In this document: piece by piece, positions 1-64,000 of the stretch | Layout of the letters: each line of letters starts with the position of its first letter | How positions within the stretch are numbered: position 1 is the stretch's first letter | Assembly (NCBI GenBank): GCA_001783805.1 | Contig: MFNS01000006.1 | Location: 34,095-98,094, forward strand | Length of the DNA stretch: 64,000 bases | Reading direction: 5' to 3' | From: Candidatus Levybacteria bacterium RIFCSPHIGHO2_01_FULL_40_16 | GTDB taxonomy: Bacteria; Patescibacteriota; Microgenomatia; Levybacterales; UBA12049 | Position numbers and translations under genes: made by a program | The notes under the pieces: generated by a model | What the model was told of the DNA's origin: nothing | The model's database searches: none | What the model saw: only the letters and a program-made list of their open reading frames with translations

Positions 1-1
1 A

Positions 2-574
2 AAAAGAGTCAGAGGGAATAAAATGTATGGAGGGCAGTCTACTCATCTTCCGCTCAGAGTCAATCAGGCAGGAGTAATTCCAATAATCTTTGCTGTTTCC
101 CTGGTTCTTCTGCCTTCAATCGTTGCAAATTACCTAACCGCTTCTTCAAACAAACTGTTAAGCTCAATAGCGGTTACGGTTACCGGATTGTTTAATCCAT
201 CGGGGCCGTTCTATAACAGTCTTTATTTCTTGTTAGTTGTAGGTTTTACCTATTTCTATACGGCTGTAATATTCTCTCCCAAAAAAATCGCAGAGGAAAT
301 TCAAAAATATGGAGGATTTATCCCGGGAATTAGACCGGGAACTCCGACAGCCAGCTATTTAAATTATGTGTTAACACGTATAACCTTGGCCGGTGCAACT
401 TTTTTGGGTATTATCGCAATTTTTCCAACTATCGCTAAGGCCTTTACAAATATTCAGACGCTTTTATTAGGAGGAACAGGAATTCTCATCGTTGTTTCGG
501 TAGTTTTGGAAACTATTAAAGCAGTTGAGGCGCAGTTGGTAATGAGAAACTACGAAGGATATAATAAAAGGTAG
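2..574 (+). CDS. secY: preprotein translocase SecY, C-terminal part (gene begins upstream of window)
   Basis: Frame open to window edge; SecY C-terminal TM segments (GGQSTHLPLRVNQAGVIPIIFA, GGTGILIVVSV); followed by adk as in spc operon. Confidence 0.85.
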   Translation, partial: KRVRGNKMYGGQSTHLPLRVNQAGVIPIIFAVSLVLLPSIVANYLTASSNKLLSSIAVTVTGLFNPSGPFYNSLYFLLVVGFTYFYTAVIFSPKKIAEEIQKYGGFIPGIRPGTPTASYLNYVLTRITLAGATFLGIIAIFPTIAKAFTNIQTLLLGGTGILIVVSVVLETIKAVEAQLVMRNYEGYNKR

Positions 575-578
575 TCTT

Positions 579-1121
579 ATGAAGATAATCTTGATTGGGA
601 TACAGGGTTCAGGAAAATCGACTCAAGGAAATTTGCTTTCCGAAAAACTTTCTATTCCCTATCTGTCGACAGGGCATATTATTCGAGAAATGGCAAAAGA
701 AAAGACAACGATGGGCAGGTATATTAAGGAAACAACTTATTCCGGTCTTTTAATTCCGGATGACATTATGATTCCTATAGTTGCTGATTATTTAGCCAGA
801 AAAGAATACCAAAATGGTTTTATTCTGGATGGATTTCCAAGGACTATTGAGCAAGCCGAAAAATTTCCTGCGCATATAGATAAGGTAATTTATCTAAGCG
901 TCTCGGATAAAGAAGCCCTTTGGAGGTTAAGCGGACAGAATGGCAACGGCGAACGTCATGATGATACGCTTTCTGCAATAAGAAAACGCATTGAGTTATT
1001 TCATAAGCTTACCGAACCGGTGCTTGATTTTTACAAAAAGAAAGGTCGCTTGGTAGAAATTGACGGAGAAAAACCCATTGAGGAAATTTTCAAAGAGATT
1101 TTGAAGAAGGTAAAAAGCTAA
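579..1121 (+). CDS. adk: adenylate kinase
   Basis: P-loop GIQGSGKSTQ; short-lid adenylate kinase layout; conserved position after secY. Confidence 0.9.
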   Translation: MKIILIGIQGSGKSTQGNLLSEKLSIPYLSTGHIIREMAKEKTTMGRYIKETTYSGLLIPDDIMIPIVADYLARKEYQNGFILDGFPRTIEQAEKFPAHIDKVIYLSVSDKEALWRLSGQNGNGERHDDTLSAIRKRIELFHKLTEPVLDFYKKKGRLVEIDGEKPIEEIFKEILKKVKS

Positions 1122-1123
1122 GC

Positions 1124-1702
1124 GTGTTAATACATAAGCCTCTTATTATCGGGATCACAGGAGCATTTGGAAGCGGTAAGTCAACGACCGCGGATTTTCT
1201 CAAAAGTCTTGGATTTACAAAAGTGAGCCTTGCGCAATTTTTGGAAGAGGAATTAAGAGATCGGGGAGAAAAAAAGATTACCCGTAAACTTCTTCAAGAT
1301 CTGGGAAATGCTTGGCGAGAAAAATACGGAGCAGGAATTCTCGCCAAAAAAGCGCTGGGGCTAATTGAGAAAAAAGCCATGCAAAAAGTAGTCGTTGAGG
1401 GTTTTAGGAATAGTGCAGAGATTGACAAATTCCGCAAGCAAGGCAATTTTAAATTAATTGGTATTGTTGCAAACCGGAGAATCCGTTTCGGACGGCTCAA
1501 AAAATTAGACAGGAGAGAAAAATTAAATTGGGAGCTGTTTAATGAACTCGACAATCGGGATTTGGGGATCGGGGAAGAAAAGAATGGATTACAAGTGGCA
1601 ATTTGTCTGGCCTTATCCGACATCTTTATTGAGAACAACCGTGGTTTGGAAGAGTTTAAAAATAAAATTAAAAAAGCAATTAAAGAGAAAATTAATGACT
1701 AA
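1124..1702 (+). CDS. P-loop nucleotide kinase (dephospho-CoA kinase-like / NMP kinase family)
   Basis: GTG start; Walker A GITGAFGSGKST near N-terminus; 192 aa; sits between adk and cmk. Confidence 0.4.
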   Translation: MLIHKPLIIGITGAFGSGKSTTADFLKSLGFTKVSLAQFLEEELRDRGEKKITRKLLQDLGNAWREKYGAGILAKKALGLIEKKAMQKVVVEGFRNSAEIDKFRKQGNFKLIGIVANRRIRFGRLKKLDRREKLNWELFNELDNRDLGIGEEKNGLQVAICLALSDIFIENNRGLEEFKNKIKKAIKEKIND

Positions 1703-2399
1703 TAAAAATATTTCAATCGCAATAGACGGTCCGGTTGGAGCCGGCAAAGGGACGCTGGCAATAACGCTGGCAAAAAAACTAAATGCTCTTTATGTCTATA
1801 CGGGCGCAATGTACCGGGAGCTTGCTCTTGCGTGTTTGAGAGAAAAAACAGATATTAAGGATGAAGAAAAAGTTTTTGAAGTGCTCAATAAAATTTCTAT
1901 TGAATTTAAGCCTACGAATGAAGGAATAAAGGCATTTTTAAATGGTGAGGATGTAGCAGACGAAATCTTTAAACCATATGTTGGTAAAGCAGTGTCGGTG
2001 GTAGCCGCATTTCCAAAAGTTAGGAAAGAAATGGTTCTAAGACAAAGAAAAATAGCTGAAGACGCAATTAAGAATGGGAAAAACGTTGTTATGGAAGGGC
2101 GAGATATTTCAACAGATGTAATTCCAAATGCCGATCTGAAAATTTATTTGACAGCGGACATCAATATAAGAGCGCAGAGACGATTTAAGCAATTGGAGGA
2201 AAGGGGGATTAAAACAAGTTTTGATGAGGTTTTAAAAGATATACAGGAAAGAGATCGGCAAGATATTCAAAGAAACGTTTCTCCGTTAAAAATAGCTGAG
2301 AATGCAATCGTGATAGATACAACAGATGATCGGATTGAGCAAACTATGGAAAAAGTTGAAAAAGCGATGGAAAAATTGAGAGAAGAAAACTTAATATGA
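1695..2399 (+). CDS. cmk: cytidylate kinase
   Basis: Internal ATG at 1695 (MTNKNISIAIDGPVGAGKGT); Cmk-like P-loop and lid motifs; 8-nt overlap with upstream gene. Confidence 0.85.
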   Translation: MTNKNISIAIDGPVGAGKGTLAITLAKKLNALYVYTGAMYRELALACLREKTDIKDEEKVFEVLNKISIEFKPTNEGIKAFLNGEDVADEIFKPYVGKAVSVVAAFPKVRKEMVLRQRKIAEDAIKNGKNVVMEGRDISTDVIPNADLKIYLTADINIRAQRRFKQLEERGIKTSFDEVLKDIQERDRQDIQRNVSPLKIAENAIVIDTTDDRIEQTMEKVEKAMEKLREENLI

Positions 2400-3172
2400 T
2401 TAATTTAAAAACTAAAGAAGAGATTGAAATAATGCGCGCGGGCGGAAAAATCTTGGCGGATGTTTTGTTTGAAGTTCTAAAACATGTAAGAGTTGGCGTT
2501 TCAGAACTAGAGCTTGATCAATTAGCAGAAAAATTGATTTTGAATAAAGGCGGAGAGCCGGGATTTAAAAAAGTAGAGGGATACAAACATACTATTTGTA
2601 TTTCTACGAATGATGTTGTTGTTCACGGAATTCCGACTGAATATAAATTAAAAGAAGGCGATGTAATTGGTATAGATTGCGGGGTGTACTATAAAGGATT
2701 TCATACGGATATGGCGCAAACGCTTCGCGTTTCAACTCAAAACTCAAAGCTCAAAACTCAAAACTACAATAAGATCGATAAATTTTTGCAGGCTGGAGAA
2801 AAAGCGATGTGGAAGGGAATAAAAGCTGCTAAGCCGGGAAATAGGATTGGAGACATCTCCAAAGCAATTCAGGGGGTGGTAGAAGGGCAAGGCTATGCAG
2901 TCGTTAGAAGCCTAATCGGGCATGGGGTTGGAAAAGAGCTTCATGAGGATCCTGAAGTTCCGGGATTTCTGGATGATCCTGCCTTGGAAACTCCTCTTTT
3001 GAAAGAGGGAATGACGATAGCGATTGAGGCAATCTACAATATGGGTAAAAGTGACGTTGTTTATTCAGGAAATGACGGATGGACGATAAAAAGTAAAGAC
3101 GGAAGCCTATCTGGACTTTTTGAACGGACAATTGCCATTACTCGTCAAGAACCAATTATTTTAACGAAATAG
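2396..3172 (+). CDS. map: methionine aminopeptidase type I
   Basis: MetAP motifs (HGIP, GFHTD, metal ligands); ATGA overlap with cmk; carries an in-frame heptamer-repeat insert. Confidence 0.9.
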   Translation: MINLKTKEEIEIMRAGGKILADVLFEVLKHVRVGVSELELDQLAEKLILNKGGEPGFKKVEGYKHTICISTNDVVVHGIPTEYKLKEGDVIGIDCGVYYKGFHTDMAQTLRVSTQNSKLKTQNYNKIDKFLQAGEKAMWKGIKAAKPGNRIGDISKAIQGVVEGQGYAVVRSLIGHGVGKELHEDPEVPGFLDDPALETPLLKEGMTIAIEAIYNMGKSDVVYSGNDGWTIKSKDGSLSGLFERTIAITRQEPIILTK

Positions 3173-3201
3173 TTGCCCTTTGTAGGCTGGTTTGATATAA
3201 T
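3173..3201 (+). promoter_or_regulatory. candidate sigma70-type promoter for infA (-35 TTGCCC, extended -10 TGaTATAAT)
   Basis: TTGCCC, 17 nt spacer, TG-n-TATAAT about 90 nt upstream of infA ATG. Confidence 0.4.
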
Positions 3202-3210
3202 ATACAGTGT

Positions 3211-3281
3211 TAATTTCTAATTTCTAATTCCTAATTTCTAAAAATATTTAGGTCAATTAGGTCAATTAGTGATTAGGAATT
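3211..3281. repeat. heptamer tandem repeats (TAATTTC x4) plus imperfect inverted repeat in infA leader
   Basis: taatttc taatttc taattcc taatttc; aattcctaat ... attaggaatt inverted arms. Confidence 0.6.
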
Positions 3282-3288
3282 TTTTATT

Positions 3289-3507
3289 ATGGCTCATCAG
3301 GGATCTTTTGAGATAGAGGGAGTAGTTAAAGAATCGTTACCGAATACCCTTTTTAGAGTAGAACTAACAAATGGAGTGATAATTCTTTGTCATTTATCAG
3401 GCAAGATGAGGATGAATTTTATTAAAATATTGCCCGGAGACAAAGTAAGAGTCGAAATGACTCTTTACGATAAGACAAAGGGCAGAATAGTATACAGATA
3501 CAAGTGA
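3289..3507 (+). CDS. infA: translation initiation factor IF-1
   Basis: 72 aa S1-like fold with strong IF-1 similarity; classic position before rpmJ. Confidence 0.9.
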
Positions 3508-3513
3508 ATTGTT

Positions 3514-3627
3514 ATGAAAGTTCAGTCAAGTGTTAAGAAAAGATGCGTTAAATGCAGGATAATCAGGCGCGCAGGTGTTGTAAGGGTTGTTTGCGAAGTC
3601 CCCAAGCACAAGCAAAGACAAGGATAA
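3514..3627 (+). CDS. rpmJ: 50S ribosomal protein L36
   Basis: Not in ORF track (37 aa): [37 protein letters not shown]; Cys/His zinc ribbon; between infA and rpsM. Confidence 0.85.
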
Positions 3628-3632
3628 ATTAA

Positions 3633-3660
3633 GGTCATCCTGAACTTGTTTCAGGATCCC
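3633..3660. repeat. hairpin element family A (GGTCATCCTGAA-cttgt-TTCAGGATCCC), copy 1
   Basis: 8-bp perfect stem atcctgaa/ttcaggat; near-identical inverted copy at 63323..63355. Confidence 0.6.
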
Positions 3661-3722
3661 GAAAGAAATTTGGGAGATACTGAAATAAATTCAGCATGAC
3701 ATTGAAATAAGCAGGGATAAAT

Positions 3723-4124
3723 ATGAGAATTGCCGGATATAATTTACAAGATCTGAAAAGAGTTGATATTGCTTTAACTTATATTTATGGAATCGGACGC
3801 AAAAATGTTGTAAGCATCCTTAAAAAGGCAGAAGTAGAGGGTAACAAAAGAGTAAAGTCTTTGTCCGAAGATGAGCAAAAAAGAATTCAAAAAGTTTTGG
3901 AAGGATATAAGCTGGAAGGAGACTTAAGGGCTGAAGTACACGGAAACATCAAAAGATTAAAAGAAATCGGCTCTTACAGGGGCTCACGGCATAGCAAGAA
4001 CTTGCCCGTTCGCGGTCAGCGCACAAGATCAAATGCCAGAACAAAAAGAGGAAAGAGGGTTACAATCGGAGCTATCAAGAAAGAGGAAGCAGTGAAAACA
4101 GAAACGCAAAAGGAGACGAAATAA
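3723..4124 (+). CDS. rpsM: 30S ribosomal protein S13
   Basis: Strong S13 similarity (MRIAGYNL...GIGRKN). Confidence 0.9.
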   Translation: MRIAGYNLQDLKRVDIALTYIYGIGRKNVVSILKKAEVEGNKRVKSLSEDEQKRIQKVLEGYKLEGDLRAEVHGNIKRLKEIGSYRGSRHSKNLPVRGQRTRSNARTKRGKRVTIGAIKKEEAVKTETQKETK

Positions 4125-4127
4125 ACT

Positions 4128-4559
4128 ATGCCAGATTTTAAAGAAAATCCGAAAGTAAATGTTAAGTCAAATGCGACCAGCATAAAGAAAGCAAAAAAAA
4201 CTCAGGTTGCAGTATCCAGTACGGGACGCGCATATATAACCTCTACGTTCAACAACACTCTTATCACAGTGACAAACGATAAGGGAGATCCGATTGGCTG
4301 GAGCTCAGCAGGATCAGCAGGTTTTAAAGGTACGAGAAAATCTACCCCTTTTGCAGCAACTAGCGCAATGGAAGCCGTTGTTAAAAAAGCAGTTGAAAAA
4401 GGTTTGAAAACAGTTGAGGTATATGTTAAGGGTCCCGGAGCAGGCAGAGACTCGGCCCTAAGAGCAATTAAAAGCGGCGGATTATCGATCTCTTTAATTG
4501 CAGACATCACGCCGGTTCCGCATAATGGACCAAGAGCGAAGAAGAAAAGAAGAATTTAG
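4128..4559 (+). CDS. rpsK: 30S ribosomal protein S11
   Basis: S11 core ([12 protein letters not shown]...[12 protein letters not shown]). Confidence 0.9.
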
Positions 4560-4562
4560 AAT

Positions 4563-5171
4563 ATGGCTAGATATACAGGACCAAAACATAAAATAGCAAG
4601 ACGTGAGGGTGTAAATATCCTTGAAAAGGAATCTGCAAGCTTACAAAGACGTTTGAATGTTCCCCCGGGCGGACTTCATGGCAGGAAGATGAAAAGGAGG
4701 CTTTCCGAATATGGACAACAGATGCGTGAAAAGCAAAAAGCCAAAGCCATATATGGGCTCTTGGAAAAACAGTTTAGCAATTTAGTTAAAATGGTGGGCC
4801 GCAAAAAAGGCGAGACAGGAGAAATGTTGATATCCCTTTTGGAGACGAGACTTGACAATATAGTCTTTCGTTTGGGATTTGCTAAAACTAGAGCAATGGC
4901 CAGACAAATGGTCGGACACGGACAGATTCTCGTAAATGACAAAAGATTAAATATTCCTTCTTATAAAGTAGAATTGAATGATGTTGTAACGCTTACTCCG
5001 AAAGCGCAAAAAAACCCGCAAGTACTGGCACTATTGGAAGAAAAAGATAAGATTATAATACCTTTTTTAAAAAGGCAGGGAACTTCGGGAAAGCTTGTCA
5101 GAATGCCCAAAAAAGAAGATGTACAGGTTCCATTCGATTTACAGTTGATTATTGAATATTATTCCAGATAG
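4563..5171 (+). CDS. rpsD: 30S ribosomal protein S4
   Basis: MARYTGPKHKIARREG N-terminus; S4 domain. Confidence 0.9.
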   Translation: MARYTGPKHKIARREGVNILEKESASLQRRLNVPPGGLHGRKMKRRLSEYGQQMREKQKAKAIYGLLEKQFSNLVKMVGRKKGETGEMLISLLETRLDNIVFRLGFAKTRAMARQMVGHGQILVNDKRLNIPSYKVELNDVVTLTPKAQKNPQVLALLEEKDKIIIPFLKRQGTSGKLVRMPKKEDVQVPFDLQLIIEYYSR

Positions 5172-5187
5172 TGGTAAAATAACGTTT

Positions 5188-6111
5188 ATGGCTAATCCAG
5201 CGTTTAAGGTAAAAGAAGAAAAAATCGCTGAAAATCACAGCGAATTTGCAATAGAGCCTTTGGAGCCGGGATACGGTCATACCTTGGGTAATGCCTTAAG
5301 GAGAACTCTTCTTACTTCTATTCCTGGTGCAGCTGTAACATCAATAAAAATAACTGGTGTAAGGCATAGGTTCTCAACGATTCCGGGAGTTAAAGAAAAT
5401 GTCGTTGATTTCTTGCTTAATATGAAGGGCTTGAACTTTCGTCTTCTTGACGAATCAAGCAAAGGCAAAGCATCATTATCTGTAAAAGGGTCAAAGAAAA
5501 TAACTGGTGCAGATTTTGATCTTCCTGAGAATGTTGAGATTGTTAATAAAGATCACTATGTAGCATCTATTAATGACAAAAAAGCTAAGCTTGAGATGGA
5601 ATTAACAATTGAGCAGGGATTAGGGTATTCATCCGCGGAAGAAAGACGAAGCACAACGTTGGGGCTCATCCCCACAGATGCCGTATTTACCCCTGTTAAG
5701 AGAGTAAGCTATGAAGTTTCCGCTACCCGGGTCGGAAGACAGACAGATTTGGATAAATTGGTATTAAGCGTCTGGACAAATGGAATTGTTAGTCCGAAAG
5801 ATGCGCTCGTTGAGGCATCTAAAATTTTAACCGCATATTTTCTGCAGGTTTATGAGCCAAAATCTGTGATTTCTTCAGAATCAATCAGTGCAAAGCCGTC
5901 AATTGCAGACAACATTTCCAAATTGACTATTGATGAGCTAGATCTGCCAACTAGAATCTACAATAGTCTTAGAAATGGCGGAATTGAAACATTGGGTCAG
6001 CTTTTAGCTACCACAAAGAAGGACCTGATATCAATGCGTAATATGGGAAACAAATCTATAATGGTCGTTGAAGAAAAACTTAAAGAAAAAGGCGTAGCAT
6101 TAACGCAATAA
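5188..6111 (+). CDS. rpoA: DNA-directed RNA polymerase subunit alpha
   Basis: RpoA N-terminal domain (GHTLGNALRRTLL) and C-terminal domain; start taken at internal ATG after rpsD stop. Confidence 0.85.
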   Translation: MANPAFKVKEEKIAENHSEFAIEPLEPGYGHTLGNALRRTLLTSIPGAAVTSIKITGVRHRFSTIPGVKENVVDFLLNMKGLNFRLLDESSKGKASLSVKGSKKITGADFDLPENVEIVNKDHYVASINDKKAKLEMELTIEQGLGYSSAEERRSTTLGLIPTDAVFTPVKRVSYEVSATRVGRQTDLDKLVLSVWTNGIVSPKDALVEASKILTAYFLQVYEPKSVISSESISAKPSIADNISKLTIDELDLPTRIYNSLRNGGIETLGQLLATTKKDLISMRNMGNKSIMVVEEKLKEKGVALTQ

Positions 6112-6121
6112 ATTGCGTTAA
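6100..6121. terminator. perfect 10-bp palindrome spanning rpoA stop codon (TTAACGCAAT-aa-ATTGCGTTAA)
   Basis: Perfect inverted repeat read directly; no downstream T-tract. Confidence 0.35.
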
Positions 6122-6123
6122 AG

Positions 6124-6171
6124 TTCAAATCTTAAAGCTCAAAGCTCAAAGCTACAGCTCAAATCTTAAAA
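6124..6171. repeat. heptamer tandem repeat array (CTCAAAG-like, about 7 units), intergenic rpoA-rplQ
   Basis: ttcaaat cttaaag ctcaaag ctcaaag ctacag ctcaaat cttaaaa. Confidence 0.6.
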
Positions 6172-6259
6172 CTATTCTAAAAGATTTAAAGTTTTTAGAT
6201 TTAGTTTTGACTTTTGACATTTCCCCCTCTGGGGACAGGTGAGTTTTGAGTTTTTTAAT

Positions 6260-6721
6260 ATGAGAAAGAATGTTTTCGGAAGACAATTTAGCAGAGATAC
6301 GAATGAAAGAAAGTCGCTTTTTAAGAGTCTTATCTCTGCTCTAATTCTTCAAGAAAGCATTCAGACAACCTTGGAAAAAGCAAAGGCAATAAAGGGAGAC
6401 GTTGATAAAATCATAAATCAAGCCAAAAGAGGAAATGAAAGGCAAGCGATCCAACTTTTGCAACGCAGTCTTGGAGTAGAGGCACTTAATAAAGTTATAA
6501 AAGATTTGTTGCCTCGATTTAAAGATCGGACCAGCGGATACACAAGAATTATAAAATTAGGCAGGAGATTTTCGGACAATGCCGCGATGGTCGTGATGGA
6601 ATGGGTGGTAAAACCAGAAATTAAAAATGAAAAATTAAAAATGAAAAATGACGTTAAGAAATTATTAGCGGGAAAAATTGAGGAAAAACAAAAAGCAAAA
6701 GGAAAGGTTGCAAAGAAATGA
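6260..6721 (+). CDS. rplQ: 50S ribosomal protein L17
   Basis: L17 core (GYTRIIKLGRRFSDNA); Lys-rich C-terminal tail partly encoded by heptamer repeats. Confidence 0.85.
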   Translation: MRKNVFGRQFSRDTNERKSLFKSLISALILQESIQTTLEKAKAIKGDVDKIINQAKRGNERQAIQLLQRSLGVEALNKVIKDLLPRFKDRTSGYTRIIKLGRRFSDNAAMVVMEWVVKPEIKNEKLKMKNDVKKLLAGKIEEKQKAKGKVAKK

Positions 6722-7143
6722 ATCAACAGATGACAACATCAACAAAATTATCGCAAATAAGCCGCGGATGGCGTCTATTTGATGTCAATGAAAAAACTCT
6801 CGGTAGGGTCGCAAGTGAGATTGCGACAGTATTGATGGGTAAATCAAAACCGTATTTTGTCAGCAATTTGGATTGCGGAGATTTCGTTGTTGTAATTAAT
6901 GCAGAGAAAATAAAGGTGTCGGGAAGAAAAGAGCTGCTTAAGAAATATTTTCGCCATTCAGGTTATCCGGGTGGAGATATTCAAGAGTCTTTGGCGGATT
7001 TACGGAAAAGAAATCCTACAGACATAATTAAATTTGCAATTATGGGAATGTTGCCGCAGAATAAATTACAGGATAAAATGTTAACCAGACTGTTTATCTT
7101 TAAAGGCGCAGAACATCCTTATGCCGATAAGTTTAAAAAATAA
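6718..7143 (+). CDS. rplM: 50S ribosomal protein L13
   Basis: L13 similarity; overlaps rplQ stop. Confidence 0.9.
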   Translation: MNQQMTTSTKLSQISRGWRLFDVNEKTLGRVASEIATVLMGKSKPYFVSNLDCGDFVVVINAEKIKVSGRKELLKKYFRHSGYPGGDIQESLADLRKRNPTDIIKFAIMGMLPQNKLQDKMLTRLFIFKGAEHPYADKFKK

Positions 7144-7145
7144 TT

Positions 7146-7586
7146 ATGGATAAAACAGAAGAAAAAAATTTTGTTTTTGCGATTGGCAGACGTAAGTCTT
7201 CAACAGCAGAAGTTCATCTATATAAAAAAGACGCTACGGTTTGGGGAGGAACAGCTGTTAAAAAAGGAGAATTTTTTGTCAATAACAAGCCGGCTTTAGA
7301 ATATTTTGGTAAAAGTTTTGAAAAGACTTACAGAGAGCCTTTGGAGATTACAGGAATGCAGGATAAGCTGGCCGTATCCGTTCAGGTTCGAGGCGGAGGG
7401 AAAATGGGTCAGCTTGAAGCGGCGATTTTGGCCATAGCCAGAGCTTTAGATAAGATCGATCGGGAAAAATTTCACTCTATTCTTAAGAAAAAGGGGATGT
7501 TAACCCGTGATCCAAGAGTTAGAGAAAGAAGGAAAGTCGGCATGGGTGGAAAGTCCCGCAGAAGAAAACAATCTCCAAAGAGATAA
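7146..7586 (+). CDS. rpsI: 30S ribosomal protein S9
   Basis: S9 C-terminus (GGKSRRRKQSPKR); follows rplM. Confidence 0.9.
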   Translation: MDKTEEKNFVFAIGRRKSSTAEVHLYKKDATVWGGTAVKKGEFFVNNKPALEYFGKSFEKTYREPLEITGMQDKLAVSVQVRGGGKMGQLEAAILAIARALDKIDREKFHSILKKKGMLTRDPRVRERRKVGMGGKSRRRKQSPKR

Positions 7587-7589
7587 AGT

Positions 7590-8135
7590 TTATCTTACGA
7601 ACTTTTTATAAAGTTTTAGAAATTCCTCATCTTTTTCCAGTAGCTTAGTTTCTTCTTCGCACCATAGGGAGTATTTTCCAGGATTATTTTTTACATCGTC
7701 AACAAATTCCTGCCAATTTACCCATTTAACATCTTCGACTTCGTCGCTATTCGGTTTTGGTTCTTCATCTGTGAAGGCAACCATAACCGGACAAAGTTCA
7801 TTCTCTACAATTCCGTTCATCTCCGCTTTGTAGGAAAAATCGGGTAAGATTTCCTGAACATTATCTAGATCGAGTCCTAATTCAAATTCCAATCTCCTTT
7901 TTGCCGCATCAATATTGGATTCATTTAGCATTGGGTGTCCGCAGACAGAATTAGACCATACCAATGGCCAAGTTTTCTTTTTATGACTTCTTTGTTGAAG
8001 CAATAGCTCTCCTCTTGAATTAAATAGAAAAACGGAAAAACCCCTATGTAGTGGGGTATTTACATTATGAGTTGCGAGTTTTGGGGCAGTACCTAAAACT
8101 TTATTTTGTTTATCAACAAGAACTACTTCTTCCAT
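7590..8135 (-). CDS. idi: isopentenyl-diphosphate delta-isomerase, type 1 (Nudix fold)
   Basis: Matches E. coli Idi block HRGFSVFLFN...WPLVWSNSVCGHPMLNESNIDAAKRRLEFELG. Confidence 0.7.
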   Translation of the reverse strand: MEEVVLVDKQNKVLGTAPKLATHNVNTPLHRGFSVFLFNSRGELLLQQRSHKKKTWPLVWSNSVCGHPMLNESNIDAAKRRLEFELGLDLDNVQEILPDFSYKAEMNGIVENELCPVMVAFTDEEPKPNSDEVEDVKWVNWQEFVDDVKNNPGKYSLWCEEETKLLEKDEEFLKLYKKFVR

Positions 8136-8440
8136 AATGCGATTAAAAAGTTAATTAATAAATAAATTAGTAAAGCTTGCCAAAAAAGAATTGAGATGAG
8201 AACGGTACTAAGAAAAATTGCAATTAGTTCCCTTTGTGATCCGTAAAAATCCAGTAAAAAAGCGCCAATTCTACCAAATACGAAAAAAGCGATAAGTCCG
8301 ATGATTGGAGAAAAAATTACAGGAAGAAGTATTGGGCGTCTGGTAACAAGTCTCACTGCCATAAGCGGGTGAAAAGTTAATCCGAGAAGGGTTTTACTCC
8401 AGATATATGCTACGAAAATAAGAAACGTCCTTTTTCTCAT
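8123..8440 (-). CDS. hypothetical membrane protein (3-4 TM)
   Basis: Hydrophobic ORF co-directional with and downstream of ECF sigma/anti-sigma candidates. Confidence 0.35.
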   Translation of the reverse strand: MRKRTFLIFVAYIWSKTLLGLTFHPLMAVRLVTRRPILLPVIFSPIIGLIAFFVFGRIGAFLLDFYGSQRELIAIFLSTVLISILFWQALLIYLLINFLIALWKK

Positions 8441-8670
8441 AATTTTCCGAAAATTTTTAAAATTAATTCATCGTATCTTTTTCCAAGTACGCCATGAAAA
8501 ATTAAGGTAAGAATAAAAGCCAGAGGAATTAAGATTCTCCAGGGGTGATTTCCAAACCAAAAACTGACAGAGGTAAAAAGTCTTGGCAAAAACATCCCTT
8601 TGATTATTTTTTCTTGTTCTTTAGCCCTTTCTTGAAGTTTATTAAGAAATTGCTGCTCGTTCATAAGCAA
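8437..8670 (-). CDS. putative anti-sigma factor (short cytoplasmic N-terminus + single TM)
   Basis: 77 aa, overlaps 3' end of ECF sigma gene; topology typical of anti-sigma. Confidence 0.35.
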   Translation of the reverse strand: MLMNEQQFLNKLQERAKEQEKIIKGMFLPRLFTSVSFWFGNHPWRILIPLAFILTLIFHGVLGKRYDELILKIFGKL

Positions 8671-9223
8671 GTTTAAAACTCTGCCGAGCCCTGAAGAGGA
8701 GTGACTCTGTTGCCTTGAACGACAAATTAAATAGTGCGGCCAGCGTTTTTACGGACACATTTTCTTCATAATGTAGTCTTAATATTTTTTGATATTTGGC
8801 AGAGAGACTACGGAGAGCAAGTTCGATATTGTCGCGGATTTTATTTTTCTCAAATTGGAATTCCGGTTGATTAATTTCCGATGCAACAATTTGAAGGAAC
8901 GGAACTTGAGATAAGAGTATAGATTTAATTTTTTTCTTACGATAAAAATCAACCATTTTATTGTGGGCAATTCTGTAAAGCCATGCGGAAACATTTTGTT
9001 CCCTTTCAAGGAACGAAAGAGAATCAATTGCTTCCAGGAAAACATCGTTTGTGATCTCTTGCGCGTCTTCTCGCCGCGGGAGTTTCTTAGAGAGGTAAGC
9101 TAAAATCTTTGGTGAGTAAGTCTTGTAAAATTGAATTACCGCCTTGCTATCTCCGACTAAAATCCGCTTTATAAACGATGAGGACATAGGATAGATTATA
9201 AAGCTTTTCTTATAAAAATGCAC
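8642..9223 (-). CDS. RNA polymerase sigma factor, ECF (sigma-70 region 2/4) family
   Basis: Region 2 (DAQEITNDVFLEA, AWLYRIAHN) and region 4 (LRLHYEENVSVKTLAALFNLSFKATESLLFRARQSF); start may be internal Met at 9187. Confidence 0.75.
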   Translation of the reverse strand: MHFYKKSFIIYPMSSSFIKRILVGDSKAVIQFYKTYSPKILAYLSKKLPRREDAQEITNDVFLEAIDSLSFLEREQNVSAWLYRIAHNKMVDFYRKKKIKSILLSQVPFLQIVASEINQPEFQFEKNKIRDNIELALRSLSAKYQKILRLHYEENVSVKTLAALFNLSFKATESLLFRARQSFKLAYERAAIS

Positions 9224-9245
9224 TTTCGAATGATTTTGAGAGATT

Positions 9246-9839
9246 TTGCGACTAAATTATATGACTGAGCGATTAGATCGTGGTTTATCTTCTGTTTTTT
9301 CTGCGGAACAATCCTGCAGGGTCCGCTTTGTAGAACCGAATAACAATCTGGTGGTTCCGGACAGAACAATGCATAAATCAGAGCTGTCTGATAAATTTGA
9401 CGGGTTGGACATAGAATATCTCACTCAAATTAAACTAAGAGAATTGGGGTTTGCTCCTCAAAATGATAAAGAAAAGGAAATGCTCGAGTTTTTCCATAAT
9501 CCCTTAATTCACAGATATCCAGCAGGAGATTCGCCTGCGAGATACTTTATGGAAGTAATTATGGGAAACCATGCAATACTTGCTTCATATCTTCCTCCCA
9601 ATTCGATAACCTCTAATCACAAGCACTCAGATGAATATAAAATTTTAGAAGATTACCATATAACAGGAGGTGAACCTATTCTTAAATTGGATAGTGAAAT
9701 TCACGCATTAAAGAGCGGTATGTCCGTAGAGGTGCCTCTAAATACACCTCATCAGCTTAAAACAGGGGAAAAGCCTGCTTTTACCCTGATTATTATGAAA
9801 AATGCGGGCTTGGTGGATAGAAAAAACTGGCATAGGTAA
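9246..9839 (+). CDS. hypothetical protein, possibly cupin-fold
   Basis: H..H...E...G...H-like pattern in C-terminal half; divergent from sigma gene. Confidence 0.3.
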   Translation: MRLNYMTERLDRGLSSVFSAEQSCRVRFVEPNNNLVVPDRTMHKSELSDKFDGLDIEYLTQIKLRELGFAPQNDKEKEMLEFFHNPLIHRYPAGDSPARYFMEVIMGNHAILASYLPPNSITSNHKHSDEYKILEDYHITGGEPILKLDSEIHALKSGMSVEVPLNTPHQLKTGEKPAFTLIIMKNAGLVDRKNWHR

Positions 9840-9884
9840 CTTGCTTTGGAGTTAATCTTATAGTATAATTTATCTTCCTAAGCT

Positions 9885-10667
9885 ATGAAGAACATAACAT
9901 TAATTAAGCTGGGAGGATCGGTAATTACGGATAAGGACACTCCTTACAAGGCAAAGATAAGTGTGATAAGAAGATTAGCAAAGGAAATTAAGGGTTCAGG
10001 CATAACTTCTTTGGTTATTGCGCATGGGAGCGGGAGTTTTGGGCACACATCGGCAGTCAAGTATGGGGGCAAAAAGGGATATAAAAACAAATGGGGAATC
10101 GCTAAAGTTGCCAGAGATGCGATGGAGATTAATAGAATTGTGATGGATACCCTAATTGATGAAGGATTGCCGGCCGTTTCTTTAAGACCAATGAGTATGA
10201 TGATGACAAGTAAAGGCAGGATCAAAAAAAACTTATTTGAAATCATTGAAGAAGTTTTAAATCAAGGATTAATACCGGTTGTTTACGGAGACGTGATTTG
10301 GGATAAAGCATGGAAAAGCACTATCTATTCGGGGGAGACAACTTTAAATGAAATTGGAATATATTTATCTAAGAAAGGCTATAAGGTAAACAAAATTATT
10401 CAGGTGGGGCAAACGGATGGCGTTTATGATTTACAAAAGGAAACTATACCTTTGATAAACAAAAAGAATTGGGATAAAATTAAAAAATATCTTTTTGAAA
10501 ACAAAAGAGCTGATGTAACCGGCGGAATGCAGCACAAAATAGAAAACGCTTTAAAGATCGCAAAAATAGGAATAAATACGTTTTTGATAAACGGTAATAA
10601 AGCGAAGGAGTTATCAAACGCCATTTTGGGAAAATCGGTTAAGGGAACGATTATAAGAAAGAATTAA
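9885..10667 (+). CDS. isopentenyl phosphate kinase (amino-acid kinase family)
   Basis: IKLGGSVIT, HGSGSFGH (catalytic His region), PVVYGDVI, DVTGGM, FLINGNKA blocks align with archaeal IPK. Confidence 0.7.
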   Translation: MKNITLIKLGGSVITDKDTPYKAKISVIRRLAKEIKGSGITSLVIAHGSGSFGHTSAVKYGGKKGYKNKWGIAKVARDAMEINRIVMDTLIDEGLPAVSLRPMSMMMTSKGRIKKNLFEIIEEVLNQGLIPVVYGDVIWDKAWKSTIYSGETTLNEIGIYLSKKGYKVNKIIQVGQTDGVYDLQKETIPLINKKNWDKIKKYLFENKRADVTGGMQHKIENALKIAKIGINTFLINGNKAKELSNAILGKSVKGTIIRKN

Positions 10668-10672
10668 GTATT

Positions 10673-11353
10673 ATGAATAAAGAAATTATAGTTCCAGGCA
10701 ATGAAAAATTGTTCTCAGCAAGACAAACAATAGAGTCAGAGAAAAGGCCGAGTGCAGGAATAGCGATGGTGATCATTGGAATAGATCCAAATAAGAATGG
10801 GGAAAATATTAATAGTCCAGTTCTATGGACTAACATTGAAAAGAAGCCCAAGCTTGAAACAGATAGGCTTGCAGGGCAGATTTCTTTTCCCTCTGATACG
10901 CGAAAAATTGGAGAAGATAAACTTTCCAATATGTTAGGAACGCTACCAGAGTTCAGTGGAAACGATGGGTTAATAAGGAGTTTATCTTTTACGTCATCAT
11001 CTTATATAAATGAAGCAATTAAAATAAAAGAGAATCATTATGATCTGATGATAGTATTTTTGAATGGATTTCTGGCTACCCCAATTATCCCCCTGGATGG
11101 GAATGAGGTTAGTGCTAATGGTTGGATGCGATTAGAGGAATTACGTAAACTGCAAAAAGAAAATCCTTCCATGCTGAGAAGTTTTGTAGAGCAAATTATA
11201 GGCGGAGAGCTTATTGGTAAGGCGGTTGATGATTATTTTAGATTTCCGAAAGAGAGGATTCCTTTCTCTACTATTTTGCCACGTAATTTTTCTATAGCTA
11301 ATTTTTATAAAGTAAGAGAAAAATTGCCCGATGTGATTGGGCGCTCTCAATAA
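10673..11353 (+). CDS. hypothetical protein (co-transcribed with IPK)
   Basis: 226-aa ORF 5 nt after IPK stop; no motif I can name confidently. Confidence 0.45.
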   Translation: MNKEIIVPGNEKLFSARQTIESEKRPSAGIAMVIIGIDPNKNGENINSPVLWTNIEKKPKLETDRLAGQISFPSDTRKIGEDKLSNMLGTLPEFSGNDGLIRSLSFTSSSYINEAIKIKENHYDLMIVFLNGFLATPIIPLDGNEVSANGWMRLEELRKLQKENPSMLRSFVEQIIGGELIGKAVDDYFRFPKERIPFSTILPRNFSIANFYKVREKLPDVIGRSQ

Positions 11354-12046
11354 TCATTTTCCGAACCTTCTTTGGCGGCGGGAATATTCTTCAATGGCGT
11401 TTTCAATATCTTTATCATTAACGTCCGGGAAATGTTTTTGGAGGAAAATGTATTCTGCATAAGCCGCCTGCCAAATCATTAGTCCCGAAGTTCTTTGTTC
11501 TCCGGATGTCCTAATAATTAAATCCGGATTGGGATAGGGTTGATTTGCAGTGTCCAAATAATTGTTAAATTGCTCAATTGTTAAATTGTTAATATTCTGT
11601 CGAGATATTTTTTTAATTCCGCGAATCACTTCATCTTGTCCGCCGTAGTCAAGGGCGATATTTAAAATATAATTTTTAAAATTTTTTGTTTTTTCTTCGG
11701 AATCTTGAATTTTCTCCAGTAATTTTTTTGAAATCCTGTCTTTTCTTCCCAAATGAATTATTCTGATTTTTTCTTTTAACGCTTGTTTAAGATTCCTCTC
11801 AATAAATGTTTCGTACATTTTCATTAAATACGCAACTTCTTCTTTACTCCTATTCCAATTTTCCGTAGAAAATGCCCACATAGTCATAGTGTGAACACCA
11901 AGGGAACGGATTTTTTTCCCGATTTTTACCGCAACATCAAAACCTTTCCTATGTCCTTCAAAACTCGGAAGTCCATGCTCTTTCGCCCAGCGCCTGTTCC
12001 CGTCGGGGATGATAGCAACATGATTTGGGATAGTTGAAACTGCCAT
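11354..12046 (-). CDS. uppS: undecaprenyl diphosphate synthase
   Basis: HVAIIPDGNRRWA, MWAFSTENWNR, LIIRTSGEQRTSG motifs; start taken at internal Met. Confidence 0.85.
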   Translation of the reverse strand: MAVSTIPNHVAIIPDGNRRWAKEHGLPSFEGHRKGFDVAVKIGKKIRSLGVHTMTMWAFSTENWNRSKEEVAYLMKMYETFIERNLKQALKEKIRIIHLGRKDRISKKLLEKIQDSEEKTKNFKNYILNIALDYGGQDEVIRGIKKISRQNINNLTIEQFNNYLDTANQPYPNPDLIIRTSGEQRTSGLMIWQAAYAEYIFLQKHFPDVNDKDIENAIEEYSRRQRRFGK

Positions 12047-12081
12047 TTGCACATTATACCATCGGATGTTATAATACCAAA

Positions 12082-12759
12082 ATGCCAGTAAAGAAAAGTC
12101 AAAGGTCAAAGGTCAAAAATCAAAAGTTATCAGCAGTAATCGCGGTGCCGAAAGCAATTAACACCTCCATTAAAGATAAATTGAAACAACCGAAAAACTT
12201 TATTCCATTAATAATTATTGCGTTAATAATTATTGCATTTTCATTGAAAGGATTATTTGTTGTAGCTTTGGTCAACGGAGAGCCGATTGCAAGAATCGCT
12301 GTTGTCTCCGAATTGGAAAAACAGGGAGGAAAACAAGCTCTTTCATCTTTGGTAAATCAAACTCTTATTTTACAGGAAGCAAGGAAGAAGAATATTCAAG
12401 TTAGCCAAGCGGAAATTGATGCGGCAGCAAAGCAAATCGAAGACAGTCTTAAAAGCCAGGGGCAAAATTTGGATACGGCGTTAGCGATGCAGGGAATGAC
12501 CAGAAAAGATTTATCAACGCAATTAAAATTAAGAAGTCTGGTTGAAAAATTGCTTACAGATAAAGTCAAAGTTACAGACAAAGAAGTTGCGGATTACATT
12601 GAAAAAAACAAAGACACTTTCCCGGCTGAAATGAAGGAAGAAGAAATCAAAAAAAGCGTCACGGAGCAATTAAAACAGCAAAAGTTGGGCAGTGCATCTC
12701 AAGTTTGGCTGGCGGAACTTAACAAAAACGCCAAGATCAACTACTTCGTTAACTACTAG
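12082..12759 (+). CDS. membrane-anchored SurA N-terminal-domain-like chaperone protein
   Basis: N-terminal TM then SurA_N-like helical domain; heptamer repeats encode KSQRSKVKNQK near N-terminus; start uncertain (12034 or 12082). Confidence 0.4.
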   Translation: MPVKKSQRSKVKNQKLSAVIAVPKAINTSIKDKLKQPKNFIPLIIIALIIIAFSLKGLFVVALVNGEPIARIAVVSELEKQGGKQALSSLVNQTLILQEARKKNIQVSQAEIDAAAKQIEDSLKSQGQNLDTALAMQGMTRKDLSTQLKLRSLVEKLLTDKVKVTDKEVADYIEKNKDTFPAEMKEEEIKKSVTEQLKQQKLGSASQVWLAELNKNAKINYFVNY

Positions 12760-12765
12760 AATTAA

Positions 12766-13017
12766 ATGAGTCAAAAACTTGTAGAAAGAATCGGCTGGGC
12801 AGCCTCCGCAATAGCGATTCTCATGTGGTTTTCCTTTATTGATCAAATCCGCTTAAATCTATCCGGACAAAAAGGTTCGCTACTAATCCCAATAGTGGTT
12901 ACGATAAACTGTATTTTGTGGACAATGTTTGGATTGGGGAAGAAAAACTGGCAGATAATTTCAGCTAATGTGCCGGGAATATTTCTCGGCGTCCTCACCG
13001 CGCTCACCGCGCTATAA
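12766..13017 (+). CDS. SemiSWEET / PQ-loop family small membrane transporter
   Basis: 83 aa, 3 TM; aligns with SemiSWEET (IGWAASAI...FIDQI..., LW..FGL, SANV). Confidence 0.45.
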   Translation: MSQKLVERIGWAASAIAILMWFSFIDQIRLNLSGQKGSLLIPIVVTINCILWTMFGLGKKNWQIISANVPGIFLGVLTALTAL

Positions 13018-13384
13018 TTTTTTGGCAGTTTTTACTTCCACAATTACATTTAAAATTAACAAACGCTCCGATTTTCGCATAGTCCGAAGTTACCTCTTCT
13101 CCTTTGCGAATATTTTTTAAAGCAATATCGCAATTATTTTTTACATAGGTATTTGGATCGCAAGAATGATTGACGTATCTTTCCGGAGGTTGCATTAAAA
13201 GGTATTTATTACTGTTTATTTTCTGGATATAATGTTTTTCTGTCTTCGGTAGCTTATCTATTTCGGATCTTACAATAATTTTCGGATTCCATTTAAGAGC
13301 AATCTCACCTTTTTTAAAATCTTTTACAGCAAATACGCCCTTTTTATTAATTTTTGATTTTTTAACGAGAATATGATTGCTCAT
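13004..13384 (-). CDS. SET domain protein (putative protein-lysine methyltransferase)
   Basis: NHSCDPN signature and EEVTSDY, C-terminal Cys cluster (post-SET-like). Confidence 0.7.
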   Translation of the reverse strand: MSNHILVKKSKINKKGVFAVKDFKKGEIALKWNPKIIVRSEIDKLPKTEKHYIQKINSNKYLLMQPPERYVNHSCDPNTYVKNNCDIALKNIRKGEEVTSDYAKIGAFVNFKCNCGSKNCQKIIAR

Positions 13385-13409
13385 TAATAATATACTTGTT
13401 CAAAAAGTG

Positions 13410-13480
13410 TCGGGATGCAGGGAATTGAACCCTGGCTACCGCACCCCCAGCGCGGCGTACTACCGTTATACGACATCCCG
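13410..13480 (-). tRNA. tRNA-Pro (anticodon GGG)
   Basis: Cloverleaf folded by hand: 7-bp acceptor CGGGATG/CATCCCG, anticodon loop CTGGGGG, T-loop TTCAATT; no encoded CCA. Confidence 0.8.
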
Positions 13481-13497
13481 TTCTTGCTTTGCAATTT

Positions 13498-13526
13498 GTC
13501 TTTAGTTCTTTGTCTTTAGCCTTTGG
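13498..13526. repeat. CTAAAGAC-containing repeats (inverted orientation) downstream of four-helix-bundle gene
   Basis: gtctttagttctttgtctttag; same 8-mer as upstream repeats 13882..14019. Confidence 0.5.
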
Positions 13527-13867
13527 TTGGATAAAGATTTTATCAAAGCATTTAATTCTTTTCCAACTATTTCACATTTTTCTAATGCAGTTCTTATGTC
13601 AATTTTGAATAATTTCTCAGCGATTTTTAATCCCGCAACAGTCTCGTATAGCGATTTTAAAGCTATCCTTAAGAAACTTTTGAATTCAATATCTCCTAAT
13701 GCTCCTGTTCCTTCTGCTATGTTTAAAACGATAGATGTTGTAGATCTTTTTAGTTGATTTATTAAAGCAAATTTTTCTTCAATAGGTAAATTTTCTGTAA
13801 GTCTGTATACTTCTTCGACTAAGATTAAAGCATTATGATAAACCCTCAGTTTTTCAAATCTATACAT
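13502..13867 (-). CDS. four-helix-bundle protein (TIGR02436 / Avd-like, 23S rRNA-IVS protein family)
   Basis: 121 aa, all-helical, family-typical YRLTENLPIEEKFALINQLKRSTTSIVLNIAEG region. Confidence 0.55.
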   Translation of the reverse strand: MYRFEKLRVYHNALILVEEVYRLTENLPIEEKFALINQLKRSTTSIVLNIAEGTGALGDIEFKSFLRIALKSLYETVAGLKIAEKLFKIDIRTALEKCEIVGKELNALIKSLSNQRLKTKN

Positions 13868-13881
13868 TGTTGATCTTTGGT

Positions 13882-14019
13882 CGTTAGTCTTTGGACGATA
13901 ACCTAAAGACTAATTGCTAACGACTAATTTTGATCTATTGTATTTTAACATAAATATACTACAATAATTATGCTTTTTTAGTTAGCTAAAGACTAATTGC
14001 TAACAACTAAAGACTAATT
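13882..14019. repeat. direct/inverted repeat cluster (CTAAAGACTAATTGCTAAC x2 perfect, plus partial and inverted copies) immediately upstream of recA
   Basis: 19-nt perfect direct repeats at 13903-13921 and 13986-14004 bracket a TTGATC..17..AATATA promoter-like sequence; ends at recA ATG. Confidence 0.55.
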
Positions 14020-15090
14020 ATGGGCAGGACTCCGGCATCTCAAAAATCTATTCCCAATAGTCACACGGAAGCCTCCGGCAAACTCGCTGCAGTGAATCTG
14101 GCCATGGAGCAAATCGAGAAACAATATGGTCGTGGTTCGATCATGCGCTTTGGCGAAGTCGGTCAAAAGTTCGACATCTCGGTTATCTCCACAGGCTGTC
14201 TTCCCCTGGATCTGGCGCTTGGAGTAGGCGGAGTGCCAAGGGGCAGAATCATCGAAATCTACGGTCCGGAAGCCTCGGGAAAAACCACGATTTGCCTTTC
14301 CATTATTGCGCAAGCGCAAAAGCATGGAGGTGTCGCAGCCTTTATTGATGCGGAGCACGCGCTTGATCCCTTGTGGGCAGAAAAATTAGGAGTAAAACTT
14401 GATAATCTTTTGATTTCTCAACCGGATACCGGTGAGCAGGCTTTGGAAATTGCAGAAAGTTTAATTAGGAGTGGCGGAGTTGATGTTTTGGTAATCGATT
14501 CGGTTGCTGCTCTAGTTCCCAGAGCGGAAATTGAAGGGGAAATGGGAGACTCAATGATGGGGCTTCAGGCGCGTCTCATGTCCCAAGCTCTTAGAAAATT
14601 AACCGGTGTTATTTCCAAATCAAAAACAGTTTGTATATTTACAAACCAATTGCGTCAAAAAATCGGAATAATGTTTGGCAATCCCGAAACTACCACCGGA
14701 GGTTTGGCTCTCAAATTCTATGCCACAATGAGAATGGATGTTCGGAAAATTGAAACCTTAAAAGACGGCGATCGAGCAATTGGGTCCCGTCATCGGGTAA
14801 AAGTGGTAAAGAATAAGGTCTCGGCTCCATTTAGAATTGCAGAGTTTGATGTAATGTCGGACGGGATTTCCAGAGAGGGTGGGATCGTGGATGTCGGAGT
14901 GGAAATGAACGTAATTGAAAAATCCGGAGCGTTTTATAAATATGGAGATTTGATGTTGGGACAAGGAAAAGAAGCGACAAAGATATTTCTTAAAGAAAAG
15001 CCTGATGTCTCCAAAAAAATCGTTGACGAGATTTTAAAAATAAATAAATCCGGCGGCACCCCAGTCGAAGTCGGCGTAGAAGAAAAATAA
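14020..15090 (+). CDS. recA: recombinase RecA
   Basis: Walker [11 protein letters not shown]1/L2 loops, canonical RecA throughout. Confidence 0.9.
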
Positions 15091-15099
15091 CCTCCACAA

Positions 15100-15588
15100 A
15101 TGGATAATTTTGAAAAATTTTACAATAAGGCACTGGAGTTCTTGTCTTATCGTCCACGGTCGGAGAAAGAAGTGAGAGACCGTTTGAAGCTCAAAACTCA
15201 AAAGTCAAAGCTCAAAAGTTCAACTCAAAACTCAAAATTAATTGATAGTATTGTTGAAAAACTTAAGGAAAAGAAGTTTATTGATGATGAAGGGTTTGCT
15301 AAGGGATGGGTTGAAAGCAGGTTAAGATTTAAGCCGCGAAGTTTACGTTTAATACAATTGGAATTAAAACAGAAAGGCATAGATCAAGAAATAATTAACA
15401 ATTTACAGTTAACAGATGACAGCGATTTGAAATCCGCAAAACAGCTTGTTGGAAAGAGGATTGAGAGACTGAAGGGCTTACCAAGGCAAAAAATCTATGA
15501 AAAATTGGGTAGATATTTGGCTTCAAAAGGATTTAACTGGGATACGATCAAAAAGAGTATTGACGAGATATTGGACAAAGGAGTATAA
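15100..15588 (+). CDS. recX: RecA regulator RecX
   Basis: RecX-like helical repeats, directly after recA; contains in-frame heptamer-repeat insert (LKTQKSKLKSSTQNSKL). Confidence 0.7.
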   Translation: MDNFEKFYNKALEFLSYRPRSEKEVRDRLKLKTQKSKLKSSTQNSKLIDSIVEKLKEKKFIDDEGFAKGWVESRLRFKPRSLRLIQLELKQKGIDQEIINNLQLTDDSDLKSAKQLVGKRIERLKGLPRQKIYEKLGRYLASKGFNWDTIKKSIDEILDKGV

Positions 15589-15699
15589 TAGTCTAACGTA
15601 GACAAGAGGTTAATCTATGAAGAAAAGTATTCTTATTCCCTCTTTCAGGGTGTAAATCTCCTTTTAAGGTAGATTATCTTCTCGCGTCTATGGATTATT

Positions 15700-16965
15700 A
15701 TGAATCAAACACAGGATTTGCTCGGACTTGAAAAAAAACTTCTTGAAAGAGAAGAAAAGCTCGATTCGGAAAAAGAACGGCTTGAAAAAGAAAAAGAAGA
15801 GCTTAATAAGAAGCAAGAAGAATATTCCGCAAAACTCCAAAAAGTTTCCGGCCTAACTGCCGAAGAAGCAAAAAAACAACTTCTCAAAGAAACTGAAACA
15901 AAAGAAACACAGGCAATTGCCAGAATTATCAAGGAGAAAGAAGAAGATGCCAAAAGAACCGCTGCCAAAAAATCCCAGGAAATTTTGTTGGACAGCATGA
16001 AACATGGGGCGTTGGATTTTATTGCAGAATATACTGTCTCAACAGTTAAGGTAGATGATGAGGAAATAAAAGGAAGAATTATCGGCAAGGAGGGGCGCAA
16101 TATTCGGGCTTTTGAACAAGCAACGGGGGTAGATGTTGATCTGGATGAAGAAGGAATAATCCGGCTTTCCTGCTTTGATTCCGTCCGGCGCGAAACTGCC
16201 AAGAGGGCACTTGAGAAACTTCTCAAAGATACCAGAATCCAGCCATTCAGAATAGAGGAAATTGTTAATCAGACCAAGCAAGAGTTGGAAAAAGTTATGC
16301 TTGAGGAAGGCGAAAAAATTGCCCATGAAGTTGGGGTTTTCAATTTGCCGGTAGAGCTCCTGTCTATTTTGGGACGTTTCAGATTCAGAACTTCATATGG
16401 GCAGAATCTGATTGTTCATACGCTGGAGGAAACAAAAATCGGAATCCATATTGCCTCGGAAATCGGCGCAGATGTAAATATCGTCAGGCTTGGCTGTCTT
16501 TTCCATGACGTCGGTAAAGTAGTTGAGGGAGAAGGAAGTCATGTTAAGCTTGGAGTAGATCTTTTGAAAAAATTCAATATTCCGGAAAAAATTGTTAATT
16601 GTGTTGCCGAACATCATGAAGATAAACCCTTCTCATCTATGGAATCAGTAATAGTTTCTATCGCAGACTCGATTTCCGGAGCACGTCCGGGAGCGCGGTT
16701 TGAAGATATTGAAGGATATGCAAAAAGATTGAGGGATATGGAAGAAATTGCTAAAAAATATGAGGGCGTGGATGACGCATATGCTTTTGAGGCGGGTCGG
16801 GAACTGCGGGTGATCATCAATCCGGGAAGACTCGACGATGCTCAAACGACAATTACCGCAAATAAGATTAGAGAAGAAGTCAGTAGTGCTCTGGCAGTTC
16901 CGGGAGAAGTTAAAGTAACTGCAATCCGCGAATTCCGCGCCGTCTCTTCAGAATCTTCGGTTTAA
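15700..16965 (+). CDS. rny: ribonuclease Y (KH + HD domains)
   Basis: KH motif IGKEGRNIR and HD domain HDVGK...HHE; position after recA/recX as in Firmicutes. Confidence 0.8.
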   Translation: MNQTQDLLGLEKKLLEREEKLDSEKERLEKEKEELNKKQEEYSAKLQKVSGLTAEEAKKQLLKETETKETQAIARIIKEKEEDAKRTAAKKSQEILLDSMKHGALDFIAEYTVSTVKVDDEEIKGRIIGKEGRNIRAFEQATGVDVDLDEEGIIRLSCFDSVRRETAKRALEKLLKDTRIQPFRIEEIVNQTKQELEKVMLEEGEKIAHEVGVFNLPVELLSILGRFRFRTSYGQNLIVHTLEETKIGIHIASEIGADVNIVRLGCLFHDVGKVVEGEGSHVKLGVDLLKKFNIPEKIVNCVAEHHEDKPFSSMESVIVSIADSISGARPGARFEDIEGYAKRLRDMEEIAKKYEGVDDAYAFEAGRELRVIINPGRLDDAQTTITANKIREEVSSALAVPGEVKVTAIREFRAVSSESSV

Positions 16966-16976
16966 GTCTTCAATAA

Positions 16977-17037
16977 ATCCTGCACTTTTTTGAGCATTTA
17001 ATTATTTTACGTTTACATTTTTTCTAAAGTGCAGGAT
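16977..17037. terminator. 12-bp perfect inverted repeat (ATCCTGCACTTT ... AAAGTGCAGGAT) after rny, followed by A/T run
   Basis: Perfect arms with 37-nt loop, 12 nt after rny stop. Confidence 0.4.
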
Positions 17038-17052
17038 AAAAAATTTGATATC

Positions 17053-17081
17053 TTGACTTATTGTTGAATACATTGTATTTT
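17053..17081 (+). promoter_or_regulatory. candidate promoter for hup (-35 TTGACT, 17 nt, -10 TATTTT)
   Basis: Consensus-like hexamers about 50 nt upstream of hup TTG start. Confidence 0.35.
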
Positions 17082-17127
17082 TAAGCTAAACATAGAAAAT
17101 TTTTGCCCGGATTGGTGGTGAATTAAT

Positions 17128-17400
17128 TTGACAAAAAGAGAATTAATAGAAGTTGTTGCTAAAAAAGCAAATTTAACCAACAAAGCAGCCAGGGATGCTG
17201 TTCAAGCGGTTATAAACTCCATTAGAGATTCTTTGAAACGGGGAGAAAAAGTAGTGATTACAGGATTTGGAACTTTTTCTGTCCGCAATAGAGTTGAGAG
17301 AGTCGGTCGCAATCCGAAAACCGGAGAGAAAATAACCATCGCAGCCAGAAAAGCGCCAGGATTTACTCCAGGCAAAACGCTCAAAAAAGTAGTCAGATAA
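17128..17400 (+). CDS. hup: DNA-binding protein HU
   Basis: TTG start; HU signature GFGTFSVRNRVERVGRNPKTGE. Confidence 0.85.
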   Translation: MTKRELIEVVAKKANLTNKAARDAVQAVINSIRDSLKRGEKVVITGFGTFSVRNRVERVGRNPKTGEKITIAARKAPGFTPGKTLKKVVR

Positions 17401-17448
17401 ATCCGGATAAACTTGTTTTTAAGTCGTAGATGTATTAAAATACACCTG

Positions 17449-17872
17449 CTCTAGGAAGAAGATCCGTTACCCCCTCTTTCTTAAAGAAAGAGGGGGAGGA
17501 AAGTCCAGACAGGCGTAAGGACGGGGATGGAGCGTAAGCTCCGACGCGAAAGCGCTAGTGTTTATACTCTTTGCCCGCATATAGAGTATAAAACAAGTTT
17601 TGAATTAACAAAACTTGAGAGTAACAGAGACGAGCGGGAGTGAAACGCGACAATCCTACCTGCTGCAACTTTCGAACGACACGTTTGAGCATCTTTACGC
17701 AAGTGTCAAAGAAAGGCATCCCGATCGAATCGGGACGTATGTGACTAATTATCACAAACGAGATAGATTACGGCATTGCCTCGCTGAAGCTTCAGCGAAA
17801 GCGGGGATAAAACTCGCCTTCGTATAACTTCGGCGAAGTGAAACAGAATCTGGCTTACTTTCTTCCTAGAGC
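17449..17872 (+). ncRNA. rnpB: RNase P RNA (bacterial type A-like)
   Basis: P1 pairing CTAGGAAGAA/TTCTTCCTAG; P4 strands AGGAAAGUCCAGAC and ACAGAAUCUGGCUUA; GNRA loops (GCGAAAGC, CUUCGG); 424 nt with no credible ORF. Confidence 0.7.
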
Positions 17873-17899
17873 ATTTCTAATTGGTATTGCAGAGCCAAG

Positions 17900-20761
17900 T
17901 CAGACTTGGCAGAGGATTTTGTATTCGCAGTTAATACACAGAACGCTCTTACTGCATTTGAAATCGCTTTTTTCAATCTCGGCAATTTTTTCAATTAATT
18001 CACTTTCCAATTTATCCAAATCTTTTTTCTCAAAGCTCATGGTTTTTTTAGTATTTCCGTCAAGAAAATGCAAAGTTAAAGTTATATCTTTGGGATTTCT
18101 GTTTAAAATTTTATCTTTGACGCGGGTGGCTGCCAAAGCGTAAATTGCCAATTGGAGTTCGTGCGCGGTTTCGGCTTTGGGATTTTCTCCTCCTGTTTTA
18201 TAATCAATAATTTCAATCCCTTTGCCTTTTTTGTCAATGCGGTCAATTTTTCCAAAGACTTTTACCCCGTTTTTTAAAATAAAATTAAACGGGTATTCTA
18301 ATTGCAAGGGTTTTGTCGGTTTACTGCAGTCTGTCTTATAAAATTCTTCCAAAAGTTTGATGCCTTGTGCGAAGCGTTCCTCTTCATGTCTTTTCCCGCT
18401 ATACCCTTCGCTCATCCATTCTTCTTTAAAAATTTTAAGCAATTGCTTAAGAGATGGGGTAGCTCTTTCGCTAATTTGTTTATAAAAATTATATAAAGTA
18501 TTGTGGATAGAGATTCCAAAACTTTGTACAGCCGCAGGTGGGGTGGGAAGATTAAAAATCACTTTAGCTTTATAATGCAGCGGGCAGATATCAAACATTT
18601 GCAAGTTGGAAAAAGTAACATAGCTTATTTTCAAAGGGGGTTTTTCTTCTTGTCCTGCAGTTTCTTCCCGATAAACAGACAGAACTTCAGGAAGAGATAA
18701 TTGTTGAGTCTTGCTCTCAAGTTTCTCCTCCAAAAGATTGGGGAGTGCGTCATAAATAAATGGGGACAATTTTCTTATCCGTTTTCCGGTTCCATAATAG
18801 TCTGCAGCGGTGAAATATAATCTTTCTTTTGCCCTGGTTACACCGACATAAAAAAGCCTGCGTTCTTCTTCCAGATGAAAATCACTTTCCGAGAGGATAT
18901 TCTCTTTGAGAATTCCGTCAGGAAGCGGAATTTTTTCACTTCTTTCCCGGGAAGGGAAACGGTCGGAAACCAGATTTACCATAAAGACAACTTTGAATTC
19001 CAATCCTTTGGAAGAATGTACTGTTAGAATATTTACTACATTTTTGTCTTTAATATCCACATCCGCAGCCGTGGGGCTGTCTCCCATTTGCAGCATCAGA
19101 TTGAGCCATTCGTAAAGAATGAAGATATTGGCATCCGGACGCTCGGTTTCAAAACTTTTTATTCTGTCGAAAAACTTAGCAATATTTTGGACTCGGCGTT
19201 CTTCTCCAATAGAGTTAGAAGAACTAAGTATCTCAAAAAGTTTTGAGTCTATTAAAAAATAATATAGAATCTGTCCGGCTGAATCCTTCTTGCTCTTTTC
19301 CAGATGTCTTACGGCCATCTCTCTAAACCTTATCAATTTTTCTTGGGTGGCTGGCTTTAGGAATGATTGTTCGACATTAAAAAGTGTCTCAAAAAGAGTC
19401 AGATTTTTCCTTTTGGCAAAATTTAAGAGATAATTAAGTTCGACATAAGGAATCTCGAAAACGTCCATGGAAAGAACCCTAAAAAGAGAAACCGAATCAG
19501 AAAGATTGGTGAGAAAAGCAAGATAAGCAATTAAATCTTTGATTTCTTCCTGTTGGAAAAGATACCCCGGGCCCAAGAATTGAAAAGGAATTCTGTGACG
19601 TTGTAAAGCGGTAGTAATCAGTGACGCGTGATTATTTGCTCTGACCAAAATCGCAAAGTCTTTATACTCGTATTTTTTCTCTGTTAAATCCTTAATTGTT
19701 CTGGCTATTTTATCTGCTTCGTCTTCAGATCGTATCTCATGGATTAATTCGATATCTTTTTCAGAAGCAGGAGAATGGCTTTTAAGTTTTTTGTCGATAC
19801 CCTCTACTACTTCCAGACGATTAGGGTTATTATGTTGAATTAATCGGTAGGCAGCATCCAGAATTGGCTGGGTAGATCTGTAGTTATTATTTAGAGTGAC
19901 AACTTTTGCCTTGGGGAAACTTTTTTTAAACTGCAGGACATTTGAAACAGCCGCTCCCCTGAACCTATAAATTGACTGATCATCATCCGCAACAACGGTA
20001 ATATTTTTATCATCTCCGGCCAAAAGTATTGCCAGTTCGTTTTGTGCGTAGTTAGTGTCTTGAAATTCATCAACCAAAATAAATTTGAATTGCTTTTGAT
20101 ATTTCTTTAAAATATTTTTTCTTTTTCGAAATAGCAATAAAGTATTGGAAATAAGATCGGAAAAATCCATCACTCCTTCTTTAATTTTTAGTTCTTCATA
20201 TTTTTTATAAGAATTTGCCAGCTCTAAATATTGCTGTGTTTCTTCTCCCGATTTTTGCTTTTTGACCCATTCAAGATATTCTTTGGGCGAAACGTCCTCG
20301 TCTTTGAGTCTGGAAAAGTGAGTAAGAAGGGCATCTAAAAATTTCGTAGGATTGCCAAGCGGTCTAAAAAGATTGAGTCCGATATTAAAAATGTTTTGAC
20401 GCAAAAGCAATATGGATTCGGCTTCGGAAATTAATTTATATCCCGGATCAAGCCCGATTGCATGCGCGTCCTGACGTAAGATCCTATCGCAAAAAGCATG
20501 AAAAGTGGAAATCCACATCTGGGTATAGCCATAAGGCATGGCAATATCCACACGCTCTTCCATTTCGCGCGCCGCCTTATCCGTAAAAGTTAAAGCCAAA
20601 ATTTGCGAGGAAAGGATATTTTTTTTGAGAATTAAATACTTTATTCTTTCAGTTATGACTGTAGTTTTGCCGGTTCCCGCGCCGGCAATAATTAATAATG
20701 GCCCCTGAAGATGCTTAATCGCTGCAATTTGTTGGGGATTCAAAGCTTTATTCTCCGTCAT
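17900..20761 (-). CDS. UvrD/PcrA-family helicase fused to C-terminal Cas4/RecB-like PD-(D/E)xK nuclease with Fe-S Cys cluster
   Basis: Helicase motifs (GAGTGKTT, DEFQDTN, VGVTRAK); C-terminal DICPLHY ... IDYK ... CINCEYKILC (C-x2-C-x5-C). Confidence 0.75.
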   Translation of the reverse strand: MTENKALNPQQIAAIKHLQGPLLIIAGAGTGKTTVITERIKYLILKKNILSSQILALTFTDKAAREMEERVDIAMPYGYTQMWISTFHAFCDRILRQDAHAIGLDPGYKLISEAESILLLRQNIFNIGLNLFRPLGNPTKFLDALLTHFSRLKDEDVSPKEYLEWVKKQKSGEETQQYLELANSYKKYEELKIKEGVMDFSDLISNTLLLFRKRKNILKKYQKQFKFILVDEFQDTNYAQNELAILLAGDDKNITVVADDDQSIYRFRGAAVSNVLQFKKSFPKAKVVTLNNNYRSTQPILDAAYRLIQHNNPNRLEVVEGIDKKLKSHSPASEKDIELIHEIRSEDEADKIARTIKDLTEKKYEYKDFAILVRANNHASLITTALQRHRIPFQFLGPGYLFQQEEIKDLIAYLAFLTNLSDSVSLFRVLSMDVFEIPYVELNYLLNFAKRKNLTLFETLFNVEQSFLKPATQEKLIRFREMAVRHLEKSKKDSAGQILYYFLIDSKLFEILSSSNSIGEERRVQNIAKFFDRIKSFETERPDANIFILYEWLNLMLQMGDSPTAADVDIKDKNVVNILTVHSSKGLEFKVVFMVNLVSDRFPSRERSEKIPLPDGILKENILSESDFHLEEERRLFYVGVTRAKERLYFTAADYYGTGKRIRKLSPFIYDALPNLLEEKLESKTQQLSLPEVLSVYREETAGQEEKPPLKISYVTFSNLQMFDICPLHYKAKVIFNLPTPPAAVQSFGISIHNTLYNFYKQISERATPSLKQLLKIFKEEWMSEGYSGKRHEEERFAQGIKLLEEFYKTDCSKPTKPLQLEYPFNFILKNGVKVFGKIDRIDKKGKGIEIIDYKTGGENPKAETAHELQLAIYALAATRVKDKILNRNPKDITLTLHFLDGNTKKTMSFEKKDLDKLESELIEKIAEIEKSDFKCSKSVLCINCEYKILCQV

Positions 20762-20781
20762 GTGGCTATTCTAACACAAAG

Positions 20782-21750
20782 TTATGCTTCTAAGCTTTTG
20801 GTGGAATTAATCTTCTGACCGATTTGAGAAAATCCGGTATTAACATTATTGAATTGCGAAGAAGTATTATTGATATGTTTTCCCAAGACCACCATGTTTT
20901 CTTCAACTTTATGAAAATCCACTTGCAGAGCCCGGAGCATTTTAAAAAGATCACGGGATCTGCTTTCTATTTTTTTACCCTCAAAAGCCAAAAGGATTGT
21001 TTGCAGATGCGCGTACAAAGTGGTCGGAGAGACAACGTACACGCGGGATTGTTTGGCAAAATCCATGACATCTAACATGTTAACTAACTCATAATAAACC
21101 GATTCGCTTGGTACATACATGAGGGCAAAATCCATAGTACCTTCTTCGGGTAAGATATATTTTTTGGCGATGTCAGAGATATGTTTTTTAACATCTTTGC
21201 CAAATTCTTTCTGCAAAGCAGAATACTCAGCGCTTTTTACATCGCCTTTTGCCATTCGTTGGAAATTTTCCATTGGGAATTTTGAGTCAATCGGCAAAAT
21301 TCCCGCATCCGTCTGAATTGCCGCATCAACTCTCTCACCGGATTTAAATTGATATTGGATGTGGAAACTATTTTTGGGGAACATCTGGGAAATTAAATCT
21401 TTCAGAACCTGCTCGCCGATATTGCCGCGGAGTTTCGGACTTTTCAAAAAATCTTGAAGTTCTTTCATGCTTCTCCCAATTTCGCTCATTTGCCCGACTT
21501 CTTTTCCCACATCGCGGATCACGGTTGCCGCTGTATCCAAACGTTGGTTAAGTTGTTTGGAATTTTCCTGCAAAGTCTTGACCATGTGAGTTGAGGAAGA
21601 ATCTATACTTGATTGCATGGTCTTGAGCCATTCCAAAAGCGCTCCGTCCGGTTTATTTTTCTGCAAATCCGACAGTTTTTTGTTGAAAAAAAATAAAATG
21701 AGGATAAACCCTAAAATTAAAACCCCAATAACTAAAGGTTCAGCTTGCAC
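20782..21750 (-). CDS. rmuC: DNA recombination protein RmuC
   Basis: N-terminal TM, coiled coil, RmuC core (LRGNIGEQVL, IDSKFPMENF). Confidence 0.7.
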   Translation of the reverse strand: MQAEPLVIGVLILGFILILFFFNKKLSDLQKNKPDGALLEWLKTMQSSIDSSSTHMVKTLQENSKQLNQRLDTAATVIRDVGKEVGQMSEIGRSMKELQDFLKSPKLRGNIGEQVLKDLISQMFPKNSFHIQYQFKSGERVDAAIQTDAGILPIDSKFPMENFQRMAKGDVKSAEYSALQKEFGKDVKKHISDIAKKYILPEEGTMDFALMYVPSESVYYELVNMLDVMDFAKQSRVYVVSPTTLYAHLQTILLAFEGKKIESRSRDLFKMLRALQVDFHKVEENMVVLGKHINNTSSQFNNVNTGFSQIGQKINSTKSLEA

Positions 21751-22026
21751 CCTCTCATTCTACCACAAAATATTTCTTTGAAAATTTCCACCCCAACAAC
21801 TAACAAGTTATTGGCATTCTAATGATAAATATCATTAACGTGTCATGTCGGGAAATAACGTTGATGTCTGCATCGTAGGGATGAATTAGTTTCAATGTTT
21901 TAAAAGATTAAAACCAATTCATTTCTATAGAGAGAGAAATATTTGCAGGTATTAAGATAAAGAATATTATTTTTGCAAGGCGTCCCCTTGCGAAGCTGGG
22001 AAAAATTGGAGTTTGCCTTAGTAATA

Positions 22027-23157
22027 TTAGTCGAAATAGAGCTCTGGGTTAGCAATGATTTTATTCCATGACATTTTTTCCGGGTGGAAGCAAGCATATG
22101 AGCCGATCATCGCGGCATTATCGGTACACAAACTTTTTTCAGGATAAAAAAGTTTAATTTCCAATTTCAAATTTCCAATTTCAAATTTCAAATGATCGCG
22201 GAGCTTTTGATTGCAAGCGACACCGCCGCCCAAAAGAATTGATTTTACCTTGTATTTTTTCGCTGCCCTGATAGTTTTGCGGACGAGAACTTCAATAATT
22301 GATTTTTGGACGCAGGCGCAAATGTCTGCAATGACAGCTTCTTTAAGTTGGGGTCCTGCCGCCAGTTTCCCTCCCGCCAGTGCTCCTTCCAAGCGTTCAG
22401 TCCGCGCTGTCGGGAGCCCTTCCTCTGGCGTCACCCCTCTTTTTAATTTGTTAACTTCGCGCCAGACTGCTGCTTTAAGACCAGAAAAAGAAAAATCAAA
22501 ATCTTTTGAGCCAATCATCGGCCGTGGGAACGTAAAGCGACTAGCAATGCCACGTTCTGAAAGCTTTTCGATTATTGGACCTGCGGGATAAGGTAGATTT
22601 AAAAGCCTGCCGATTTTGTCAAAAGCTTCCCCTGCCGCATCATCTCGGGTTCCGCCCAGCCACTCAAAGTTATTGTAATCTTTCATTAATAACAAATCAG
22701 TGTGTCCTCCCGAAACTAGTAATGTAATTGCCGGAAATTCAATTTTTGATTTTTGATTTTTGATTTTTGATTTTTCGCTAACGAAGTTAGCGAATATGTG
22801 TCCGAGTAAATGATTTACAGGAATTATGGGTTTTTTCCAAAGATAACCTAAAGTTTTTGCAGTTTCAACTCCAATCAGAAGCGATCCAATGAGTCCCGGG
22901 CCTTCGGTTACAGCAATTGCGTCAATGTCTTTAATTTTTAATTTAGAATTATCAATTGCCTTTTCTACTACCGGAATAATGAATTTCAATTGTTCGCGGG
23001 CTGCGATATCGGGAATAATTCCGCCGGTTTTTGCATGGAAAGTTAAGGATGACGCAACAACATTTGCTAAAACTTTAACGTAATTTTCTTTGGGATTTTT
23101 GGAAACGACAGCGGCTGCGGTTTCATCACAACTGGTTTCAATTGCCAAGATTTTCAT
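22027..23157 (-). CDS. tsaD: tRNA N6-adenosine threonylcarbamoyltransferase TsaD
   Basis: MKILAIETSCDETAAAV, HxxGH metal site, Kae1/TsaD fold; two in-frame heptamer-repeat inserts. Confidence 0.9.
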   Translation of the reverse strand: MKILAIETSCDETAAAVVSKNPKENYVKVLANVVASSLTFHAKTGGIIPDIAAREQLKFIIPVVEKAIDNSKLKIKDIDAIAVTEGPGLIGSLLIGVETAKTLGYLWKKPIIPVNHLLGHIFANFVSEKSKIKNQKSKIEFPAITLLVSGGHTDLLLMKDYNNFEWLGGTRDDAAGEAFDKIGRLLNLPYPAGPIIEKLSERGIASRFTFPRPMIGSKDFDFSFSGLKAAVWREVNKLKRGVTPEEGLPTARTERLEGALAGGKLAAGPQLKEAVIADICACVQKSIIEVLVRKTIRAAKKYKVKSILLGGGVACNQKLRDHLKFEIGNLKLEIKLFYPEKSLCTDNAAMIGSYACFHPEKMSWNKIIANPELYFD

Positions 23158-23620
23158 ATTTTACTTTGTCGCCATTTTTAAATTTATATTTTTCAGAGAG
23201 ACCGGCCTGAATTTCTAAAACTTTGTCTGACGGTCCTACCGGAGTATAAATTATTGGACTTTCCTTATTATCTTTTGGAGGTTGAGCATTGTTTTTTATT
23301 TCAACTATCGTGTCGGTCTTAATATAAATTATGTCAATTGGAAATTTCATATTCTTCATCCAAAAAGAATAATAGTCGGGCTTATCGAATAGAAAAATCA
23401 TTCCCTGATCCTGTTGAAGTTCTTTGGTTTCGGACAAGCCTATTTCCCGCTCTTGCTGCGATGCTGCTGCAATTACTCTAAAACTATGGCCAGCGATTGT
23501 TACGGTTGGAGTTTTTTTAAAAAGAGATAATGATCCGCCGCCGGTTAGGTAGTTTTGAGTAAAATACATGGCTCCGGCAACGATAAGCAAAAGCGCAAAT
23601 ACCAATAATACTTTTTTCAT
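23138..23620 (-). CDS. DUF192 family protein
   Basis: Signal/TM then GMIFLFD...FWMKNMKFPIDIIYI, typical DUF192. Confidence 0.55.
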   Translation of the reverse strand: MKKVLLVFALLLIVAGAMYFTQNYLTGGGSLSLFKKTPTVTIAGHSFRVIAAASQQEREIGLSETKELQQDQGMIFLFDKPDYYSFWMKNMKFPIDIIYIKTDTIVEIKNNAQPPKDNKESPIIYTPVGPSDKVLEIQAGLSEKYKFKNGDKVKYENLGN

Positions 23621-24102
23621 TAATTCACATTAATTAATTTCATGTATTTAGTTGTTGAGTGGTTTTGAATTTTTTTGACTGCATAAATAACTTTGCCCTG
23701 AACTAATTTTGCCTGTCTTCTTTTATGTCTCACATATGGGTCGCCTTGGGTAGTCGCAATTATGTCAGGGCGTATTTCGACCATGAGTTTATCATACAGA
23801 TCATTATTTGTCATGTTTTTAAGCATGATTATATAACTAACACTTTCAAGGGAAGATAAGACTTTCGCGCGGTCTTGCTGGGAATTTATTGGCCGGTGTT
23901 TACCTTTTTCTCTTGCGGCTTTACTGTCATCCTCCAGTAATAAGAAGAGATAGTTGGCATATTTTTTTGATTTTTCCAAAAACTTGATGTGGCCTAAATG
24001 CAATATGTCAAAAAATCCGCCAACAACAACAATTGTTTCGTTTAATTTTCTAATTTTTTTTGCGATTTCGATAGCTTCTTTTATATCTAAGATTTTTTTC
24101 AC
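23620..24102 (-). CDS. cytidylyltransferase-like protein (RfaE domain II / heptose-1-P adenylyltransferase-like)
   Basis: GTG start; GGFFDILHLGHIKFL (HxGH) and KGKHRPI blocks. Confidence 0.5.
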   Translation of the reverse strand: MKKILDIKEAIEIAKKIRKLNETIVVVGGFFDILHLGHIKFLEKSKKYANYLFLLLEDDSKAAREKGKHRPINSQQDRAKVLSSLESVSYIIMLKNMTNNDLYDKLMVEIRPDIIATTQGDPYVRHKRRQAKLVQGKVIYAVKKIQNHSTTKYMKLINVN

Positions 24103-24159
24103 AATTTTTAATTTTCAATTTTTAATTTTCATTGAAAATTTTAAATTTCAAATTTCAAA
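24103..24159. repeat. A/T-only heptamer-like repeats with 8-bp palindrome (AATTTTCA-tt-TGAAAATT) between convergent genes
   Basis: aattttc aattttt aattttc attgaaaatt ttaaatttcaaatttcaaa. Confidence 0.5.
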
Positions 24160-25611
24160 TTAGTTTTCCTTTGTACCCCTAAGAAAAATAGATTGCCAGG
24201 GAGCGTAATTTGAAATAAAGGTCTCCGAGATAATTTTTTTACCATTTTTCATTACTTCCCTTGCGAAAGAGGCTCTTGATCCTTCCGCACTGAAATCTAT
24301 TTGTTTTACTGTTCCCTTTGGCAGGGTTGGATCATCTTGGTATAGATCCGGGGGCGGCGGAACTCGGTTGGTAATTACCGGCTGAGTCAGGGTAACTTCT
24401 CTTCCGTCTTTAGTACCATAAAGAAAAACTGAGAGTCTTTGCTCTTCCAGATCGATTTGAGTTTGTACAAGGATGTAGTTACCGGTATCATTTTTGAATT
24501 TTAAGTCGACGCTCGGGACAAAAACAGTAGCATCCAGTCCTGGCAGACTGTCCTGCTCATAATACCCAACCCGATACGCGTGAGCATGCCTCTCCGTAAT
24601 TGGAACCCCCGCATTGAGAATTGCTCTGAAGAAAGTGGTTGATACTTGACAAATACCTCCTCCATCACCAAGCACTGTTTTGCCATTTTGGATAATATAG
24701 GCTTGTTGGTAGCCTGTAAAGGAAGAAACATCGCCCAAGGCTTTGGCAAAAGAAAATTCTTCATTGGGGGCAATTAGAACTCTATTTATTCTGGATGCGG
24801 CCAGGGTAATGTTGAATATTCTCTGAGGTATTGAATGCTGAAAAAGAGAAGTTCCCGTTCCAATCAATTCTTTTATGCCCAAATTGTTTGCTTTATCCGT
24901 AGTTATTTTAGGCGAAAAAGTTTTGATGGTAACCGGAATAACTATTTCTTGAGTTTTTTGTACTAACAATACCTTTTCAAATTGAGCTCTCAAATCTTGC
25001 TTAACTTTCTCCATATCAACCGCTTTGCCTTCTTCAGACGGTTTGAATGCCAGGACTTTTCCGTTTTGAAAAGTGAAAAGCGCATCAACGGGTTCCTTAT
25101 TCACCTTTTCTATAAATGGGGTCAAGGTTTTATTCAGCATGTCTTCGGAATAGCGGTATGCCGGCTGCAAATTTAATCCATTAAAGTATGCCTGAAAAGC
25201 AATGCTAATATTAGAGAGAAATTCATGGGATTTTCCCAAGCCTATTGCCTGCTGAGCAATGAGCTTTTCATCATAGCCAAACTTCAAATCTTTAGCTGAA
25301 ATTGTCGCTATATTCTCCGAAAGTGAAAATGTAAATTGAGTATTTTCAATAGTCTCGTTTCTCTTAGCAAACAATTCCTCGACTTCCTTTTGAGTAGATC
25401 CTCCTACGTAGATGTTATTAAACGTTATTCCCGGATAAACAACGCCGGCGTTCACCTTTTCATAGATAATAAATGTAAAACTTGCAAATAAAAATGCTGC
25501 CAAGACTGCTCCGGTAATAAACCAAAAGCAGGCTTTCATAATGCGTGTAATAATTTTTTTCCGGATTTTTAATTTTTTAGTTTGCTTCATTTGATATACT
25601 ATAGCTGACAT
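24160..25611 (-). CDS. VanW family protein (membrane-anchored)
   Basis: N-terminal TM; VanW core GDGGGICQVSTTFFRAILNAGVPITERHAH. Confidence 0.65.
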   Translation of the reverse strand: MSAIVYQMKQTKKLKIRKKIITRIMKACFWFITGAVLAAFLFASFTFIIYEKVNAGVVYPGITFNNIYVGGSTQKEVEELFAKRNETIENTQFTFSLSENIATISAKDLKFGYDEKLIAQQAIGLGKSHEFLSNISIAFQAYFNGLNLQPAYRYSEDMLNKTLTPFIEKVNKEPVDALFTFQNGKVLAFKPSEEGKAVDMEKVKQDLRAQFEKVLLVQKTQEIVIPVTIKTFSPKITTDKANNLGIKELIGTGTSLFQHSIPQRIFNITLAASRINRVLIAPNEEFSFAKALGDVSSFTGYQQAYIIQNGKTVLGDGGGICQVSTTFFRAILNAGVPITERHAHAYRVGYYEQDSLPGLDATVFVPSVDLKFKNDTGNYILVQTQIDLEEQRLSVFLYGTKDGREVTLTQPVITNRVPPPPDLYQDDPTLPKGTVKQIDFSAEGSRASFAREVMKNGKKIISETFISNYAPWQSIFLRGTKEN

Positions 25612-25631
25612 ATTATACTAGATATTGCCTT

Positions 25632-27089
25632 ATGGATGAAAATATGATCTTCAAGCCCATTAATACTGTCCCTCAAGAGGCGGACATTCAGCCTGCCCGC
25701 CAGAGCCTTGCTCAGGCAAGTGCAGGCGGGCCTGAGATTCCGCCAAATAATCCAGTTATTGCACCAGTTCCATCTGAATTACAAAGTAGTCCTCCTCCGT
25801 CAATACTATTTAGGATTTTGAAAATTTTATTGGGAATAGCGATTGTTCTTGGCATTATTTTCTTCGTCTACAATATAATTTTGCCTAAGTTTTTTCCTTC
25901 CAAAATCAATCAGGCAACATTGACATATTGGGGATTGTTCGAAGATGCTTCAGTAATCGCTCCGATTATTGTAGATTTTGAAAAGGAACATCCGAATATT
26001 AAAATAGAGTATACCAAGCAAGACCTGGATCAATATAGGGATAAATTGGTAACCCGTTCTAATAATGGTAATGGTCCGGATATCTTTAGGTTCCACAATA
26101 CTTGGGTTCCTCAGCTTTCAGAGCTACTTTTGCCTCTTCCTCAGAGCGTTATCTCAAAAGAAGATTTTTCTAAAAATTATTATCCGGTCGTTAAGACAGA
26201 TCTCATAAAAAATGGGGCTATTTACGGTGTGCCTTTGCAAATAGACACCCTGAACCTTTTTATAAATAGAGATCTTTTTCAAGCAGCCGGTCTCAAGCCG
26301 CCTGGCACCTGGATAGAATTCGTAAAATACGCGAGACAACTGACTGTCAAGGATGGAAATAACAATATAAAAACAGCCGGAGCCGCAATGGGAACATTCA
26401 GCAATATAACTCATGCTCCCAATATAATCTCAATGCTTTTTGTCCAGAATGGCGTGAATCTCAATGATATATCCTCCAATCTTCCGGCTGCAGCTGAGGC
26501 CTTAAATTTTTACTCCTCCTTTGCCTTGCCCGCAGAGAACGTCTGGGATGATACCCTAGATGAATCAATTAAACTCTTTGCTTCGGGCTCCCTAGCCATG
26601 TATTTTGGTTATTCGGGAGATTTTTTTACAATAAAATCCATGAATCCAAACCTTTCATTTGACATTTATTCGGTACCGAGTTTGCCGGGGCAAAATGCAA
26701 CGATTGCCAGTTACTGGGCTGAGGGAGCATCTGTCAAAAGTAAACATCAAAAGGAAGCACTTCTTTTCCTGCAATATCTTACCCGAAAAGAAACAGCGCA
26801 AAAATTATTCACAGAAGAGTCAAAAACGAGAAATTTCGGTGAGCCATATGCCAGAGTTGATTTAGCAGATAGCTTGAAGGATTCCATTGCTTATCCTTTT
26901 GTCGGAGCAGCGCCCTCTGCGGTTTCTTCTTTCTTTGTTGACGGGACGTTTGACAACGGATTAAATTCCCAGATGAATAACAATTTAAGCAGTGCGGTAG
27001 ATTCTATGCTGAAAGGAACATCCCCGCAAACAGCTGCCGAAACTCTTTCTGCGGGAGTTTCGACAGTCCTAAAGCAATATGCCCAATAA
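25632..27089 (+). CDS. extracellular solute-binding protein (ABC transporter SBP family 1-like), membrane-anchored
   Basis: Pro-rich N-terminus, TM, SBP_bac_1-like fold; no adjacent permease or ATPase. Confidence 0.55.
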   Translation: MDENMIFKPINTVPQEADIQPARQSLAQASAGGPEIPPNNPVIAPVPSELQSSPPPSILFRILKILLGIAIVLGIIFFVYNIILPKFFPSKINQATLTYWGLFEDASVIAPIIVDFEKEHPNIKIEYTKQDLDQYRDKLVTRSNNGNGPDIFRFHNTWVPQLSELLLPLPQSVISKEDFSKNYYPVVKTDLIKNGAIYGVPLQIDTLNLFINRDLFQAAGLKPPGTWIEFVKYARQLTVKDGNNNIKTAGAAMGTFSNITHAPNIISMLFVQNGVNLNDISSNLPAAAEALNFYSSFALPAENVWDDTLDESIKLFASGSLAMYFGYSGDFFTIKSMNPNLSFDIYSVPSLPGQNATIASYWAEGASVKSKHQKEALLFLQYLTRKETAQKLFTEESKTRNFGEPYARVDLADSLKDSIAYPFVGAAPSAVSSFFVDGTFDNGLNSQMNNNLSSAVDSMLKGTSPQTAAETLSAGVSTVLKQYAQ

Positions 27090-28113
27090 CCTAATTGTCT
27101 GTGGAGGAACATTTGACCATTTTCACAAGGGACACGAAGCATTTTTGAATTATGTTTTTTCTGTTGGCAAAAAATATCTTGTTGGAATAACCAGCGATAA
27201 CTACGTAAAAAATTCAAAATTTAGAATTCAGAATCCAGAATTTATTGAACCTTTTGAAAAAAGAAAAGAATCAGTTTTGGAGTTTGTAAAAAAAGAAAAA
27301 GCTTTAAATAAAGTTGAGATCATTAAAATAGAGGATTTGTTTGGGCCCACTCTTTCTAAAGATCTAGTGATTGATGCAATTGTTGTGTCACAGGATTCAA
27401 AAGATGGAGCAGACATCATTAATCAAAAAAGAAAAGAGCTCAAGTTGGCTGCGCTTAAGGTCTTTGTTGTTCCTCCTGTTAATTCTGAGGACGGAAAGCT
27501 TATTTCGTCCGCGAGAATTAGGAACGGCGAAATAAATAGAGCAGGCAGACTCTATGTAAAACCGGTATGGCTTCAAAAAGATTTAATTCTCCCAAAAGAT
27601 TTAAGAGAAGAGTTTCATAAACCGTTTGGTGGATTATTTAAAGCTATTACAGATTCGAATATTCTCAAAAAGTCTTTGATAATTGCAGTCGGTGACGAAA
27701 CATCCAGAAATCTTAATAAGTTAGCTGTCAATCAAAGGCTCTCTGTGGTAGATTTTAAGGTTGCGCGAAAGAAAAAATTTTCCTCATTCCTAGATCTTGG
27801 TTTCTCAGGAAATGAGAAAGTTGTATTTGCAAATAATCCTGCAGGCCACATGACGCATGATCTTTTCTCAAAAATCTTAGATATTTTTAAATTCAGTTTT
27901 AGCAAGAGGATAATCTTAAAAATAGCAGGAGAAGAAGACCTTGCGGTTTTACCCTTAATCTTGGCAGCGCCTCTGGACACTGTCATTTATTATGGTCAGC
28001 CCCCACTTCGCTCTGCGAGCTACGCGGGGCAGGCAGGCATTATAAAAGTGGTAGTTACAGAACAAAGTAAAGAGCGCGCTTATGATCTAGCCTCAAGACT
28101 AAAGCCTATATAA
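27079..28113 (+). CDS. archaeal-type phosphopantetheine adenylyltransferase fused to DUF359-like (GTP-dependent dephospho-CoA kinase-like) domain
   Basis: N-terminus CGGTFDHFHKGH (cytidylyltransferase HxGH); C-terminal half resembles DUF359 (IAVGDETSRNL...VVDFK). Confidence 0.45.
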   Translation: MPNNLIVCGGTFDHFHKGHEAFLNYVFSVGKKYLVGITSDNYVKNSKFRIQNPEFIEPFEKRKESVLEFVKKEKALNKVEIIKIEDLFGPTLSKDLVIDAIVVSQDSKDGADIINQKRKELKLAALKVFVVPPVNSEDGKLISSARIRNGEINRAGRLYVKPVWLQKDLILPKDLREEFHKPFGGLFKAITDSNILKKSLIIAVGDETSRNLNKLAVNQRLSVVDFKVARKKKFSSFLDLGFSGNEKVVFANNPAGHMTHDLFSKILDIFKFSFSKRIILKIAGEEDLAVLPLILAAPLDTVIYYGQPPLRSASYAGQAGIIKVVVTEQSKERAYDLASRLKPI

Positions 28114-28129
28114 CTAATACTAGAGGTTA

Positions 28130-28158
28130 TTGACAAATATCCCCTAATATTATATATT
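28130..28158 (+). promoter_or_regulatory. candidate greA promoter (-35 TTGACA, 17 nt, -10 TATATT)
   Basis: Consensus hexamers upstream of leader hairpin. Confidence 0.5.
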
Positions 28159-28171
28159 TTTCATGCTAACA

Positions 28172-28205
28172 ATCCCTCGACACTAAAAATTTGAGGGATT
28201 TTTTA
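28172..28205 (+). terminator. intrinsic-terminator-like hairpin in greA 5' leader (ATCCCTC...GAGGGAT + T6)
   Basis: 7-bp stem, 13-nt loop, TTTTTT; ends 14 nt before greA ATG. Confidence 0.5.
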
Positions 28206-28218
28206 AGTATTAAAGGCT

Positions 28219-28689
28219 ATGGATACAAAAAAGATTTACTTAACAAAAGAAGGATTGGCAGAGCTCAAAAAAGAGTACGATGAGATTGTCAATGTAAAAA
28301 GACCGAATGTTTTGGCACGCGTTACTCAAGCCAGAAACATGGGTGATTTGTCGGAAAATGCGGAATATGTTGCCTCCCGCGAAGAACTGACTTTCATAGA
28401 CGGAAGAATAGACGAGTTGGAGATTATTCTTAAGCAAGCAGTGATTATAAGGGATAATGTTAAGGCGGCAAATCATGCGGTAAAGCTAGGATCTACGGTT
28501 ACATTGACCGTTAATGGCAAAAAAGAAATTTTCACAGTTGTTGGAGAGTGGGAAGCGGATCCGGAAAACAAGAAAATCTCGCATGAATCACCGCTTGGGA
28601 AAATGCTAATTGGTAAGAAAGTGGGAGATAAAGTTCAGGTTGAAGCTCCTGCCGGCAAAATCACTTACGCTGTCATCAGCGTAAAATAG
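28219..28689 (+). CDS. greA: transcription elongation factor GreA
   Basis: N-terminal coiled coil with acidic tip (DLSENAEY) and FKBP-like C-terminal domain. Confidence 0.85.
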   Translation: MDTKKIYLTKEGLAELKKEYDEIVNVKRPNVLARVTQARNMGDLSENAEYVASREELTFIDGRIDELEIILKQAVIIRDNVKAANHAVKLGSTVTLTVNGKKEIFTVVGEWEADPENKKISHESPLGKMLIGKKVGDKVQVEAPAGKITYAVISVK

Positions 28690-28690
28690 C

Positions 28691-29338
28691 CTAATTAAAT
28701 AGGGATTTAAGTATAGAAAAAGCCTTATTTACATCTTTATCCTCAAGTATCAAAGTGAATTCGGAAGCAGTGGAAACAATCTCAATAATATTTACTCCTT
28801 CCCAAGCAAGGGACTTTAAAAAAAAGTAGAATATTCCAGGAGTAACTACCGATTGATCAGGTAAATTTATTGTAATTGAAGACAGATTGTTGAATTCAGA
28901 AATTGTTTTTTCATGCTTAAGAATCTCTTTTATCTGACTTGCTATGTCATTGCTTGCGATTATTGTCGATTCAGATATTCCCTTTGAGAATGTTAAAAAG
29001 AATTTTTGTCCTCCGTTGAAGCTTAAAATTTGAGAGTATTTAGTTATAAGAGCTTCAGAGTTTATAAGGTTTATCTCGAAAAGATTCGACCTGATTATAA
29101 TAGTTGGTTTAGTTTTAAAAATATTTTTATATTTGGATTGTGGCTTCAAGTTTTTCTGCAGCCTATTAAGAGCCATAATCACGGATGATATATTAATTTC
29201 TTTAAGTAGCATTTCTTCGAGCTCAGGTTTGATGTATCGGGCGAGAGAGGAATTATTAATAAATCCTTTAGACATAGCCTCCGTAAGGTATCTGGATCTT
29301 TTAATTATGGTATTCGTAGCTTCAGGAACAGTAATCAT
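28691..29338 (-). CDS. hypothetical protein (ACT-like domains?)
   Basis: 215-aa ORF with alternating beta-alpha pattern; weak call. Confidence 0.3.
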   Translation of the reverse strand: MITVPEATNTIIKRSRYLTEAMSKGFINNSSLARYIKPELEEMLLKEINISSVIMALNRLQKNLKPQSKYKNIFKTKPTIIIRSNLFEINLINSEALITKYSQILSFNGGQKFFLTFSKGISESTIIASNDIASQIKEILKHEKTISEFNNLSSITINLPDQSVVTPGIFYFFLKSLAWEGVNIIEIVSTASEFTLILEDKDVNKAFSILKSLFN

Positions 29339-29442
29339 GTTTAAATTTTAACATAATATATAGTTTTTGTGAATATTTTATTAAAATTTGACACAGTAAT
29401 TAACCCTATTATAATTGTTTTGAAAGTTAATTTAATGATATA

Positions 29443-30375
29443 ATGTTAGAAGTGGAAAATACTGCGATGAAAAATGAAGGAAGAAACCCGCATCCTAAAA
29501 GAGATGATTTTCTTGAAAAAAGAATAAGAGGCCTAATAAGTGATCAGGCCTATTCGACGGAAATGGGCAGACGAATGTTTGCAGACGCTCGAAGACTTCA
29601 GGTAGATTATTTTAAAGATAGCTTATTGCATATAGATAATCCTAATTTAATCCACAAAAGCACCCAAAAATTACTGCACGATTTAGCAATAACTACGAAT
29701 GCTCATATAGTTGAAGGAGAAGAAATATTGAAGAAATTGCCTAAAGGCAGACCTATTTTTACAGAAACGAATCATTATAGTGGTTATAAATTAACGGCTA
29801 TAGATCAGTCAGAACTAGGCGTTAATTACCCTGAGATAGATGAGATTTTTCCATTCCCATTTTTCTATGCGCCTATGATTCCAGTAGCCGATGTGTTGGG
29901 GAATTATCTGTACGATGCGCATCTAGTGCTACCGGGAGAACTTAGGAAAATTCAAGAAGGAGCAGGTCTTTTAATTGTTCCGGAAGATGATGGCTCTTTT
30001 AATTCAATAAAGAGAGAAACAGAAAAAATGATTTCTCGACATCCTAATTCCTTGATAGTGATTTTTCCAGAAGGTGGCACATCCGGAAAAAGAAATATGG
30101 GTGGGCCATATGATATGGATCATTTTCATGGAGGATCGTTGGCTATTGCCGAAGCTTTAGGCGTTCCAGTTATTCCTGTTTATCAACGTTTTAATCCATA
30201 CAGTGGATTTGAAATAGGAATTTTAGAACCCGTTGATTTTAGTCATGCACCCAAGACCGAAGATTTGGGAGTAAAAAAAGCTTATTTTGCTGAATTAGCC
30301 GAAACTACCAGAGCAAAAATGCAGCAACATCTTAGTCAGAGAAAGCAATCTGCGGACGTTCCCTCCAATTCCTGA
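29443..30375 (+). CDS. hypothetical protein, acyltransferase-like (FPEGG motif)
   Basis: LIVIFPEGGTSGKRN resembles PlsC-family motif III; HxxxxD motif not clear. Confidence 0.3.
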   Translation: MLEVENTAMKNEGRNPHPKRDDFLEKRIRGLISDQAYSTEMGRRMFADARRLQVDYFKDSLLHIDNPNLIHKSTQKLLHDLAITTNAHIVEGEEILKKLPKGRPIFTETNHYSGYKLTAIDQSELGVNYPEIDEIFPFPFFYAPMIPVADVLGNYLYDAHLVLPGELRKIQEGAGLLIVPEDDGSFNSIKRETEKMISRHPNSLIVIFPEGGTSGKRNMGGPYDMDHFHGGSLAIAEALGVPVIPVYQRFNPYSGFEIGILEPVDFSHAPKTEDLGVKKAYFAELAETTRAKMQQHLSQRKQSADVPSNS

Positions 30376-30387
30376 TCTACTGCAATT

Positions 30388-31938
30388 TTGAGTGACAGCC
30401 TGTATAATATTGATATGTTTTGGGTGGATAGCGTAGCTGCAGAATTAAAAAAGAGAAAATTATCTCTGGAGTGGGTAGATGATATGAAAACCCCATCCGG
30501 CAGAATCCACGTTGGCGCTCTACGCGGTGTAGTAGTCCATGATTTGGTTTTCAAAGCATTAAAGGAGTTGGGTGTTAAGACAAAATACACTTATATTTTT
30601 GACAATCACGATCCAATGGACTCTCTGCCCGTATATCTTCAAAAAGAAAAATTTGAAAAATATCTGGGAATGCCGCTTTTTAAAATCCCTTCTCCAGCTG
30701 CTGGATTCAGCGACTATGCCCAGTATTATGCAAAAGAATTTATGGAAGTTTTTAATAAAATCGGCTGCCATCCTGAAATTTTATGGTCAACGGATTTATA
30801 TAAAAGCGGAAAAATGAACCCCCTGATAAAAGAATGTTTAGATGAGGCTTCCGAAATAAGAAAAATTTATGAAGATCTTTACAAGAAAAAAATTGACAAA
30901 AAATGGTATCCTTTTCAGCCGTATTGTCCAAATTGCAGTAAGGTTTCGACGACAAAAGTTTATAACTGGGATGGGGAAAAAGTTTCATTTACATGCGAAA
31001 TAGACGCTGTTGTCTGGACAAAAGGATGCGGATTTAAGGGGAAAATGTCACCTTTTAGTAATGAAAAAGGAATTGCAGGCAAGCTTTCCTGGAAAGTGGA
31101 GTGGGCTGCGAAATGGAAAGTTTTAGGCATAACCGTTGAAGGAGCAGGCGAAGATCATATGAGCAAGGGCGGATCGCATGATTTGGCAAGCCTTATCTGC
31201 GAAAGAGTGATTAATTATCCTGTTCCGTACCCTTTGCCTTATGCGTTTTTTTTAATAGGAGGCAGAAAGATGTCTTCTTCGAAAGGCCGCGGGTCGTCCG
31301 CTCCTGAAATGCTTGAAATTTTACCGCCGGAAATCCTGCGCTTCTTAATGGTAAAAACAAAAGTCAGTCAACAGATTAATTTTGATCCCAGCGAAGACAC
31401 TGTACCCAAACTTTTTGATGATTATCAAAAAGCAGCCGAGGCATATTTTGAAAAGAAAGATGAGAACCTAGCAAGGATTTTTAAATTATCGCAAATAGAT
31501 AAAGTAAAAAAACCACCGAGCATTAGATTCTCCGTTTTGGCACAATGGGTGCAAATGCCCAACATGGAAAAAGAAATAAAGAAGGAAAGTCTTGAGGAAT
31601 GGGAGTCTTATGCAAAAATTTGGGTTGAAAAATATGCTCCAAACGAAATTAAATTTTCTATCCAAGAAAAAATACCAGAGGCTTCTAAAAAACTTTCTCA
31701 AAAACAAAAAGAATATTTGCTTAAAGTCTCCTCATTTTTAGATAATAATTGGGACGCAGAGGAATTTCAAAAGAAACTTTATGAATGGGCAAAGGAGATA
31801 AGCTTATCCCCTACAGAAGCATTCCAAGCATTATATGTGTCGCTTATTGGTAAAGATTACGGACCAAAAGCAGCATGGCTAATTTTAAAACATAAAGATT
31901 TTGTAAAAAAACGGTTTCTTGACGCCGCTAATTCATGA
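30388..31938 (+). CDS. lysK: lysine--tRNA ligase, class I (archaeal type)
   Basis: Class I signatures: HVGALRG (HIGH-like) and KMSSSKG (KMSKS). Confidence 0.85.
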   Translation: MSDSLYNIDMFWVDSVAAELKKRKLSLEWVDDMKTPSGRIHVGALRGVVVHDLVFKALKELGVKTKYTYIFDNHDPMDSLPVYLQKEKFEKYLGMPLFKIPSPAAGFSDYAQYYAKEFMEVFNKIGCHPEILWSTDLYKSGKMNPLIKECLDEASEIRKIYEDLYKKKIDKKWYPFQPYCPNCSKVSTTKVYNWDGEKVSFTCEIDAVVWTKGCGFKGKMSPFSNEKGIAGKLSWKVEWAAKWKVLGITVEGAGEDHMSKGGSHDLASLICERVINYPVPYPLPYAFFLIGGRKMSSSKGRGSSAPEMLEILPPEILRFLMVKTKVSQQINFDPSEDTVPKLFDDYQKAAEAYFEKKDENLARIFKLSQIDKVKKPPSIRFSVLAQWVQMPNMEKEIKKESLEEWESYAKIWVEKYAPNEIKFSIQEKIPEASKKLSQKQKEYLLKVSSFLDNNWDAEEFQKKLYEWAKEISLSPTEAFQALYVSLIGKDYGPKAAWLILKHKDFVKKRFLDAANS

Positions 31939-32549
31939 AAAAGCTGCTTGTTGCTACGAGAAATGTTGGAAAATTAAAAGAAATTTCTAATTTTCTTTCA
32001 GACTTATCACTTAAAATTGTTTCACTTGATGATGTTGGGATTATTAAAGATATTGAAGAGAATGGAAAAACTTATGAAGAGAATTCTCAAAAGAAAGCCT
32101 TATTTTTTGCTAAGATTTCCAAATTGCCAACAATTGCGGATGATGGCGGAATAGAAATTTCAGCATTAGGCGGCGCGCCAGGAATAAAAAGCAAAAGATG
32201 GTTGGGAAAAGACTCAACAGATCAGGATATCATCAATCACATGACAAAAGTTGCAAAAGAATTACCCGACGACATTAAGGAAGCAAAGTTTAAAACCGTG
32301 ATCAGTTTAGCACTGCCAAATGGCAAAGTTTGGAGCGTTAACGGAGAAGTCAAGGGGATTATTGCCCAAAAACCATATTTAAGAGCGCTCAAGGGCTACC
32401 CTTATCGGTCTTTTTTCTATTTACCCAAAATAAAAAAGTATTACCATGAAGATCAATTGACCCAGGAGGAGGAAAAAGAATATAATCATAGATATAAGGC
32501 AGTTCAAAAATTAAAACCAATCCTTAGGAATGTATTAAGTATTATGTAG
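31935..32549 (+). CDS. rdgB: non-canonical purine NTP pyrophosphatase (RdgB/HAM1)
   Basis: MKKLLVATRNVGKLKE and SALGGAPGIKSKRW motifs. Confidence 0.8.
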   Translation: MKKLLVATRNVGKLKEISNFLSDLSLKIVSLDDVGIIKDIEENGKTYEENSQKKALFFAKISKLPTIADDGGIEISALGGAPGIKSKRWLGKDSTDQDIINHMTKVAKELPDDIKEAKFKTVISLALPNGKVWSVNGEVKGIIAQKPYLRALKGYPYRSFFYLPKIKKYYHEDQLTQEEEKEYNHRYKAVQKLKPILRNVLSIM

Positions 32550-32561
32550 CAAGTATTAAGC

Positions 32562-33857
32562 ATGATAGATTTAAACTTTTTAAGAAATAATCCGCAATTA
32601 ATTCAAAAGGCAGCGCTTGATAAAAATATTGACATTAACATTAATCATATTTTGGAAATAGATAAAAAGTACAAAGAATTGTCAATTTCCGTTCAGAAAC
32701 TCCGGGAGGAAAGGAATGTGCTAACGGAAAAAATTAAAAGAGATCCCAAGCAATTTGATAGAAAAGGCGCACAGAGCTTAAAGCAAAAATTAGAGAAAGA
32801 AGAAAAAGCACTTTCTGCAGTTTGGGAAGAATTAAAAATAGAATTACTTAAAATTCCAAATGTCCCAGCAGTAAATACGCCCATTGGTCCCAATAGTAAA
32901 TTCGATAAAGAAATTCGTAGGTGGGGAAAAATACCAAAATTTGATTTTCCAATAAAAAATCATATAGAAATTGGAAAGAATTTAGATATCTTAGATTTTG
33001 TTGCTGGGGCTAAAGTTTCCGGTTTTCGCGGTTATTATTTAAAAAACGAGGGGGCTTTATTACATTGGGCAGTTCTAAATTTTGCCTTTGCGAAAATGAT
33101 CTCACATGGATTTACCCCCATGGTTCCTCCGACCTTAATTCACGAATTCGTTTTGGTGGGAAGCGGTCATTTTCCATTTGGCAAACGAGATATTTATCAG
33201 ATTGCCAATCCCGGGAAATTAGAAAGCGGTGAGGAAATTAAAAACCCTATTTATTTAGGTGGAACTTCCGAACCTGCACTTCTGGCTTATTTTGCAGATA
33301 AAATTTTAACAGAAAAAGAATTACCTATTAAGATTTGTGCCCTTACCCAATGTTATCGGTCTGAGGTTGGGGATTACGGTAAAGATGTTAAAGGCTTATA
33401 TCGTATACACGAATTTACTAAAGTTGAACAAGTCGTAATTTGCAGGAATGATTTGAAAGAGTCAGAAAAACTACACCAGGAAATGCAGTCTATTTCGGAA
33501 GAGATTTTGCAAGAATTAGATCTTTCTTATCATGTTGTGCAAAATTCAACCGGAGATATGGGTGCAGGTAAATATAAAATGTTTGATATTGAAACTTGGA
33601 TGCCTGCACGAAATAATTACGGAGAAACTCATTCAAATTCTAATTTAACTGATTGGCAAGCACGCAGACTTAATATGAAATTTAAAGATCGAAAAGGAAT
33701 TGTTAATTATTGTTATACTTTAAACAATACAGTTATTGCTTCTCCAAGAATATTGATTGCAATCTTGGAAAATTATCAAAAGGCCGACGGAAGTGTTTTA
33801 ATTCCAAAAATTTTACAAAAATATTTAAACATAGAAAAAATAACTCCAAGTAAATAA
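32562..33857 (+). CDS. serS: serine--tRNA ligase
   Basis: N-terminal coiled coil; class II motifs (FRSEVG, GDYGKD). Confidence 0.9.
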   Translation: MIDLNFLRNNPQLIQKAALDKNIDININHILEIDKKYKELSISVQKLREERNVLTEKIKRDPKQFDRKGAQSLKQKLEKEEKALSAVWEELKIELLKIPNVPAVNTPIGPNSKFDKEIRRWGKIPKFDFPIKNHIEIGKNLDILDFVAGAKVSGFRGYYLKNEGALLHWAVLNFAFAKMISHGFTPMVPPTLIHEFVLVGSGHFPFGKRDIYQIANPGKLESGEEIKNPIYLGGTSEPALLAYFADKILTEKELPIKICALTQCYRSEVGDYGKDVKGLYRIHEFTKVEQVVICRNDLKESEKLHQEMQSISEEILQELDLSYHVVQNSTGDMGAGKYKMFDIETWMPARNNYGETHSNSNLTDWQARRLNMKFKDRKGIVNYCYTLNNTVIASPRILIAILENYQKADGSVLIPKILQKYLNIEKITPSK

Positions 33858-33858
33858 A

Positions 33859-33879
33859 TTTTCAATTTTTAATTGAAAA
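33859..33879. terminator. palindrome TTTTCAATT-ttt-AATTGAAAA just after serS stop
   Basis: Perfect 9-bp inverted repeat 2 nt after TAA. Confidence 0.4.
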
Positions 33880-34020
33880 ATGTTATTTTTTTGCCATCAT
33901 TTTTTTTGCTTGATTAACGCCCCAAACATTTATTTTTGAAGCAGAGCATTTTACTTGACAAATAAAAAAAAATTACTCAGGATAATAATTAGTATTTATA
34001 AAAAAGGAGGTGAATTCACA

Positions 34021-34071
34021 ATGGCAAGAAAAAAAGCAAAGAGAAAGAAGAGAAAGAAGAGAAAGAAGTAA
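34021..34071 (+). CDS. 16-codon poly-Lys/Arg small ORF (MARKKAKRKKRKKRKK) with strong SD; leader peptide or tiny basic protein
   Basis: AAAAAGGAGGTG 7 nt upstream of ATG; followed by terminator hairpin and then secA. Confidence 0.35.
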   Translation: MARKKAKRKKRKKRKK

Positions 34072-34112
34072 TTGGTAAGCAATTTGGAGTATTACCAATT
34101 GATCAGTTGGTA

Positions 34113-34150
34113 TCCCCTCTTTCTTAAAGAAAGAGGGGATTTTCTTTTTG
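34113..34150 (+). terminator. intrinsic-terminator-like hairpin (CCCCTCTTTC-ttaaa-GAAAGAGGGG + T-rich) 19 nt before secA ATG
   Basis: 10-bp perfect stem plus ATTTTCTTTTTG; 25-nt core identical to rnpB P3 hairpin (17471-17495). Confidence 0.55.
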
Positions 34151-34168
34151 TTGTGATAAAATAAGTAT

Positions 34169-36832
34169 ATGTTTAATTTCATTGGTAAAATTTTTGATTC
34201 TAACGAAAAAGAAATAAATAAATTAAAACCAATTGTTTCGGAGACTAATTCATTTGAAGAAAAATTTAAAAAATTAAAGGACAAAGACTTTCCTTTAAAA
34301 ACAAAAGAATTTAAGGAGAGAGTAAGGGACGGAGAATCTTTGGATCTCTTGTTACCCGAAGCATTTGCAATCGTTCGCGAGGCATCGAGAAGATCTATCG
34401 GGCAGCGGCATTATGATGTTCAACTAATGGCAGGAATAACACTGGCGAGCGGAAAAATTGCAGAACAAAAAACAGGAGAGGGAAAAACCCTCTCCTCAGT
34501 TCCGGCATTATATCTACATAGTCTAACTGGCAAAGGTACTCATTTGGTTACCGTCAATGATTATCTGGCCCGCCGTGATGCGGGATGGATGGGTCCGATA
34601 TTTAATCTTCTTGGAATAACGGTTTCTTCAATTATCAATGATACATCTTTTATCTTTGATCCAAATTTTGTCAATAAAGACGCGCAAGATCCCAGACTTT
34701 CTCACTTAAGACCAATTACCCGAAAAGAAGCTTACGGGGCAGATGTTACTTATGGAATAAATTCGGAATTTGGTTTTGATTATCTTCGAGATAATATGGC
34801 TCAATCGATAGAGGAAACAGTGCAGCGGGGATATTATTATGCGATTGTTGATGAAGTTGACTCAGTTTTGATCGACGAAGCGCGAACTCCACATATAATT
34901 TCTGCTCCGGACGAATCTCCAACGCAAAAATATTATGAATATGCAAAGTTGGTTGATAACTTAAATCCGGACATAGATTATAAAATTGACGAAAAATTAA
35001 GAACTGCCCATCTGACAGATCATGGTATCGGAAAAATTGAAAAACTTTATGGAATTAATAATATTTATGAAAAAGATTTTAATACTGTTTATCATTTGGA
35101 AGCGGCATTGAAAGCCCGGACATTATTCAAAAAAGAAAAAGATTATATCGTGAAAGATAATCAAGTCATTCTGGTTGATGAATTTACCGGGCGGCTCATG
35201 ATAGGCAGAAGACTTTCCGAAGGATTGCATCAGGCAATAGAAGCAAAAGAAAATGTTTCGATACAACGGGAATCAAAGACAATGGCAACGGTATCTTTGC
35301 AAAATTATTTTAGAATGTATGAAAAATTAGCAGGAATGACGGGAACGGCTGTTACGGAAGCACGCGAATTTCATAAAATCTATAATCTTTCGGTTGTTGT
35401 AATTCCCACAAATAAATTAATGATTCGATGCGATCATCAGGATTTAGTTTATAAAACCGGACGGGCTAAATTATCTGCGGTTGCCAACGAAATTGAAAAA
35501 ACTCACAAAACCGGACAACCTATTTTAGTTGGTACAACATCAATAGACAAAAATGAATTGATATCGGAACTTTTAAGGCGTCGCGGAATTAAGCATGAGA
35601 TTTTGAATGCTAAAAATCACGAACAGGAAGCAAGAATAATTGCTATGGCCGGAGAAAAAGGCGCTGTAACTGTGGCAACCAATATGGCAGGCCGGGGTGT
35701 GGATATTATTTTGGGCGGAGAAACACCTTCTGCAGGTGAGAATTCAGGTTTATTTAAAAAATGGCAAAAAGAACATGATGAAGTTGTGGGGCTTGGCGGA
35801 TTATATGTAATTGGTACCGAAAGACATGAGTCCCGAAGAATAGATAATCAGTTGCGGGGAAGATCGGGTCGTCAGGGAGACCCGGGAGCATCCCGATTCT
35901 TTGTTGCGTTGGATGATGAAATAATGAGGCTTTTTGGCGGAGATACAATATCGGGAGTCATGACACGATTTAATATGCCTGAAGATGTTCCGTTACAGCA
36001 CATGATTGTTTCCAGGGCAATTGAGCAAGCGCAGACAAAAGTTGAAGGATTTAATTTTGATATTAGGAAACATCTGGTTGATTATGATGATGTCCTAAAT
36101 AAGCAAAGGGAAATAATTTACAAAAGACGAAGAGTAGTTTTGGAAAATAAAGAATCTCTGGAAAAAGAAATAATGGAAAAAATCGATACGTCTTTAGCAA
36201 CTATTGTTAATATTCATACAGCTCAAGTGGGCGATGATAAACCTATTGATGAAAAAATAATTGATGATTTTACTACAATACTTCCTTTCGATGAATCTTC
36301 CAAAAAGCAATTAATAAAACAATTAGAAGTAGCAGTGGGTATAGAGCAGAAAATAACCTTTTTGACCAGCATTGCTCGCGATATTTATAATCAGCGGAAA
36401 AAACAATTGGGAGAAGAGATGATGAAGCAAATTGAAAGATATGTGATGTTATCGGTTAGCGATACGCTTTGGATGGATCATTTGGATGCGGTTGAAAATC
36501 TAAGGGGGGGAATTGGGCTTCGGGGCTATGGGCAAAGAGATCCGCTGGTTGAGTACAAGAATGAAGCTTATGCGATGTTTGAACAGTTAATTAATGCAAT
36601 AGATGATGAAATCGTGCATAGAATTTACAGAATTCAGATACAGCAGGCTCCGCAAATGCATCAACACGTAAGAGAACAGGCAGCCGGTTCAGCAGTTGGC
36701 ATTTCTGAAACTTCAATTAATAATAAAAAATCCACAACAAGTAATCCCGTAGATAAAAAAAAGATTGGGCGCAATGATCCTTGTTATTGCGGATCGGGAA
36801 AAAAATACAAAAAATGCCACTACCCTAATTAG
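34169..36832 (+). CDS. secA: preprotein translocase ATPase SecA
   Basis: DEAD motor, PPXD, C-terminal zinc-binding CYCGSGKKYKKCH. Confidence 0.95.
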   Translation: MFNFIGKIFDSNEKEINKLKPIVSETNSFEEKFKKLKDKDFPLKTKEFKERVRDGESLDLLLPEAFAIVREASRRSIGQRHYDVQLMAGITLASGKIAEQKTGEGKTLSSVPALYLHSLTGKGTHLVTVNDYLARRDAGWMGPIFNLLGITVSSIINDTSFIFDPNFVNKDAQDPRLSHLRPITRKEAYGADVTYGINSEFGFDYLRDNMAQSIEETVQRGYYYAIVDEVDSVLIDEARTPHIISAPDESPTQKYYEYAKLVDNLNPDIDYKIDEKLRTAHLTDHGIGKIEKLYGINNIYEKDFNTVYHLEAALKARTLFKKEKDYIVKDNQVILVDEFTGRLMIGRRLSEGLHQAIEAKENVSIQRESKTMATVSLQNYFRMYEKLAGMTGTAVTEAREFHKIYNLSVVVIPTNKLMIRCDHQDLVYKTGRAKLSAVANEIEKTHKTGQPILVGTTSIDKNELISELLRRRGIKHEILNAKNHEQEARIIAMAGEKGAVTVATNMAGRGVDIILGGETPSAGENSGLFKKWQKEHDEVVGLGGLYVIGTERHESRRIDNQLRGRSGRQGDPGASRFFVALDDEIMRLFGGDTISGVMTRFNMPEDVPLQHMIVSRAIEQAQTKVEGFNFDIRKHLVDYDDVLNKQREIIYKRRRVVLENKESLEKEIMEKIDTSLATIVNIHTAQVGDDKPIDEKIIDDFTTILPFDESSKKQLIKQLEVAVGIEQKITFLTSIARDIYNQRKKQLGEEMMKQIERYVMLSVSDTLWMDHLDAVENLRGGIGLRGYGQRDPLVEYKNEAYAMFEQLINAIDDEIVHRIYRIQIQQAPQMHQHVREQAAGSAVGISETSINNKKSTTSNPVDKKKIGRNDPCYCGSGKKYKKCHYPN

Positions 36833-37215
36833 TCTTCGATTTTGAGGACTTCTTTAACCCTATCAACAATTCCCTCCAGCTTTATATCCGATTTTACCAA
36901 ATAGTAAGCAGGTTGATTCCTGAGAACAGAATTAATTACATAGCTGGAATTTGGATTTACATTAGTAAGAATAATAACCGGGACTGTTCTTCCCCATTCA
37001 TCATGCCTTAGCTTTTGAAGCATGATCATTCCATCCATTTTTGGCATGAGAATGTCCAAAAGGATAAGATCAGGACGTTCCTTCAAAGAGATGGCCAGTC
37101 CTTGTTCTCCGTCAGTTGCGGTAAGAGTTGTAAACTCCTGATTTGTAAGGGCTTGCGAAATAGCGTCTAACATGGCTTCTTCGTCCTCAATTATTAAGAT
37201 TTTTTTGTTGTCCAT
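36829..37215 (-). CDS. response regulator, receiver domain only (CheY-like)
   Basis: ILIIEDEE, ILLDILMP (phospho-Asp), SSYVINS (Thr/Ser), K near C-terminus; AGGAGG SD before ATG at 37215. Confidence 0.75.
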   Translation of the reverse strand: MDNKKILIIEDEEAMLDAISQALTNQEFTTLTATDGEQGLAISLKERPDLILLDILMPKMDGMIMLQKLRHDEWGRTVPVIILTNVNPNSSYVINSVLRNQPAYYLVKSDIKLEGIVDRVKEVLKIED

Positions 37216-37257
37216 TGCCTCCTTATTGTAAACAAGCTCAGGGACATTTGCAACACT

Positions 37258-37323
37258 TAAGCGGGCAGGCCCGCCTGCCATCGCTACCAGCCCGGACTAG
37301 CCCAGGCATGGCAAGGCAGACGC
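37258..37323 (-). other. GC-rich structured island (about 66 nt) between histidine kinase stop and response-regulator start
   Basis: gcgggcaggcccgcctgcc... with alternative overlapping stems; about 65-70% GC in a roughly 35% GC genome. Confidence 0.4.
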
Positions 37324-38064
37324 TCAGGCATTAGCGGGCAGGGAAATGGAAAACGTTGTACCCGTGTTCTCTTCGGACTTAAAATTAATATTCGCCCGTA
37401 GTTTCTTTAAAATTAGCCTGACCAGATACAAGCTAAAACCCATATCTTTAAAATTAACAGAATCTGCCAATATTTTTGACCTTTTTTCTTTGGGGATTCC
37501 ATAGCCGTTATCTTTTATTTCAACTAGCAATCTCTTGTTTAAAAAATCTGCTTTAATATCAATATTTCCGTTTTCCGGGGTATATTTGACTGCGTTTTCA
37601 ATAAGACTTTGAAAAGCAATGCTTAAGAGCTTTGAATCTGTCTGAATTGAGACTTCCTGTTCTGCAGGATAAACCTCCTGTAAATGAAGTTTACGCCTTT
37701 CAATTCTAAATTGTAACTTTCGGATAATTCTTCCGATTAAATCTTTTATGTCAACCCTTTCGATTTTGACAGTGAGATTGTTAGATTGTAACTGCAAAAG
37801 GACAATTAAAGACTCAATAGTCTCGTTCAATTTTTCGCTGGCATTGTAAATTTCCGTAAAATATTTTTCTTGCTTATCATTGAGATTTCCAACTGATTTA
37901 TCAGACAATAGTTCTATATACCATTTGATAATAGAAATTGGAGATCTGAATCTATGCGCCATGACATGAAAAAACTCAATTTTATCCTTCTCTTCCCTAG
38001 ATAATATAAGAAAGAAAACTAACGTTATTAATACTAGGACTAAGAATAATGTAAAAACCGGCAT
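37324..38064 (-). CDS. sensor histidine kinase (TM + HisKA + HATPase_c)
   Basis: H-box MAHRFRSPISII, N-box ENAVKYT, G-boxes DNGYGIP / GTTFSISLP. Confidence 0.75.
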   Translation of the reverse strand: MPVFTLFLVLVLITLVFFLILSREEKDKIEFFHVMAHRFRSPISIIKWYIELLSDKSVGNLNDKQEKYFTEIYNASEKLNETIESLIVLLQLQSNNLTVKIERVDIKDLIGRIIRKLQFRIERRKLHLQEVYPAEQEVSIQTDSKLLSIAFQSLIENAVKYTPENGNIDIKADFLNKRLLVEIKDNGYGIPKEKRSKILADSVNFKDMGFSLYLVRLILKKLRANINFKSEENTGTTFSISLPANA

Positions 38065-38114
38065 ATTTTCACTATACTATATTTACGGATAAATGTGTAA
38101 AATAAATATAAATA

Positions 38115-38150
38115 GGATAAATCCAGCACCGAATCGGTGCTGGATAAAAC
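38115..38150. repeat. hairpin element family B copy 1 (ATCCAGCACC-gaatc-GGTGCTGGAT) in HK / RlpA-like divergent intergenic
   Basis: Perfect 10-bp inverted repeat flanked by GGATAA ... AAAAC; degenerate copy at 46562..46594. Confidence 0.55.
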
Positions 38151-38154
38151 TGCC

Positions 38155-39024
38155 ATGACCAATTCACACTACAAAAAATTAAGCGAGAGATGGAGAGCCC
38201 GGCACCAGGACTTACAAAGAAAACTTTGGAGTAAACATGATGAAGCTCTAAAATGGCTATCCAACAACTATCGGCAATTGGCTTCGGGATCTTTGGGGGG
38301 GTTAATGCTTTTAACAGGACAAATCTCCAATCCTTTCCCCTCTTCGAATGTTGTCAATGCTGCAGCTCCAATAGCTCGGAAAGTGGACAAAAAAGTATTT
38401 TTAGTAGCGGATCTGACTCGTATTTTGCCCAAAGATGTAATTCCGTTGGAGAGAGCGGATGAACAGAAAATCTCAGACATATTATCTAGGACTTTTAGCA
38501 TCAAAGTCACGCCGGAACTGAAGGGTAAAAGACTCAATAGGAATTATGGACTGATTGGGGCGGAGCAGCATTTGGCCCGTTATCCGGGAGACACATTAGG
38601 CACTCATTTTGACTCCCAAGACGACATGAGAGTTTATTGGCAGCAAGGTATGGCTCCGGGATTGGGCGCCTGGAGCTATTTTGCCCCCTCAAAAGAAGCG
38701 CTAACTAAGGAAGATATAGACAGAGAAAAATATTATATTGCTGTTCCCACATTTTTATCAAAAGATTTTAATAGTAGATTTGCGGAATACCGTGATTTTT
38801 ATAAATACAGAAAAATGCTAGTCGTAAATCCTAACAATGGAAAAGCTATTGTTGCGGATATAGCGGATGCAGGGCCCGCTACCTGGACAGGTAAACATTT
38901 GGGCGGTTCTCCCGAGGTTATGCATTATCTGGAGCGAGTTGACGGATCGTTAAGGGGTCCGGTACTCTACTTTTTTATTGACGATCCTGATGATAAGATT
39001 AAATTAGGCCCGATTAGCGTTTAA
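38155..39024 (+). CDS. RlpA-like double-psi beta-barrel domain protein (secreted/membrane)
   Basis: C-terminal KMLVVNPNNGKAIVADIADAGP...HLGGSPEVMHYL resembles RlpA/DPBB; ATG at 38155 preferred over GTG at 38137. Confidence 0.4.
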   Translation: MTNSHYKKLSERWRARHQDLQRKLWSKHDEALKWLSNNYRQLASGSLGGLMLLTGQISNPFPSSNVVNAAAPIARKVDKKVFLVADLTRILPKDVIPLERADEQKISDILSRTFSIKVTPELKGKRLNRNYGLIGAEQHLARYPGDTLGTHFDSQDDMRVYWQQGMAPGLGAWSYFAPSKEALTKEDIDREKYYIAVPTFLSKDFNSRFAEYRDFYKYRKMLVVNPNNGKAIVADIADAGPATWTGKHLGGSPEVMHYLERVDGSLRGPVLYFFIDDPDDKIKLGPISV

Positions 39025-39029
39025 AAGCT

Positions 39030-39356
39030 ATGAGAAGAAAATATTTTTATACTCACATTGTGGATACGTCTACGCTCTCTTTAAAGTTAGGCGACATGGA
39101 TTTAACTCCAAAGGAAAGACTGCATTTAATTTCTCTGATTAATTCTAATATTCACCACGAGATTTTGGACCTAGTTTTATCAGAACTTAATCCGATAGAT
39201 AAAGAAACATTTTTGGCTAGCCTTGCTTCGGAGGATCACGCTAAAATTTGGAAATTGCTAAATGCCAAGGTAGAGAATATCGAAGAAAAAATTAAGAAAA
39301 CCGCGGAGGATATAATAAAAGAATTACACAAAGATATAAAAGAGGTTGCGGGTTAG
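39030..39356 (+). CDS. hypothetical protein
   Basis: 108-aa helical ORF, no recognisable motif. Confidence 0.3.
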   Translation: MRRKYFYTHIVDTSTLSLKLGDMDLTPKERLHLISLINSNIHHEILDLVLSELNPIDKETFLASLASEDHAKIWKLLNAKVENIEEKIKKTAEDIIKELHKDIKEVAG

Positions 39357-39595
39357 TGTTTTTCTTTGAGATATCTTTGCTCAATTTTTTTTAATTTATC
39401 CCCAACTGCTCTTTCTACATCCACTCCTGCCGCGATGGCCAATTGCATAGCGGTTATGATAACGTCTGCAAATTCTTCGTACATATTGTGTTTGTCAAAG
39501 TTTTGCAATTTTGCGCGCCGCTGAAGTTTGAGAATCGAAAGGATGTCATTACATAATTCTCCTACTTCCTCATTGAGTTTTACGGTTTTTGTCAA
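39353..39595 (-). CDS. MazG-like nucleotide pyrophosphohydrolase domain protein (small)
   Basis: EEVGEL ... EEFADVIITAMQLAIAAGVDVERAV pattern. Confidence 0.45.
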   Translation of the reverse strand: MTKTVKLNEEVGELCNDILSILKLQRRAKLQNFDKHNMYEEFADVIITAMQLAIAAGVDVERAVGDKLKKIEQRYLKEKH

Positions 39596-39628
39596 AATCT
39601 CTTTTTCGATTGGTGAATAAAGCTTGTA

Positions 39629-40159
39629 TTGAGGCTTTGTTTTTTTCGTTTAATAATTTTATTTTTTCCTGCAGAGATTTTAGATTCATGCTACCATTGT
39701 AACATAATGTTGAATATATTCATGATTTTTTTGGCAAAATACTTGTATTTGTTTGTTATTTTTATAGCAGTTTTATTTGTAGTCAAAGAAAAGACACGAA
39801 GAATGCGTATTTTGATTTTTTCAGCTGTTATTCTGCCTTTTATCTTTATAATTTCTCAAATTACAGGTAAAATTTATTATAATCCGGGGCCATTCGTAGT
39901 TGAACGTTTTATTCCGCTTGTTGCTCATGGCGCAAATAATGGTTTTCCGTCAGATCATTCATTAATAAGTTTTGCTTTGGCATCGATCATTTTTTTATTT
40001 AACAAGAAATGGGGAATAGTTTTATTTATTCTCTCTTTTCTAGTTGGTTATAGCCGCGTATACGTTGGCATACATCATCCAATTGACATTTTGGGAAGTT
40101 TCTTGATTAGCGTTATAGTTACTAAAATCTGTGCTACAATAGCCTCATGGAAGAAGTAG
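39629..40159 (+). CDS. PAP2 family phosphatase (undecaprenyl-diphosphatase-like)
   Basis: PAP2 motifs PSDHS and SRVYVGIHHPID; multi-TM; true start probably an internal Met. Confidence 0.65.
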   Translation: MRLCFFRLIILFFPAEILDSCYHCNIMLNIFMIFLAKYLYLFVIFIAVLFVVKEKTRRMRILIFSAVILPFIFIISQITGKIYYNPGPFVVERFIPLVAHGANNGFPSDHSLISFALASIIFLFNKKWGIVLFILSFLVGYSRVYVGIHHPIDILGSFLISVIVTKICATIASWKK

Positions 40160-40521
40160 ATACGCAAGAGTCTTGGAATAAAAAGCGAATTTTTATTGCT
40201 GTTTTTTTATTTATATTATTAATCGCCGGGGGATACCTCTTCAAAATCCGTTTTCTTGATGAATATTTATCCCAGCAGGCAAAATCGGTTAAGGGAGTTG
40301 GTACGGCAGAAAAAATTACAGAGCCCGCGTTTAAAACGAACATTCAAGAAGCGTTGAAAGAAAAAATCAATAACCTTAAGCAGGAAGTCTCCGGCTTGAA
40401 TATTTCGGAGATTGCGTCCTCTTCTCCCCAAGTACAAAAAATACTTAAGGACATTAAGTCTTTGGAGCAATATCCGACTAATCAAATAAAAGAAATTTGT
40501 AGAAAAATTTGCGGTTTATAG
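40147..40521 (+). CDS. hypothetical membrane-anchored coiled-coil protein
   Basis: N-terminal TM then helical region. Confidence 0.3.
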   Translation: MEEVDTQESWNKKRIFIAVFLFILLIAGGYLFKIRFLDEYLSQQAKSVKGVGTAEKITEPAFKTNIQEALKEKINNLKQEVSGLNISEIASSSPQVQKILKDIKSLEQYPTNQIKEICRKICGL

Positions 40522-40524
40522 AGT

Positions 40525-41529
40525 ATGGACGAAATAAAAGATAGGGCAAATAAATTATTGGCGAAATTGGATAGCGATAAAAAAAGGCAAGAGATAAGAT
40601 TAATTGAGGCGGAAAGCTTAAAGCCCAACTTTTGGCAAAATCATCAAAATGCAGCAATCAAGATGAAGGAAATGTCTGATCTTCAGACGGAAGTTGCCAA
40701 AGCGGAAGTTCTGCAGAGCAGAATTCAGAGCGGAGATTGGGGTGGAGCGAAGGAATTGTTGGAAGAGCTTGAGGTTTTTCTTTATTTATCCGGTCAATAT
40801 GATAAAAATTCGGCAATTTTGGCTATTCACGCAGGTCAGGGCGGAGTTGAGGCAATGGATTGGGCGCAAATGCTATTTAGAATGTACACGAGGTATTGTG
40901 AGAGAAAAAGATTCAAGTCGGAAATAATTGATGAAACCTACGGTGAAGAAGCGGGATATAAAAGTGTTGTGATAACAGTTAGCGGCAAATATGCTTACGG
41001 ATACCTGAAGGGTGAGGCTGGAGTCCATCGTTTGGTAAGGCTCTCGCCTTACAATGCGGATAACCTCCGTCAGACATCCTTTGCCCTGGTTGAAGTGCTG
41101 CCGGATATTGGCGATAACGGCGATATAGAAATAAAAGAGGACGATTTGGAATGGAATTTTTTCCGCGCGGGAGGGCACGGAGGACAAAATGTCAACAAAG
41201 TTTCCACCGCTGTCAGACTCAAGCATAAACCTACGGGAATTATAGTAACGGCTCAAACGGAAAGATTTCAGGCGCAAAATAGGGAATACGCCTTAAAGAT
41301 CTTGCGGGCAAAACTTTGGATTCTGAAAGAAGAAGAGCGAAAAAAGGAGGAAAAGAAATTAAAAGGAGGGTATAAAACTCCGGGATGGGGAAATCAAATC
41401 CGTTCCTACGTTTTACATCCTTACCATATGGTAAAAGATCTTCGGACAAATTTTGAAACAGGCAATACGGATGCGGTTCTGGACGGGGATCTGGACGAAT
41501 TCATTGATGAGGAATTACGCAAACTTTAA
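40525..41529 (+). CDS. prfB: peptide chain release factor 2 (no programmed frameshift seen)
   Basis: GGQNVNK motif; RF2-type tripeptide region reads SPY (SPF expected). Confidence 0.75.
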
Positions 41530-41577
41530 CATTTGCCAAAAACCGCATTTTGTGCAATACTTTGAGTAGATAAAGCT

Positions 41578-42063
41578 ATGGAAAAGAAGGGAAAAGCATT
41601 GGAAGCAAATAAGTCAACAGAACAACCGCTGGTTCATAATTTCAATAACAACATAAATAATTCCATCTTCACGAAAAATCTATTTATTTTTCTTATTGTT
41701 ACGGCAATTATGGGGACGATGACGGGATATATATTAAGCAATAGAGATGGTGCCGGCGGAAATACGCTTACATCAGGCACAATAGATTCATCCAAAGTAT
41801 CAAAAGGAGTTATTGTGGGGTCCAATGATATCAAAACATTTAAGGACACTGCCAGCGGGACTTTAAAAAATGGGGGAATTAATGGAGAGGGACAATTCCA
41901 TCTGGTTAGAACCGGAGGAGATAGTCAAAACGTTTACCTCACTTCTTCAAGCGTAGATTTGTCTGTCTTTGTTGGTAAAAAAATAAAAGTGTGGGGCGAA
42001 ACGCAAAGGGCACAGTACGCGGGATGGCTCATGGATGTGGGGCGGGTAGAAGTAGCGGAGTAG
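41578..42063 (+). CDS. hypothetical membrane-anchored protein
   Basis: N-terminal TM, Gly/Ser/Thr-rich extracytoplasmic part. Confidence 0.3.
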   Translation: MEKKGKALEANKSTEQPLVHNFNNNINNSIFTKNLFIFLIVTAIMGTMTGYILSNRDGAGGNTLTSGTIDSSKVSKGVIVGSNDIKTFKDTASGTLKNGGINGEGQFHLVRTGGDSQNVYLTSSSVDLSVFVGKKIKVWGETQRAQYAGWLMDVGRVEVAE

Positions 42064-42082
42064 TCCTAATAAAACCTCTAAT

Positions 42083-42853
42083 ATGATACAACTAAGCAAA
42101 GTTTCAAAACAATTTCGTACTGGAGTTTTTGCACTTTCCGATATTAGTTTTGAAGTGGAAAAAGGGGAATTCGTTTTTTTGGTAGGCCCAACTGGAAGCG
42201 GAAAAACCACAATTTTTAGACTGCTTACCCGCGAAGCGCTTCCCACAACAGGTGAAGTAATTGTAGATAATTGGGATGTTGTAAAACTGCCAAACAATAA
42301 AATATCTCATCTTCGGAAAAAGATAGGTGTGGTATTCCAGGATTTGAAACTTTTAATGGACAGGACAATTTTTGAAAATATTATTCTGCCTCTTGAGGTT
42401 TCCGGGATAGATACTTTGCCCGCTGCTAAGATTGTCGAGGACGTCATGGGAAAGGTTGGAATTTTGAGTCATCGGGATAAATTTCCGATCCAGCTTTCCG
42501 GAGGAGAATTGCAAAGAGCGGCAATTGCCAGAGCGCTTATCCTTGAGCCGGATATCTTATTGGCAGATGAGCCAACAGGCAATTTGGACTCTCAAACAGC
42601 GATGGAGATTGTCAGGCTATTGGAGAATATTAATAAAAAAGGTACAACTGTAATTATGGCAACCCACAACGAAGATGCTATAAAAACGCTTTCGAAAAGA
42701 ATTATTGCTTTGGATAAAGGACAGCTGGCGGGAGAAAGCGGCAAGAAATCAAAAACGCACACAGAGCATTCTGAGAAAAAATCAGCTATTATAAAGAAGG
42801 AGGAGAATCCTTCGACGAGCTCAGGATTAAGAAAAGAAGATGAAGAATTTTAA
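42083..42853 (+). CDS. ftsE: cell division ATP-binding protein FtsE
   Basis: Walker A GPTGSGKTT, signature LSGGELQR, Walker B; followed by ftsX. Confidence 0.8.
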   Translation: MIQLSKVSKQFRTGVFALSDISFEVEKGEFVFLVGPTGSGKTTIFRLLTREALPTTGEVIVDNWDVVKLPNNKISHLRKKIGVVFQDLKLLMDRTIFENIILPLEVSGIDTLPAAKIVEDVMGKVGILSHRDKFPIQLSGGELQRAAIARALILEPDILLADEPTGNLDSQTAMEIVRLLENINKKGTTVIMATHNEDAIKTLSKRIIALDKGQLAGESGKKSKTHTEHSEKKSAIIKKEENPSTSSGLRKEDEEF

Positions 42854-43706
42854 AACGACCTGGCGAAATATTAGGAGGTCTCCGTATCAGGCTTTTGCTG
42901 CGGTTTTCGTGATGACCTTAACTTTTTTATTCATCTCCCTTTTTACATTTTTGCTTTTCGGATCAACAAAAGCGATTAGTTATTTTGAGTCCCGCCCTCA
43001 GGTTACCGCGTTTTTCAAAAATGAAGTAAAGCAAGAGGATATAGATAATCTTAAGAACGAATTAATGGCAACCAATAAAGTTGCCAACGCAAAATTTGTT
43101 TCCAAACAGGATGCTCTGAAGATTTATAGAGAGCAGAATAAGGATGATCCCCTACTATTAGAGCTGGTAACTGCTGATATTCTGCCTGCTTCTTTGGAAA
43201 TCTCAACAATAAAAATTGAAGATTTGTCGGTAATAAATGATAAGCTTAAAGATTCTCCTTTGGTCTCGGAAGTGGTTTTTCAAAAAGATGTAGTTTCTGT
43301 TTTAACATCCTGGACAAACGCTTTGCGAACTATTGGACTGGGATTGATAATTGTTTTATCTTTAGTTTCGATTTTTATTATGGTAATTATAATCGGAATA
43401 AAAATTTCGCAGAAAAAAGAAGACATAGAAATTATGAGATTAATCGGAGCCGATAGATGGTATATCCGGTGGCCATTTATTTTTGAGGGAATTTCTTATG
43501 GAGTCGTGGGAGCATTCTTAGGATGGTTAATCTCAACCGGCGCATTATGGTATGCTACTCCATTTCTGTCGTCCTTTCTTAAAGGAATGCCAATTTTTCC
43601 TATCCCTCTCACTTTTTTCTTCGGTTTGTTAGGCGCAGAGTTATTGGTGGCTATAGTTTTGGGAACAGTTTCCAGTTTCCTGGCAGTACTCAGATATCTT
43701 AAGTAA
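42840..43706 (+). CDS. ftsX: cell division permease FtsX
   Basis: 4 TM with large extracytoplasmic loop; FtsX-like C-terminus. Confidence 0.75.
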   Translation: MKNFKTTWRNIRRSPYQAFAAVFVMTLTFLFISLFTFLLFGSTKAISYFESRPQVTAFFKNEVKQEDIDNLKNELMATNKVANAKFVSKQDALKIYREQNKDDPLLLELVTADILPASLEISTIKIEDLSVINDKLKDSPLVSEVVFQKDVVSVLTSWTNALRTIGLGLIIVLSLVSIFIMVIIIGIKISQKKEDIEIMRLIGADRWYIRWPFIFEGISYGVVGAFLGWLISTGALWYATPFLSSFLKGMPIFPIPLTFFFGLLGAELLVAIVLGTVSSFLAVLRYLK

Positions 43707-43713
43707 AATATGT

Positions 43714-44967
43714 ATGTTTTTTTCAAAGAAAAAAATAATATTTATACTTTTTCTTCTTAGCCTATTAGTTCTTTCTAAATACTTCTCAATAATTGTTTAT
43801 GCCGCGGATTGTGATGATAAGAATGGTCAAGAAAAAGTTGACTGCCTACAGAATAAAGTAAATGATCTTAAGGGTCAAGCCAAAACACTTTCGTCCCAAA
43901 TTTCCATAATGGATAGTCAAATTAGATTAACAGAGGCAAGAATAGAGACAAACAAAAGGCAAATACTCGATTTAACACTAGACATTGATACGACAACGAA
44001 AAAAATTTCCTCTCTCCAGGACTCTTTAAATAAAATTACGGAAGTATTGCTAAATAGAATTGTTGCAACATATCAGGCAGGGAGAGTTCAGCCGTTTGAA
44101 ATGCTTTTATCCTCTCGGGACGCTTCCAATTTGCTGGCGAGACTAAATTATTTAAGGATTGCACAAAACCATGATAAAAGACTTATCTACGATGTCCAGC
44201 AAGCAAAAAATGACTACACAAATCAAAAAGATATTTACGAGGCAAAGAAGAAAAAAGTAGAGAATCTCAAAAAACAACTCGAAGCATATACTGTTCAATT
44301 AAATCAGGAAAAAGTAAATAAGCAAGATTTGCTTAGTCAAACAAGGGGAAGTGAGGCGACATATCAATCCCTTTTGGCGCAAGCCAGAGCTCAGTTGGCC
44401 GCCTTTTCTAATTTTGCAACTTCTACCTTTGGAACATCATTGGTTCCCCATAAAGAATTGTCTGATGAATACGGTAAATATTATAATCAAAGGGATAGTC
44501 AATGGGGCAATTTATTAGTCAATAATGATAGCAGCAATTGTAGGGGTGGTCCCTGTACCTTAGCTAGAATTGGTTGTCTGATAACTTCTTATGCGATGGT
44601 GGCTTCTCGTTTTGGAAGCTCAATAAATCCCGCAGACGTAGCGGTAAACTCCAGTAACTTTTGGGGCGGTAGCGCTGATTTTATGAAGCCGGGTCCCTCG
44701 GCAAATGGGCATGCGGTAAGTTATGTAGCTGATCCATCCATACAGCAGTTAAGAGACGCATTAAGCTCTGGTGCAGCTGTAATTGCTGGTTTATCAATCA
44801 ATGGCGGTCCATCCTCAACTCATTATTCTGATCACTGGGTTGTTTTAAGGTCGGTTGATGGTGAAAGCTTTAAGATAAATGATCCTGCTTATCAAGACGC
44901 AATGAACGTTTCCTTGAATGACCATTATTCTAGCTGGACAATAATTGAAGCAAGAATTTATAGATAA
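43714..44967 (+). CDS. PcsB/EnvC-like coiled-coil protein with C-terminal papain-like (C39/CHAP-like) cysteine peptidase domain
   Basis: Signal/TM, about 200-aa coiled coil, C-terminal Cys (CTLARIGC) ... His (HYSDHWVVL); directly after ftsEX. Confidence 0.5.
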   Translation: MFFSKKKIIFILFLLSLLVLSKYFSIIVYAADCDDKNGQEKVDCLQNKVNDLKGQAKTLSSQISIMDSQIRLTEARIETNKRQILDLTLDIDTTTKKISSLQDSLNKITEVLLNRIVATYQAGRVQPFEMLLSSRDASNLLARLNYLRIAQNHDKRLIYDVQQAKNDYTNQKDIYEAKKKKVENLKKQLEAYTVQLNQEKVNKQDLLSQTRGSEATYQSLLAQARAQLAAFSNFATSTFGTSLVPHKELSDEYGKYYNQRDSQWGNLLVNNDSSNCRGGPCTLARIGCLITSYAMVASRFGSSINPADVAVNSSNFWGGSADFMKPGPSANGHAVSYVADPSIQQLRDALSSGAAVIAGLSINGGPSSTHYSDHWVVLRSVDGESFKINDPAYQDAMNVSLNDHYSSWTIIEARIYR

Positions 44968-44974
44968 ATATTAA

Positions 44975-45847
44975 ATGAGAGCAATAATTGTCCTTATTGC
45001 GGTTTTATTTCTTCTGCATTTTGCGAATCCTGTTTCTGCAGCAACTTTTACCTTCGAAGGATCTCTGGCAGAGATCCATGATGATGAATCTTTTACTATC
45101 AATGTTTTACTTTCTATAGCCAGTTCGAAGGGAAAAAGCTATTACATTCGACCTGGATTCTTCCAGCCAGAAAAAACTCCACGTTCTTATTTCGGCTATA
45201 TCAAAGATAATGCAGGTGATTGGGCTAACGGGGGATCACCGATAGATAAAACACAGTTTTATAAAATTACTATGAATGACAATAACGAATGGGTAGGCAG
45301 CCTTATTATAAAGGCTGATCTAGAGGCTTCCGGATTCAATGGATCGGGAAATTACAATTTTATAATTGGTAGGTATACAGAATCCGGGAGCACAGTAAAT
45401 TGGTGCGATGGCGATTCCACTCCATGTTCCACTTCCATTATTACAATTAATCAAGCACCAACGCCTACGTCTACCCCGACGCCTGTTCCAATAAATATTC
45501 CTACTTCAACGCCAACCCCTACGCCAACTCCAACATCTTTGCCGGCGCCGACGAAAACGCCAACGCCTACTCCAAGCCGTACACCTACGCCTATTTTAAG
45601 ATCCTCGTTATCGCCTGCGCCAGAAGAAGTTTTGGGAGAAAGTACGGAAACTGGGGAAATTGTTTCCGCTACTGACACAGAATCTTCTAATGAAGACGCA
45701 CTGGCTTCAAATAAATCCAAAAGCACAAATAACAATTGGTTTCAAAAATTTTTCATTTGGATTGGCGGAATTCTTTTAATTGCTTGTGCTATACTATCTT
45801 TTCGAGTTTATATTAAAAATAAAAAACCGGATTCCGAAACAATATGA
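44975..45847 (+). CDS. secreted protein with Pro/Thr-rich linker and C-terminal TM anchor
   Basis: Signal peptide; APTPTSTPTPVP...TPTPTPS low-complexity linker; C-terminal hydrophobic anchor. Confidence 0.45.
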   Translation: MRAIIVLIAVLFLLHFANPVSAATFTFEGSLAEIHDDESFTINVLLSIASSKGKSYYIRPGFFQPEKTPRSYFGYIKDNAGDWANGGSPIDKTQFYKITMNDNNEWVGSLIIKADLEASGFNGSGNYNFIIGRYTESGSTVNWCDGDSTPCSTSIITINQAPTPTSTPTPVPINIPTSTPTPTPTPTSLPAPTKTPTPTPSRTPTPILRSSLSPAPEEVLGESTETGEIVSATDTESSNEDALASNKSKSTNNNWFQKFFIWIGGILLIACAILSFRVYIKNKKPDSETI

Positions 45848-46323
45848 AAATTAAAGAAAAAGTTTTTGTTACAAATAATTTCGAAGAGACACAAAAACTA
45901 GGAGAGAATTTTGCAAGGTCTCTCCTTGCAAGTCCGCAAGGAGAGACCTCAAATGTGATTACTCTCTATGGGGAGTTGGGAAGCGGCAAAACAACTTTTG
46001 TTCAGGGGTTAGCGGCTGGCCTTGGAATTAAGAACAGAATTATTTCCCCTACATTCATAATAGTCAGAAGCTATAAATTAAGGATTAAGGATAAAGGATT
46101 AATGATAAATGACTTTTATCATATAGATTTGTATAGGGTGGAGAGCGAGAGGGATCTTGAGGGTTTAGGGATTGAAGAAATTGTAAATAATAAAAATAAT
46201 ATTGTGGTAATTGAGTGGGCGGAAAAATTAAAAAAATACTTGCCTCAAAAAAGAATAGACATAAAATTTTCATATGAAAAAGACAACATAAGAAAAATTA
46301 TGTTTGGATCTTCAAATCAATAA
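45844..46323 (+). CDS. tsaE: tRNA threonylcarbamoyladenosine biosynthesis protein TsaE
   Basis: LYGELGSGKTTFVQG P-loop, SPTFII, HIDLYR; contains heptamer-encoded insert KLRIKDKGLM. Confidence 0.75.
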   Translation: MKIKEKVFVTNNFEETQKLGENFARSLLASPQGETSNVITLYGELGSGKTTFVQGLAAGLGIKNRIISPTFIIVRSYKLRIKDKGLMINDFYHIDLYRVESERDLEGLGIEEIVNNKNNIVVIEWAEKLKKYLPQKRIDIKFSYEKDNIRKIMFGSSNQ

Positions 46324-46379
46324 GCATCGTTTGACAATTGCCTTACTTGTGTGGTATATATTGTCCACTGCCTCACAAG

Positions 46380-46577
46380 ATGAATTACAATATCCAGACA
46401 AATTTTTTCAATGTTAAAGAAGTTTCAGTATTTTTAAAATTAAGCGCACTAACAGTTTACAAATATATCTCGGAGAAAAAAATTAAAGCAATACAGTTTG
46501 GCGGACGTTACCTTATCGATAAATCCTCACTTAATAAATTTGTGAAAGAGAGAAAATTAAGTAAATCCAGCACCTGA
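46380..46577 (+). CDS. helix-turn-helix (excisionase/MerR-like HTH_17) DNA-binding protein
   Basis: VKEVSVFLKLSALTVYKYISEKKIKAIQFGGRYLI pattern; start may be 46338. Confidence 0.45.
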   Translation: MNYNIQTNFFNVKEVSVFLKLSALTVYKYISEKKIKAIQFGGRYLIDKSSLNKFVKERKLSKSST

Positions 46578-46594
46578 TTGGTGACGGATAAAAC
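46562..46594. repeat. hairpin element family B copy 2 (degenerate: ATCCAGCACC-tgatt-GGTGACGGAT), overlaps HTH stop, upstream of tsaC
   Basis: Shares TAAATCCAGCACC and GGATAAAAC with copy at 38115..38150. Confidence 0.5.
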
Positions 46595-46627
46595 CTCTTG
46601 GAACCTTCTAATTGATATAATTACAAT

Positions 46628-47206
46628 ATGGATAAGGTTAAAAAAGCAATTGAAGTTTTAAGGCAGGGCGGAATAGTTATTTTTCCAACAGATACGGCTA
46701 TCGGCATTGGCTGCAGAGTAGATGATAAAAAAGCAGTAGAAAGATTATTTAAAATCCGCAAAAGACCTGAAAATAAACCAATGTTAATATTGGTTAATTC
46801 GATTGAGATGGCTCAAGATTATTTATTACCAATTTCTCAAGAAATTAAGAATAAGCTGATTAAACGCTATTGGCCGGGAAAGCTTACAATTATTCTGCAA
46901 AGCAAAATTGATAAGGTGCCAAATTTGGTAAGAGGCGGAACAAATACTCTTGGCGTTAGATTTCCCGATAGTAAAAATTTGTTAAAATTAATTAGCGGAG
47001 TGGGCGTACCAGTTGTTGCGCCATCTGCAAATTTTGCAGGCGAGAAAACACCGTTTAGATTTGAAGATCTAAATCCAAAACTTATAAAACAAGCGGATTA
47101 TGTTTTAAATGAAGAAATAAGTTTGGAAAAAAATGTTTCAACTATAATTGATTGTACGGTTACGCCCTGGAAGGTTATCAGAGAAGGAGCGGTAAAGATA
47201 AATTAA
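46628..47206 (+). CDS. tsaC: L-threonylcarbamoyladenylate synthase (YrdC/Sua5 domain)
   Basis: YrdC motifs (FPTDTAIGIG, VRGGTNTLGVRFP, PSANFAG). Confidence 0.8.
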   Translation: MDKVKKAIEVLRQGGIVIFPTDTAIGIGCRVDDKKAVERLFKIRKRPENKPMLILVNSIEMAQDYLLPISQEIKNKLIKRYWPGKLTIILQSKIDKVPNLVRGGTNTLGVRFPDSKNLLKLISGVGVPVVAPSANFAGEKTPFRFEDLNPKLIKQADYVLNEEISLEKNVSTIIDCTVTPWKVIREGAVKIN

Positions 47207-47208
47207 AA

Positions 47209-47565
47209 ATGAAAAATGAAAAATTAAAAATTATTTTGGTACTAGATACTGCAGATAGTCAAGAAATTACAGTAGGTTTGATTATTGATGGCCGGAAAGA
47301 CATTCAAACCAAAAAGGTTATTTTCAATAAGACACAAATTATCCTGCCAATGGTTGATAAGATTCTAAAAAAACATTTATTAGCGCCAAAAGATTTATCG
47401 GAAATTCAAATTAACCTCGGGCCGGGATCATTCACAGGCTTACGGATTGGTCTTGCCATTGCCAATGCTTTGTCTTTTGTTCTCAAAGTTCCGGTTAATG
47501 GAAAAAAAGCCGGAGAAATAATTTTGCCAATATATTCCTCCTCCGCGAAAAGCAAACAGCATTAG
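47209..47565 (+). CDS. tsaB: TsaB (YeaZ)-like protein, N-terminal domain only (short form)
   Basis: ILVLDTA ... GPGSFTGLRIGLAIANAL; only about 119 aa from ATG at 47209. Confidence 0.55.
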   Translation: MKNEKLKIILVLDTADSQEITVGLIIDGRKDIQTKKVIFNKTQIILPMVDKILKKHLLAPKDLSEIQINLGPGSFTGLRIGLAIANALSFVLKVPVNGKKAGEIILPIYSSSAKSKQH

Positions 47566-47654
47566 ACATGTAAAGTTATTGTTATTTCGCTTCGGCGGAT
47601 TTAAGCTCTGGTAACGTTGAATAATATAATTGGCAGAGCTTCAAAAGTGATATA

Positions 47655-48512
47655 ATGAAGAAAATGAAAGATTTCCTGTTTCATCTTTTCATCCCAAGAG
47701 AATCTAATAATCACCGGGCAAAAGTCTTACACCATACAAATTTATTCCTAACAATAGTTTTTCTCTTCTTAGCAAGCTTTCTGATACAAAGAATAAGTGT
47801 AAGTTATCCGGCTGTTCTAGGCATAAATGCAGATATCTCCTCGGATCAACTTTTGTTTTTAACCAATCAAGAAAGACAAAATGCAGGCGTTAATCCATTA
47901 GCTTTTAATGAACAACTTTCCCAAGCAGCTTCAAAAAAAGCTCAGGATATGCTTGACTATGGTTATTGGGCGCATAATTCTCCGACCGGCAAAAGCCCAT
48001 GGGTTTTTATTAGATCATCAGGATACAATTATGTTTATGCGGGAGAGAATTTGGCAAGGGGATTTGCGACTGCAGATAGCGTAATGAAAGCATGGATGGC
48101 AAGTCCGGATCATCGGGCAAATGTGCTCTCGGCAAACTACGAAGATGTTGGATTTGCAGTAAAGTTGGGAAAATTAAATGGCGAAGAGACAGTCCTGATT
48201 GTAGAGGAGCTTGGTAGCTTGCATATGCCTATTGCCAAGAGTAAGGTTCAGGATATTGCAGCAGGGAATACAAACGTCCTTACTAAGAATGTTCAAGTGG
48301 TTAGCAAACAATCGCTTATCAATATTTCGTCTCTATCTTCAAATATTTATTACATATTTATTCTAGTATTTATTGCGGCCCTTTTGTTGGATATGATTAT
48401 TGTAGAAAAGAAGAAAGTTATGCGTTTCGTTGGGCACAACATTGATCATATACTATACCTATTGCTGATATTAGTTTTAATTGGTATCTGGGGTAAGGGG
48501 GTAATAATTTGA
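47655..48512 (+). CDS. CAP (SCP/PR-1-like) domain protein, membrane-anchored
   Basis: N-terminal TM, CAP core (NQERQNAG, YWAHNSPTG, GENLARGF, WMASPDHRANVLS), C-terminal TM. Confidence 0.65.
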   Translation: MKKMKDFLFHLFIPRESNNHRAKVLHHTNLFLTIVFLFLASFLIQRISVSYPAVLGINADISSDQLLFLTNQERQNAGVNPLAFNEQLSQAASKKAQDMLDYGYWAHNSPTGKSPWVFIRSSGYNYVYAGENLARGFATADSVMKAWMASPDHRANVLSANYEDVGFAVKLGKLNGEETVLIVEELGSLHMPIAKSKVQDIAAGNTNVLTKNVQVVSKQSLINISSLSSNIYYIFILVFIAALLLDMIIVEKKKVMRFVGHNIDHILYLLLILVLIGIWGKGVII

Positions 48513-48781
48513 TGTTAAAAAGGATATCGGAACATGCCGCCTACTACACGTCGCTGATTGCTATACTTAGTCTTAGTTTTTTACTGGCGTACAGCAGTTC
48601 GGATAGGAGTTTTCAAATTGGCGTTATTGTTGCCACTACCTTTTTCTATGTATTGTGGGGCATTCTGCATCATCTGATAAATCATGATTTACATACAAAA
48701 ATTGTGATAGAATATATACTTATTGGTACCTTTGGTTTGACAATTATATTTTTTCTTTTGAGTGTAAGTGGCAACTATTAG
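48509..48781 (+). CDS. hypothetical small membrane protein
   Basis: 90 aa, 3 predicted TM. Confidence 0.3.
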   Translation: MMLKRISEHAAYYTSLIAILSLSFLLAYSSSDRSFQIGVIVATTFFYVLWGILHHLINHDLHTKIVIEYILIGTFGLTIIFFLLSVSGNY

Positions 48782-48791
48782 GAGATAATTT

Positions 48792-49520
48792 ATGAAAGGT
48801 GTTGTTTTGGCGGGGGGTCTTGGCACAAGACTCTATCCCTTAACCCATGTAACTAATAAGCATCTGCTTCCAGTTTATAATAAGCCAATGATTTTCTATC
48901 CTATTCAGACTCTGGTGAATGCAGGAATAACGGAAATCTTAATTGTTACTTCAGGACCTCATGTTGGTGATTTTCTGGGAGTGCTTAAAAATGGAAAGGA
49001 TTTAGGGGTAACACATTTGGAATATGCTTATCAGGAAAAACCGGATGGCGGAATTGCGGACGCGCTTTCTCTGGCAGAGGCTTTTGCGGATGGAGATTCG
49101 ATTACGGTTATTTTGGGAGATAACACTACGGATGCAGATATTTCACAGGCGGCTAGAAGATTTAAGGATGGAGCAGTTGTTTTTCTTAAAAAAGTTCCGG
49201 ACCCAAAGCGTTTCGGAGTACCCCTATTTGATCCTAAAAATCCAAAAAATATAATCAAAATTGAGGAAAAACCAAAAGAGCCTAAATCTGATTATGCCGT
49301 TACAGGTATCTATATTTACGATAATAAAGTTTTTGAGTACGTTAGGAAATGCGATCCGAATTTTGCCGGAAGAGGAGAATTAGAGATTACAGAGGTAAAT
49401 AATTACTATATTAACGAAAAAAAACTCAGATGGGAAGAGCTAAATGGATATTGGAGCGATGCCGGAACTTTTGATAGTCTTTTTAAATCCAGCAGTTATT
49501 GGGCCACCCAAAAAAAATGA
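48792..49520 (+). CDS. rmlA: glucose-1-phosphate thymidylyltransferase (short form)
   Basis: MKGVVLAGGLGTRLYPLT nucleotide-binding motif; RmlA-like. Confidence 0.8.
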   Translation: MKGVVLAGGLGTRLYPLTHVTNKHLLPVYNKPMIFYPIQTLVNAGITEILIVTSGPHVGDFLGVLKNGKDLGVTHLEYAYQEKPDGGIADALSLAEAFADGDSITVILGDNTTDADISQAARRFKDGAVVFLKKVPDPKRFGVPLFDPKNPKNIIKIEEKPKEPKSDYAVTGIYIYDNKVFEYVRKCDPNFAGRGELEITEVNNYYINEKKLRWEELNGYWSDAGTFDSLFKSSSYWATQKK

Positions 49521-50059
49521 GCCAATGGAAAATTATTTCTCAAAAATCCATACTTAAAGCGAAACTTTTTGACGTTAAACAAATAGATTTTGAAAATAAA
49601 TCTGGAAAGAAAAAGACGCATCGTGTGGCGGAAAGAGTTCCAATTGTTTCAGTTTTTCCCCTGACCGACTCATACGAAATTTATTTGCTTTCCGAATATA
49701 GATACATGCTGAAGAAAACAATTATAGAAGCTGTAGCTGGGCATATGGAAAAAAAAGAAACTACAATTGCCGCAGCAAAAAGAGAACTAAAAGAAGAGGC
49801 AGGCATAGAGGCTCAACAGTTGGAAGAAATAGCCAGAATTGAAATGTCGGGCAGCGTTTTTAAGAGTAAAGTCCACCTTTTTTTGGCAAAAGGATTGGAA
49901 ATAGGAGATAATAAACCTGATGATGACGAAGAGATATCTGTTATTAAAATGCCTTTAGCGCTGGCCGTAGAAAAAGTTATGTCGGGAGAAATTAATCATG
50001 CCTCAAGCGTGATAGGTATATTAATGCTTGATAATTTAAGAAGAGAGAAAAAATTATAA
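49517..50059 (+). CDS. Nudix hydrolase
   Basis: Perfect Nudix box GHMEKKETTIAAAKRELKEEAGI; embedded between rmlA and rmlB. Confidence 0.7.
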   Translation: MSQWKIISQKSILKAKLFDVKQIDFENKSGKKKTHRVAERVPIVSVFPLTDSYEIYLLSEYRYMLKKTIIEAVAGHMEKKETTIAAAKRELKEEAGIEAQQLEEIARIEMSGSVFKSKVHLFLAKGLEIGDNKPDDDEEISVIKMPLALAVEKVMSGEINHASSVIGILMLDNLRREKKL

Positions 50060-50061
50060 TT

Positions 50062-51075
50062 ATGAAACTTCTAGTTACGGGTGGAGCAGGATTTATAGGA
50101 TCCAATTTTATTCTTTATTGGATGAAGAATTATCCGCAAGATAGAATTGTTAATTTGGATAATCTTACTTACGCGGGGAATTTGGAAAATCTTAAAGAAG
50201 TTGAGAAGAATCCCAACTATAAATTCATTCATGGAAACATTTGCAATTTAAATATTGTAGGCGAGGCAATGAGGGGTATAGATACGGTTGTGCATTTTGC
50301 TGCAGAAAGCCATGTCGATAGGTCAATCCTGAAGCCATCCGATTTTATTGTGACAAATGTTGTTGGCACCCAAGTCTTGTTGGATAGCGCCTTGAAGCAT
50401 AAGGTGAAGCGTTTTCACCATATTTCTACAGATGAAGTTTATGGAAGCCTTAAACTTAATGATCAGAGTAAATTTAATGAACGAACAAATTATAATCCCA
50501 ATAGTCCATATTCGGCAAGTAAAGCCGGGTCAGATCATTTAGTTAAAGCGTATAGCGAAACTTATGGTCTTCCAATTACAATTACTAATTGCTCAAACAA
50601 TTTTGGTCCGTATCAATTCCCGGAAAAATTTATTCCATTGGCAATAACAAATATTTTAGAGGACAAAAAGGTTCCGGTATACGGAGACGGGCTGTATGTA
50701 AGGGATTGGCTCTATGTGATTGATCACTGCAGAGCAATAGATCTAGTTTTAAATAAGGGCAAAGTTGGGGAGACATATTTGGTAGGCGGAATGACGGATG
50801 ACATCTCTAATCTGGAGGTGGTTAAAAAAATTCTGAAGATTATGGGTAAACCGGAAAGCTTTGTAGAGCATGTTAAAGATAGACTCGGACATGACCGTCG
50901 TTATGCGGTTAATTGGTCAAAAATAGAAAAAGAATTAGGCTGGAAACCCCTTCACGATTTTGATGAGTGGCTTGAAAAAACTATTGCTTGGTATAAAGAA
51001 AATGAAAAATGGTGGAAGGATGTAAAATCAGGCGATTACAAAAAATACTATCAAGAGCAATATGGAAAATTATGA
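50062..51075 (+). CDS. rmlB: dTDP-glucose 4,6-dehydratase
   Basis: TGGAGFIGSNF, YSASKAGSD (YxxxK), RmlB-like throughout. Confidence 0.9.
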   Translation: MKLLVTGGAGFIGSNFILYWMKNYPQDRIVNLDNLTYAGNLENLKEVEKNPNYKFIHGNICNLNIVGEAMRGIDTVVHFAAESHVDRSILKPSDFIVTNVVGTQVLLDSALKHKVKRFHHISTDEVYGSLKLNDQSKFNERTNYNPNSPYSASKAGSDHLVKAYSETYGLPITITNCSNNFGPYQFPEKFIPLAITNILEDKKVPVYGDGLYVRDWLYVIDHCRAIDLVLNKGKVGETYLVGGMTDDISNLEVVKKILKIMGKPESFVEHVKDRLGHDRRYAVNWSKIEKELGWKPLHDFDEWLEKTIAWYKENEKWWKDVKSGDYKKYYQEQYGKL

Positions 51076-51938
51076 AAATTTTGGGAACGGGACTAGATGG
51101 GCTTGTTGGGTCAAGAATAATTGAGCTTTTAAGCGGTAAGCATGAGTTTGAGAATCTCAGCCTCAGTACGGGAGCGGACATTACGGATAGGAATGCAATT
51201 CTCCAAAAAATCAAAAACTCGGATGCTCAAATCATGCTTCACTTAGCCGCGAAAACCGATGTTGATGGATGCGAATTGGATAAGCCATTAGGAGAAAAAG
51301 GAGATGCTTGGAAAATTAATGTGTTTGGAACACAAAACGTAGTTGACGGATGTTCGGAGAGTAATAAAAAAATAATTTATATTTCTACGGATTTTGTTTT
51401 TGATGGAACAAAAGAAGCTTATTCGGAAGAAGATGCTCCAAATCCGCTCAGCTGGTACGCCAAAACAAAATATGAGGGAGAAAAAATCGTCCAAACTTCA
51501 AAAATTCCCTGGATCATTGTCCGTATTGCCTCTCCCTATAGGGCAGTATTCAAAAAATTAGATTTTACTCGCGCGATTCTTAAGCGTTTACAAGAAGGAC
51601 TTTCTGTAGTAGCGGTTAAGGATCATATTTTTACTCCGACATTTATTGACGATATTGCCTTGGCAATCGACGTTCTGATTGCAGATAATTTACAGGGCAT
51701 ATTCCATGCCGTTGGGAGTCAGAGCTTAACACCTTTTGCTGCCTCTATTCTGATAGCAAAAGAATTTAGTTTGGATTCATCTAAAATCACTGAAACTAGA
51801 AGAGCTGAGTTTTTTAATAATCGAGCGCCCAGGTCTTTCCAACTGGCGCTGAAAAATGATAAAATACAAAGATTAGGAGTAAAAATGAAGACGTTTGAAG
51901 AAGGACTGAGAGAGATAAAAAAACAAGGGATAATTTGA
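51072..51938 (+). CDS. rmlD: dTDP-4-dehydrorhamnose reductase-like (RmlD family)
   Basis: ATGA overlap with rmlB; LGTGLDGLVGSRI Rossmann motif, YAKTKYEGE (YxxxK). Confidence 0.7.
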   Translation: MKILGTGLDGLVGSRIIELLSGKHEFENLSLSTGADITDRNAILQKIKNSDAQIMLHLAAKTDVDGCELDKPLGEKGDAWKINVFGTQNVVDGCSESNKKIIYISTDFVFDGTKEAYSEEDAPNPLSWYAKTKYEGEKIVQTSKIPWIIVRIASPYRAVFKKLDFTRAILKRLQEGLSVVAVKDHIFTPTFIDDIALAIDVLIADNLQGIFHAVGSQSLTPFAASILIAKEFSLDSSKITETRRAEFFNNRAPRSFQLALKNDKIQRLGVKMKTFEEGLREIKKQGII

Positions 51939-52034
51939 AATTTTAAATTTGCAATTTTCAATCAAATCTAAATTTTAAAATTAAAACATTAAAAATTCAT
52001 TAAAAATTAAAAATTTTAAATTGAAAATTAAGTT
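51939..52034. repeat. 96-nt A/T-only low-complexity heptamer-like repeat tract (AAATTTT/AAAATTA units) filling rmlD-ugd intergenic
   Basis: Essentially G/C-free; periodic aaatttt, aaaatta, aaaattc units. Confidence 0.5.
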
Positions 52035-53327
52035 ATGACAATAACTTTTGTAGGACATGGGTATGTAGGTTTGGTAACCGCTTCTGTTTTTGCAGATCTC
52101 GGCAACACAGTTTGGGTTATCGGACATACCAAAGAAAAGATTGAAAATCTCAAAAAAGGCATATTACCCATTTATGAACCGGGACTTGAAGAAATTGTCA
52201 GAAGGAATGTTAAAGCAAAAAGACTATTGTTTACTCTGGATTATAAAGAATCTGTTCCAAATTCAGATGCTGTTTTTATAACAGTTGGTACCCCTCCAAA
52301 ACCGACAGGCGAAGCTGATTTGTCGATTGTTTTTGAAGTCGCCAAGAAAATCGGAGAGAATCTGGATGGATATACCGTGGTCGTAACAAAAAGTACGGTA
52401 CCGGTTGGAACAAATAAAATAATCAATGAAATAATTGCTGCGGCAAAACCCGCAAAAGCAAAGTTTGACATCGCATCTATTCCTGAATTCTTAAGAGAAG
52501 GACAAGCCATATCGGATACGCTTCATCCAGATAGAATTGTAATCGGTACCAATTCCAAGCCCGCAGAGAAATTACTGATTGAACTTCATAAGTCTATCGA
52601 TGGAAGCTATGTATTGACCAATATCGAAACTGCGGAAATGATTAAGTATGCTGCCAACTCATTTCTCGCCACAAAGATTTCTTTTGCGAATGCAATTGCT
52701 CATCTGTCAGAGCTAACCGATGCGGATGGATCAAAAGTTTTAGAGGCAGTGGGGCTTGATAAACGGGTTGGCAGTCAATTCTTGCTTGCGGGAGCAGGAT
52801 ATGGAGGAAGCTGTTTCCCAAAAGATGTAAAAGCCATGATAACAATTGCAAAAAGATCAGGATACGATTTTTCCCTTCTTAAAGCTGTTGAGGAAATTAA
52901 CCAACAGGCAATGCATGGTATAGTTGAAAAAGCAAAGAAGATGTTGGGCGGGAAGGTAAAAGACAAAACGATTGGGATACTTGGCTTATCCTTTAAGCCC
53001 GACACGGACGATATGAGAGATGCTCCTTCAATCTTTATCATAAATAGCCTTCTTAGAGAAGGCGCAAAAATAAAAGCTTATGATCCTATTGCGATGAATA
53101 ACGCAAAAAGAATTCTAAGAAATGTTGATTTTCAACCTGATTCTTATTCTGTTGCCCAAGATTGCGACATTCTGATTATAATAACCGAATGGAATGAATT
53201 TAGACAACTTGATCTAAGGGAAATAAAAAAGTATATGAGCAAACCTGTCCTTCTGGATGGAAGAAATATTTATGATCCCCGGAAATTAAGAGAAATGGGA
53301 TTTATATATACTGGAGTTGGTCGATGA
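52035..53327 (+). CDS. ugd: UDP-glucose 6-dehydrogenase
   Basis: VGHGYVGL NAD motif, catalytic GGSCFPKDV. Confidence 0.85.
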   Translation: MTITFVGHGYVGLVTASVFADLGNTVWVIGHTKEKIENLKKGILPIYEPGLEEIVRRNVKAKRLLFTLDYKESVPNSDAVFITVGTPPKPTGEADLSIVFEVAKKIGENLDGYTVVVTKSTVPVGTNKIINEIIAAAKPAKAKFDIASIPEFLREGQAISDTLHPDRIVIGTNSKPAEKLLIELHKSIDGSYVLTNIETAEMIKYAANSFLATKISFANAIAHLSELTDADGSKVLEAVGLDKRVGSQFLLAGAGYGGSCFPKDVKAMITIAKRSGYDFSLLKAVEEINQQAMHGIVEKAKKMLGGKVKDKTIGILGLSFKPDTDDMRDAPSIFIINSLLREGAKIKAYDPIAMNNAKRILRNVDFQPDSYSVAQDCDILIIITEWNEFRQLDLREIKKYMSKPVLLDGRNIYDPRKLREMGFIYTGVGR

Positions 53328-54295
53328 ATCCTTCCATGAAAAAAGTTTTAATAACAGGAATTACCGGGTTTGCAGGAAGTTATCTTGCGCAACACCTCCT
53401 CTTGACCAAAAAATATAACATCAGCGGGACTTACCTATTTGGAAAAAGTTTAAGTAACGTTGAATATGCAGAAGGTAAATTAAACCTAATAAAAGCAGAT
53501 TTGTCTGAAGAAAAAAACGTGCTTGATATTATTCAAGATGTTTCTCCGTCAATAATTTTCCATTTAGCCGCACTAACGTCTCCGGCAGACAGTTTTAAAA
53601 ATCCAACGACAGCTATAACCAACAATATCTCCCTACAGGTAAATCTACTGGAGGCAGTAAGAAAGCATAATCTATCCAACACAAAAATTTTGATTGTTTC
53701 ATCGGCAGACATCTACGGACGGGTTGCAAAAAACAATTTACCTATTGACGAAGAAACGCCTTTGATACCAACCAGTCCCTACAGCGTGTCTAAAATAGCG
53801 CAGGATTTTTTAGGTCTTACCTATTTTTTGACCTACAAACTTAAGATAATAAGAGTAAGGCCCTTTAATCATATTGGACCCAGACAATCTCCGAATTTCG
53901 TTGTTTCCGCGTTTGCCAAACAGATAGCTGAAATAGAGAAAGGTATAAGAAGGCCGGTTTTGAAAGTCGGCAATCTTCAAGCAAAAAGAGATTTTACGGA
54001 CGTAAGAGATATGGTTAATGCATACATTTTAGCTGTTGAGAAGGGGGAAGATGGAGAAGTTTATAATATAGGATCGGGTATCTCTTATAAAATATCTGAT
54101 ATTTTGAATAAATTAATTTCCATGTCTTCTTCTAAGATAAAGATAGAAAAAGACGAAACTTTATTTAGACCAAGCGATAATCCTGATCTGGTATGTAATG
54201 CTGGTAAATTTATTAGCCTTACAGGCTGGAAACCTCAAGTTCCTATCGAAACGACTCTCAAGGAAACTCTGGACTATTGGAGAAATATAATTTAA
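53324..54295 (+). CDS. GDP-4-dehydro-6-deoxy-D-mannose reductase-like (Rmd / GMD-family SDR)
   Basis: ITGITGFAGSYL, YSVSK (YxxxK), PFNHIGPRQ; adjacent to gmd. Confidence 0.5.
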   Translation: MNPSMKKVLITGITGFAGSYLAQHLLLTKKYNISGTYLFGKSLSNVEYAEGKLNLIKADLSEEKNVLDIIQDVSPSIIFHLAALTSPADSFKNPTTAITNNISLQVNLLEAVRKHNLSNTKILIVSSADIYGRVAKNNLPIDEETPLIPTSPYSVSKIAQDFLGLTYFLTYKLKIIRVRPFNHIGPRQSPNFVVSAFAKQIAEIEKGIRRPVLKVGNLQAKRDFTDVRDMVNAYILAVEKGEDGEVYNIGSGISYKISDILNKLISMSSSKIKIEKDETLFRPSDNPDLVCNAGKFISLTGWKPQVPIETTLKETLDYWRNII

Positions 54296-54313
54296 AATTA
54301 AATAGGTACTTTT

Positions 54314-55279
54314 ATGAAGAAAGCTTTAATAACAGGAATTACGGGACAAGACGCATCATACCTTGCGGAATTTCTGCTTACAAAAGGATATAAAGTTTTT
54401 GGAACAACAAGAAGATCCAGCACGGTTAACAATGAGAGAATAGAACATATCCAGGATAAAATTACTATTTTACAAGGAGACTTGTTGGATCAGGGGTCGT
54501 TGTCTTCAGCGCTTTTGGAGTCTGAACCTGACGAAGTTTATAATTTAGCAGCTCAATCTTTTGTTCAGACATCTTGGAATCAGCCTGTTTTGACTGGAGA
54601 ATTTACCGCTTTGGGAGTGACCAGGTTGCTTGAGGCAATCAGAACTGTAAATCCCAAAATAAAATTCTATCAAGCATCCAGTTCGGAAATGTTTGGTAAA
54701 GTAACGGAGACTCCGCAGAAAGAAACGACAAGATTCCATCCAAGAAGTCCTTACGGTGTGGCCAAAGTTTACGGCCATTACATAACGATGAATTATCGAG
54801 AAAGTTTTGGTATTTTTGCCTGTTCGGGTATGATGTTTAATCATGAATCTCCCCGCAGGGGTTTGGAATTTGTGACCAGAAAGATAAGCCATGCAGTTGC
54901 GAGAATAAGCCTTAAAAAGCAGGAGCATCTTGAACTTGGAGCGCTGGAGCCAAAGAGAGATTGGGGATTTGCAGGTGATTATGTTGAGGCGATGTGGCTC
55001 ATGCTTCAGCAAGAGAAAGCAGATGATTATGTAGTAGCAATGGGAGAAAATCACAGCGTTAGGGAATTTTTGGATTTGGCTTTTAAAACAGTTGGAATTT
55101 CGGATTGGAGTAAGTATGTTGTCTCCAATAAAACGTCTCACATGCGGCCTGCAGAAGTTGACTATTTAATAGGGGATGCGAGCAAAGCCAAAAAAGTATT
55201 GGGATGGAAACCGAAAACAAGCTTCAAAGAACTGGTTGAAATGATGGTTAAAGCCGATTTGGTGCTGGAGAAGAAGTAG
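54314..55279 (+). CDS. gmd: GDP-mannose 4,6-dehydratase
   Basis: [38 protein letters not shown]: near-canonical GMD. Confidence 0.85.
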
Positions 55280-55337
55280 AAATAAATCCCGCACCAACCC
55301 CATCGTTTAGTTCCAAGACAAGATTTAATATAAAATT

Positions 55338-56312
55338 ATGGATAAATCAAGAAAAAGAGTATTGGTAGCAGGTGGTGCGGGATTTATTGGTTCGCATTTA
55401 TGCAAAAGTTTATTAGACGGGAATTACAAAGTAATCGCAATAGACAATCTTCTGACAAGTACTAAAGATAATTTAAAAGATCTTCTAAAAAATCCTGAAT
55501 TCACATTTTTAGAGCATGATGTTACCGACCAAATTTCAAATTTCAAATTTCAAATTTCAAATTTGGACTATATCTTCCACTTGGCAAGTCCTGCATCCCC
55601 AAATCAAAAAAGCGCAAGGAGTTACATAAATCATCCAATAGAAACTTTACTTGCAAATTCACTTGGAACATATAATCTTTTGGAATTAACCCGTCAATTT
55701 AACGCTAAATTTTTATATGCTTCTTCATCCGAAGTTTACGGAGATCCCGCAATATCTCCTCAAAAGGAAGATTATTTTGGTAGTGTAAATCCAAATGGAA
55801 TAAGATCTGTGTATGATGAGGGAAAAAGATTTGGAGAAGCAATTACATCTGGGTACGTACGGAAATATGGTTTGGATGCTCGCATAATTCGTATTTTTAA
55901 CACTTACGGACCAATAATGCTGGCTGATGATGGAAGGGTGGTGTCTAATTTCATTAACCAGGCAATAGAAAATAAGCCGATTACAGTTTATGGAAAAGGT
56001 ACTCAAACAAGAAGTCTTTGCTATGTTGATGATATGGTTTCCGGAATAAAACTGGCAATGCTGACTCCGAATACCAAGGGAGAAGTTTTTAATTTAGGTA
56101 ATCCGGATGAGCGAAGCATTCTAGATATTGCAAAGCTTATTAAGAGTCTGACCAATTCAAAATCAAAAATTGTTTTTGAAGATTTGCCTATCGATGATCC
56201 AAAATCCAGAAAGCCTGATATCGCCAAAGCAAAAAGAATTTTAGGGTGGGAACCAAAAGTCTCAACAGAGAGAGGCTTACGAAAAACCATAGATTATTTT
56301 AGAAACATATGA
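55338..56312 (+). CDS. UDP-glucuronate decarboxylase (UDP-xylose synthase, UXS/ArnA-decarboxylase-like SDR)
   Basis: GGAGFIGSHL, HLASPASP, YDEGKR (YxxxK), RIFNTYGP; carries heptamer-encoded insert ISNFKFQISN. Confidence 0.7.
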   Translation: MDKSRKRVLVAGGAGFIGSHLCKSLLDGNYKVIAIDNLLTSTKDNLKDLLKNPEFTFLEHDVTDQISNFKFQISNLDYIFHLASPASPNQKSARSYINHPIETLLANSLGTYNLLELTRQFNAKFLYASSSEVYGDPAISPQKEDYFGSVNPNGIRSVYDEGKRFGEAITSGYVRKYGLDARIIRIFNTYGPIMLADDGRVVSNFINQAIENKPITVYGKGTQTRSLCYVDDMVSGIKLAMLTPNTKGEVFNLGNPDERSILDIAKLIKSLTNSKSKIVFEDLPIDDPKSRKPDIAKAKRILGWEPKVSTERGLRKTIDYFRNI

Positions 56313-57436
56313 AAATAGTGATCATCCCCGCAACTTACAATGAAAAAGGCAATATTGAACGATTGATTACGATTCTCGAAACAGAAGTTTTTCCAAAGCT
56401 CAAGAATCACGATATGTATATTTTGGTGGCTGATGACAATTCTCCGGATGGGACCGCGGATGAAGTAAAAAAGTTGATGAAAAAATGGGCGAATATCGGT
56501 ATCTCAAGTGGCATAAGGAATGGATTGGGAGCAGCCTACATTAGGGGGATGACGTATGCGGTTGAAAAATTAGGCGCCGATGTAATGTTTGAAATAGATG
56601 CGGACTTACAGCATGATCCACACAAAATTCCTGAATTTATTAAAAAAATTGAACAAGGATACGATATGGTTATAGGAAATCGGTACAGTGATGGCGGTTC
56701 GATTCCTGAGAATTGGCCTCTGATTCGAAAAATATTTTCAATTGCTGCCAATCTTTTTGTCAGAACTGTCTTTACGAAATTTTCCGTGCATGATTGGACA
56801 GGCGGATATAGGGCTTTAAAAAAGGAGGTTTTTCTTAAGGAGAAACCTAGGCTTACTAATTTCAGGGGATACATATTCCAAATTTCTTTTTTGCATAAAG
56901 CCGTAAGAGACGGATTCAAAATTGGAGAAGTTCCATTTCATTTTAGCGATAGGACTTTGGGCAGTTCCAAAATTGCCCCCTTAGGGTACATACTAGATGT
57001 AGTTGAATATGTGGTTATTTCAAGAATTAAGGAGTTGATTTTTGGAAAATTCGGAAAATTTTTAGTGGTTGGAGGATTGGGATTTGTTATAAATGCCGGT
57101 TTGTACGAGGCGTTGGTAAGGAATACCAATCTTCCTCTTGCGGTTTCTAATTTGATAGCCGCCCAATTTGCAATCTTTTCAAATTTTAACTTCAACAACG
57201 CATGGACATTTAAAACCCAAAAGGCAAACAGCATCTTTTCCTACTTCAGGAAAATGATAGGTTTTTTTACAACATCAAATATAGGAGTGATCCTTATCCA
57301 ATCGGGAATAATTCAGCTTGGAGATGTATTATATGGTGAAAAATATTACAGAATTTATTTTCTCATTGGAACATTTTTTCTCTTAATTTGGAATTTTACA
57401 ATGTATAGTAAGATCATTTGGAAAAAGAAGACCTAA
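56309..57436 (+). CDS. polyprenyl-phosphate glycosyltransferase, GT2 (DPM1/ArnC-like) fused to GtrA-like C-terminal domain
   Basis: N-terminal GT2 (VIIPATYNE, DDNSPDGT, DADLQHDP); C-terminal 4-TM GtrA-like. Confidence 0.7.
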   Translation: MKIVIIPATYNEKGNIERLITILETEVFPKLKNHDMYILVADDNSPDGTADEVKKLMKKWANIGISSGIRNGLGAAYIRGMTYAVEKLGADVMFEIDADLQHDPHKIPEFIKKIEQGYDMVIGNRYSDGGSIPENWPLIRKIFSIAANLFVRTVFTKFSVHDWTGGYRALKKEVFLKEKPRLTNFRGYIFQISFLHKAVRDGFKIGEVPFHFSDRTLGSSKIAPLGYILDVVEYVVISRIKELIFGKFGKFLVVGGLGFVINAGLYEALVRNTNLPLAVSNLIAAQFAIFSNFNFNNAWTFKTQKANSIFSYFRKMIGFFTTSNIGVILIQSGIIQLGDVLYGEKYYRIYFLIGTFFLLIWNFTMYSKIIWKKKT

Positions 57437-57461
57437 GGCCTCAATCTTAATTCAAAATAAT

Positions 57462-59015
57462 ATGTTTTTACGAATTTGGAAATTATTAACAAATAATAAA
57501 GTTGTATTTTTTTTCATACTTATTCTTGCTGCGTTTTTAAGACTTTATAAAATTGATGATTACATGACTTTTCTTGGAGATGAGGGGAGAGACGTTCTTA
57601 TTGTAAAGGGTATTTTGGAAGGACATTTTACTCTCTTAGGGCCTAGGGCTTCGGCTGCAGATTTCTTTACGGGACCTATCTATTATTATTTTATGGCACC
57701 ATTTTTGTGGTTATTTAATTTAGATCCGGTAGGTCCGGCTGTTGGAATTGCCCTTTTAGGAATAGCAACGGCATATCTGGTTTATCGTATCGGTAAATAT
57801 TTTTTTGGGGCACCAGCCGGGCTTTTTGCAGCAGCACTTTATGCAGTATCTCCAGTGGTCATTAGCTATTCACGTTCCTCTTGGAATCCAAATCCAATGC
57901 CGTTTTTCTCGTTGTTGATACTCTTTTTTCTATACAGATCAATTATGGATAAGTCATGGAAAATATTATTTTTTACGGGACTCCTTTTTGGCATTGCAAT
58001 GCAACTGCATTATATAGAGGTGTTTTTGGGGATTACGATTTTTCTCTTTATAATAATCTCAACCTATATATTGGAAAATAAAAAAAGAATAAAGATATGC
58101 GCCATGCGTTATGCGGAGTTTTTATTAGGATTTCTAATTGGTTTTTCTCCATTTCTTGCATTTGAGATTCGTCATGGGTTTCCAAATACTAAGACGATAT
58201 TAAATTTTATTTTTCATCAGGATCTTTACATTAAAGAGGTAGTTCGTACATCACCTATGCAAATTGTAGGGGATGTTTTTTTTAGATTGTTTGCGCGCTT
58301 ACTTACAAACTATCCTCCGCTAGATCGGCTGCATGATGGGACATTGATATTTACGTTGTGGCAACTAGGGGTAGTTATATTAGCGGTTGCGTCAATAATC
58401 GCACTGCTTAGGATAAAAAACAAAATTGCTTTATTATTATTTTCCTTATGGCTTTTTATCGGAGTATTAAGTTTCGGATTCTATAAAAAACCTATTTATG
58501 ATTATTATTTTGAATTCATGTTTCCATTGCCTTTTTTATTGATTGGAAATTTGTTTCACCAGCTTTATAAAAGCGAAAGAATGCATATCTACGGTAAAAT
58601 TATCTCGATTGGTTTATTCACGACTCTATTTTTATATAATTTATACTGGATGCCTTTTAAATTTGCCCCAAACAAACAAAAAGATCAGGTAAAATCAATT
58701 GCTGAATTTGTAGTTTCTAAAACAAATAGTAAGCCTTTTAATTTTGCTTTAATTGCCGCGCAAAATTCCGATCATGCTTATCGTTATTTCTTTAATGTTT
58801 GGAAGAGAGATCCAATTACGATAGAAAATGAGATTGTGGATCCGAAGAGGAAGACGGTTGCCAATCAGCTGCTGGTCATTTGCGAAGATAGGAATTGTGC
58901 ACCGCTAGGAAATTCTCTTTGGGAAATAGCAGGATTCGGCCGGGCAGAAATTGCTCAAGAATGGAATATCTCCGTTGTCAAAGTATTCAAACTTGTCCAT
59001 TATGAGGGAGTTTAA
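57462..59015 (+). CDS. GT-C glycosyltransferase, family 39/83 (ArnT/PMT-like)
   Basis: Multi-TM; N-terminal DEGRD-containing loop typical of ArnT/PMT GT-C enzymes. Confidence 0.6.
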   Translation: MFLRIWKLLTNNKVVFFFILILAAFLRLYKIDDYMTFLGDEGRDVLIVKGILEGHFTLLGPRASAADFFTGPIYYYFMAPFLWLFNLDPVGPAVGIALLGIATAYLVYRIGKYFFGAPAGLFAAALYAVSPVVISYSRSSWNPNPMPFFSLLILFFLYRSIMDKSWKILFFTGLLFGIAMQLHYIEVFLGITIFLFIIISTYILENKKRIKICAMRYAEFLLGFLIGFSPFLAFEIRHGFPNTKTILNFIFHQDLYIKEVVRTSPMQIVGDVFFRLFARLLTNYPPLDRLHDGTLIFTLWQLGVVILAVASIIALLRIKNKIALLLFSLWLFIGVLSFGFYKKPIYDYYFEFMFPLPFLLIGNLFHQLYKSERMHIYGKIISIGLFTTLFLYNLYWMPFKFAPNKQKDQVKSIAEFVVSKTNSKPFNFALIAAQNSDHAYRYFFNVWKRDPITIENEIVDPKRKTVANQLLVICEDRNCAPLGNSLWEIAGFGRAEIAQEWNISVVKVFKLVHYEGV

Positions 59016-59020
59016 CTTCT

Positions 59021-59056
59021 AAGAAAAACCCCACACCATGCAGTGAGGGGTTTTTG
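59021..59056. terminator. bidirectional intrinsic terminator (A-tract, CCCC-AC ... GTGAGGGG, T-tract) between convergent genes
   Basis: AAGAAAAACCCCACACCATGCAGTGAGGGGTTTTTGC. Confidence 0.5.
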
Positions 59057-59110
59057 CTTTGTTCTTGAAGGAATATTGCTAATCCATCAAGAAAAGTATC
59101 CCCAACAAAT

Positions 59111-59254
59111 TTAGGCTTTTCCAATTCTGTACATTCCTGTTCCACAAACTGGGCATTTGCCTTTCATTGCCGGTTTACCGTTTTTCATTGTAACTGCTTG
59201 AGCGCTTGGGTCTTCTCTCTTCGCTCTGCATTTTACGCAGTACATTGATGCCAT
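59111..59254 (-). CDS. small zinc-ribbon protein (47 aa; CxxC...CxxC), not in ORF track
   Basis: MASMYCVKCRAKREDPSAQAVTMKNGKPAMKGKCPVCGTGMYRIGKA; strong SD GGGAGGTG 7 nt upstream; terminator downstream. Confidence 0.5.
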   Translation of the reverse strand: MASMYCVKCRAKREDPSAQAVTMKNGKPAMKGKCPVCGTGMYRIGKA

Positions 59255-59278
59255 ATTTATTTTCACCTCCCTTCCTAG

Positions 59279-59542
59279 CTAATAATTTAAATTTGGTATT
59301 GAAAGAATGTGTCTTTTAAGAAGAAAGAAGAGAATAATCTGTGCCGCAATGATAGAGCAAGTTAATATTCCTGTCTTCGAAACGTCTTTTAAGACGTGCG
59401 TATTGAAATAAGAATTTTCATTAATTGAAATAGCGAGGGGAGAATTATTGGGAGGCGTATTCTTATTTTTGAAAATATAAACCTGATGACGATAATCTGC
59501 AATAATTTTTTCTTTACGGGTCTTTTTGTGCTTATGCTTCAT
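59279..59542 (-). CDS. hypothetical protein (basic N-terminus, C-terminal TM)
   Basis: ORF only; immediately upstream of zinc-ribbon gene. Confidence 0.25.
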   Translation of the reverse strand: MKHKHKKTRKEKIIADYRHQVYIFKNKNTPPNNSPLAISINENSYFNTHVLKDVSKTGILTCSIIAAQIILFFLLKRHILSIPNLNY

Positions 59543-59602
59543 AATAGCAAAAGACTACACTATTGACACGAGCCTGTCAAGAGGCTAAGATAATTAATAT
59601 CT

Positions 59603-60061
59603 ATGACGTCCAATTTTATCCTCTTAGGATTTTCAATAATTAGTTTATGGCTCTTCATCGTTTCAATTTTTCTCTGGAAGGCTTTGTCTCATTACAATAA
59701 ATTGGGACGGGGGTTAAAGGATAAAGATTTCAAATCGATTATGGAGGCCCTTTTGGAAGATACGCGTATTGCCAAAAAAGATATTAATGGTTTAAAGTTA
59801 TATTGTGACAAGATACAAAAAGACGGTTTTTTACATATTCAAAAGATAGGTTTGGTCCGTTTTAATCCATTTAAAGATACGGGAGGCGACCAAAGTTTTA
59901 TCCTGTCTCTGGTCGATGGAAATGATACGGGGGTCATAATCTCCGGTTTGTATGCCAGGTCAGGTACGAGATGGTATGCGAAAAGAGTCGTAGAGGGTAA
60001 ATCATTGGAACATGAGCTGTCTGACGAAGAGAAAAAAGCTCTCAAAGAAGCAAGGGCTTAG
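59603..60061 (+). CDS. DUF4446-like membrane-anchored protein
   Basis: N-terminal TM; GLVRFNPFKDTGGDQSFILSLVDGNDTGVIISGLYARSGTRWYAK block. Confidence 0.4.
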   Translation: MTSNFILLGFSIISLWLFIVSIFLWKALSHYNKLGRGLKDKDFKSIMEALLEDTRIAKKDINGLKLYCDKIQKDGFLHIQKIGLVRFNPFKDTGGDQSFILSLVDGNDTGVIISGLYARSGTRWYAKRVVEGKSLEHELSDEEKKALKEARA

Positions 60062-60066
60062 AAGAT

Positions 60067-61230
60067 ATGAGCAAAAATAAATTATTCAGTACTATATTGG
60101 TTGTAATTATCTATTTAATTTCTACCGGCACATCGTATATATTTTTTTCGGTAAATGCAGCATCTAGCGTTAAAACTACCTTGCCTACGGTTGGGACATC
60201 AGATAAGCTTACTTTTGACGAAACTCTTCCCAGGACAGAACCATGCCCAATGAATGGAACGCTTTACTCAAAACAACAAAAAGACTGGTGGGAAAAGCAT
60301 AGGCCCCTGGGAATAATGGTAGAAAACCATGCGGAGGCTCGTCCTCAATCGGGCTTGTCTTCTGCAGATGTCCTATATGAAGCGGTTGCGGAAGGCGGCA
60401 TAACTAGATTCCTGTCTATTTTTTATTGTCAGTCAGCTGAAGAAGTCGGACCAATCAGGAGCGCCCGCACATACTTCTTAGATTTTATTTCAGAATATGG
60501 GGTAAGTCCATTGTATGCTCATGTCGGAGGAGCCAATCAGGACGGTCCAGCAGACGCCTTGTCCCAAATTGAAGATTATGGTTGGGCAGGAGTCAACGAC
60601 ATGAATCAATTTTCTATTGGTTTTCCAACATTTTGGAGAGATTATGATCGATTAGGACATCCTGCGGCAACAGAACATACAATGTATTCAACAACAGAAA
60701 AACTTTTGCAATTTGCCGCTACTTCCAGGAAGTTAACAGCTGAAGATGAGAATGGAATAACTTGGACAAAAGGTTTTGTTCCTTATAGTTTCAAAGAAGA
60801 TGCTCCGGTGTCCCAGAGGCCTCCAAAGCAGACAATTCATTTAGAGTTTTGGGCAGAGGATCCTGCTTATGCTGTAGATTGGATATATGAGCCAATTGCA
60901 AATATATATAAAAGGAATAACAGAGAAGTTGCGCAGATCGATCGAAATAATAGTCAGCAACTAACTGCAAAAAATATAGTAGTATTATACATGTTTCAGA
61001 CTAATGCAAATGATGGGTATCAGGACAATCAGCATTTATTGTACAAAACAAAAGGAGTAGGGCGTGCAAATATTTTTATGGACGGGAAACAGATTACCGG
61101 TACTTGGAGAAAAGATAGTAGGACAGCCCGAACCCTGCTTTTTGATAACACGGGGTTACCAATAAAATTTGATCGAGGAACAATTTGGTTCGAAATTCTG
61201 CCTATAGGTGGAATATTGACTGTTAAATGA
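60067..61230 (+). CDS. DUF3048 domain protein (secreted/membrane-anchored)
   Basis: N-terminal TM; RPQSGLSSADVLYEAVAEGGITRFLSIFYCQ typical of DUF3048 (YerB-like). Confidence 0.55.
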   Translation: MSKNKLFSTILVVIIYLISTGTSYIFFSVNAASSVKTTLPTVGTSDKLTFDETLPRTEPCPMNGTLYSKQQKDWWEKHRPLGIMVENHAEARPQSGLSSADVLYEAVAEGGITRFLSIFYCQSAEEVGPIRSARTYFLDFISEYGVSPLYAHVGGANQDGPADALSQIEDYGWAGVNDMNQFSIGFPTFWRDYDRLGHPAATEHTMYSTTEKLLQFAATSRKLTAEDENGITWTKGFVPYSFKEDAPVSQRPPKQTIHLEFWAEDPAYAVDWIYEPIANIYKRNNREVAQIDRNNSQQLTAKNIVVLYMFQTNANDGYQDNQHLLYKTKGVGRANIFMDGKQITGTWRKDSRTARTLLFDNTGLPIKFDRGTIWFEILPIGGILTVK

Positions 61231-61355
61231 TGTATGCCACTACGCAATTATTTCAAGAATTCGACATATACCTACCGTAGCTTTCAAAATGATAATTAGG
61301 CTATTAAAATTGCTCAATTTGTTAGAATAATTGCTTCGTTAGGCATTATACTTAT

Positions 61356-61385
61356 TTGCATTTTGAAAACAAAGGGGTATATAAT
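61356..61385 (+). promoter_or_regulatory. candidate promoter (-35 TTGCAT, 18 nt, -10 TATAAT) with very short leader before 61400 gene
   Basis: Consensus hexamers; -10 ends about 15 nt before ATG. Confidence 0.4.
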
Positions 61386-61399
61386 CAGAGCAAGAGTTT

Positions 61400-61975
61400 A
61401 TGTTGTCTGATTTAATCACTTCGCAATCCAGAATAAAACTATTAAATGTCCTGTTGGCCGAGCCTACGGAAATGCTTCATGTTAGGGAGCTGGTAAGAAG
61501 AACGGGGGACGAAATTAACGCAGTCAGACGCGAACTTTTGTTTTTAGAAAAAAAAGGAATTCTCACCCGAGAACCTCGCGCCAATAGAGTATATTATTCA
61601 TTATCTAAAAATTATCTTTTTTATTTCGATCTTTTAAGAATGGGTGCAAAAATAGTAGGCCTAGGGGATGCGATATTAAAAAACCGCGTTAAGATTGGGA
61701 AAATAAAATATGCAATGTTTTCCGGAAAATTTGCAAGAAGAATGGAAAAAAGACCGACAGATGTTGACTTTATCATTGTCGGAACAATTGTACTGCCTGA
61801 ATTGGCGGTTCTGATCAGGGACGAAGAGAAAAGATTGGGGAGAGAAATTAATTATACAGTGATGACAGAGGAAGAATTTTCATTCAGAAAGAAAAAAAGA
61901 GACCCATTTATACTGTCCGTTCTCTTAGGATCTAGAGTCATGCTCTATGGGGACGAGGAAAGTATGCTAGCATGA
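61400..61975 (+). CDS. winged-helix transcriptional regulator-like protein
   Basis: N-terminal wHTH (LHVRELVRRTGDEINAVRRELLFLEKKGIL); C-terminal domain unassigned. Confidence 0.4.
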   Translation: MLSDLITSQSRIKLLNVLLAEPTEMLHVRELVRRTGDEINAVRRELLFLEKKGILTREPRANRVYYSLSKNYLFYFDLLRMGAKIVGLGDAILKNRVKIGKIKYAMFSGKFARRMEKRPTDVDFIIVGTIVLPELAVLIRDEEKRLGREINYTVMTEEEFSFRKKKRDPFILSVLLGSRVMLYGDEESMLA

Positions 61976-63333
61976 AAAAGAGTCCTCAATTTCTTCTTTG
62001 GTTTATTATTTTATTAACAATTTTGGGCATTGTTGTTAATCTTCCTTCAAAAGGTTTTCTTTCTTTCACAAAATCTTTATCCTTTAAGGAAGGATTGGAC
62101 CTTGCGGGAGGTACGAGTTTAACCTTGAAAGCGGACATGAAAAGCATAGATCAAGCTCAAAGAGGTAAAGCTTTAGAGTCGGCAAAAACAGTGATAGAGC
62201 AAAGAACAAACTATTTTGGAGTATCAGAACCCATTGTCCAAACCGCGGTTAGCGGAAATGATTATCGTGTAATTGTGGAATTGCCGGGTGTTAACATAGA
62301 TCAGGCAAAAAACATCATTGGTACAACCGCACAACTTTCTTTCTGGGAGGGAACAGCAACCAGCTCATCCGTTTCAGTTAAAACGCAGGCGGACATTCAA
62401 TTGCTTGTTGCAACCCAATCTGCGTATCCGCCTAGCGTAGTGTTAGCCTTAGGAACATATCCTAGTAAAACAGATCTTAGCGGAGCAGATCTCAAAGAAA
62501 CAAGCGTTGGATTTGACCAAAATAGTGGTAAACCCGAAGTGCAATTAAAATTTACATCTCAAGGCGCAAAGAAGTTTGCAGATATTACAAGTCGAAATGT
62601 TGGTAAAATCGTCGCAATTGCCTTGGATAATCAGGTCATCGAGGCGCCCCGCGTGAATCAGCCAATACTAACTGGAGATGCAGTAATAACGGGGGGATTT
62701 ACTACACAGACTGCAAATGCGGTGAGTAAATCGCTTAATGCAGGAGCGTTGCCGGTGCCTCTTGTGTATTTACAGCAGCATGGTGTGGAAGCAACTTTAG
62801 GCAGAGAATCCTTATTGAAAAGTCTTTTTGCAGGAGTATTGGGAATACTGATTATCATTATTTTTATGACTGTTTTGTACGGAAAATTGGGAATTATTGC
62901 AAGCGTTGCCTTAATAATTTATACCTTACTGGTTGCTTCGATTCTTAAAATTAGCAGCGTTACTCCGTACGCAATAACGCTGACGCTCTCAGGAATAGCG
63001 GGATTTATTCTATCAATCGGTATGGCGGTTGATGCGAACATTCTGATTTTTGAGAGAATGAAAGAAGAAAGAAGAAGTGGTCGGTCATGGCATGAATCAT
63101 TGGAATTAGGATTTACAAGAGCTTGGACATCAATCCGGGATTCGAATATCTCAAGTCTAATAACTTGCTCCGTTCTATATCAATTTGGAACGGGTTCTGT
63201 CAAAGGATTTGCGCTAACTCTGGCAATTGGAGTTTTGGTCTCTATGTTTTCGGCAATCGTTGTAACGCGAACATTATTAAATGTCATGCTGAACTCGTTT
63301 CAGCATCCGGTTCCTAAAGAGACGGGATCCTGA
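61972..63333 (+). CDS. secD: protein translocase subunit SecD
   Basis: N-terminal TM, periplasmic domain, C-terminal 5-TM SecD/F block; followed by secF. Confidence 0.85.
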   Translation: MKKSPQFLLWFIILLTILGIVVNLPSKGFLSFTKSLSFKEGLDLAGGTSLTLKADMKSIDQAQRGKALESAKTVIEQRTNYFGVSEPIVQTAVSGNDYRVIVELPGVNIDQAKNIIGTTAQLSFWEGTATSSSVSVKTQADIQLLVATQSAYPPSVVLALGTYPSKTDLSGADLKETSVGFDQNSGKPEVQLKFTSQGAKKFADITSRNVGKIVAIALDNQVIEAPRVNQPILTGDAVITGGFTTQTANAVSKSLNAGALPVPLVYLQQHGVEATLGRESLLKSLFAGVLGILIIIIFMTVLYGKLGIIASVALIIYTLLVASILKISSVTPYAITLTLSGIAGFILSIGMAVDANILIFERMKEERRSGRSWHESLELGFTRAWTSIRDSNISSLITCSVLYQFGTGSVKGFALTLAIGVLVSMFSAIVVTRTLLNVMLNSFQHPVPKETGS

Positions 63334-63355
63334 AATAAATTCAGGATGACACGGG
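63323..63355. repeat. hairpin element family A copy 2 (CGGGATCCTGAAA-taaa-TTCAGGATGAC), overlaps secD stop
   Basis: 28 of 32 nt identical to reverse complement of 3631..3661. Confidence 0.6.
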
Positions 63356-63362
63356 AGAAATT

Positions 63363-64000
63363 ATGAATATTATCGGACATAAAAATTGGTATTTTGGTTT
63401 ATCTTTATTGGTTATCATTACGGGACTTATTGCAATTTTCCTGTGGGGATTAAATCTTTCCATTGAATTTACCGGTGGCTCTAGGCTGACCTTAGCTTTT
63501 AATGATGTGGTTGGCGATAAACAGATTAAAATAGTTGACGAAGCTTTGAAAGCGGAAAAGATAAAAATAGCCAGTATTGAGAAATCAAACAAATTGATTT
63601 TCGTCAGAACGTCTCCGATAGATCAAAATCAAAATAATAAATTTATAAATACGCTATCGAAGAATTTTAAAGACGTTAAAGAGCGGGAGTTTGAGACAAT
63701 AGGTCCGGTAATAGGGCAAGAAACAACCTTTAATGCTTTAAAGGCAATTATAATAGCGTCGGTTTTGATTATTCTTTATATAACCTGGTCATTCAGACAG
63801 GTTCCCAAGCCTGCCAGCAGTTTCCGGTTTGGGGTCTGCGCAATTATTGCCTTAATTCATGATGTGCTGGTGGTAGTCGGGGTTTTTGCAATTCTAGGAC
63901 ATTTTTTTGGAGTTGAAATAGATTCTCTTTTTGTGACCGCCATTCTAACAGTAATTGGTTTTTCAGTTCACGATACAATTGTTGTTTTTGATAGAATCCG
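63363..64000 (+). CDS. secF: protein translocase subunit SecF (N-terminal part; continues past window)
   Basis: ATG at 63363; MNIIGHKNWYFGLSLLVI...; open to window end. Confidence 0.8.
   Translation, partial: MNIIGHKNWYFGLSLLVIITGLIAIFLWGLNLSIEFTGGSRLTLAFNDVVGDKQIKIVDEALKAEKIKIASIEKSNKLIFVRTSPIDQNQNNKFINTLSKNFKDVKEREFETIGPVIGQETTFNALKAIIIASVLIILYITWSFRQVPKPASSFRFGVCAIIALIHDVLVVVGVFAILGHFFGVEIDSLFVTAILTVIGFSVHDTIVVFDRI

Follow-up and report, generated by a model that had tools for sequence, protein, structure and literature searches.

A 64-kb window of a Levybacteria genome (the whole stretch of DNA analyzed; all coordinates are window based) contains a 445-bp unit that close relatives either carry or lack as a whole. 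Because those relatives have the identical site empty, the unit is a discrete, dispensable insert, and because the junctions between filled and empty alleles are clean, the cassette can be placed in the short 5' leader of pre-tRNA-Pro. The cassette carries a four-helix-bundle (4HB) gene between two mutually complementary arms of degenerate heptamer repeats. Judged by its sequence and setting, it is probably a 4HB cassette of the intervening sequence (IVS) type that has no promoter of its own and lies inside the transcription unit of a stable RNA. The locus contains the following elements.

13409 to 13480, minus strand: tRNA-Pro(GGG), the host gene; the cassette lies in its 5' leader (ARAGORN; Rfam tRNA, 57.4 bits).
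13481 to 13925, minus strand: the entire cassette of 445 bp, consisting of 5' heptamer arm, 4HB ORF, and 3' heptamer arm (ends taken from filled versus empty alleles).
13481 to 13526, minus strand: 3' arm with sense heptamers CCAAAGG CTAAAGA CAAAGAA CTAAAGA CAAATTGC...
13502 to 13867, minus strand: 4HB gene, 121 amino acids, PF05635/TIGR02436 (HMM).
13868 to 13925, minus strand: 5' arm, equivalent to the mRNA leader, with antisense heptamers AGTCGTTAGCAATTAGTCTTTAGG followed by sense heptamers CCAAAGACTAACGACCAAAGATC.
13942 to 13950, minus strand: extended -10 box TGtTAAAAT of the tRNA-Pro promoter (predicted from sequence).
13938 to 13965, plus strand: recA promoter-like hexamers (predicted; -35 TTGTAT at 13938 to 13943, -10 TACAAT at 13960 to 13965).
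13970 to 14019, plus strand: repeat block in the recA leader, about 50 nt long and lineage specific (locus comparison).
14020 to 15090, plus strand: recA (PF00154, 431 bits).

The initial annotation, which had placed a TIGR02436-type 4HB gene between tRNA-Pro(GGG) and recA, was correct in the position of every element (ARAGORN, Rfam, HMM). Besides the tRNA, no other known RNA family was matched in the region and no rRNA in the window (Rfam), and PADLOC gave no match that would indicate a defence function. The 3' arm starts within the last ORF codons, takes in the stop codon, and extends to tRNA position +1, while the sense heptamers of the 5' arm end 6 nt 5' of the 4HB ATG. The motif CTAAAGAC occurs seven times in the 64-kb window, compared to an expected 1.8 ± 1.4 (0/100 shuffles reach seven); five of the seven copies lie at 13498 to 14014 and the remaining two within the VanW and secA coding regions. 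Thus, repeats enriched over shuffles do flank the 4HB gene as first described, but their unit is not the proposed octamer, since an alignment of 11 orthologs reveals a heptamer register with a period of 7 (TTAGTCN/NGACTAA), not 8.

Eleven filled loci (the window, L001, L003, L005, L086 to L088, and L090 to L093) and seven empty loci (L166 to L172, sampled through recA, 83 to 95% identical) were compared. In all filled loci, recA is followed by a divergent 4HB gene and tRNA-Pro(GGG), the repeat type is shared, and the 4HB genes are 63 to 100% identical; the genes beyond tRNA-Pro(GGG) differ. The tRNA-Pro/recA pair and its promoter are kept in 7/7 of the recA-sampled relatives, and the 4HB gene and the heptamers are missing; the tRNA is divergent from recA in L167 to L169, L171, and L172 and inverted in L166 and L170, which are likewise empty. 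With a slash marking the junction, the empty site reads ...CAATAGATCAAAATT/tRNA, and the window has the identical 15 nt, then 445 bp, then the tRNA. At the ends, empty L172 reads ...TGGTATAATGCAATAGATCAAAATT/CGGGG(tRNA), and the filled window reads ...TGTTAAAATACAATAGATCAAAATT/AGTCGTTAGC...GCAAGAA/CGGGATG(tRNA). Natural filled and empty alleles in close relatives thereby define the ends of the element to the nucleotide. The repeats belong to the insert, as the arrays vanish with the ORF in the empty sites. recA, which lies beside tRNA-Pro(GGG) in filled and empty loci alike, is by this comparison the ancestral neighbor of the tRNA and lies outside the cassette.

The proposal of a small inserted cassette at a tRNA site is therefore upheld by the clean empty sites in its central part, a discrete insert; integration of the genomic-island type is not, the cassette being 5' of the tRNA and without an integrase. 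Like the genomic islands that target tRNA genes, the locus has variable DNA beside a tRNA gene. Unlike integrase islands, the cassette occupies the gap between promoter and tRNA, measures 445 bp, and has the 4HB gene as its sole ORF; no integrase gene, duplicated tRNA 3' end, or tRNA-derived repeat was found at the cassette. Inverted arms are present, and no target-site duplication is visible at the junctions (TT/AG ... AA/CG). No recombinase and no known mobility mechanism go with the cassette either.

Cassette-bearing lineages span recA identities of 67 to 100%, and 4HB and recA co-diverge (Spearman 0.79). Because lineages with recA only 67 to 75% identical are among the carriers and because of this co-divergence, the cassette is, as far as sequence comparison goes, long resident and acts like an old gene that is sometimes lost, not like a visibly active mobile element. 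We infer that the cassette is old in the clade, with either many clean losses or regain at the same site. Counting of gains and losses on a recA neighbor-joining tree was abandoned, as the tree was too poorly supported (bootstraps of only 19 to 49).

The TIGR02436 model (cutoff, 24) gave the 4HB ORF a score of 90.1 bits, and the PF05635 model (cutoff, 33.8) gave 89.4 bits. The AlphaFold monomer (pLDDT 92.7) contains helices at residues 3 to 24, 29 to 51, 59 to 87, and 92 to 119. The best PDB match in Foldseek was XCC0516 (2GSC; TM 0.82 to 0.88, 34% identity), which phmmer also matched (E = 7.5e-12), and BT_0352 (2RLD) gave a TM of about 0.7 to 0.79. Scores above both cutoffs and the fold match support the earlier assignment to the IVS-protein/Avd superfamily. 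The PF05635 family has the conserved motif GxxRxxxSxxxNxxE (PMC3936711); residues R41, S45, N49, and E52 of this motif are invariant in 42 orthologs, with an invariant Q38 instead of G at the first position, and 24 alignment columns are invariant in the 42 4HB sequences. With a median dN/dS of 0.105 among orthologs, the ORF is under strong purifying selection. The ORF is kept by selection; therefore, the protein does something. By analogy with XCC0516 and Avd, to which it is structurally related, the protein most likely forms a ring and binds nucleic acid, and our guess is that its target is its own or other heptamer-repeat RNA.

The promoter box of the tRNA, TATGnTAAAATACAA, is conserved in 11/11 filled loci, and the same box, in the form TGnTA(A/T)AAT, precedes tRNA +1 by 14 to 17 nt in the empty loci L167 to L169, L171, and L172. 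The cassette lies between the tRNA-Pro(GGG) promoter and tRNA +1 and starts about 10 nt downstream of the predicted TSS; between promoter and tRNA, no terminator-like site was found in the window. We infer that the TGtTAAAAT box is the tRNA-Pro promoter and that it would, in this genome, also drive the cassette. On the opposite strand, the recA -35 hexamer (13938 to 13943) overlaps the tRNA -10. Filled and empty loci share a conserved recA promoter motif, with the -10 mostly 9 to 10 nt from the recA ATG, and these hexamers presumably act as the recA promoter. A promoter-like site in the 3' end of the ORF (13566 to 13537, TTGGAA-18-TAAAAT with TG) could serve the tRNA independently in this genome; we place no weight on this candidate, since its synonymous positions are not conserved in L087, L088, L092, and L093.

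From this arrangement, the tRNA promoter would yield a single precursor RNA consisting of leader, 5' arm, ORF, 3' arm, and tRNA. Cleavage by RNase P at tRNA +1 would release a normal tRNA, and the insert would be harmless to its host gene for that reason; ordinary tRNA maturation would thus account for tolerance of the insert. The freed 5' fragment of about 455 nt would serve as the 4HB mRNA and could be translated without a Shine-Dalgarno sequence. Most genes of this genome are translated without one. In addition, the arm-arm stem or the local 5' hairpin may offer a double-stranded RNase III site, as in 23S IVS with homologous ORFs. This RNase III step, drawn by analogy, is a tentative part of the model that we consider possible rather than probable; no RNase III gene is encoded within the 64-kb window.

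The fold of the whole 456-nt transcript was uninformative (z = -0.6), and analyses of the arms only were used instead. The duplex between the 5' and 3' arms of the window reached -21.1 kcal/mol, compared to -10.8 ± 2.4 for shuffles (1/500 as good), and the local hairpin of the 5' arm reached -13.7 kcal/mol, compared to -5.7 ± 2.1 (0/500). The longest unbroken helix between the arms is only 8 to 9 bp, which is short for RNase III and makes for a weak stem. Arm pairing was significant in 7/8 orthologs tested (at most 2/300 shuffles fold as well). By these predictions, the cassette ends in inverted repeats that could pair into a stem enclosing the ORF, with a weak stem in the window. Across 75 loci of the wider family, duplexes between a locus's own flanks averaged -47.4 kcal/mol, compared to -33.4 for cross-locus pairs and -33.7 for shuffles, and the own-flank duplex had z < -3 in 36 of the 75. 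Inverted 6-mers common to both flanks averaged 8.8, compared to 2.9 in control segments of the same loci.

Distant 4HB genes are also found near stable RNA genes. On the same strand as its RNA neighbors, the 4HB gene lies between two tRNA-Met genes in L094, within Thr-Tyr-Thr-Trp tRNA clusters in L095 and L096, right after tRNA-Ala in L103, L114, L118, and L163, and against the 5' end of 16S rRNA in L149. An Rfam scan of 60 distant 4HB loci identified this one 16S leader, a tmRNA gene in L101 that lies 750 nt upstream of the 4HB gene there, and no 23S context. Both neighbors are co-oriented with the 4HB gene in 33/36 of the remaining loci, with median gaps of 86 and 53 nt, which fits a promoter-less cassette that would ride on host transcripts. 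The additional tRNA clusters, the 16S leader, the co-orientation, and the link to heptamers are leads on how such cassettes spread and on the origin of heptamer repeats.

Another explanation takes the 4HB gene for an ordinary accessory gene of the host that is cotranscribed with tRNA-Pro and not mechanistically IVS-like, the arrays being bound by a protein (the pentameric 4HB protein itself, for instance, in autoregulation or RNA protection) rather than forming a closing stem. The strong purifying selection and the co-divergence with recA speak for such a gene. So does the constancy of the arrays: heptamer copy number, which is phase variable in Coxiella strains, did not vary among ten assemblies with identical sequence. 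A-rich sense-strand heptamer arrays directly precede several other start codons in the window, and L086 has no 5' antisense arm within the transcript. DNA around 4HB genes of many phyla has, with the cassettes masked, about 5-fold more period-7 arrays than a control of 80 loci from a recA peptide-pattern scan (distant phyla only, the patterns being universal). Against the proposal, the upstream and downstream flanks complement each other across the whole family and in a locus-specific way. The unit sequence also changes completely between lineages (GTCTTTA, GGTCTACA, GGGGACA, GGTTCGT...), which is hard to square with one conserved binding specificity, and empty sites have lost the arrays along with the ORF. 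On balance, we regard an ordinary host gene as unlikely and favor the promoter-less IVS-type cassette. Heptamer arrays are common in this genome, with 20 in 64 kb; some lie in frame within recX, TsaD, MetAP, and L17, and examples unrelated to the cassette are at 24103 to 24161 and 51932 to 52031. The arrays flanking the 4HB gene could therefore serve a purpose other than forming a closing stem.

The repeats adjacent to recA had been proposed to act as operator-like sites for that gene. Two perfect copies of the 19-mer CTAAAGACTAATTGCTAAC (expected count, 0.01), one in the 5' arm at 13903 to 13921 and one in the recA leader at 13986 to 14004, bracket the divergent promoters, and a further unit, CTAAAGACTAATT at 14007 to 14019, directly adjoins the recA ATG; the described pair of 19-nt repeats around a promoter-like sequence, with repeats up to the ATG, is thus real. 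A third copy with three mismatches lies on the minus strand inside the 3' arm (13487 to 13505). The recA-leader block, which also contains a GTTAGC/GCTAAC hairpin, duplicates the cassette 5' arm across the promoters. Where sites are empty, recA is nearly leaderless, and the block gives it a leader of about 50 nt ending at the ATG. The block occurs in the window, L003, and L086 only and is missing in four other cassette-bearing loci (L001, L005, L087, and L090) and in 7/7 empty sites. Because of this distribution, neither recA control nor the cassette can include the block as a conserved component; in this comparison, the recA-proximal repeats are a lineage-specific block and not a conserved operator. 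Operator-like or antisense coupling of recA expression to the cassette could still be imagined, by pairing of the 19- to 25-nt recA-leader repeat with the perfectly complementary cassette leader RNA from the opposite strand and consequent cutting or blocking. The two perfect 19-mers, the leader gained by recA, and a predicted trans duplex of -33.7 kcal/mol, compared to -16.8 ± 3.2 for shuffles (0/500), are in keeping with such coupling. With the block missing from so many loci and with its hairpin alone folding no better than shuffles (z = -0.4), we consider coupling improbable. The heptanucleotide AATTATG, present at both block ends in the window, was considered as a target-site duplication of the block; it is convincing in the window alone (L003 matches only 5/7).

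A link to a diversity-generating retroelement (DGR) had also been raised, with the 4HB gene as the Avd accessory gene of an element that is dispersed or has decayed. The ORF does resemble Avd weakly: it scored 20.7 bits against bAvd (PF22296), gave E = 0.0044 against the PHROG 'Avd protein of DGR,' and matched the Avd structures 4DWL and 8UB7 with TM values of 0.72 to 0.81. However, the bAvd score is below the curated cutoff of 40, whereas the IVS-protein models give about 90 bits. No reverse transcriptase was found in 40 scanned ORFs of the window, none is listed in the gene tables for L001, L003, and L005, and the 64-kb window has no long imperfect template/variable repeat pair. Synteny is with a tRNA, not with a reverse transcriptase. 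What the locus shares with bAvd is the 4HB fold and distant sequence similarity, and a DGR origin is very improbable. Finally, it is scarcely conceivable that the repeats reflect chance in AT-rich (29 to 35% GC) intergenic DNA or faulty assembly, a reading refuted by the shuffle controls, by a repeat type common to all orthologs, and by 650 nt of the locus that are identical among ten independent assemblies of this population, which excludes an artefact.

To our knowledge, the origin and purpose of IVS elements and their 4HB ORFs have been unclear since about 1990, and in Coxiella, the case studied best, the ORF is in decay. The cassette has the features of such an element outside rRNA, inside a predicted tRNA transcript: by analogy, its architecture matches that of S23p-encoding 23S IVS, and only the host RNA differs. 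23S IVS with S23p/23S_rRNA_IVP ORFs occur in Coxiella burnetii, Leptospira, Brucella, and Xanthomonas (PMC4990558). In Coxiella, the S23p ORF lies in the loop of a 28-bp stem of terminal inverted repeats that is cut by RNase III, and tandem heptamers (GACAGAT, three to four copies) are just 5' of the ATG (PMC4990558). The Levybacteria cassette likewise has a homologous PF05635 ORF enclosed by terminal inverted repeats and, in 11 orthologs, TTAGTCN and CAAAGAC heptamer arrays between TSS and ATG. It also resembles 23S IVS in its predicted place inside a stable-RNA precursor, from which normal processing would remove it, and in being sporadic among relatives (7/7 recA-sampled sites empty) without a recombinase. 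It differs in that the host is the 5' leader of a tRNA rather than helix 45 or 25 in 23S rRNA, and in that removal is predicted to need RNase P alone and to leave the mature RNA unfragmented. The window stem, with runs of 8 to 9 bp rather than 28 bp, is far weaker than that of Coxiella, and strong purifying selection acts on the Levybacteria ORF, whereas that of Coxiella is in decay and probably not translated (PMC4990558).

Within CPR bacteria, 23S_rRNA_IVP ORFs have been reported in 16S and 23S rRNA insertions (10.1101/2024.02.27.582315). Those insertions share superphylum, protein family, and stable-RNA context with the cassette; they lie within rRNA genes, and in the parts of that source available to us they are catalogued by Pfam content only, with no tRNA-leader site or heptamer arms described. 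In the literature searched, 4HB genes in tRNA leaders, or tied to heptamer arrays outside rRNA, were not found.

Intergenic heptamer direct repeats such as TAACTGA occur in Beggiatoaceae, cyanobacteria, and Bacteroidetes, and a repeat-binding or mobile protein has been suspected behind them (PMC4679880). They are similar to the Levybacteria arrays in their tandem 7-nt units with stop codons in the forward frames and in their location, mostly between operon genes, near start codons, and at times in frame within genes. Those repeats were not connected to 4HB genes in that work, and, unlike them, the Levybacteria arrays are complementary pairs around one ORF with a locus-specific unit. It is conceivable, although we put it forward as speculation that may well prove wrong, that PF05635 4HB genes with heptamer arms are widespread promoter-less cassettes in transcribed spacers (rRNA helices, tRNA leaders and spacers, 16S leaders, and operon gaps) and that bacterial heptamer arrays have their long-sought trans-acting partner in the 4HB protein, which would bind, maintain, or help generate them. 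If true, such a partnership would explain the roughly 5-fold enrichment of period-7 arrays, the array-rich Levybacteria genome, and the copy of a cassette arm in the recA leader.

The gene between tRNA-Pro(GGG) and recA in this Candidatus Levybacteria genome (CPR/Patescibacteria) is the first of three minus-strand genes.

13867-13502, minus strand: four-helix-bundle (4HB) ORF, 121 aa
13480-13409, minus strand: tRNA-Pro(GGG), second gene
13384-13004, minus strand: SET-domain gene (PF00856, E = 1e-13), third gene
14020, plus strand: start of recA, followed by recX and RNase Y

HMM scores and repeat counts confirmed the 4HB gene and flanking repeats reported at this site by the initial annotation. 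The ORF clearly belongs to the 23S rRNA intervening sequence (IVS) protein/four-helix-bundle family (TIGR02436, 90.1 bits; PF05635, 89.4 bits). The AlphaFold model of the protein (pLDDT 92.7) has four helices, and its top structural matches are XCC0516 (2GSC; TM 0.82 to 0.88) and BT_0352 (2RLD), with Avd, the accessory protein of diversity-generating retroelements (DGRs), farther away. The protein is 100% identical to one from Levybacteria RIFCSPLOWO2_01_FULL_39. Purifying selection on it is strong, with a median dN/dS of 0.105 (dS was saturated) and 24 invariant columns in an alignment of 42 sequences; the variable C-terminal tail (…KTKN, …PKTKD) is translated heptamer array.

The motif CTAAAGAC occurs seven times in 64 kb (1.8 expected), and five of these copies flank the 4HB ORF. 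The 19-mer CTAAAGACTAATTGCTAAC is present in perfect copies at 13903-13921 and 13986-14004 and in a diverged inverted copy at 13487-13505; no others were found across the window. Read on the 4HB gene strand, the repeat units are heptamers: the promoter is followed by an antisense run (TTAGTCN) and then by sense units (CAAAGAC) that stop 6 nt short of the ATG, and sense heptamers resume in the last 4HB codons, span the stop codon, and reach the first tRNA base. No heptamer phase variation was seen across assemblies of this population. The two arms pair at −21.1 kcal/mol, compared to −10.8 ± 2.4 kcal/mol in shuffles (1/500), and the 5' arm forms a local hairpin of −13.7 kcal/mol, compared to −5.7 kcal/mol (0/500). 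Arm pairing was significant in seven of eight orthologs tested, the exception being L086.

Empty sites were sought among seven recA homologs (83 to 95% identical) picked blind to upstream content. All seven lacked the 4HB gene and the heptamers and retained tRNA-Pro(GGG) beside recA. In L168, L169, L171, and L172, the recA ATG and tRNA +1 are only 47 to 51 nt apart, and this spacer contains the same divergent promoters as the window. The empty junction in L172 (TGGTATAATGCAATAGATCAAAATT/CGGGG, with the slash marking the junction) and the filled junctions in the window (TGTTAAAATACAATAGATCAAAATT/AGTCGTTAGC…445 bp…GCAAGAA/CGGGATG) are exact and thus define the cassette as 13481-13925 (minus strand). 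It extends from ∼10 nt past the predicted transcription start of the tRNA to the RNase P site, and synteny is otherwise kept on both sides (UppS, SurA-like, SWEET, tRNA, recA, recX, and RNase Y). The earlier proposal of a cassette inserted at a tRNA therefore holds for a discrete insert; as to mechanism, the cassette is an IVS-type insertion in the tRNA 5' leader, not a tRNA-site island.

Protein lookups and a metagenome scan provided 11 further loci with a 4HB protein 63 to 82% identical to that of the window. The order recA, then divergent 4HB and tRNA-Pro(GGG), is found in every filled locus that reaches far enough; genes past the tRNA vary. All filled loci have heptamer arms of the same kind, with drifting unit sequences, and an extended −10 box (TATGnTAAAATACAA) ∼10 nt upstream of the 5' arm. 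The deepest lineages with the cassette are L092, L093, L088, and L005, and 4HB identity correlates pairwise with recA identity (Spearman 0.79). These deep bearers and the codivergence of 4HB and recA favor an old insertion followed by repeated clean loss, the recA tree being too weak for counting gain or loss events. It is possible that the whole recA-tRNA segment was swapped by homologous replacement instead. An integrase island was rejected, since the cassette is a tRNA 5'-leader insertion. A DGR was not supported: the bAvd score of 20.7 bits is under the cutoff, scans of 40 window ORFs and of the gene tables of L001, L003, and L005 revealed no reverse transcriptase, and the window contains no long template/variable repeat pair. 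No known defense gene or known RNA element matched the cassette. A known kind of element, the IVS type, occurs here in a new setting, a tRNA 5' leader.

Several rearrangements were observed nearby. In the empty sites L170 (1876-1947) and L166 (1880-1951), a pair that includes the closest sampled relative (recA, 95%), tRNA-Pro(GGG) is inverted and runs in the same direction as recA; the L170 leader (TATAATACAAAGACTT/tRNA) contains one CAAAGAC-like unit. L172 has an additional 136-aa ORF (3116-3526) that separates recA from recX, as well as a GIY-YIG gene (3985-4242) located between its recX and RNase Y genes, which points to further small insertions in the recA neighborhood. The SET-domain gene of the window follows the 3' end of the tRNA after 24 nt and overlaps a SWEET-like ORF at that ORF's end; because it is missing at the same position in L170 to L172 and in the cassette-bearing L003, it represents a second lineage-specific insert beside the tRNA. 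In one assembly (L178), it is split by a frameshift.

Upstream of the 4HB ORF, no promoter other than that of the tRNA is conserved, and no terminator-like site was found between this promoter and the tRNA; a single precursor RNA would therefore carry the leader, the 4HB ORF, and tRNA-Pro. RNase P cleavage at tRNA +1 would free the tRNA regardless of the preceding sequence, which would explain why a 445-nt insert is tolerated, and the 5' fragment would serve as 4HB mRNA. The Coxiella 23S IVS has an S23p ORF in its loop, with tandem heptamers before the ATG, and its 28-bp terminal stem is cut by RNase III (PMC4990558). The cassette shares the ORF family, the pre-ATG heptamers, and the pairing arms, and this matching architecture suggests that its arms may also be processed by RNase III; confidence in this step is modest, given how short the helices of the window are beside the Coxiella stem. 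The 4HB gene has no Shine-Dalgarno sequence, which is normal here (an SD-like motif precedes only 5 of 47 genes). Many window genes have a −10-like box a few bases before the ATG, suggesting that leaderless or SD-independent initiation is widespread. A promoter-like site (13537-13566, minus strand; TTGGAA-18-TAAAAT with TG) lies ∼50 nt before the tRNA, within the conserved GKELNALIKS codons of the 4HB gene, and is kept in some orthologs but not all.

On the recA side, a −10 box (TACAAT or similar) lies 9 to 10 nt from the ATG in most loci, so that recA is nearly leaderless there. An additional block of ∼50 nt, built of the cassette's heptamers, is found only in the window (13970-14019), L003, and L086 and duplicates the cassette 5' arm on the far side of the promoters. 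Because L001, L005, L087, L090, and all empty sites lack this block, it is not a conserved recA operator, and the suggestion that the repeats are operator-like sites controlling recA was not upheld. With the block, the recA leader becomes perfectly complementary to the cassette leader RNA over 19 to 25 nt (−33.7 versus −16.8 kcal/mol in shuffles), making a lineage-specific antisense effect on recA possible. The copies of AATTATG at both block ends (13966-13972 and 14016-14022) resemble a target site duplication and take in the start codon; the ends match at only 5 of 7 positions in L003.

The wider family was represented by 75 4HB members drawn from many phyla. The two flanks of one locus, upstream and downstream of the gene, paired at a mean of −47.4 kcal/mol, compared to −33.4 kcal/mol across loci and −33.7 kcal/mol when shuffled, with z < −3 in 36 of 75 loci. 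Inverted 6-mers were shared between flanks three times as often as in control segments of the same locus, and the heptamer unit was lineage dependent (GGTCTACA, GGGGACA, GGTTCGT, CTGACTA…). Several 4HB genes lie co-oriented with RNA genes.

L094: between two tRNA-Met genes
L095, L096: in Thr-Tyr-Thr-Trp tRNA clusters
L103, L114, L118, L163: directly after tRNA-Ala(CGC)
L149: against the 16S rRNA 5' end

In the remaining loci, both neighbors share the strand of the 4HB gene in 33 of 36 cases, with median gaps of only 86 and 53 nt. Such co-orientation and small gaps are the behavior that a promoter-less cassette inside host transcripts would show. The tRNA cluster of L095 also contains a second, truncated 4HB copy (1168-1431). 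The 4HB gene of L149 (2501-2839) abuts a 16S rRNA gene (2818-5339) that also has a group I intron.

Period 7 is the leading period in the repeat spectrum of the window, with 20 tandem arrays in 64 kb, compared to 1 to 5 in Markov simulations. These include the following.

2734-2765
3211-3241
6120-6163
6618-6651
12094-12127
15190-15237
22156-22193
22742-22775
24103-24161
27211-27242
46077-46112
47200-47233
51932-52031
55530-55564

Their units differ widely, and several arrays lie directly before start codons. Others are in frame within housekeeping genes (recX, TsaD twice, MetAP, L17, and an epimerase), where K/N/Q/S-rich loops are their product. Locus specificity applies to the unit of the cassette and not to heptamer arrays in general. 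DNA within ∼2.5 kb of 4HB genes in many phyla (L094 to L165, with every 4HB copy masked ±300 nt) contained 64 period-7 and 73 other-period arrays in 167 kb, and DNA around recA of 80 unrelated bacteria (L006 to L085) contained 37 and 341, respectively, in 451 kb. Period-7 density was thus 38 versus 8.2 per 100 kb (Fisher odds ratio for period 7 versus other periods, 8.1; p = 1e-18), and the enrichment persisted within GC bins. An attractive possibility is that 4HB proteins may be functionally linked to heptamer arrays. The recX loop (∼residues 30 to 46; 15190-15237) varies in length among relatives; in each genome (the window, L001, L003, L169, L170, and L172), a heptamer array encodes it, and the unit differs from one genome to the next. 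The intergenic array at 24103-24161 is internally palindromic (…AATTTTCATTGAAAATT…) and resembles a pair of inverted arms that enclose no ORF.

Follow-up and report, generated by a model that had tools for sequence, protein, structure and literature searches.

One hairpin at two loci: a 25-nt stem-loop shared by the P3 helix of a divergent RNase P RNA and a predicted terminator upstream of secA in Candidatus Levybacteria

In this study, the 25-nt hairpin CCCCTCTTTCTTAAAGAAAGAGGGG was found at two exact sites, positions 17471-17495 (copy 1) and 34114-34138 (copy 2), in the window, which is the whole 64-kb stretch of DNA that was analysed from Candidatus Levybacteria, a group of tiny bacteria living in groundwater. 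Copy 1 is helix P3 of a predicted class-A RNase P RNA, and copy 2 lies within a predicted intrinsic terminator between serS and secA. The sharing probably goes back to one recent event in which the terminator stem-loop was copied ectopically into P3.

Results

Identity of the two copies

The two sites are 16.6 kb apart, and the exact match bears out the claim of an earlier first-pass annotation of this DNA that an identical 25-nt hairpin is used twice, except that the second copy occupies 34114-34138 and not 34115-34139. When up to three mismatches were allowed, no third site was found in the 64-kb window, which belongs to a genome probably near 1 Mb in size, and at the same tolerance the sequence did not occur in any of 100 dinucleotide shuffles of the window. 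A repeat finder extended the match leftward to 27 identical bases of 28 (TAcCCCC versus TAtCCCC). The identity of the 25-mer itself stops at the base of the stem on both sides, and the outer flanks are unrelated except for TA on the left. Perfect hairpins with a stem of at least 8 bp numbered only 21 in the 64 kb, with both copies within the strongest three, and a rough estimate of the odds that two hairpins agree at 15 independent positions, over 210 pairs, gave about 5e-7. Chance is negligible as a source of the identity. Moreover, the P3 copy is carried by 10 contigs of the same population, among them GCA_001782335.1 MFOJ01000008.1, whose rnpB 5' region is identical to that of the window; because these contigs come from separate assembly records, the copy is not an assembly artefact. 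Twins of other rnpB segments were sought in the window, and none was found. A second pair of similar hairpins, 85% identical to each other, was observed in the window at 38116-38150 and 46560-46594.

Copy 1 in the RNase P RNA

The rnpB gene (17451-17873, forward strand) was predicted to encode a divergent bacterial class-A RNase P RNA of a Candidatus Levybacteria type from its match to RF00010, its P4 and P1 elements and its synteny. The match to RF00010 (RNaseP_bact_a) scored 44.8 bits with an E-value of 1.7e-12 and covered the model in full (1-367 of 367), against a gathering score of 100. The gene was therefore recovered from Rfam by an E-value threshold and not by the gathering threshold; at gathering thresholds RNase P was not reported in the window, and a tRNA-Pro was the only yield. 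The RNA has the P4 strands GGAAAGUCC and ACAGAAUCUGGCUUA as well as the P1 pairing, and so carries the class-A feature of P4 strands (GGAAAGUCC ... ACAGAAnCnGGCUUA) together with a P1 in which the 5' end pairs with the 3' end. Here GAGGAAAGUCCAGAC directly follows P3 (from 17496), ACAGAAUCUGGCUUAC lies near the 3' end of rnpB, and the P1 strand CUAGGAAGAAG pairs with that end (UUUCUUCCUAG). The P4 strands and the P1 pairing were invariant across 13 aligned Levybacteria rnpB genes, and the position of rnpB beside the HU gene is kept in relatives. A -10-like TAAAAT (17436-17441, forward strand), read from the sequence as the putative rnpB promoter, stands about 7 nt before the 5' end, and a similar hexamer occupies the same place in relatives.

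Helix P3 (17470-17496, forward strand) has an 11-bp stem and a 5-nt loop and consists of copy 1 plus one closing C-G pair. In the RF00010 alignment, copy 1 falls on P3, between P1/P2 and GAGGAAAGUCC; as in class A, a P3 hairpin thus stands between P2 and P4, and a single A makes up J2/3. When the 423-nt RNA is folded to minimum energy, both P1 and the P3 hairpin form (z = -9). The first-pass annotation had placed copy 1 at the P3 position of rnpB, and the RF00010 alignment and the whole-RNA fold agree on this assignment. The window P3 folds at -17.2 kcal/mol, versus -8 to -11 kcal/mol for the P3 of 12 relatives under the same folding, a high stability that would be expected of a transplanted terminator stem. 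Downstream of the stem comes GAGGAAAGUCC, without the U-tract of a terminator; because GAGGAAAGUCC takes the place of a U run, copy 1 cannot act as a terminator.

Copy 2 in the serS-secA spacer

The 5' neighbour of the unit that holds copy 2 is serS (32562-33857). Downstream of it on the forward strand, promoter-like hexamers, TTGACA (33955-33960) and GATAAT (33981-33986), are separated by an unusually long spacer of 20 nt and are conserved nearly base for base in relatives; they would be the promoter of a small micro-ORF unit. A strong Shine-Dalgarno (SD) sequence, GGAGGTG (34006-34012), and a polybasic micro-ORF of 16 codons, MARKKAKRKKRKKRKK (34021-34071), were read from the sequence on the same strand. 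Between the micro-ORF stop and the terminator lies a predicted hairpin, hairpin 1 (34070-34100, AATTGGTAAGC...TTACCAATT), which occurs once in the window and whose sequence is almost invariant in seven lineages, with one compensatory change of G-C to A-U.

The intrinsic-terminator-like site (34112-34150, forward strand) consists of a 13-pair stem-loop (34112-34140) that encloses copy 2, followed by TTTCTTTTTG. It was identified by a terminator scan and by its conservation, and was the top-ranked such site in the 19 kb scanned (25000-44000). G-C pairs account for 6 of the 13, and a U-rich tract follows the G+C-containing stem-loop directly. The site lies about 40 nt past the micro-ORF stop codon, and is predicted to be the intrinsic terminator that closes the micro-ORF unit. 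Its G+C-rich base, 13-pair stem, short loop, T-rich tail and location after a stop codon are those of intrinsic terminators, and as a terminator copy 2 has nothing unusual per se. The earlier description of copy 2 as a terminator-type hairpin just 5' of secA is thus supported by the best rank in 25000-44000 and by the 13 pairs with TTTCTTTTTG; the tail had been reported correctly, and the distance to the secA ATG is 30 nt rather than the 29 nt given. An E-value scan of the serS-secA spacer against Rfam returned only sub-threshold families, namely PyrR (25 bits), the pyrG leader (23 bits) and miRNA hairpins, and assignment to any of these was rejected as a sub-threshold likeness of architecture only.

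The secA gene (34169-36832, forward strand) is an 887-aa ORF whose homologs, 72-89% identical in Levybacteria, carry SecA Pfam domains. An extended -10-like TGaTAAAAT (34154-34162, forward strand), picked out by its conservation as the putative promoter of a leaderless secA mRNA, lies 13 nt 3' of the terminator; the ATG at 34169 follows 6 nt past it, and no SD is present. In relatives this element reads TGaTAAAAT, TGaTAGAAT or TGgTAAAAT and lies 6-11 nt before the ATG. An SD-like motif precedes just 6 of the 41 long ORFs in the window. Extended -10 elements (TGnTAnnnT) that end 6-7 nt before an ATG were found at 5188+, 11354-, 12082+, 17900-, 28691- and secA, and a plain -10 at a like distance occurs at a few more genes, for example 30415+ and 55338+. 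Several other unit-heading genes in the window thus also appear to be leaderless. Since the extended -10 at 6 nt is conserved, no SD is present and other unit-leading genes match this arrangement, the secA mRNA is probably leaderless and transcribed from its own promoter. With such a promoter, the hairpin would end the upstream micro-ORF unit rather than sit in a secA leader, and the terminator may also insulate the leaderless secA promoter. The label of a secA leader terminator in the first-pass annotation is therefore not upheld, since the hairpin closes the micro-ORF unit and a conserved TGnTAAAAT stands 6 nt before the secA ATG.

The serS-secA site in relatives

Among the GTDB representative genomes, a set that did not include the source genome, the exact 25-mer had one match, in Candidatus Levybacteria RIFCSPLOWO2_12_FULL_37_14 (MFPH01, locus L001), where it stands in the same context of serS, micro-ORF, hairpin and secA as in the window. 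The spacer from TTGACA to the secA ATG in this genome is nearly identical to that of the window save for one 31-nt insertion, and its conservation is far above that of the adjoining serS 3' end. Altogether, three contigs besides the window (L001, L079 and L063), from two further lineages, have the 25-mer of the window at the orthologous serS-secA site. Furthermore, in contigs that encode SecA homologs 81-88% identical to that of the window along their full length, the SD, the Lys/Arg ORF, hairpin 1, the terminator and the extended -10 are all kept, with a micro-ORF of variable length (11-16 codons).

The terminator stems of these lineages fall into three types: CCCCTCTTTC/GAAAGAGGGG in the window, L001/L079 and L063; ACCCCTCATC/GATGAGGGGT in L144/145 and L168/169; and CCCGCACCA/TGGTGCGGG in L146 and L147/148. 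The hairpin and T-tract are kept across all three, and six pairs showed compensatory double changes in the consensus fold. An antiterminator between the purine-rich micro-ORF RNA and the pyrimidine-rich terminator arm was considered and rejected, as the other stems of relatives could not form it. The SecA N-termini of L001/L079 and L063 are 88-91% identical to that of the window, and the three lineages with the window stem type formed no clade in a rough SecA N-terminal tree; this level of identity and the lack of a clade indicate that the CCCCTCTTTC stem type is old relative to the window species. In the metagenome scan, the CCCCTCTTTC/GAAAGAGGGG stem with a loop of 3-7 nt was present, with many different loops, in more than 118 unrelated contigs among the matches listed, and in unrelated organisms among these matches it is often a terminator. 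The TTAAA loop on this stem was restricted to the Levybacteria secA site (L063 and L079) among the matches listed, none of which had a TTAAA-loop hairpin next to GGAAAGTCC. The 25-mer was not found in viral contigs.

Helix P3 in relatives

The HU gene, which lies just 5' of rnpB, served as a handle for finding the rnpB of relatives, and the P3 segment was taken as the stretch between the invariant flanks CCGUUA and (G)AGGAAAGUCCAGAC. This gave 16 distinct rnpB sequences including that of the window, and in 15 of the 15 others P3 is unrelated to the window P3. Between the invariant flanks the P3 of relatives ranges from 15 to about 65 nt, with forms such as CTCCGCCtttGGCGGAG, GTCCGACataatGTCGGAC, GTCGCCttaGGCGAC, GTCCTGATttaaATCGGGAC, CTGCTCTCAattaaaTGAGGGTAG, CAGTGCCCAataataTGGGTATTG and CTCCCCT...AGGGGAG, one of 35 nt in L167 and, in L130 and L160, others of about 60-65 nt. 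Even contigs whose HU protein is the very same carry four different P3s among them. The segment nevertheless folds as a hairpin in all 13 genes folded (the window and 12 relatives), the sequences being unrelated. Outside P3, the aligned rnpB genes are 80-92% identical to that of the window. The nearest of them, L167 (GCA_016186645.1), reaches 91.7% identity outside P3 but has an unrelated P3, and a 64-nt insertion near the rnpB 3' end is common to the window and L167 alone among the aligned genes. From these comparisons, P3 in Levybacteria appears to behave as a hypervariable, replaceable stem-loop between invariant P2 and P4 sequences.

Two genomes could be read at both loci on a single contig, and in each the P3 differs from the genome's own terminator: ERZ27247879 k141_3149756, with rnpB at L149 and the terminator at L144, and Ga0213870_1000031, with rnpB at L160 and the terminator at L147. 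In MFPH01 a genome scan found a single exact copy of the 25-mer, in a bin from which rnpB might be missing. No twins of the P3 or terminator hairpins of relatives were found in about 150 fetched loci. As a counterpoint to a one-off copy, selection could also account for a match at 25 of 25 positions in a helix that evolves fast.

Discussion

A single ectopic copying event, recent and from terminator to P3, is the reading that we favour, and we infer both its direction and its mechanism. The older element would be the intrinsic terminator of the small conserved serS-secA unit, which would stop transcription just before the secA promoter; the terminator version is the older one in this reading because several lineages share it, whereas the P3 version is confined to the window lineage. 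In that lineage only, P3 would have been overwritten by the terminator stem-loop without its U-tract. The likely route would be microhomology-mediated template switching or a short gene-conversion tract, either of which is plausible because the left edge of both sites reads TA-(C/T)-CCCC and the right edge GGGG; the copying trace amounts to 2-4 nt of microhomology and nothing beyond. The copied hairpin would now serve as a structural helix of the RNase P RNA, with no termination there, and the RNA would have accepted it because a stable hairpin is apparently all that the P3 position demands.

The first-pass annotation had proposed a mobile or duplicated hairpin module co-opted in two roles, and the duplication stands, with chance at about 5e-7. 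The corresponding explanation is a REP- or MITE-like family of palindromic repeats, dispersed and possibly mobile, of which two copies became P3 and terminator. Two exact copies in about 64 kb, when the whole genome is probably near 1 Mb in size, would agree with such a family, as would the 38116-38150 and 46560-46594 pair, by which low-copy hairpin repeats do exist in the window. We nevertheless regard it as unlikely and as not supported, because no further copies were found in the data searched: the window held no third copy even at three mismatches, the GTDB representatives held one exact 25-mer, the TTAAA-loop version was seen only at the secA site among the metagenome matches listed, and the viral contigs held none, so that elsewhere the search returned only the orthologous serS-secA site. 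In addition, the identity ends at the stem base without a longer element, terminal repeats or a target duplication, and the hairpins of relatives do not recur in the roughly 150 fetched loci. That annotation had also held that relatives with unrelated P3 sequences and no copy before secA would make the identity a recent coincidence rather than a repeat family. The P3s of relatives are indeed unrelated, but some relatives keep the copy before secA, and this combination speaks for a transfer from terminator to P3 that is recent and confined to one lineage, not for a family in two roles. Less probable again, in our assessment, is that the identity is kept by selection, through a common factor such as the RNase P protein or through a DNA operator shared by rnpB and secA. 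Full identity despite the very fast evolution of P3 in this clade, and a palindrome centred about 43 bp 5' of the predicted secA start, could be read in this way; however, P3 does not equal the terminator in either of the two genomes read at both loci, the compensatory substitutions in the terminator stem indicate that RNA structure is kept and not a sequence recognized as DNA or by a protein, a P3 length that varies from 15 to about 65 nt in close relatives speaks against a partner that recognizes its sequence, and no candidate factor was identified. Independent convergence on the same stable hairpin with C-rich and G-rich arms is hardly credible. The CCCCTCTTTC/GAAAGAGGGG stem is common, with more than 118 unrelated metagenome contigs among the matches listed, and the Rfam P3 consensus is likewise C-rich on its 5' side and G-rich on its 3' side; but stem length, 10 of 10 stem positions and the 5-nt loop are all the same here (about 5e-7 per window and 0 of 100 shuffles), most P3 hairpins of relatives do not belong to the C-rich polypyrimidine type, and the TTAAA loop was combined with this stem only at the Levybacteria secA site among the matches listed.

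A different role for copy 2 was also considered, namely control of secA by a leader-peptide attenuator or a SecM-like sensor made up of the micro-ORF and the hairpin, with the terminator as a regulated one within a secA leader. An SD-led micro-ORF does lie about 40 nt 5' of the terminator and right before secA in 7 of 7 lineages, UUACCAA as read from the sequence could pair with either of two UUGGUA segments, and a weak Rfam likeness to PyrR and pyrG leaders exists, owing to the hairpin-plus-terminator architecture. In SecM-type control, the monitor peptide is secreted and carries both a signal sequence and an arrest motif. The peptide here, however, is 11-16 residues of variable length, contains Lys, Arg, Ala and Gly only, and has neither a signal peptide nor an arrest motif; moreover, the terminator stem is self-contained, with no competing structure in single-sequence or consensus folds, and secA has its own conserved extended -10 and no SD, like several unit-heading genes. 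We therefore consider an attenuator or sensor very unlikely.

With respect to known RNase P RNAs, the RNA of the window has the RF00010 class-A order of P1/P2, a one-nt J2/3, the P3 hairpin and then GAGGAAAGUCC, the P4 5' strand. Its P3 is like that of class A in being a peripheral helix that varies between species. What sets the window P3 apart is that it exactly repeats a hairpin with a use at another locus of the genome; to our knowledge, such an identity has not been reported for P3. P3 of RNase P RNA stacks coaxially on P2, with a rule for J2/3 (PMC1874661). The window RNA departs from RF00010 in its score of 44.8 bits, below the gathering score of 100, and in its lineage-specific insertions. 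In this respect it resembles the RNase P RNAs of the Candidate Phyla Radiation (CPR) treated in passages of Lui et al. 2021 (PMC8172020), which fall below covariance-model thresholds and have extended or missing helices. Those passages deal with detection and with missing or extended helices, and identity of a helix with another genomic hairpin is not mentioned in them. A literature search for identity between P3 and a terminator, or for repeats in P3, found nothing similar beyond this CPR divergence and the STRR repeats of cyanobacteria.

The STRR are tandem heptamer repeats that are dispersed through the genome in multiple copies. Vioque is said to have described them in 1997 in the RNase P RNA gene of heterocystous cyanobacteria. 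As far as the cited passages go, the cyanobacterial STRR are the nearest precedent for repeat sequence within an RNase P RNA; a passage of PMC2858038, citing Vioque (1997, Nucleic Acids Res 25:3471), places them in the RNase P RNA gene of cyanobacteria that form heterocysts. Like the STRR as cited there, the hairpin of the window is a genomic sequence that recurs elsewhere and is tolerated in a peripheral helix of RNase P RNA. It is unlike them in being a single 25-nt hairpin with one other copy, whose donor is a predicted functional terminator. Other hairpin-forming sequences at multiple loci, sometimes inside RNA or protein genes, are the REP/BIME, the Rickettsia palindromic elements and the Correia elements, families with tens to hundreds of copies and characteristic ends. 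In contrast to these families, only two copies were found here, the identity covers the stem-loop only, and there is no evidence of mobility. The two elements of the window are a divergent member of the class-A RNase P RNAs and a standard intrinsic terminator.

In conclusion, current understanding of RNase P or of termination is unchanged by this finding. If the favoured reading holds, the window offers a concrete case, with the donor visible, in which a peripheral helix of an essential ribozyme was replaced in one step by an unrelated hairpin that has a function elsewhere in that genome, and this bears on the turnover of the variable helices of RNase P RNA and possibly of rRNA expansion segments. 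For the Levybacteria, it would mean that P3 tolerates any stable hairpin; in addition, rnpB of this group escapes the gathering threshold of Rfam, and the hairpin before secA is part of a conserved, unannotated micro-ORF unit. It is a bolder suggestion, and one that we hold to be rather improbable, that P3 generally turns over by cassette replacement from hairpins of the same genome, terminators included, and not by stepwise compensatory substitution. Were this true, the window would be a case caught early, with the donor still recognisable, and if general, such 'hairpin transplantation' would be one way in which helices turn over in the structured RNAs of streamlined genomes.

Results and Discussion

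The P3 of rnpB, a peripheral helix of the RNase P RNA, is a hypervariable cassette in the Levybacteria relatives (rnpB loci L139-L167). Its flanks are invariant, yet the helix segment itself was anywhere from 15 nt to approximately 65 nt long. Moreover, an identical HU protein, whose gene lies just upstream of rnpB, was found to be encoded on contigs carrying four unrelated P3 hairpins. The rnpB of the window (17451-17873) scored 44.8 bits against the Rfam gathering score of 100 and was consequently missed at that score. Near its 3' end, a hairpin insertion of approximately 64 nt (roughly 17772-17840) was common only to the window and the relative L167 (GCA_016186645.1), and the rnpB genes of other Levybacteria harbored insertions of their own at different peripheral sites.

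A reverse transcriptase (RVT_1) was located directly upstream of the HU-rnpB region in two of the relatives (L162, 59-1433; L163, 102-1145). In L162, a bAvd-like gene occurred alongside it, a combination typical of diversity-generating retroelements.

In Levybacteria, the spacer between serS and secA was found to contain a small, conserved and unannotated unit, which occupies 33955-34150 in the window and is also present in the relatives' loci L001, L063, L079, L144-L148, L168 and L169. This unit is composed of TTGACA/GATAAT-like signals that resemble a promoter, a strong Shine-Dalgarno (SD) sequence that is among the few such in the window, and a Lys/Arg micro-ORF of 11-16 codons. A terminator and a 3' segment that hardly varies (TAATTGGTAAGCTATTTGGAGCATTACCAATTGATCAGTTGGTA) are also part of it. 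The encoded peptides were MARKKAKRKKRKKRKK, MAKKKKGKKKKKKK, MAKKKKKKKKKK, MAAKKKAKKAKKAKKK, MAKKKKRRKKR and MAKKKKRKKKR. The non-coding part of the unit was more conserved than the adjoining genes, and comparison of the unit with Rfam returned no family match. The product could be a tiny polybasic peptide, perhaps ribosome-associated and resembling bS22/bL37 of other phyla; alternatively, the unit could be a small RNA.

Two further hairpin-forming sequences that resemble each other were observed at 38116-38150 and 46560-46594 (TAAATCCAGCACCGAATCGGTGCTGGATAAAAC and TAAATCCAGCACCTGATTGGTGACGGATAAAAC, 85% identical), with one member shortly upstream of each of the plus-strand ORFs at 38155 and 46628. 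This pair may represent either a shared operator or a hairpin repeat of low copy number. Additionally, short AT-rich heptamer-like tandem motifs (AATTTCA/AATTTTT; repeat families D1-D3) recurred across several intergenic regions of the window, including 22150-22190, 24090-24160 and 55519-55576.

Across the whole window, an SD-like motif preceded only 6 of the 41 long ORFs, and in a number of genes heading transcription units (for example, 5188+, 11354-, 12082+, 17900-, 28691-, 30415+, 34169+ and 55338+) a -10 hexamer, frequently with an upstream TG, ended approximately 6 nt 5' of the ATG. Because SD-like motifs are few and -10 hexamers lie so close to the start codon, leaderless mRNAs look common in this genome.

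Follow-up and report, generated by a model that had tools for sequence, protein, structure and literature searches.

Period-7 tandem arrays inside conserved genes and intergenic spacers of Candidatus Levybacteria

How do tandem arrays with a strict 7-nt period come to lie in frame within conserved genes? The question is raised by a 64,000-nt stretch of a Candidatus Levybacteria genome (hereafter, the window), for which an earlier note, made from the letters alone, had listed such arrays in housekeeping genes and spacers. TRF recovered a period-7 array at every place listed (Table 1) and added one at 32532-60 as well as short 2-copy runs at 6240, 22930 and 43666. The period is strict, and the arrays within conserved genes are in frame: all genic arrays lie within intact ORFs with Pfam-confirmed identities (Peptidase_M24, Ribosomal_L17, RecX, TsaD, CTP_transf_like+DUF359, TsaE, Epimerase/UXS and SurA_N). 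Defining a strong array by a TRF score of at least 40 and at least 3 copies, the window contains 14 at period 7, compared with a mean of 0.02 (maximum 1) in 100 dinucleotide-preserving shuffles, and at most one at any other period; period 7 alone is enriched. Across 923 kb of Levybacteria DNA, period-7 arrays of 2.4-3, 3-4.2 and 4.2-5.6 copies number 78, 44 and 52, respectively, with 11.4, 0.5 and 0 in shuffles, and periods 6, 8 and 9 yield none of 4.2 copies or more. Head-to-tail 7-nt units therefore extend beyond chance length, as is characteristic of heptanucleotide SSRs. A strict "2+3 units" model, which allows no 3-4-copy arrays, was rejected in view of the 44 such arrays in the 923 kb, the distribution being a broad hump and not cleanly bimodal. 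Rfam places zero families over the arrays, its single match in the window being a tRNA.

Table 1. Period-7 arrays and associated elements of the window. Array coordinates are those of TRF; where a feature extends beyond its array, the array is given under remarks.
Feature	Position	Strand	Unit and copies	Remarks
map (MetAP)	2734..2765	+	AACTCAA x4.6	encodes STQNSKLKTQN
map-infA spacer	3211..3282	+	TAATTTC x4.4	with partly complementary TTAGGTCAA/TTAGGAA run; array 3211-3241
rpoA-rplQ spacer	6120..6254	+	AAAGCTC x6.4	pairs with downstream TGAGTTT and TTTTGAC runs; array 6120-6163
rplQ C-terminal tail	6618..6651	+	AAATTAA/AAATGAA x4.9	
SurA-like protein, N-terminal tail	12094..12127	+	AAAAGTC x4.9	KSQRSKVKNQKL
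recX, between HTH1 and HTH2	15190..15237	+	CTCAAAA x7.0	
tsaD site D	22156..22193	-	ATTTGAA/ATTGGAA x5.4 (coding strand)	flagged by the earlier note
tsaD site B	22742..22775	-	AAAAATC x4.9, perfect	encodes EKSKIKNQKSKI; loop insertion
tsaD site A remnant	22930..22944	-	2.1 copies	KLKIK
Spacer between two minus-strand genes	24103..24161		AATTTTN x8.6, array pair	fills whole spacer
Cytidylyltransferase-DUF359 fusion protein	27211..27242	+	AATTCAG x4.6	NSKFRIQNPEF
Ham1-like gene stop	32532..32560	+	GTATTAA x4.1	2 nt before serS
GC-rich 34-nt palindrome in tsaE	45917..45950	+		AGGTCTCTCCTTGC-AAGTCC-GCAAGGAGAGACCT; encodes LASPQGE
tsaE	46077..46112	+	ATTAAGG x4.3	KLRIKDKGLMI
tsaC stop / tsaB start junction	47200..47233	+	AAATTAA/AAATGAA x4.9	includes tsaB ATG
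Spacer before ugd-like gene	51932..52031	+	degenerate AAATTTN/AAAATTA	~100 nt; ends 3 nt before start
uxs	55530..55564	+	CAAATTT x5.0, perfect	encodes QISNFKFQISNL

It could be suspected that chance, base composition or assembly artefact lies behind the arrays, as the genome is A/T-rich (36-39% GC) and the DNA comes from short-read metagenome assemblies. However, the arrays stand approximately 700-fold above shuffle expectation, and do so at period 7 only; the same arrays recur in independent JGI, ENA, NCBI and Logan assemblies; they span 30-60 nt, less than the read length and the k=141 deduced from contig names; and non-CPR controls of like GC content lack them. The shuffles and the lineage comparison have already refuted this explanation, to which we assign practically no probability. 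The label "A/T-rich" only mirrors genome composition: in a relative with 57% GC, the heptamer units are GC-rich (e.g. GGACTAC).

The arrays are characteristic of Candidatus Levybacteria as a lineage: DNA of 33 species, 562 kb in all, holds 78 of them, compared with six in 776 kb from other bacteria. Of 120 arrays, 49 are intergenic in DNA that is 92% coding, which corresponds to an approximately 8-fold higher density per base than in coding DNA, and 53 (44%) lie wholly within ORFs. A genic array typically has about 5 units, or 30-35 nt. Intergenic arrays likewise peak at approximately 31 nt, despite being under no frame constraint, and this is unexplained by simple slippage. On the coding strand, genic arrays are 52% A, and K, N, S and Q are enriched 1.7-2.4-fold. 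Stop-bearing units are not depleted in genes, as the consensus unit has a stop in one frame in 28 of the 53 genic arrays, compared with 38% of random heptamers. Stops are instead avoided by interruptions, which are placed where they would otherwise fall in frame. The rplQ array alternates two units that keep TAA and TGA out of frame, and the third unit of the tsaE array is ATAAAGG, exactly where TAA would be in frame. A pure array could never have been functional in those 28 cases, which also counts against simple slippage. Units are somewhat more alike (at most 1 mismatch) within one genome than between genomes (25.6% vs 16.3%; permutation p ~0.004), and among orthologues arrays recur at the same few gene sites with differing units; of 31 Levybacteria, for example, 12 have an array at the map loop, and these arrays are built from at least 8 different units. 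At fixed protein sites, the arrays have apparently stayed periodic across deep divergence.

The tsaD gene illustrates how differently individual sites can behave. Site D had been described in the earlier note as an insertion where homologues have no residues, a description that does not hold. Its array encodes HLKFEIGNLKLEI, residues 322-334 of the translation, within a segment as long as that of orthologues without a detected array. Relative to TsaD structures in the PDB only 2 aa are added and the residues align with native ones, which form a helix (317-329) and a turn at pLDDT 95-98 in the predicted structure. Period 7 is seen here in nearly all lineages, with different units. The loop-insertion reading does stand for map, where the array adds 8 aa in a loop, for uxs (+6 aa relative to human UXS1), and for tsaD site B, which has 8-9 aa more than 8iey and 4ydu and a pLDDT below 50 at residues 129-136. 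The site B arrays of five lineages begin at the identical base after GTTAGCG, and their units (AAAAATC, GAAATCC, AAATTTC, GAAATTC) are 1-2 changes apart, each homogenised within its lineage. Between the window and L006, the arrays are identical over 12 codons, with 45% of the other identical-residue codons differing synonymously. At site A, other lineages have an AATTGAA array of 4.4-4.6 copies with length unchanged. Sites A and D have acquired periodicity with zero length change, so that conversion-like events are needed instead of plain unit gain or loss, a further point that simple slippage leaves unexplained. Among 119 homologues, segment lengths at the four TsaD sites are spaced in steps of 7 aa (A, 15/22/29; B, 9 to 16, 11 to 18, 12 to 19 and 13 to 20 to 27; C, 20 to 27; D, 10/17/24). 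Some of the TsaD +7 steps are a separate 21-nt mini-element and not three heptamer units. A GC-rich insert in tsaD, checked as a dispersed repeat, was unique in the window and in the loci compared.

The arrays are also not frozen, as had been considered, since near-identical genomes differ at them by whole units and orthologous arrays have been homogenised lineage by lineage. Over 21.0 and 20.4 kb, respectively, L003 and L004 match the window apart from one SNP and deletions of 14 nt and 21 nt, both inside arrays and both of whole units (two in L003, three in L004). The L003 deletion, at tsaD site D, truncates TsaD at residue 329, a natural confirmation that a change in unit number can frameshift such a gene; in this allele, unit number sets the reading frame, as in a neuO-type phase-variable locus. 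The L004 deletion, at the tsaC/tsaB junction, removes the tsaB ATG. The two contigs were picked because their proteins differed in length, and relative rates are not readable from them. Surviving length changes are mostly 21 nt (three units) and keep the frame. In L057, map has the same sequence with 1.6 copies vs the 4.6 of the window, exactly 21 nt (3 units) less. Unit-number polymorphism, as known for heptanucleotide SSRs, is thus present in L003, L004 and the map of L057. Three other candidates were discarded: the L17 length variants (153 vs 160 aa), which resemble a 3-unit change, are merely alternative start calls; the short DUF359 variants P0020 and P0021 were dropped as array frameshifts, P0021 lying on a mirrored palindromic scaffold, an assembly artefact; and the Cmk-Map fusion P0003 has no relation to the array.

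Non-random, lineage-bound, polymorphic by whole units, recurrent at fixed sites, divided into 7-aa length classes and homogenised within lineages, these arrays are in our judgement probably heptanucleotide microsatellites, arising from lineage-wide duplication, deletion and homogenisation of 7-nt units in Levybacteria. Presumably, this would occur via strand misalignment in DNA synthesis (slippage and transient template misalignment), a mechanism suggested by the whole-unit changes and the flank-derived units. Arrays would be born of local sequence and then kept periodic by ongoing unit gain, loss and conversion, the unit sequence drifting over evolutionary time, i.e. concerted evolution. A local origin is indicated for the map array, since its unit AACTCAA includes the conserved flank TCAAC and L057 has 1.6 copies. 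Selection would then filter the outcome. Within genes, persistence may be limited to a few permissive sites and to the orientation in which the A-rich strand is coding, which yields Lys/Asn/Ser/Gln-rich peptides, with point changes breaking would-be stops. Net genic length changes would be multiples of 21 nt (3 units, 7 residues), which would leave most genic arrays with approximately 5 units, and out-of-frame alleles would arise continually and mostly be purged. The reason for period 7 may be the one suggested in the literature, namely the length of the primer-template duplex held by the polymerase. Simple slippage meets one further difficulty: a single slip from a seed of 1.6-2 copies adds one unit, so the +3-unit states would need multi-unit stuttering or frameshifted intermediates, and the latter would fall in genes thought essential.

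Intergenic arrays often occur as inverted pairs, which create hairpins just upstream of start codons. In the map-infA spacer, the hairpin ends right before the start codon (RNA fold z = -4.25), and the element is also found in L060, L071 and L066. The rpoA-rplQ arrays, in which a small GC-rich hairpin is nested, fold at z = -4.9 and have homologous pairs in L061, L062 and L071. The pair filling the spacer between the two minus-strand genes forms a weak hairpin only (z = -2), and the spacer before the ugd-like gene folds no better than shuffles. L075 has 3-4 near-identical palindromic elements of approximately 72 nt with heptamer-array arms in different spacers, and L058 has two identical 66-nt copies of an array-armed hairpin; both are dispersed and sequence-conserved, as is expected of Rickettsia palindromic elements and cyanobacterial small dispersed repeats. 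Both kinds, reported by Ogata (2000) and Elhai (2008), respectively, are reportedly tiny repeats lying in frame within conserved genes; the small dispersed repeats are 21-27 nt long, hairpin-forming and nested in heptamer repeats. A 21-nt GC-rich hairpin mini-element, distinct from the heptamer arrays, nests inside them in Levybacteria. It has five copies of CCCGCTTCGCCGCAAGGCGAG with at most 4 mismatches and a CTCGCC/GGCGAG stem, and occurs within arrays at four different TsaD sites. It is clearly dispersed, and its conserved copies and hairpin potential are features of both repeat types; by its size and nesting it would match the cyanobacterial repeats. The tsaE palindrome is likewise associated with arrays but distinct from them, and is related to the mini-element. 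If confirmed, a 21-nt element nested in arrays extends very small mobile repeats beyond cyanobacteria.

Such repeats raise the alternative that the arrays and array-armed hairpins are miniature mobile or copy-pasted elements, entering genes (in frame) and spacers, and not products of local slippage. Besides the L075 and L058 palindromes and the dispersed 21-nt hairpin, a CTAATTT/TTAGAAA hairpin is present in non-orthologous spacers, the interrupted array TTAAGGATTAAGGATAAAGGATTAA is common to map of L055 and L062 and to the window tsaE, TsaD of L005, L008 and L017 contains a 41-aa in-frame inverted array pair, and units are more alike within than between genomes. Unlike either class of dispersed repeat, however, the genic arrays have no conserved sequence, ends or target duplications, and their units number in the dozens; only the 21-nt element behaves otherwise. 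In addition, some units can be derived from flanking sequence (map), polymorphism takes the form of whole-unit changes within arrays and not of presence or absence of an element, and orthologous arrays have an exact start point in common with units drifting step by step. The stop-avoiding interruptions have few solutions, which makes convergence plausible. We therefore regard mobile elements as a quite unlikely origin. Nonetheless, the within-genome likeness of units and the near-identical palindromes in several spacers hint at copying between sites. An active, possibly enzyme-driven system is conceivable in Levybacteria, and perhaps other Microgenomates, which would rewrite patches of approximately 35 nt into five local heptamers (with length change optional), seed inverted copies and host the 21-nt mobile hairpin, although we consider this doubtful. 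Heptamer arrays, nested mini-elements and array leaders before start codons also occur together in heterocystous cyanobacteria and Beggiatoaceae, where, to our knowledge, this same trio has never been explained. If such a system exists, it would point to an undiscovered molecular machine common to these groups instead of passive slippage of the polymerase, and to essential proteins under continuous remodelling by it.

Another possibility is that the arrays are kept because they are useful. They might switch their genes reversibly on and off (contingency loci), provide flexible Lys-rich linkers or, in spacers, serve as leaders, unstructured or hairpin-forming, that adjust translation. The same sites are occupied across species whose TsaD is only 45-70% identical, a natural tsaD OFF allele exists, and the 3-unit tsaC/tsaB allele loses the tsaB ATG. 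The distance from the end of an intergenic array to the start codon is 1-10 nt, a Shine-Dalgarno sequence is often lacking, and the hairpins fold at z = -4.2 to -4.9. Furthermore, the coding heptamer of neuO is a true switch (PMC13001214), and translation regulation has been proposed for TAACTGA repeats upstream of start codons (PMC4679880). Against this, the hosts are not the accessory or surface genes typical of contingency loci but map, rplQ, tsaD, tsaE, recX and uxs, and stochastic loss of housekeeping genes such as the first five has no obvious benefit. The arrays have approximately 5 units vs 3-53 in neuO, the units themselves lack sequence conservation, each site is without an array in many species, which show no sign of compensating for it, and a single OFF allele was seen among approximately 35 assemblies. 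Retention for usefulness accordingly seems improbable, and we return to heptanucleotide microsatellites as the preferred reading.

Essential genes normally exclude non-triplet microsatellites, because every single-unit slip is a frameshift. Levybacteria tolerate heptamer arrays at fixed sites of proteins such as MetAP, TsaD, TsaE, L17 and RecX, which makes them naturally suited to the question, dating from 2007, why bacteria favour 7 nt as a long-SSR period. They also make visible a way in which CPR bacteria, with their small genomes, gain short protein segments and reshape them in 7-residue steps. For CPR annotation, what looks like a frameshift or "pseudogene" in an essential gene may be an array allele, and proteins differing in length by 7 residues are to be expected.

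The suggestion that no described element behaves in this way does not stand, as an excess of prokaryotic heptanucleotide SSRs, cyanobacterial heptamers, TAACTGA repeats and the neuO VNTR have all been described (PMC4679880, PMC4692102, PMC13001214). Heptanucleotide SSRs, as Mrazek, Guo and Shah (2007) are summarised in later papers, form the commonest class of long SSR in many prokaryotes, are lineage-specific with lengths varying between relatives, and have been ascribed hypothetically to polymerase slippage (PMC4679880, PMC4692102). According to the same summaries, the long ones are mainly intergenic, in cyanobacteria, Xanthomonas, Burkholderia and actinobacteria, and non-triplet units were noted as avoiding coding regions (PMC4679880, PMC4692102). 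Levybacteria arrays similarly consist of tandem 7-nt units far above chance, lineage-specific and variable in length, but 44% lie in conserved genes, at fixed protein sites phylum-wide and with approximately 5 units. Literature searches combining CPR or Patescibacteria with heptamer or SSR found no report. The STRR units of heterocystous cyanobacteria include CCCCAGT, TTGGTCA and CAACAGT. Cyanobacterial STRR and GGGGA(T/C)T repeats and Xanthomonas GGGAATC use one or a few specific G-rich units, almost all intergenic, in arrays that are sometimes long, with 26 copies (PMC4692102). They resemble the Levybacteria arrays in period, in having many loci per genome and in length variation among close relatives, whereas Levybacteria units number dozens and are mostly A-rich; with units so different and numerous, and from Candidatus Levybacteria, the arrays do not belong to the STRR. 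The TAACTGA direct repeats of Beggiatoaceae, cyanobacteria and Bacteroidetes, which have a single dominant unit and are essentially intergenic, likewise place 2-6 heptamer copies in tandem immediately ahead of start codons, although none is described in frame in essential genes, as found in Levybacteria (PMC4679880). Three Levybacteria have nAACTGA units upstream of rpsM. The neuO VNTR is also a 7-nt repeat in a coding region, and its heptad peptide RLKTQDS is similar to the LKTQNSK encoded in Levybacteria arrays. In this accessory, phage-borne surface-modification gene of E. coli K1 prophage CUS-3, 3-53 units of AAGACTC vary by slippage as an adaptive switch, with full-length protein made only if unit number is divisible by 3 (PMC13001214). 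Levybacteria, in contrast, have many housekeeping genes with approximately 5 units each. Finally, the tandem repeats of Borgs are also genome-specific, rapidly evolving and A-rich, about half lying in ORFs, where they form new disordered segments; however, Borg ORF units are all divisible by three (PMC9879509), whereas the Levybacteria unit is 7 and a single-unit change shifts the frame.

Period-7 arrays are a lineage trait of Levybacteria. In the window (GC 36-39%, 92% coding), TRF found 14 such arrays at a score >=40 and >=3 copies, compared with at most one for each other period and a mean of 0.02 in 100 dinucleotide-preserving shuffles, so the observation is real and far from chance. The earlier note had described recurrent, strictly heptameric arrays, and TRF recovered them at every site it listed, plus a few extra. 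Their placement inside conserved genes with the frame kept was likewise confirmed, as the host ORFs are intact and encode the expected Pfam families (MetAP, L17, RecX, TsaD, a cytidylyltransferase-DUF359 fusion, TsaE, a UXS-type epimerase and a SurA-like protein); one array covers both the tsaC stop and the tsaB start. Exact matches to window proteins occur in MAGs named Candidatus Levybacteria (CPR / Microgenomates) from JGI, ENA, NCBI and Logan assemblies, with contigs up to 776 kb. We gathered 130 loci by scanning metagenomes with TsaD and genomes with RpoA. By TRF, 33 Levybacteria species loci (562 kb) contain 78 period-7 arrays vs. <=9 for any other period, while 776 kb from other bacteria contain six, of which a Shapirobacteria MAG and a small unclassified contig hold two each. 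With our own detector, 923 kb of Levybacteria DNA yielded 78, 44 and 52 period-7 arrays at 2.4-3, 3-4.2 and 4.2-5.6 copies (shuffles: 11.4, 0.5 and 0), and no array of period 6, 8 or 9 reached 4.2 copies. Density ranges from 0 to 6 arrays per 10 kb among species. The label "A/T-rich" suits the window units, but it reflects mere genome composition, since a relative with 57% GC carries GC-rich heptamers.

Arrays also differ between near-identical genomes. Among the cluster members of window proteins, one TsaB is 7 residues shorter and one TsaD ends within the array at site D, one of the recurring array positions in TsaD. The respective contigs match the window across 20,990 and 20,393 nt, differing only by one SNP and two deletions of 14 and 21 nt (see table). 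All indels across the 41 kb compared are thus whole units within arrays, although both contigs were picked for protein length differences and a rate of change is therefore not derivable from them. The 21-nt deletion removes the tsaB ATG, while the 14-nt deletion truncates TsaD at residue 329 with loss of the conserved CTDNAAM segment, just as had been anticipated for unit loss in an essential gene. Such deletions contradict the suggestion that the arrays are frozen products. The remaining array-bearing window proteins have no length variants among their cluster members. A short DUF359 protein on L135 (ENA ERZ28563591 scaffold_745) was rejected as an assembly artefact: the scaffold is palindromic, its two arms carrying the same genes in mirror image around the truncated gene, and it gives rise to spurious "truncated" entries in the protein collection. 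Separately, window TsaB has 118 residues from its ATG, about 55 of which match the TsaD/TsaB Pfam domain, and this length is common to all cluster members; TsaB is usually roughly 230 residues long.

Coordinates of arrays, deletions and associated elements (window positions unless a handle for a compared contig is given)
Feature	Location	Details
TsaD site A	22930-22944	remnant; no length change; high model confidence
TsaD site B	22742-22775	+8-9 residues vs. solved TsaD structures; variable loop, pLDDT <50 at residues 129-136
TsaD site D	22156-22193 (-)	about +2 residues; helix 317-329 and turn, pLDDT 95-98
14-nt deletion (2 units)	within 22156-22193	tsaD site D; contig comparison
21-nt deletion (3 units)	within 47200-47233	tsaC/tsaB junction; contig comparison
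41-residue insert	L005:5118-6329; also L008, L017	TsaD site B
GC-rich block	22341-22440 (-)	tsaD
21-nt element	L136:974-994; L137:842-862; L138:320-340; L039:10898-10918	
21-nt element	L061, position 9524 of reverse complement	minus strand
Related 34-nt perfect palindrome	45917-45950	tsaE; encodes LASPQGE; -27 kcal/mol
Array hairpin	6105-6265	RNA fold z = -4.9
Array hairpin	3195-3295	RNA fold z = -4.25
66-72-nt palindromic elements	L075:1990-2110, 7800-7920, 8095-8230; L058:8380-8500, 9310-9430	ribosomal-protein operon spacers
nAACTGA arrays	L055:8486-8547; L080:8360-8396; L085:8477-8510	directly upstream of rpsM start
25-nt perfect palindrome	17471-17495; 34114-34138	CCCCTCTTTCTTAAAGAAAGAGGGG
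rmuC segment	21188-21241	54 nt, absent in L033
SurA-like gene start	12060-12085	TATAAT box about 8 nt upstream of ATG
tsaB	47209-47565	

When 27 TsaD orthologues are aligned, the residues encoded by arrays cluster at four recurring sites, A to D. The proposal that the blocks fall where homologues have no residues holds for map (+8 residues), uxs (+6) and tsaD site B, but not for site D. The latter is not an insertion, because it adds only about two residues, is equal in length to orthologues without a detected array and forms a confidently modelled helix; it is a native TsaD segment whose DNA has turned heptamer-periodic. At the nucleotide level, site D has period 7 in nearly all lineages, with a unit that differs by lineage (AATTGAA, TTAATAC, GTTAAAT, TCAATCG, AGAAGCC, CTAGACG, and CTACCCA in the GC-rich relative). 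Similarly, 12 of 31 species have an array in the MetAP loop that holds the map array, and these use at least 8 distinct units. In three relatives, TsaD is extended in frame by 41 residues at site B. This insert is composed of about eight TCAGTTC followed by about nine AAACYGA units, decayed and mutually complementary, which together make a long hairpin within the coding region. Window tsaD also contains a GC-rich (68%) in-frame block encoding about 27-30 extra residues (VTPEEGLPTARTERLEGALAGGKLAAGPQLKE); this composite insert is modelled as disordered, is single-copy in the window and is sporadic in relatives. In the related contig L033, no other stretch varies more than this block, with 4 mismatches and 2 gaps in about 25 nt, and the region homologous to the window stops inside it. 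The otherwise identical L033 also has an in-frame 18-residue deletion in rmuC, unconnected with any array.

Array turnover is visible at several sites. The map array of the window has 4.6 copies vs. 1.6 in species L057, which is otherwise identical there and exactly 21 nt shorter; the unit overlaps the conserved flank TCAAC, and related species carry decayed period-7 sequence of equal length. At site B, the arrays of five lineages share a start base and have units 1-2 changes apart, homogenised per lineage. Those of the window and L006 are perfect and identical, whereas 45% of other identical-residue codons differ synonymously. This pattern is one of concerted evolution, with unit mutations outpacing species divergence as they spread within arrays. 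Across 119 TsaD homologues, the length of each of the four segments falls into classes spaced 7 residues apart, which fits a scenario in which 21-nt steps alone would survive in frame. However, many of these +7-residue steps are not three heptamers, but rather a 21-nt GC-rich hairpin (consensus CCCGCTTCGCCGCAAGGCGAG) translated PASPQGE, PASxRGE or P-A-S-P-Q/R-G-E. Depending on the species, this distinct element lies in frame within the arrays of site A, C or D, and 11 of the 119 homologues have one. It appears to be a mobile repeat of very small size.

Across 953 kb, 49 of 120 arrays are intergenic (8% of the DNA is intergenic), 53 are fully genic and 18 lie at gene edges. Genic arrays are 30-35 nt long with 52% A on the coding strand, and their peptides are enriched 1.7-2.4-fold for Lys, Asn, Ser and Gln. 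Genic arrays do not avoid units that contain a stop; a copy that would give an in-frame TAA or TGA carries altered sequence, as in the AAATTAA/AAATGAA alternation of rplQ and tsaB or ATTAAGG to ATAAAGG in tsaE. Slippage would change unit number, and a frame filter would let 21-nt steps survive in genes. We consider this combination the best explanation of the arrays, and a probable one, although it does not explain the acquisition of periodicity at constant length, the modal array length of about 31-35 nt (spacers included), the route from 1.6-2-copy seeds to +3-unit states or the choice of 7 as the period. There is also room for copying of arrays between sites, since the units of one genome are slightly closer to each other than to those of other genomes (p about 0.004) and near-identical array-armed hairpins recur in several spacers of one genome (3-4 copies in L075, 2 in L058). 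These 66-72-nt palindromic elements are dispersed repeats rather than independent arrays.

Many intergenic arrays are inverted pairs, whose hairpins stop 1-10 nt upstream of a start codon, and a Shine-Dalgarno sequence is often absent. In relatives, many spacer arrays begin just downstream of CATAAT/TATAAT-like boxes, which suggests that arrays often make up the entire 5' leader. The SurA-like gene of the window appears almost leaderless. Upstream of rpsM, the nAACTGA arrays follow TCAGTTn runs that are partly complementary to them. A palindrome found twice in the window may be a shared terminator hairpin.

The remark that no described element is known to behave this way requires qualification, as the kind of repeat is known, whereas its setting is unreported; our literature search found no report of such repeats in CPR. 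According to two studies (PMC4679880, PMC4692102), heptanucleotide repeats outnumber other long SSRs in many prokaryotes, polymerase-footprint slippage is the proposed cause and non-triplet units are noted to avoid coding regions. The unit upstream of rpsM is the heptamer of the TAACTGA repeats preceding Beggiatoaceae and cyanobacterial start codons. However, the cyanobacterial, Xanthomonas and Beggiatoaceae systems are essentially intergenic with one or few units, whereas those of Levybacteria are also genic, with dozens of units. Borg repeats within ORFs have unit lengths divisible by three (PMC9879509), unlike the 7-nt unit of Levybacteria. The VNTR of neuO is a heptamer within coding sequence, although that gene is accessory (PMC13001214). 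The arrays described here thus belong to a familiar class of repeats, and what is unusual is their occupation of essential genes, at fixed sites and phylum-wide.
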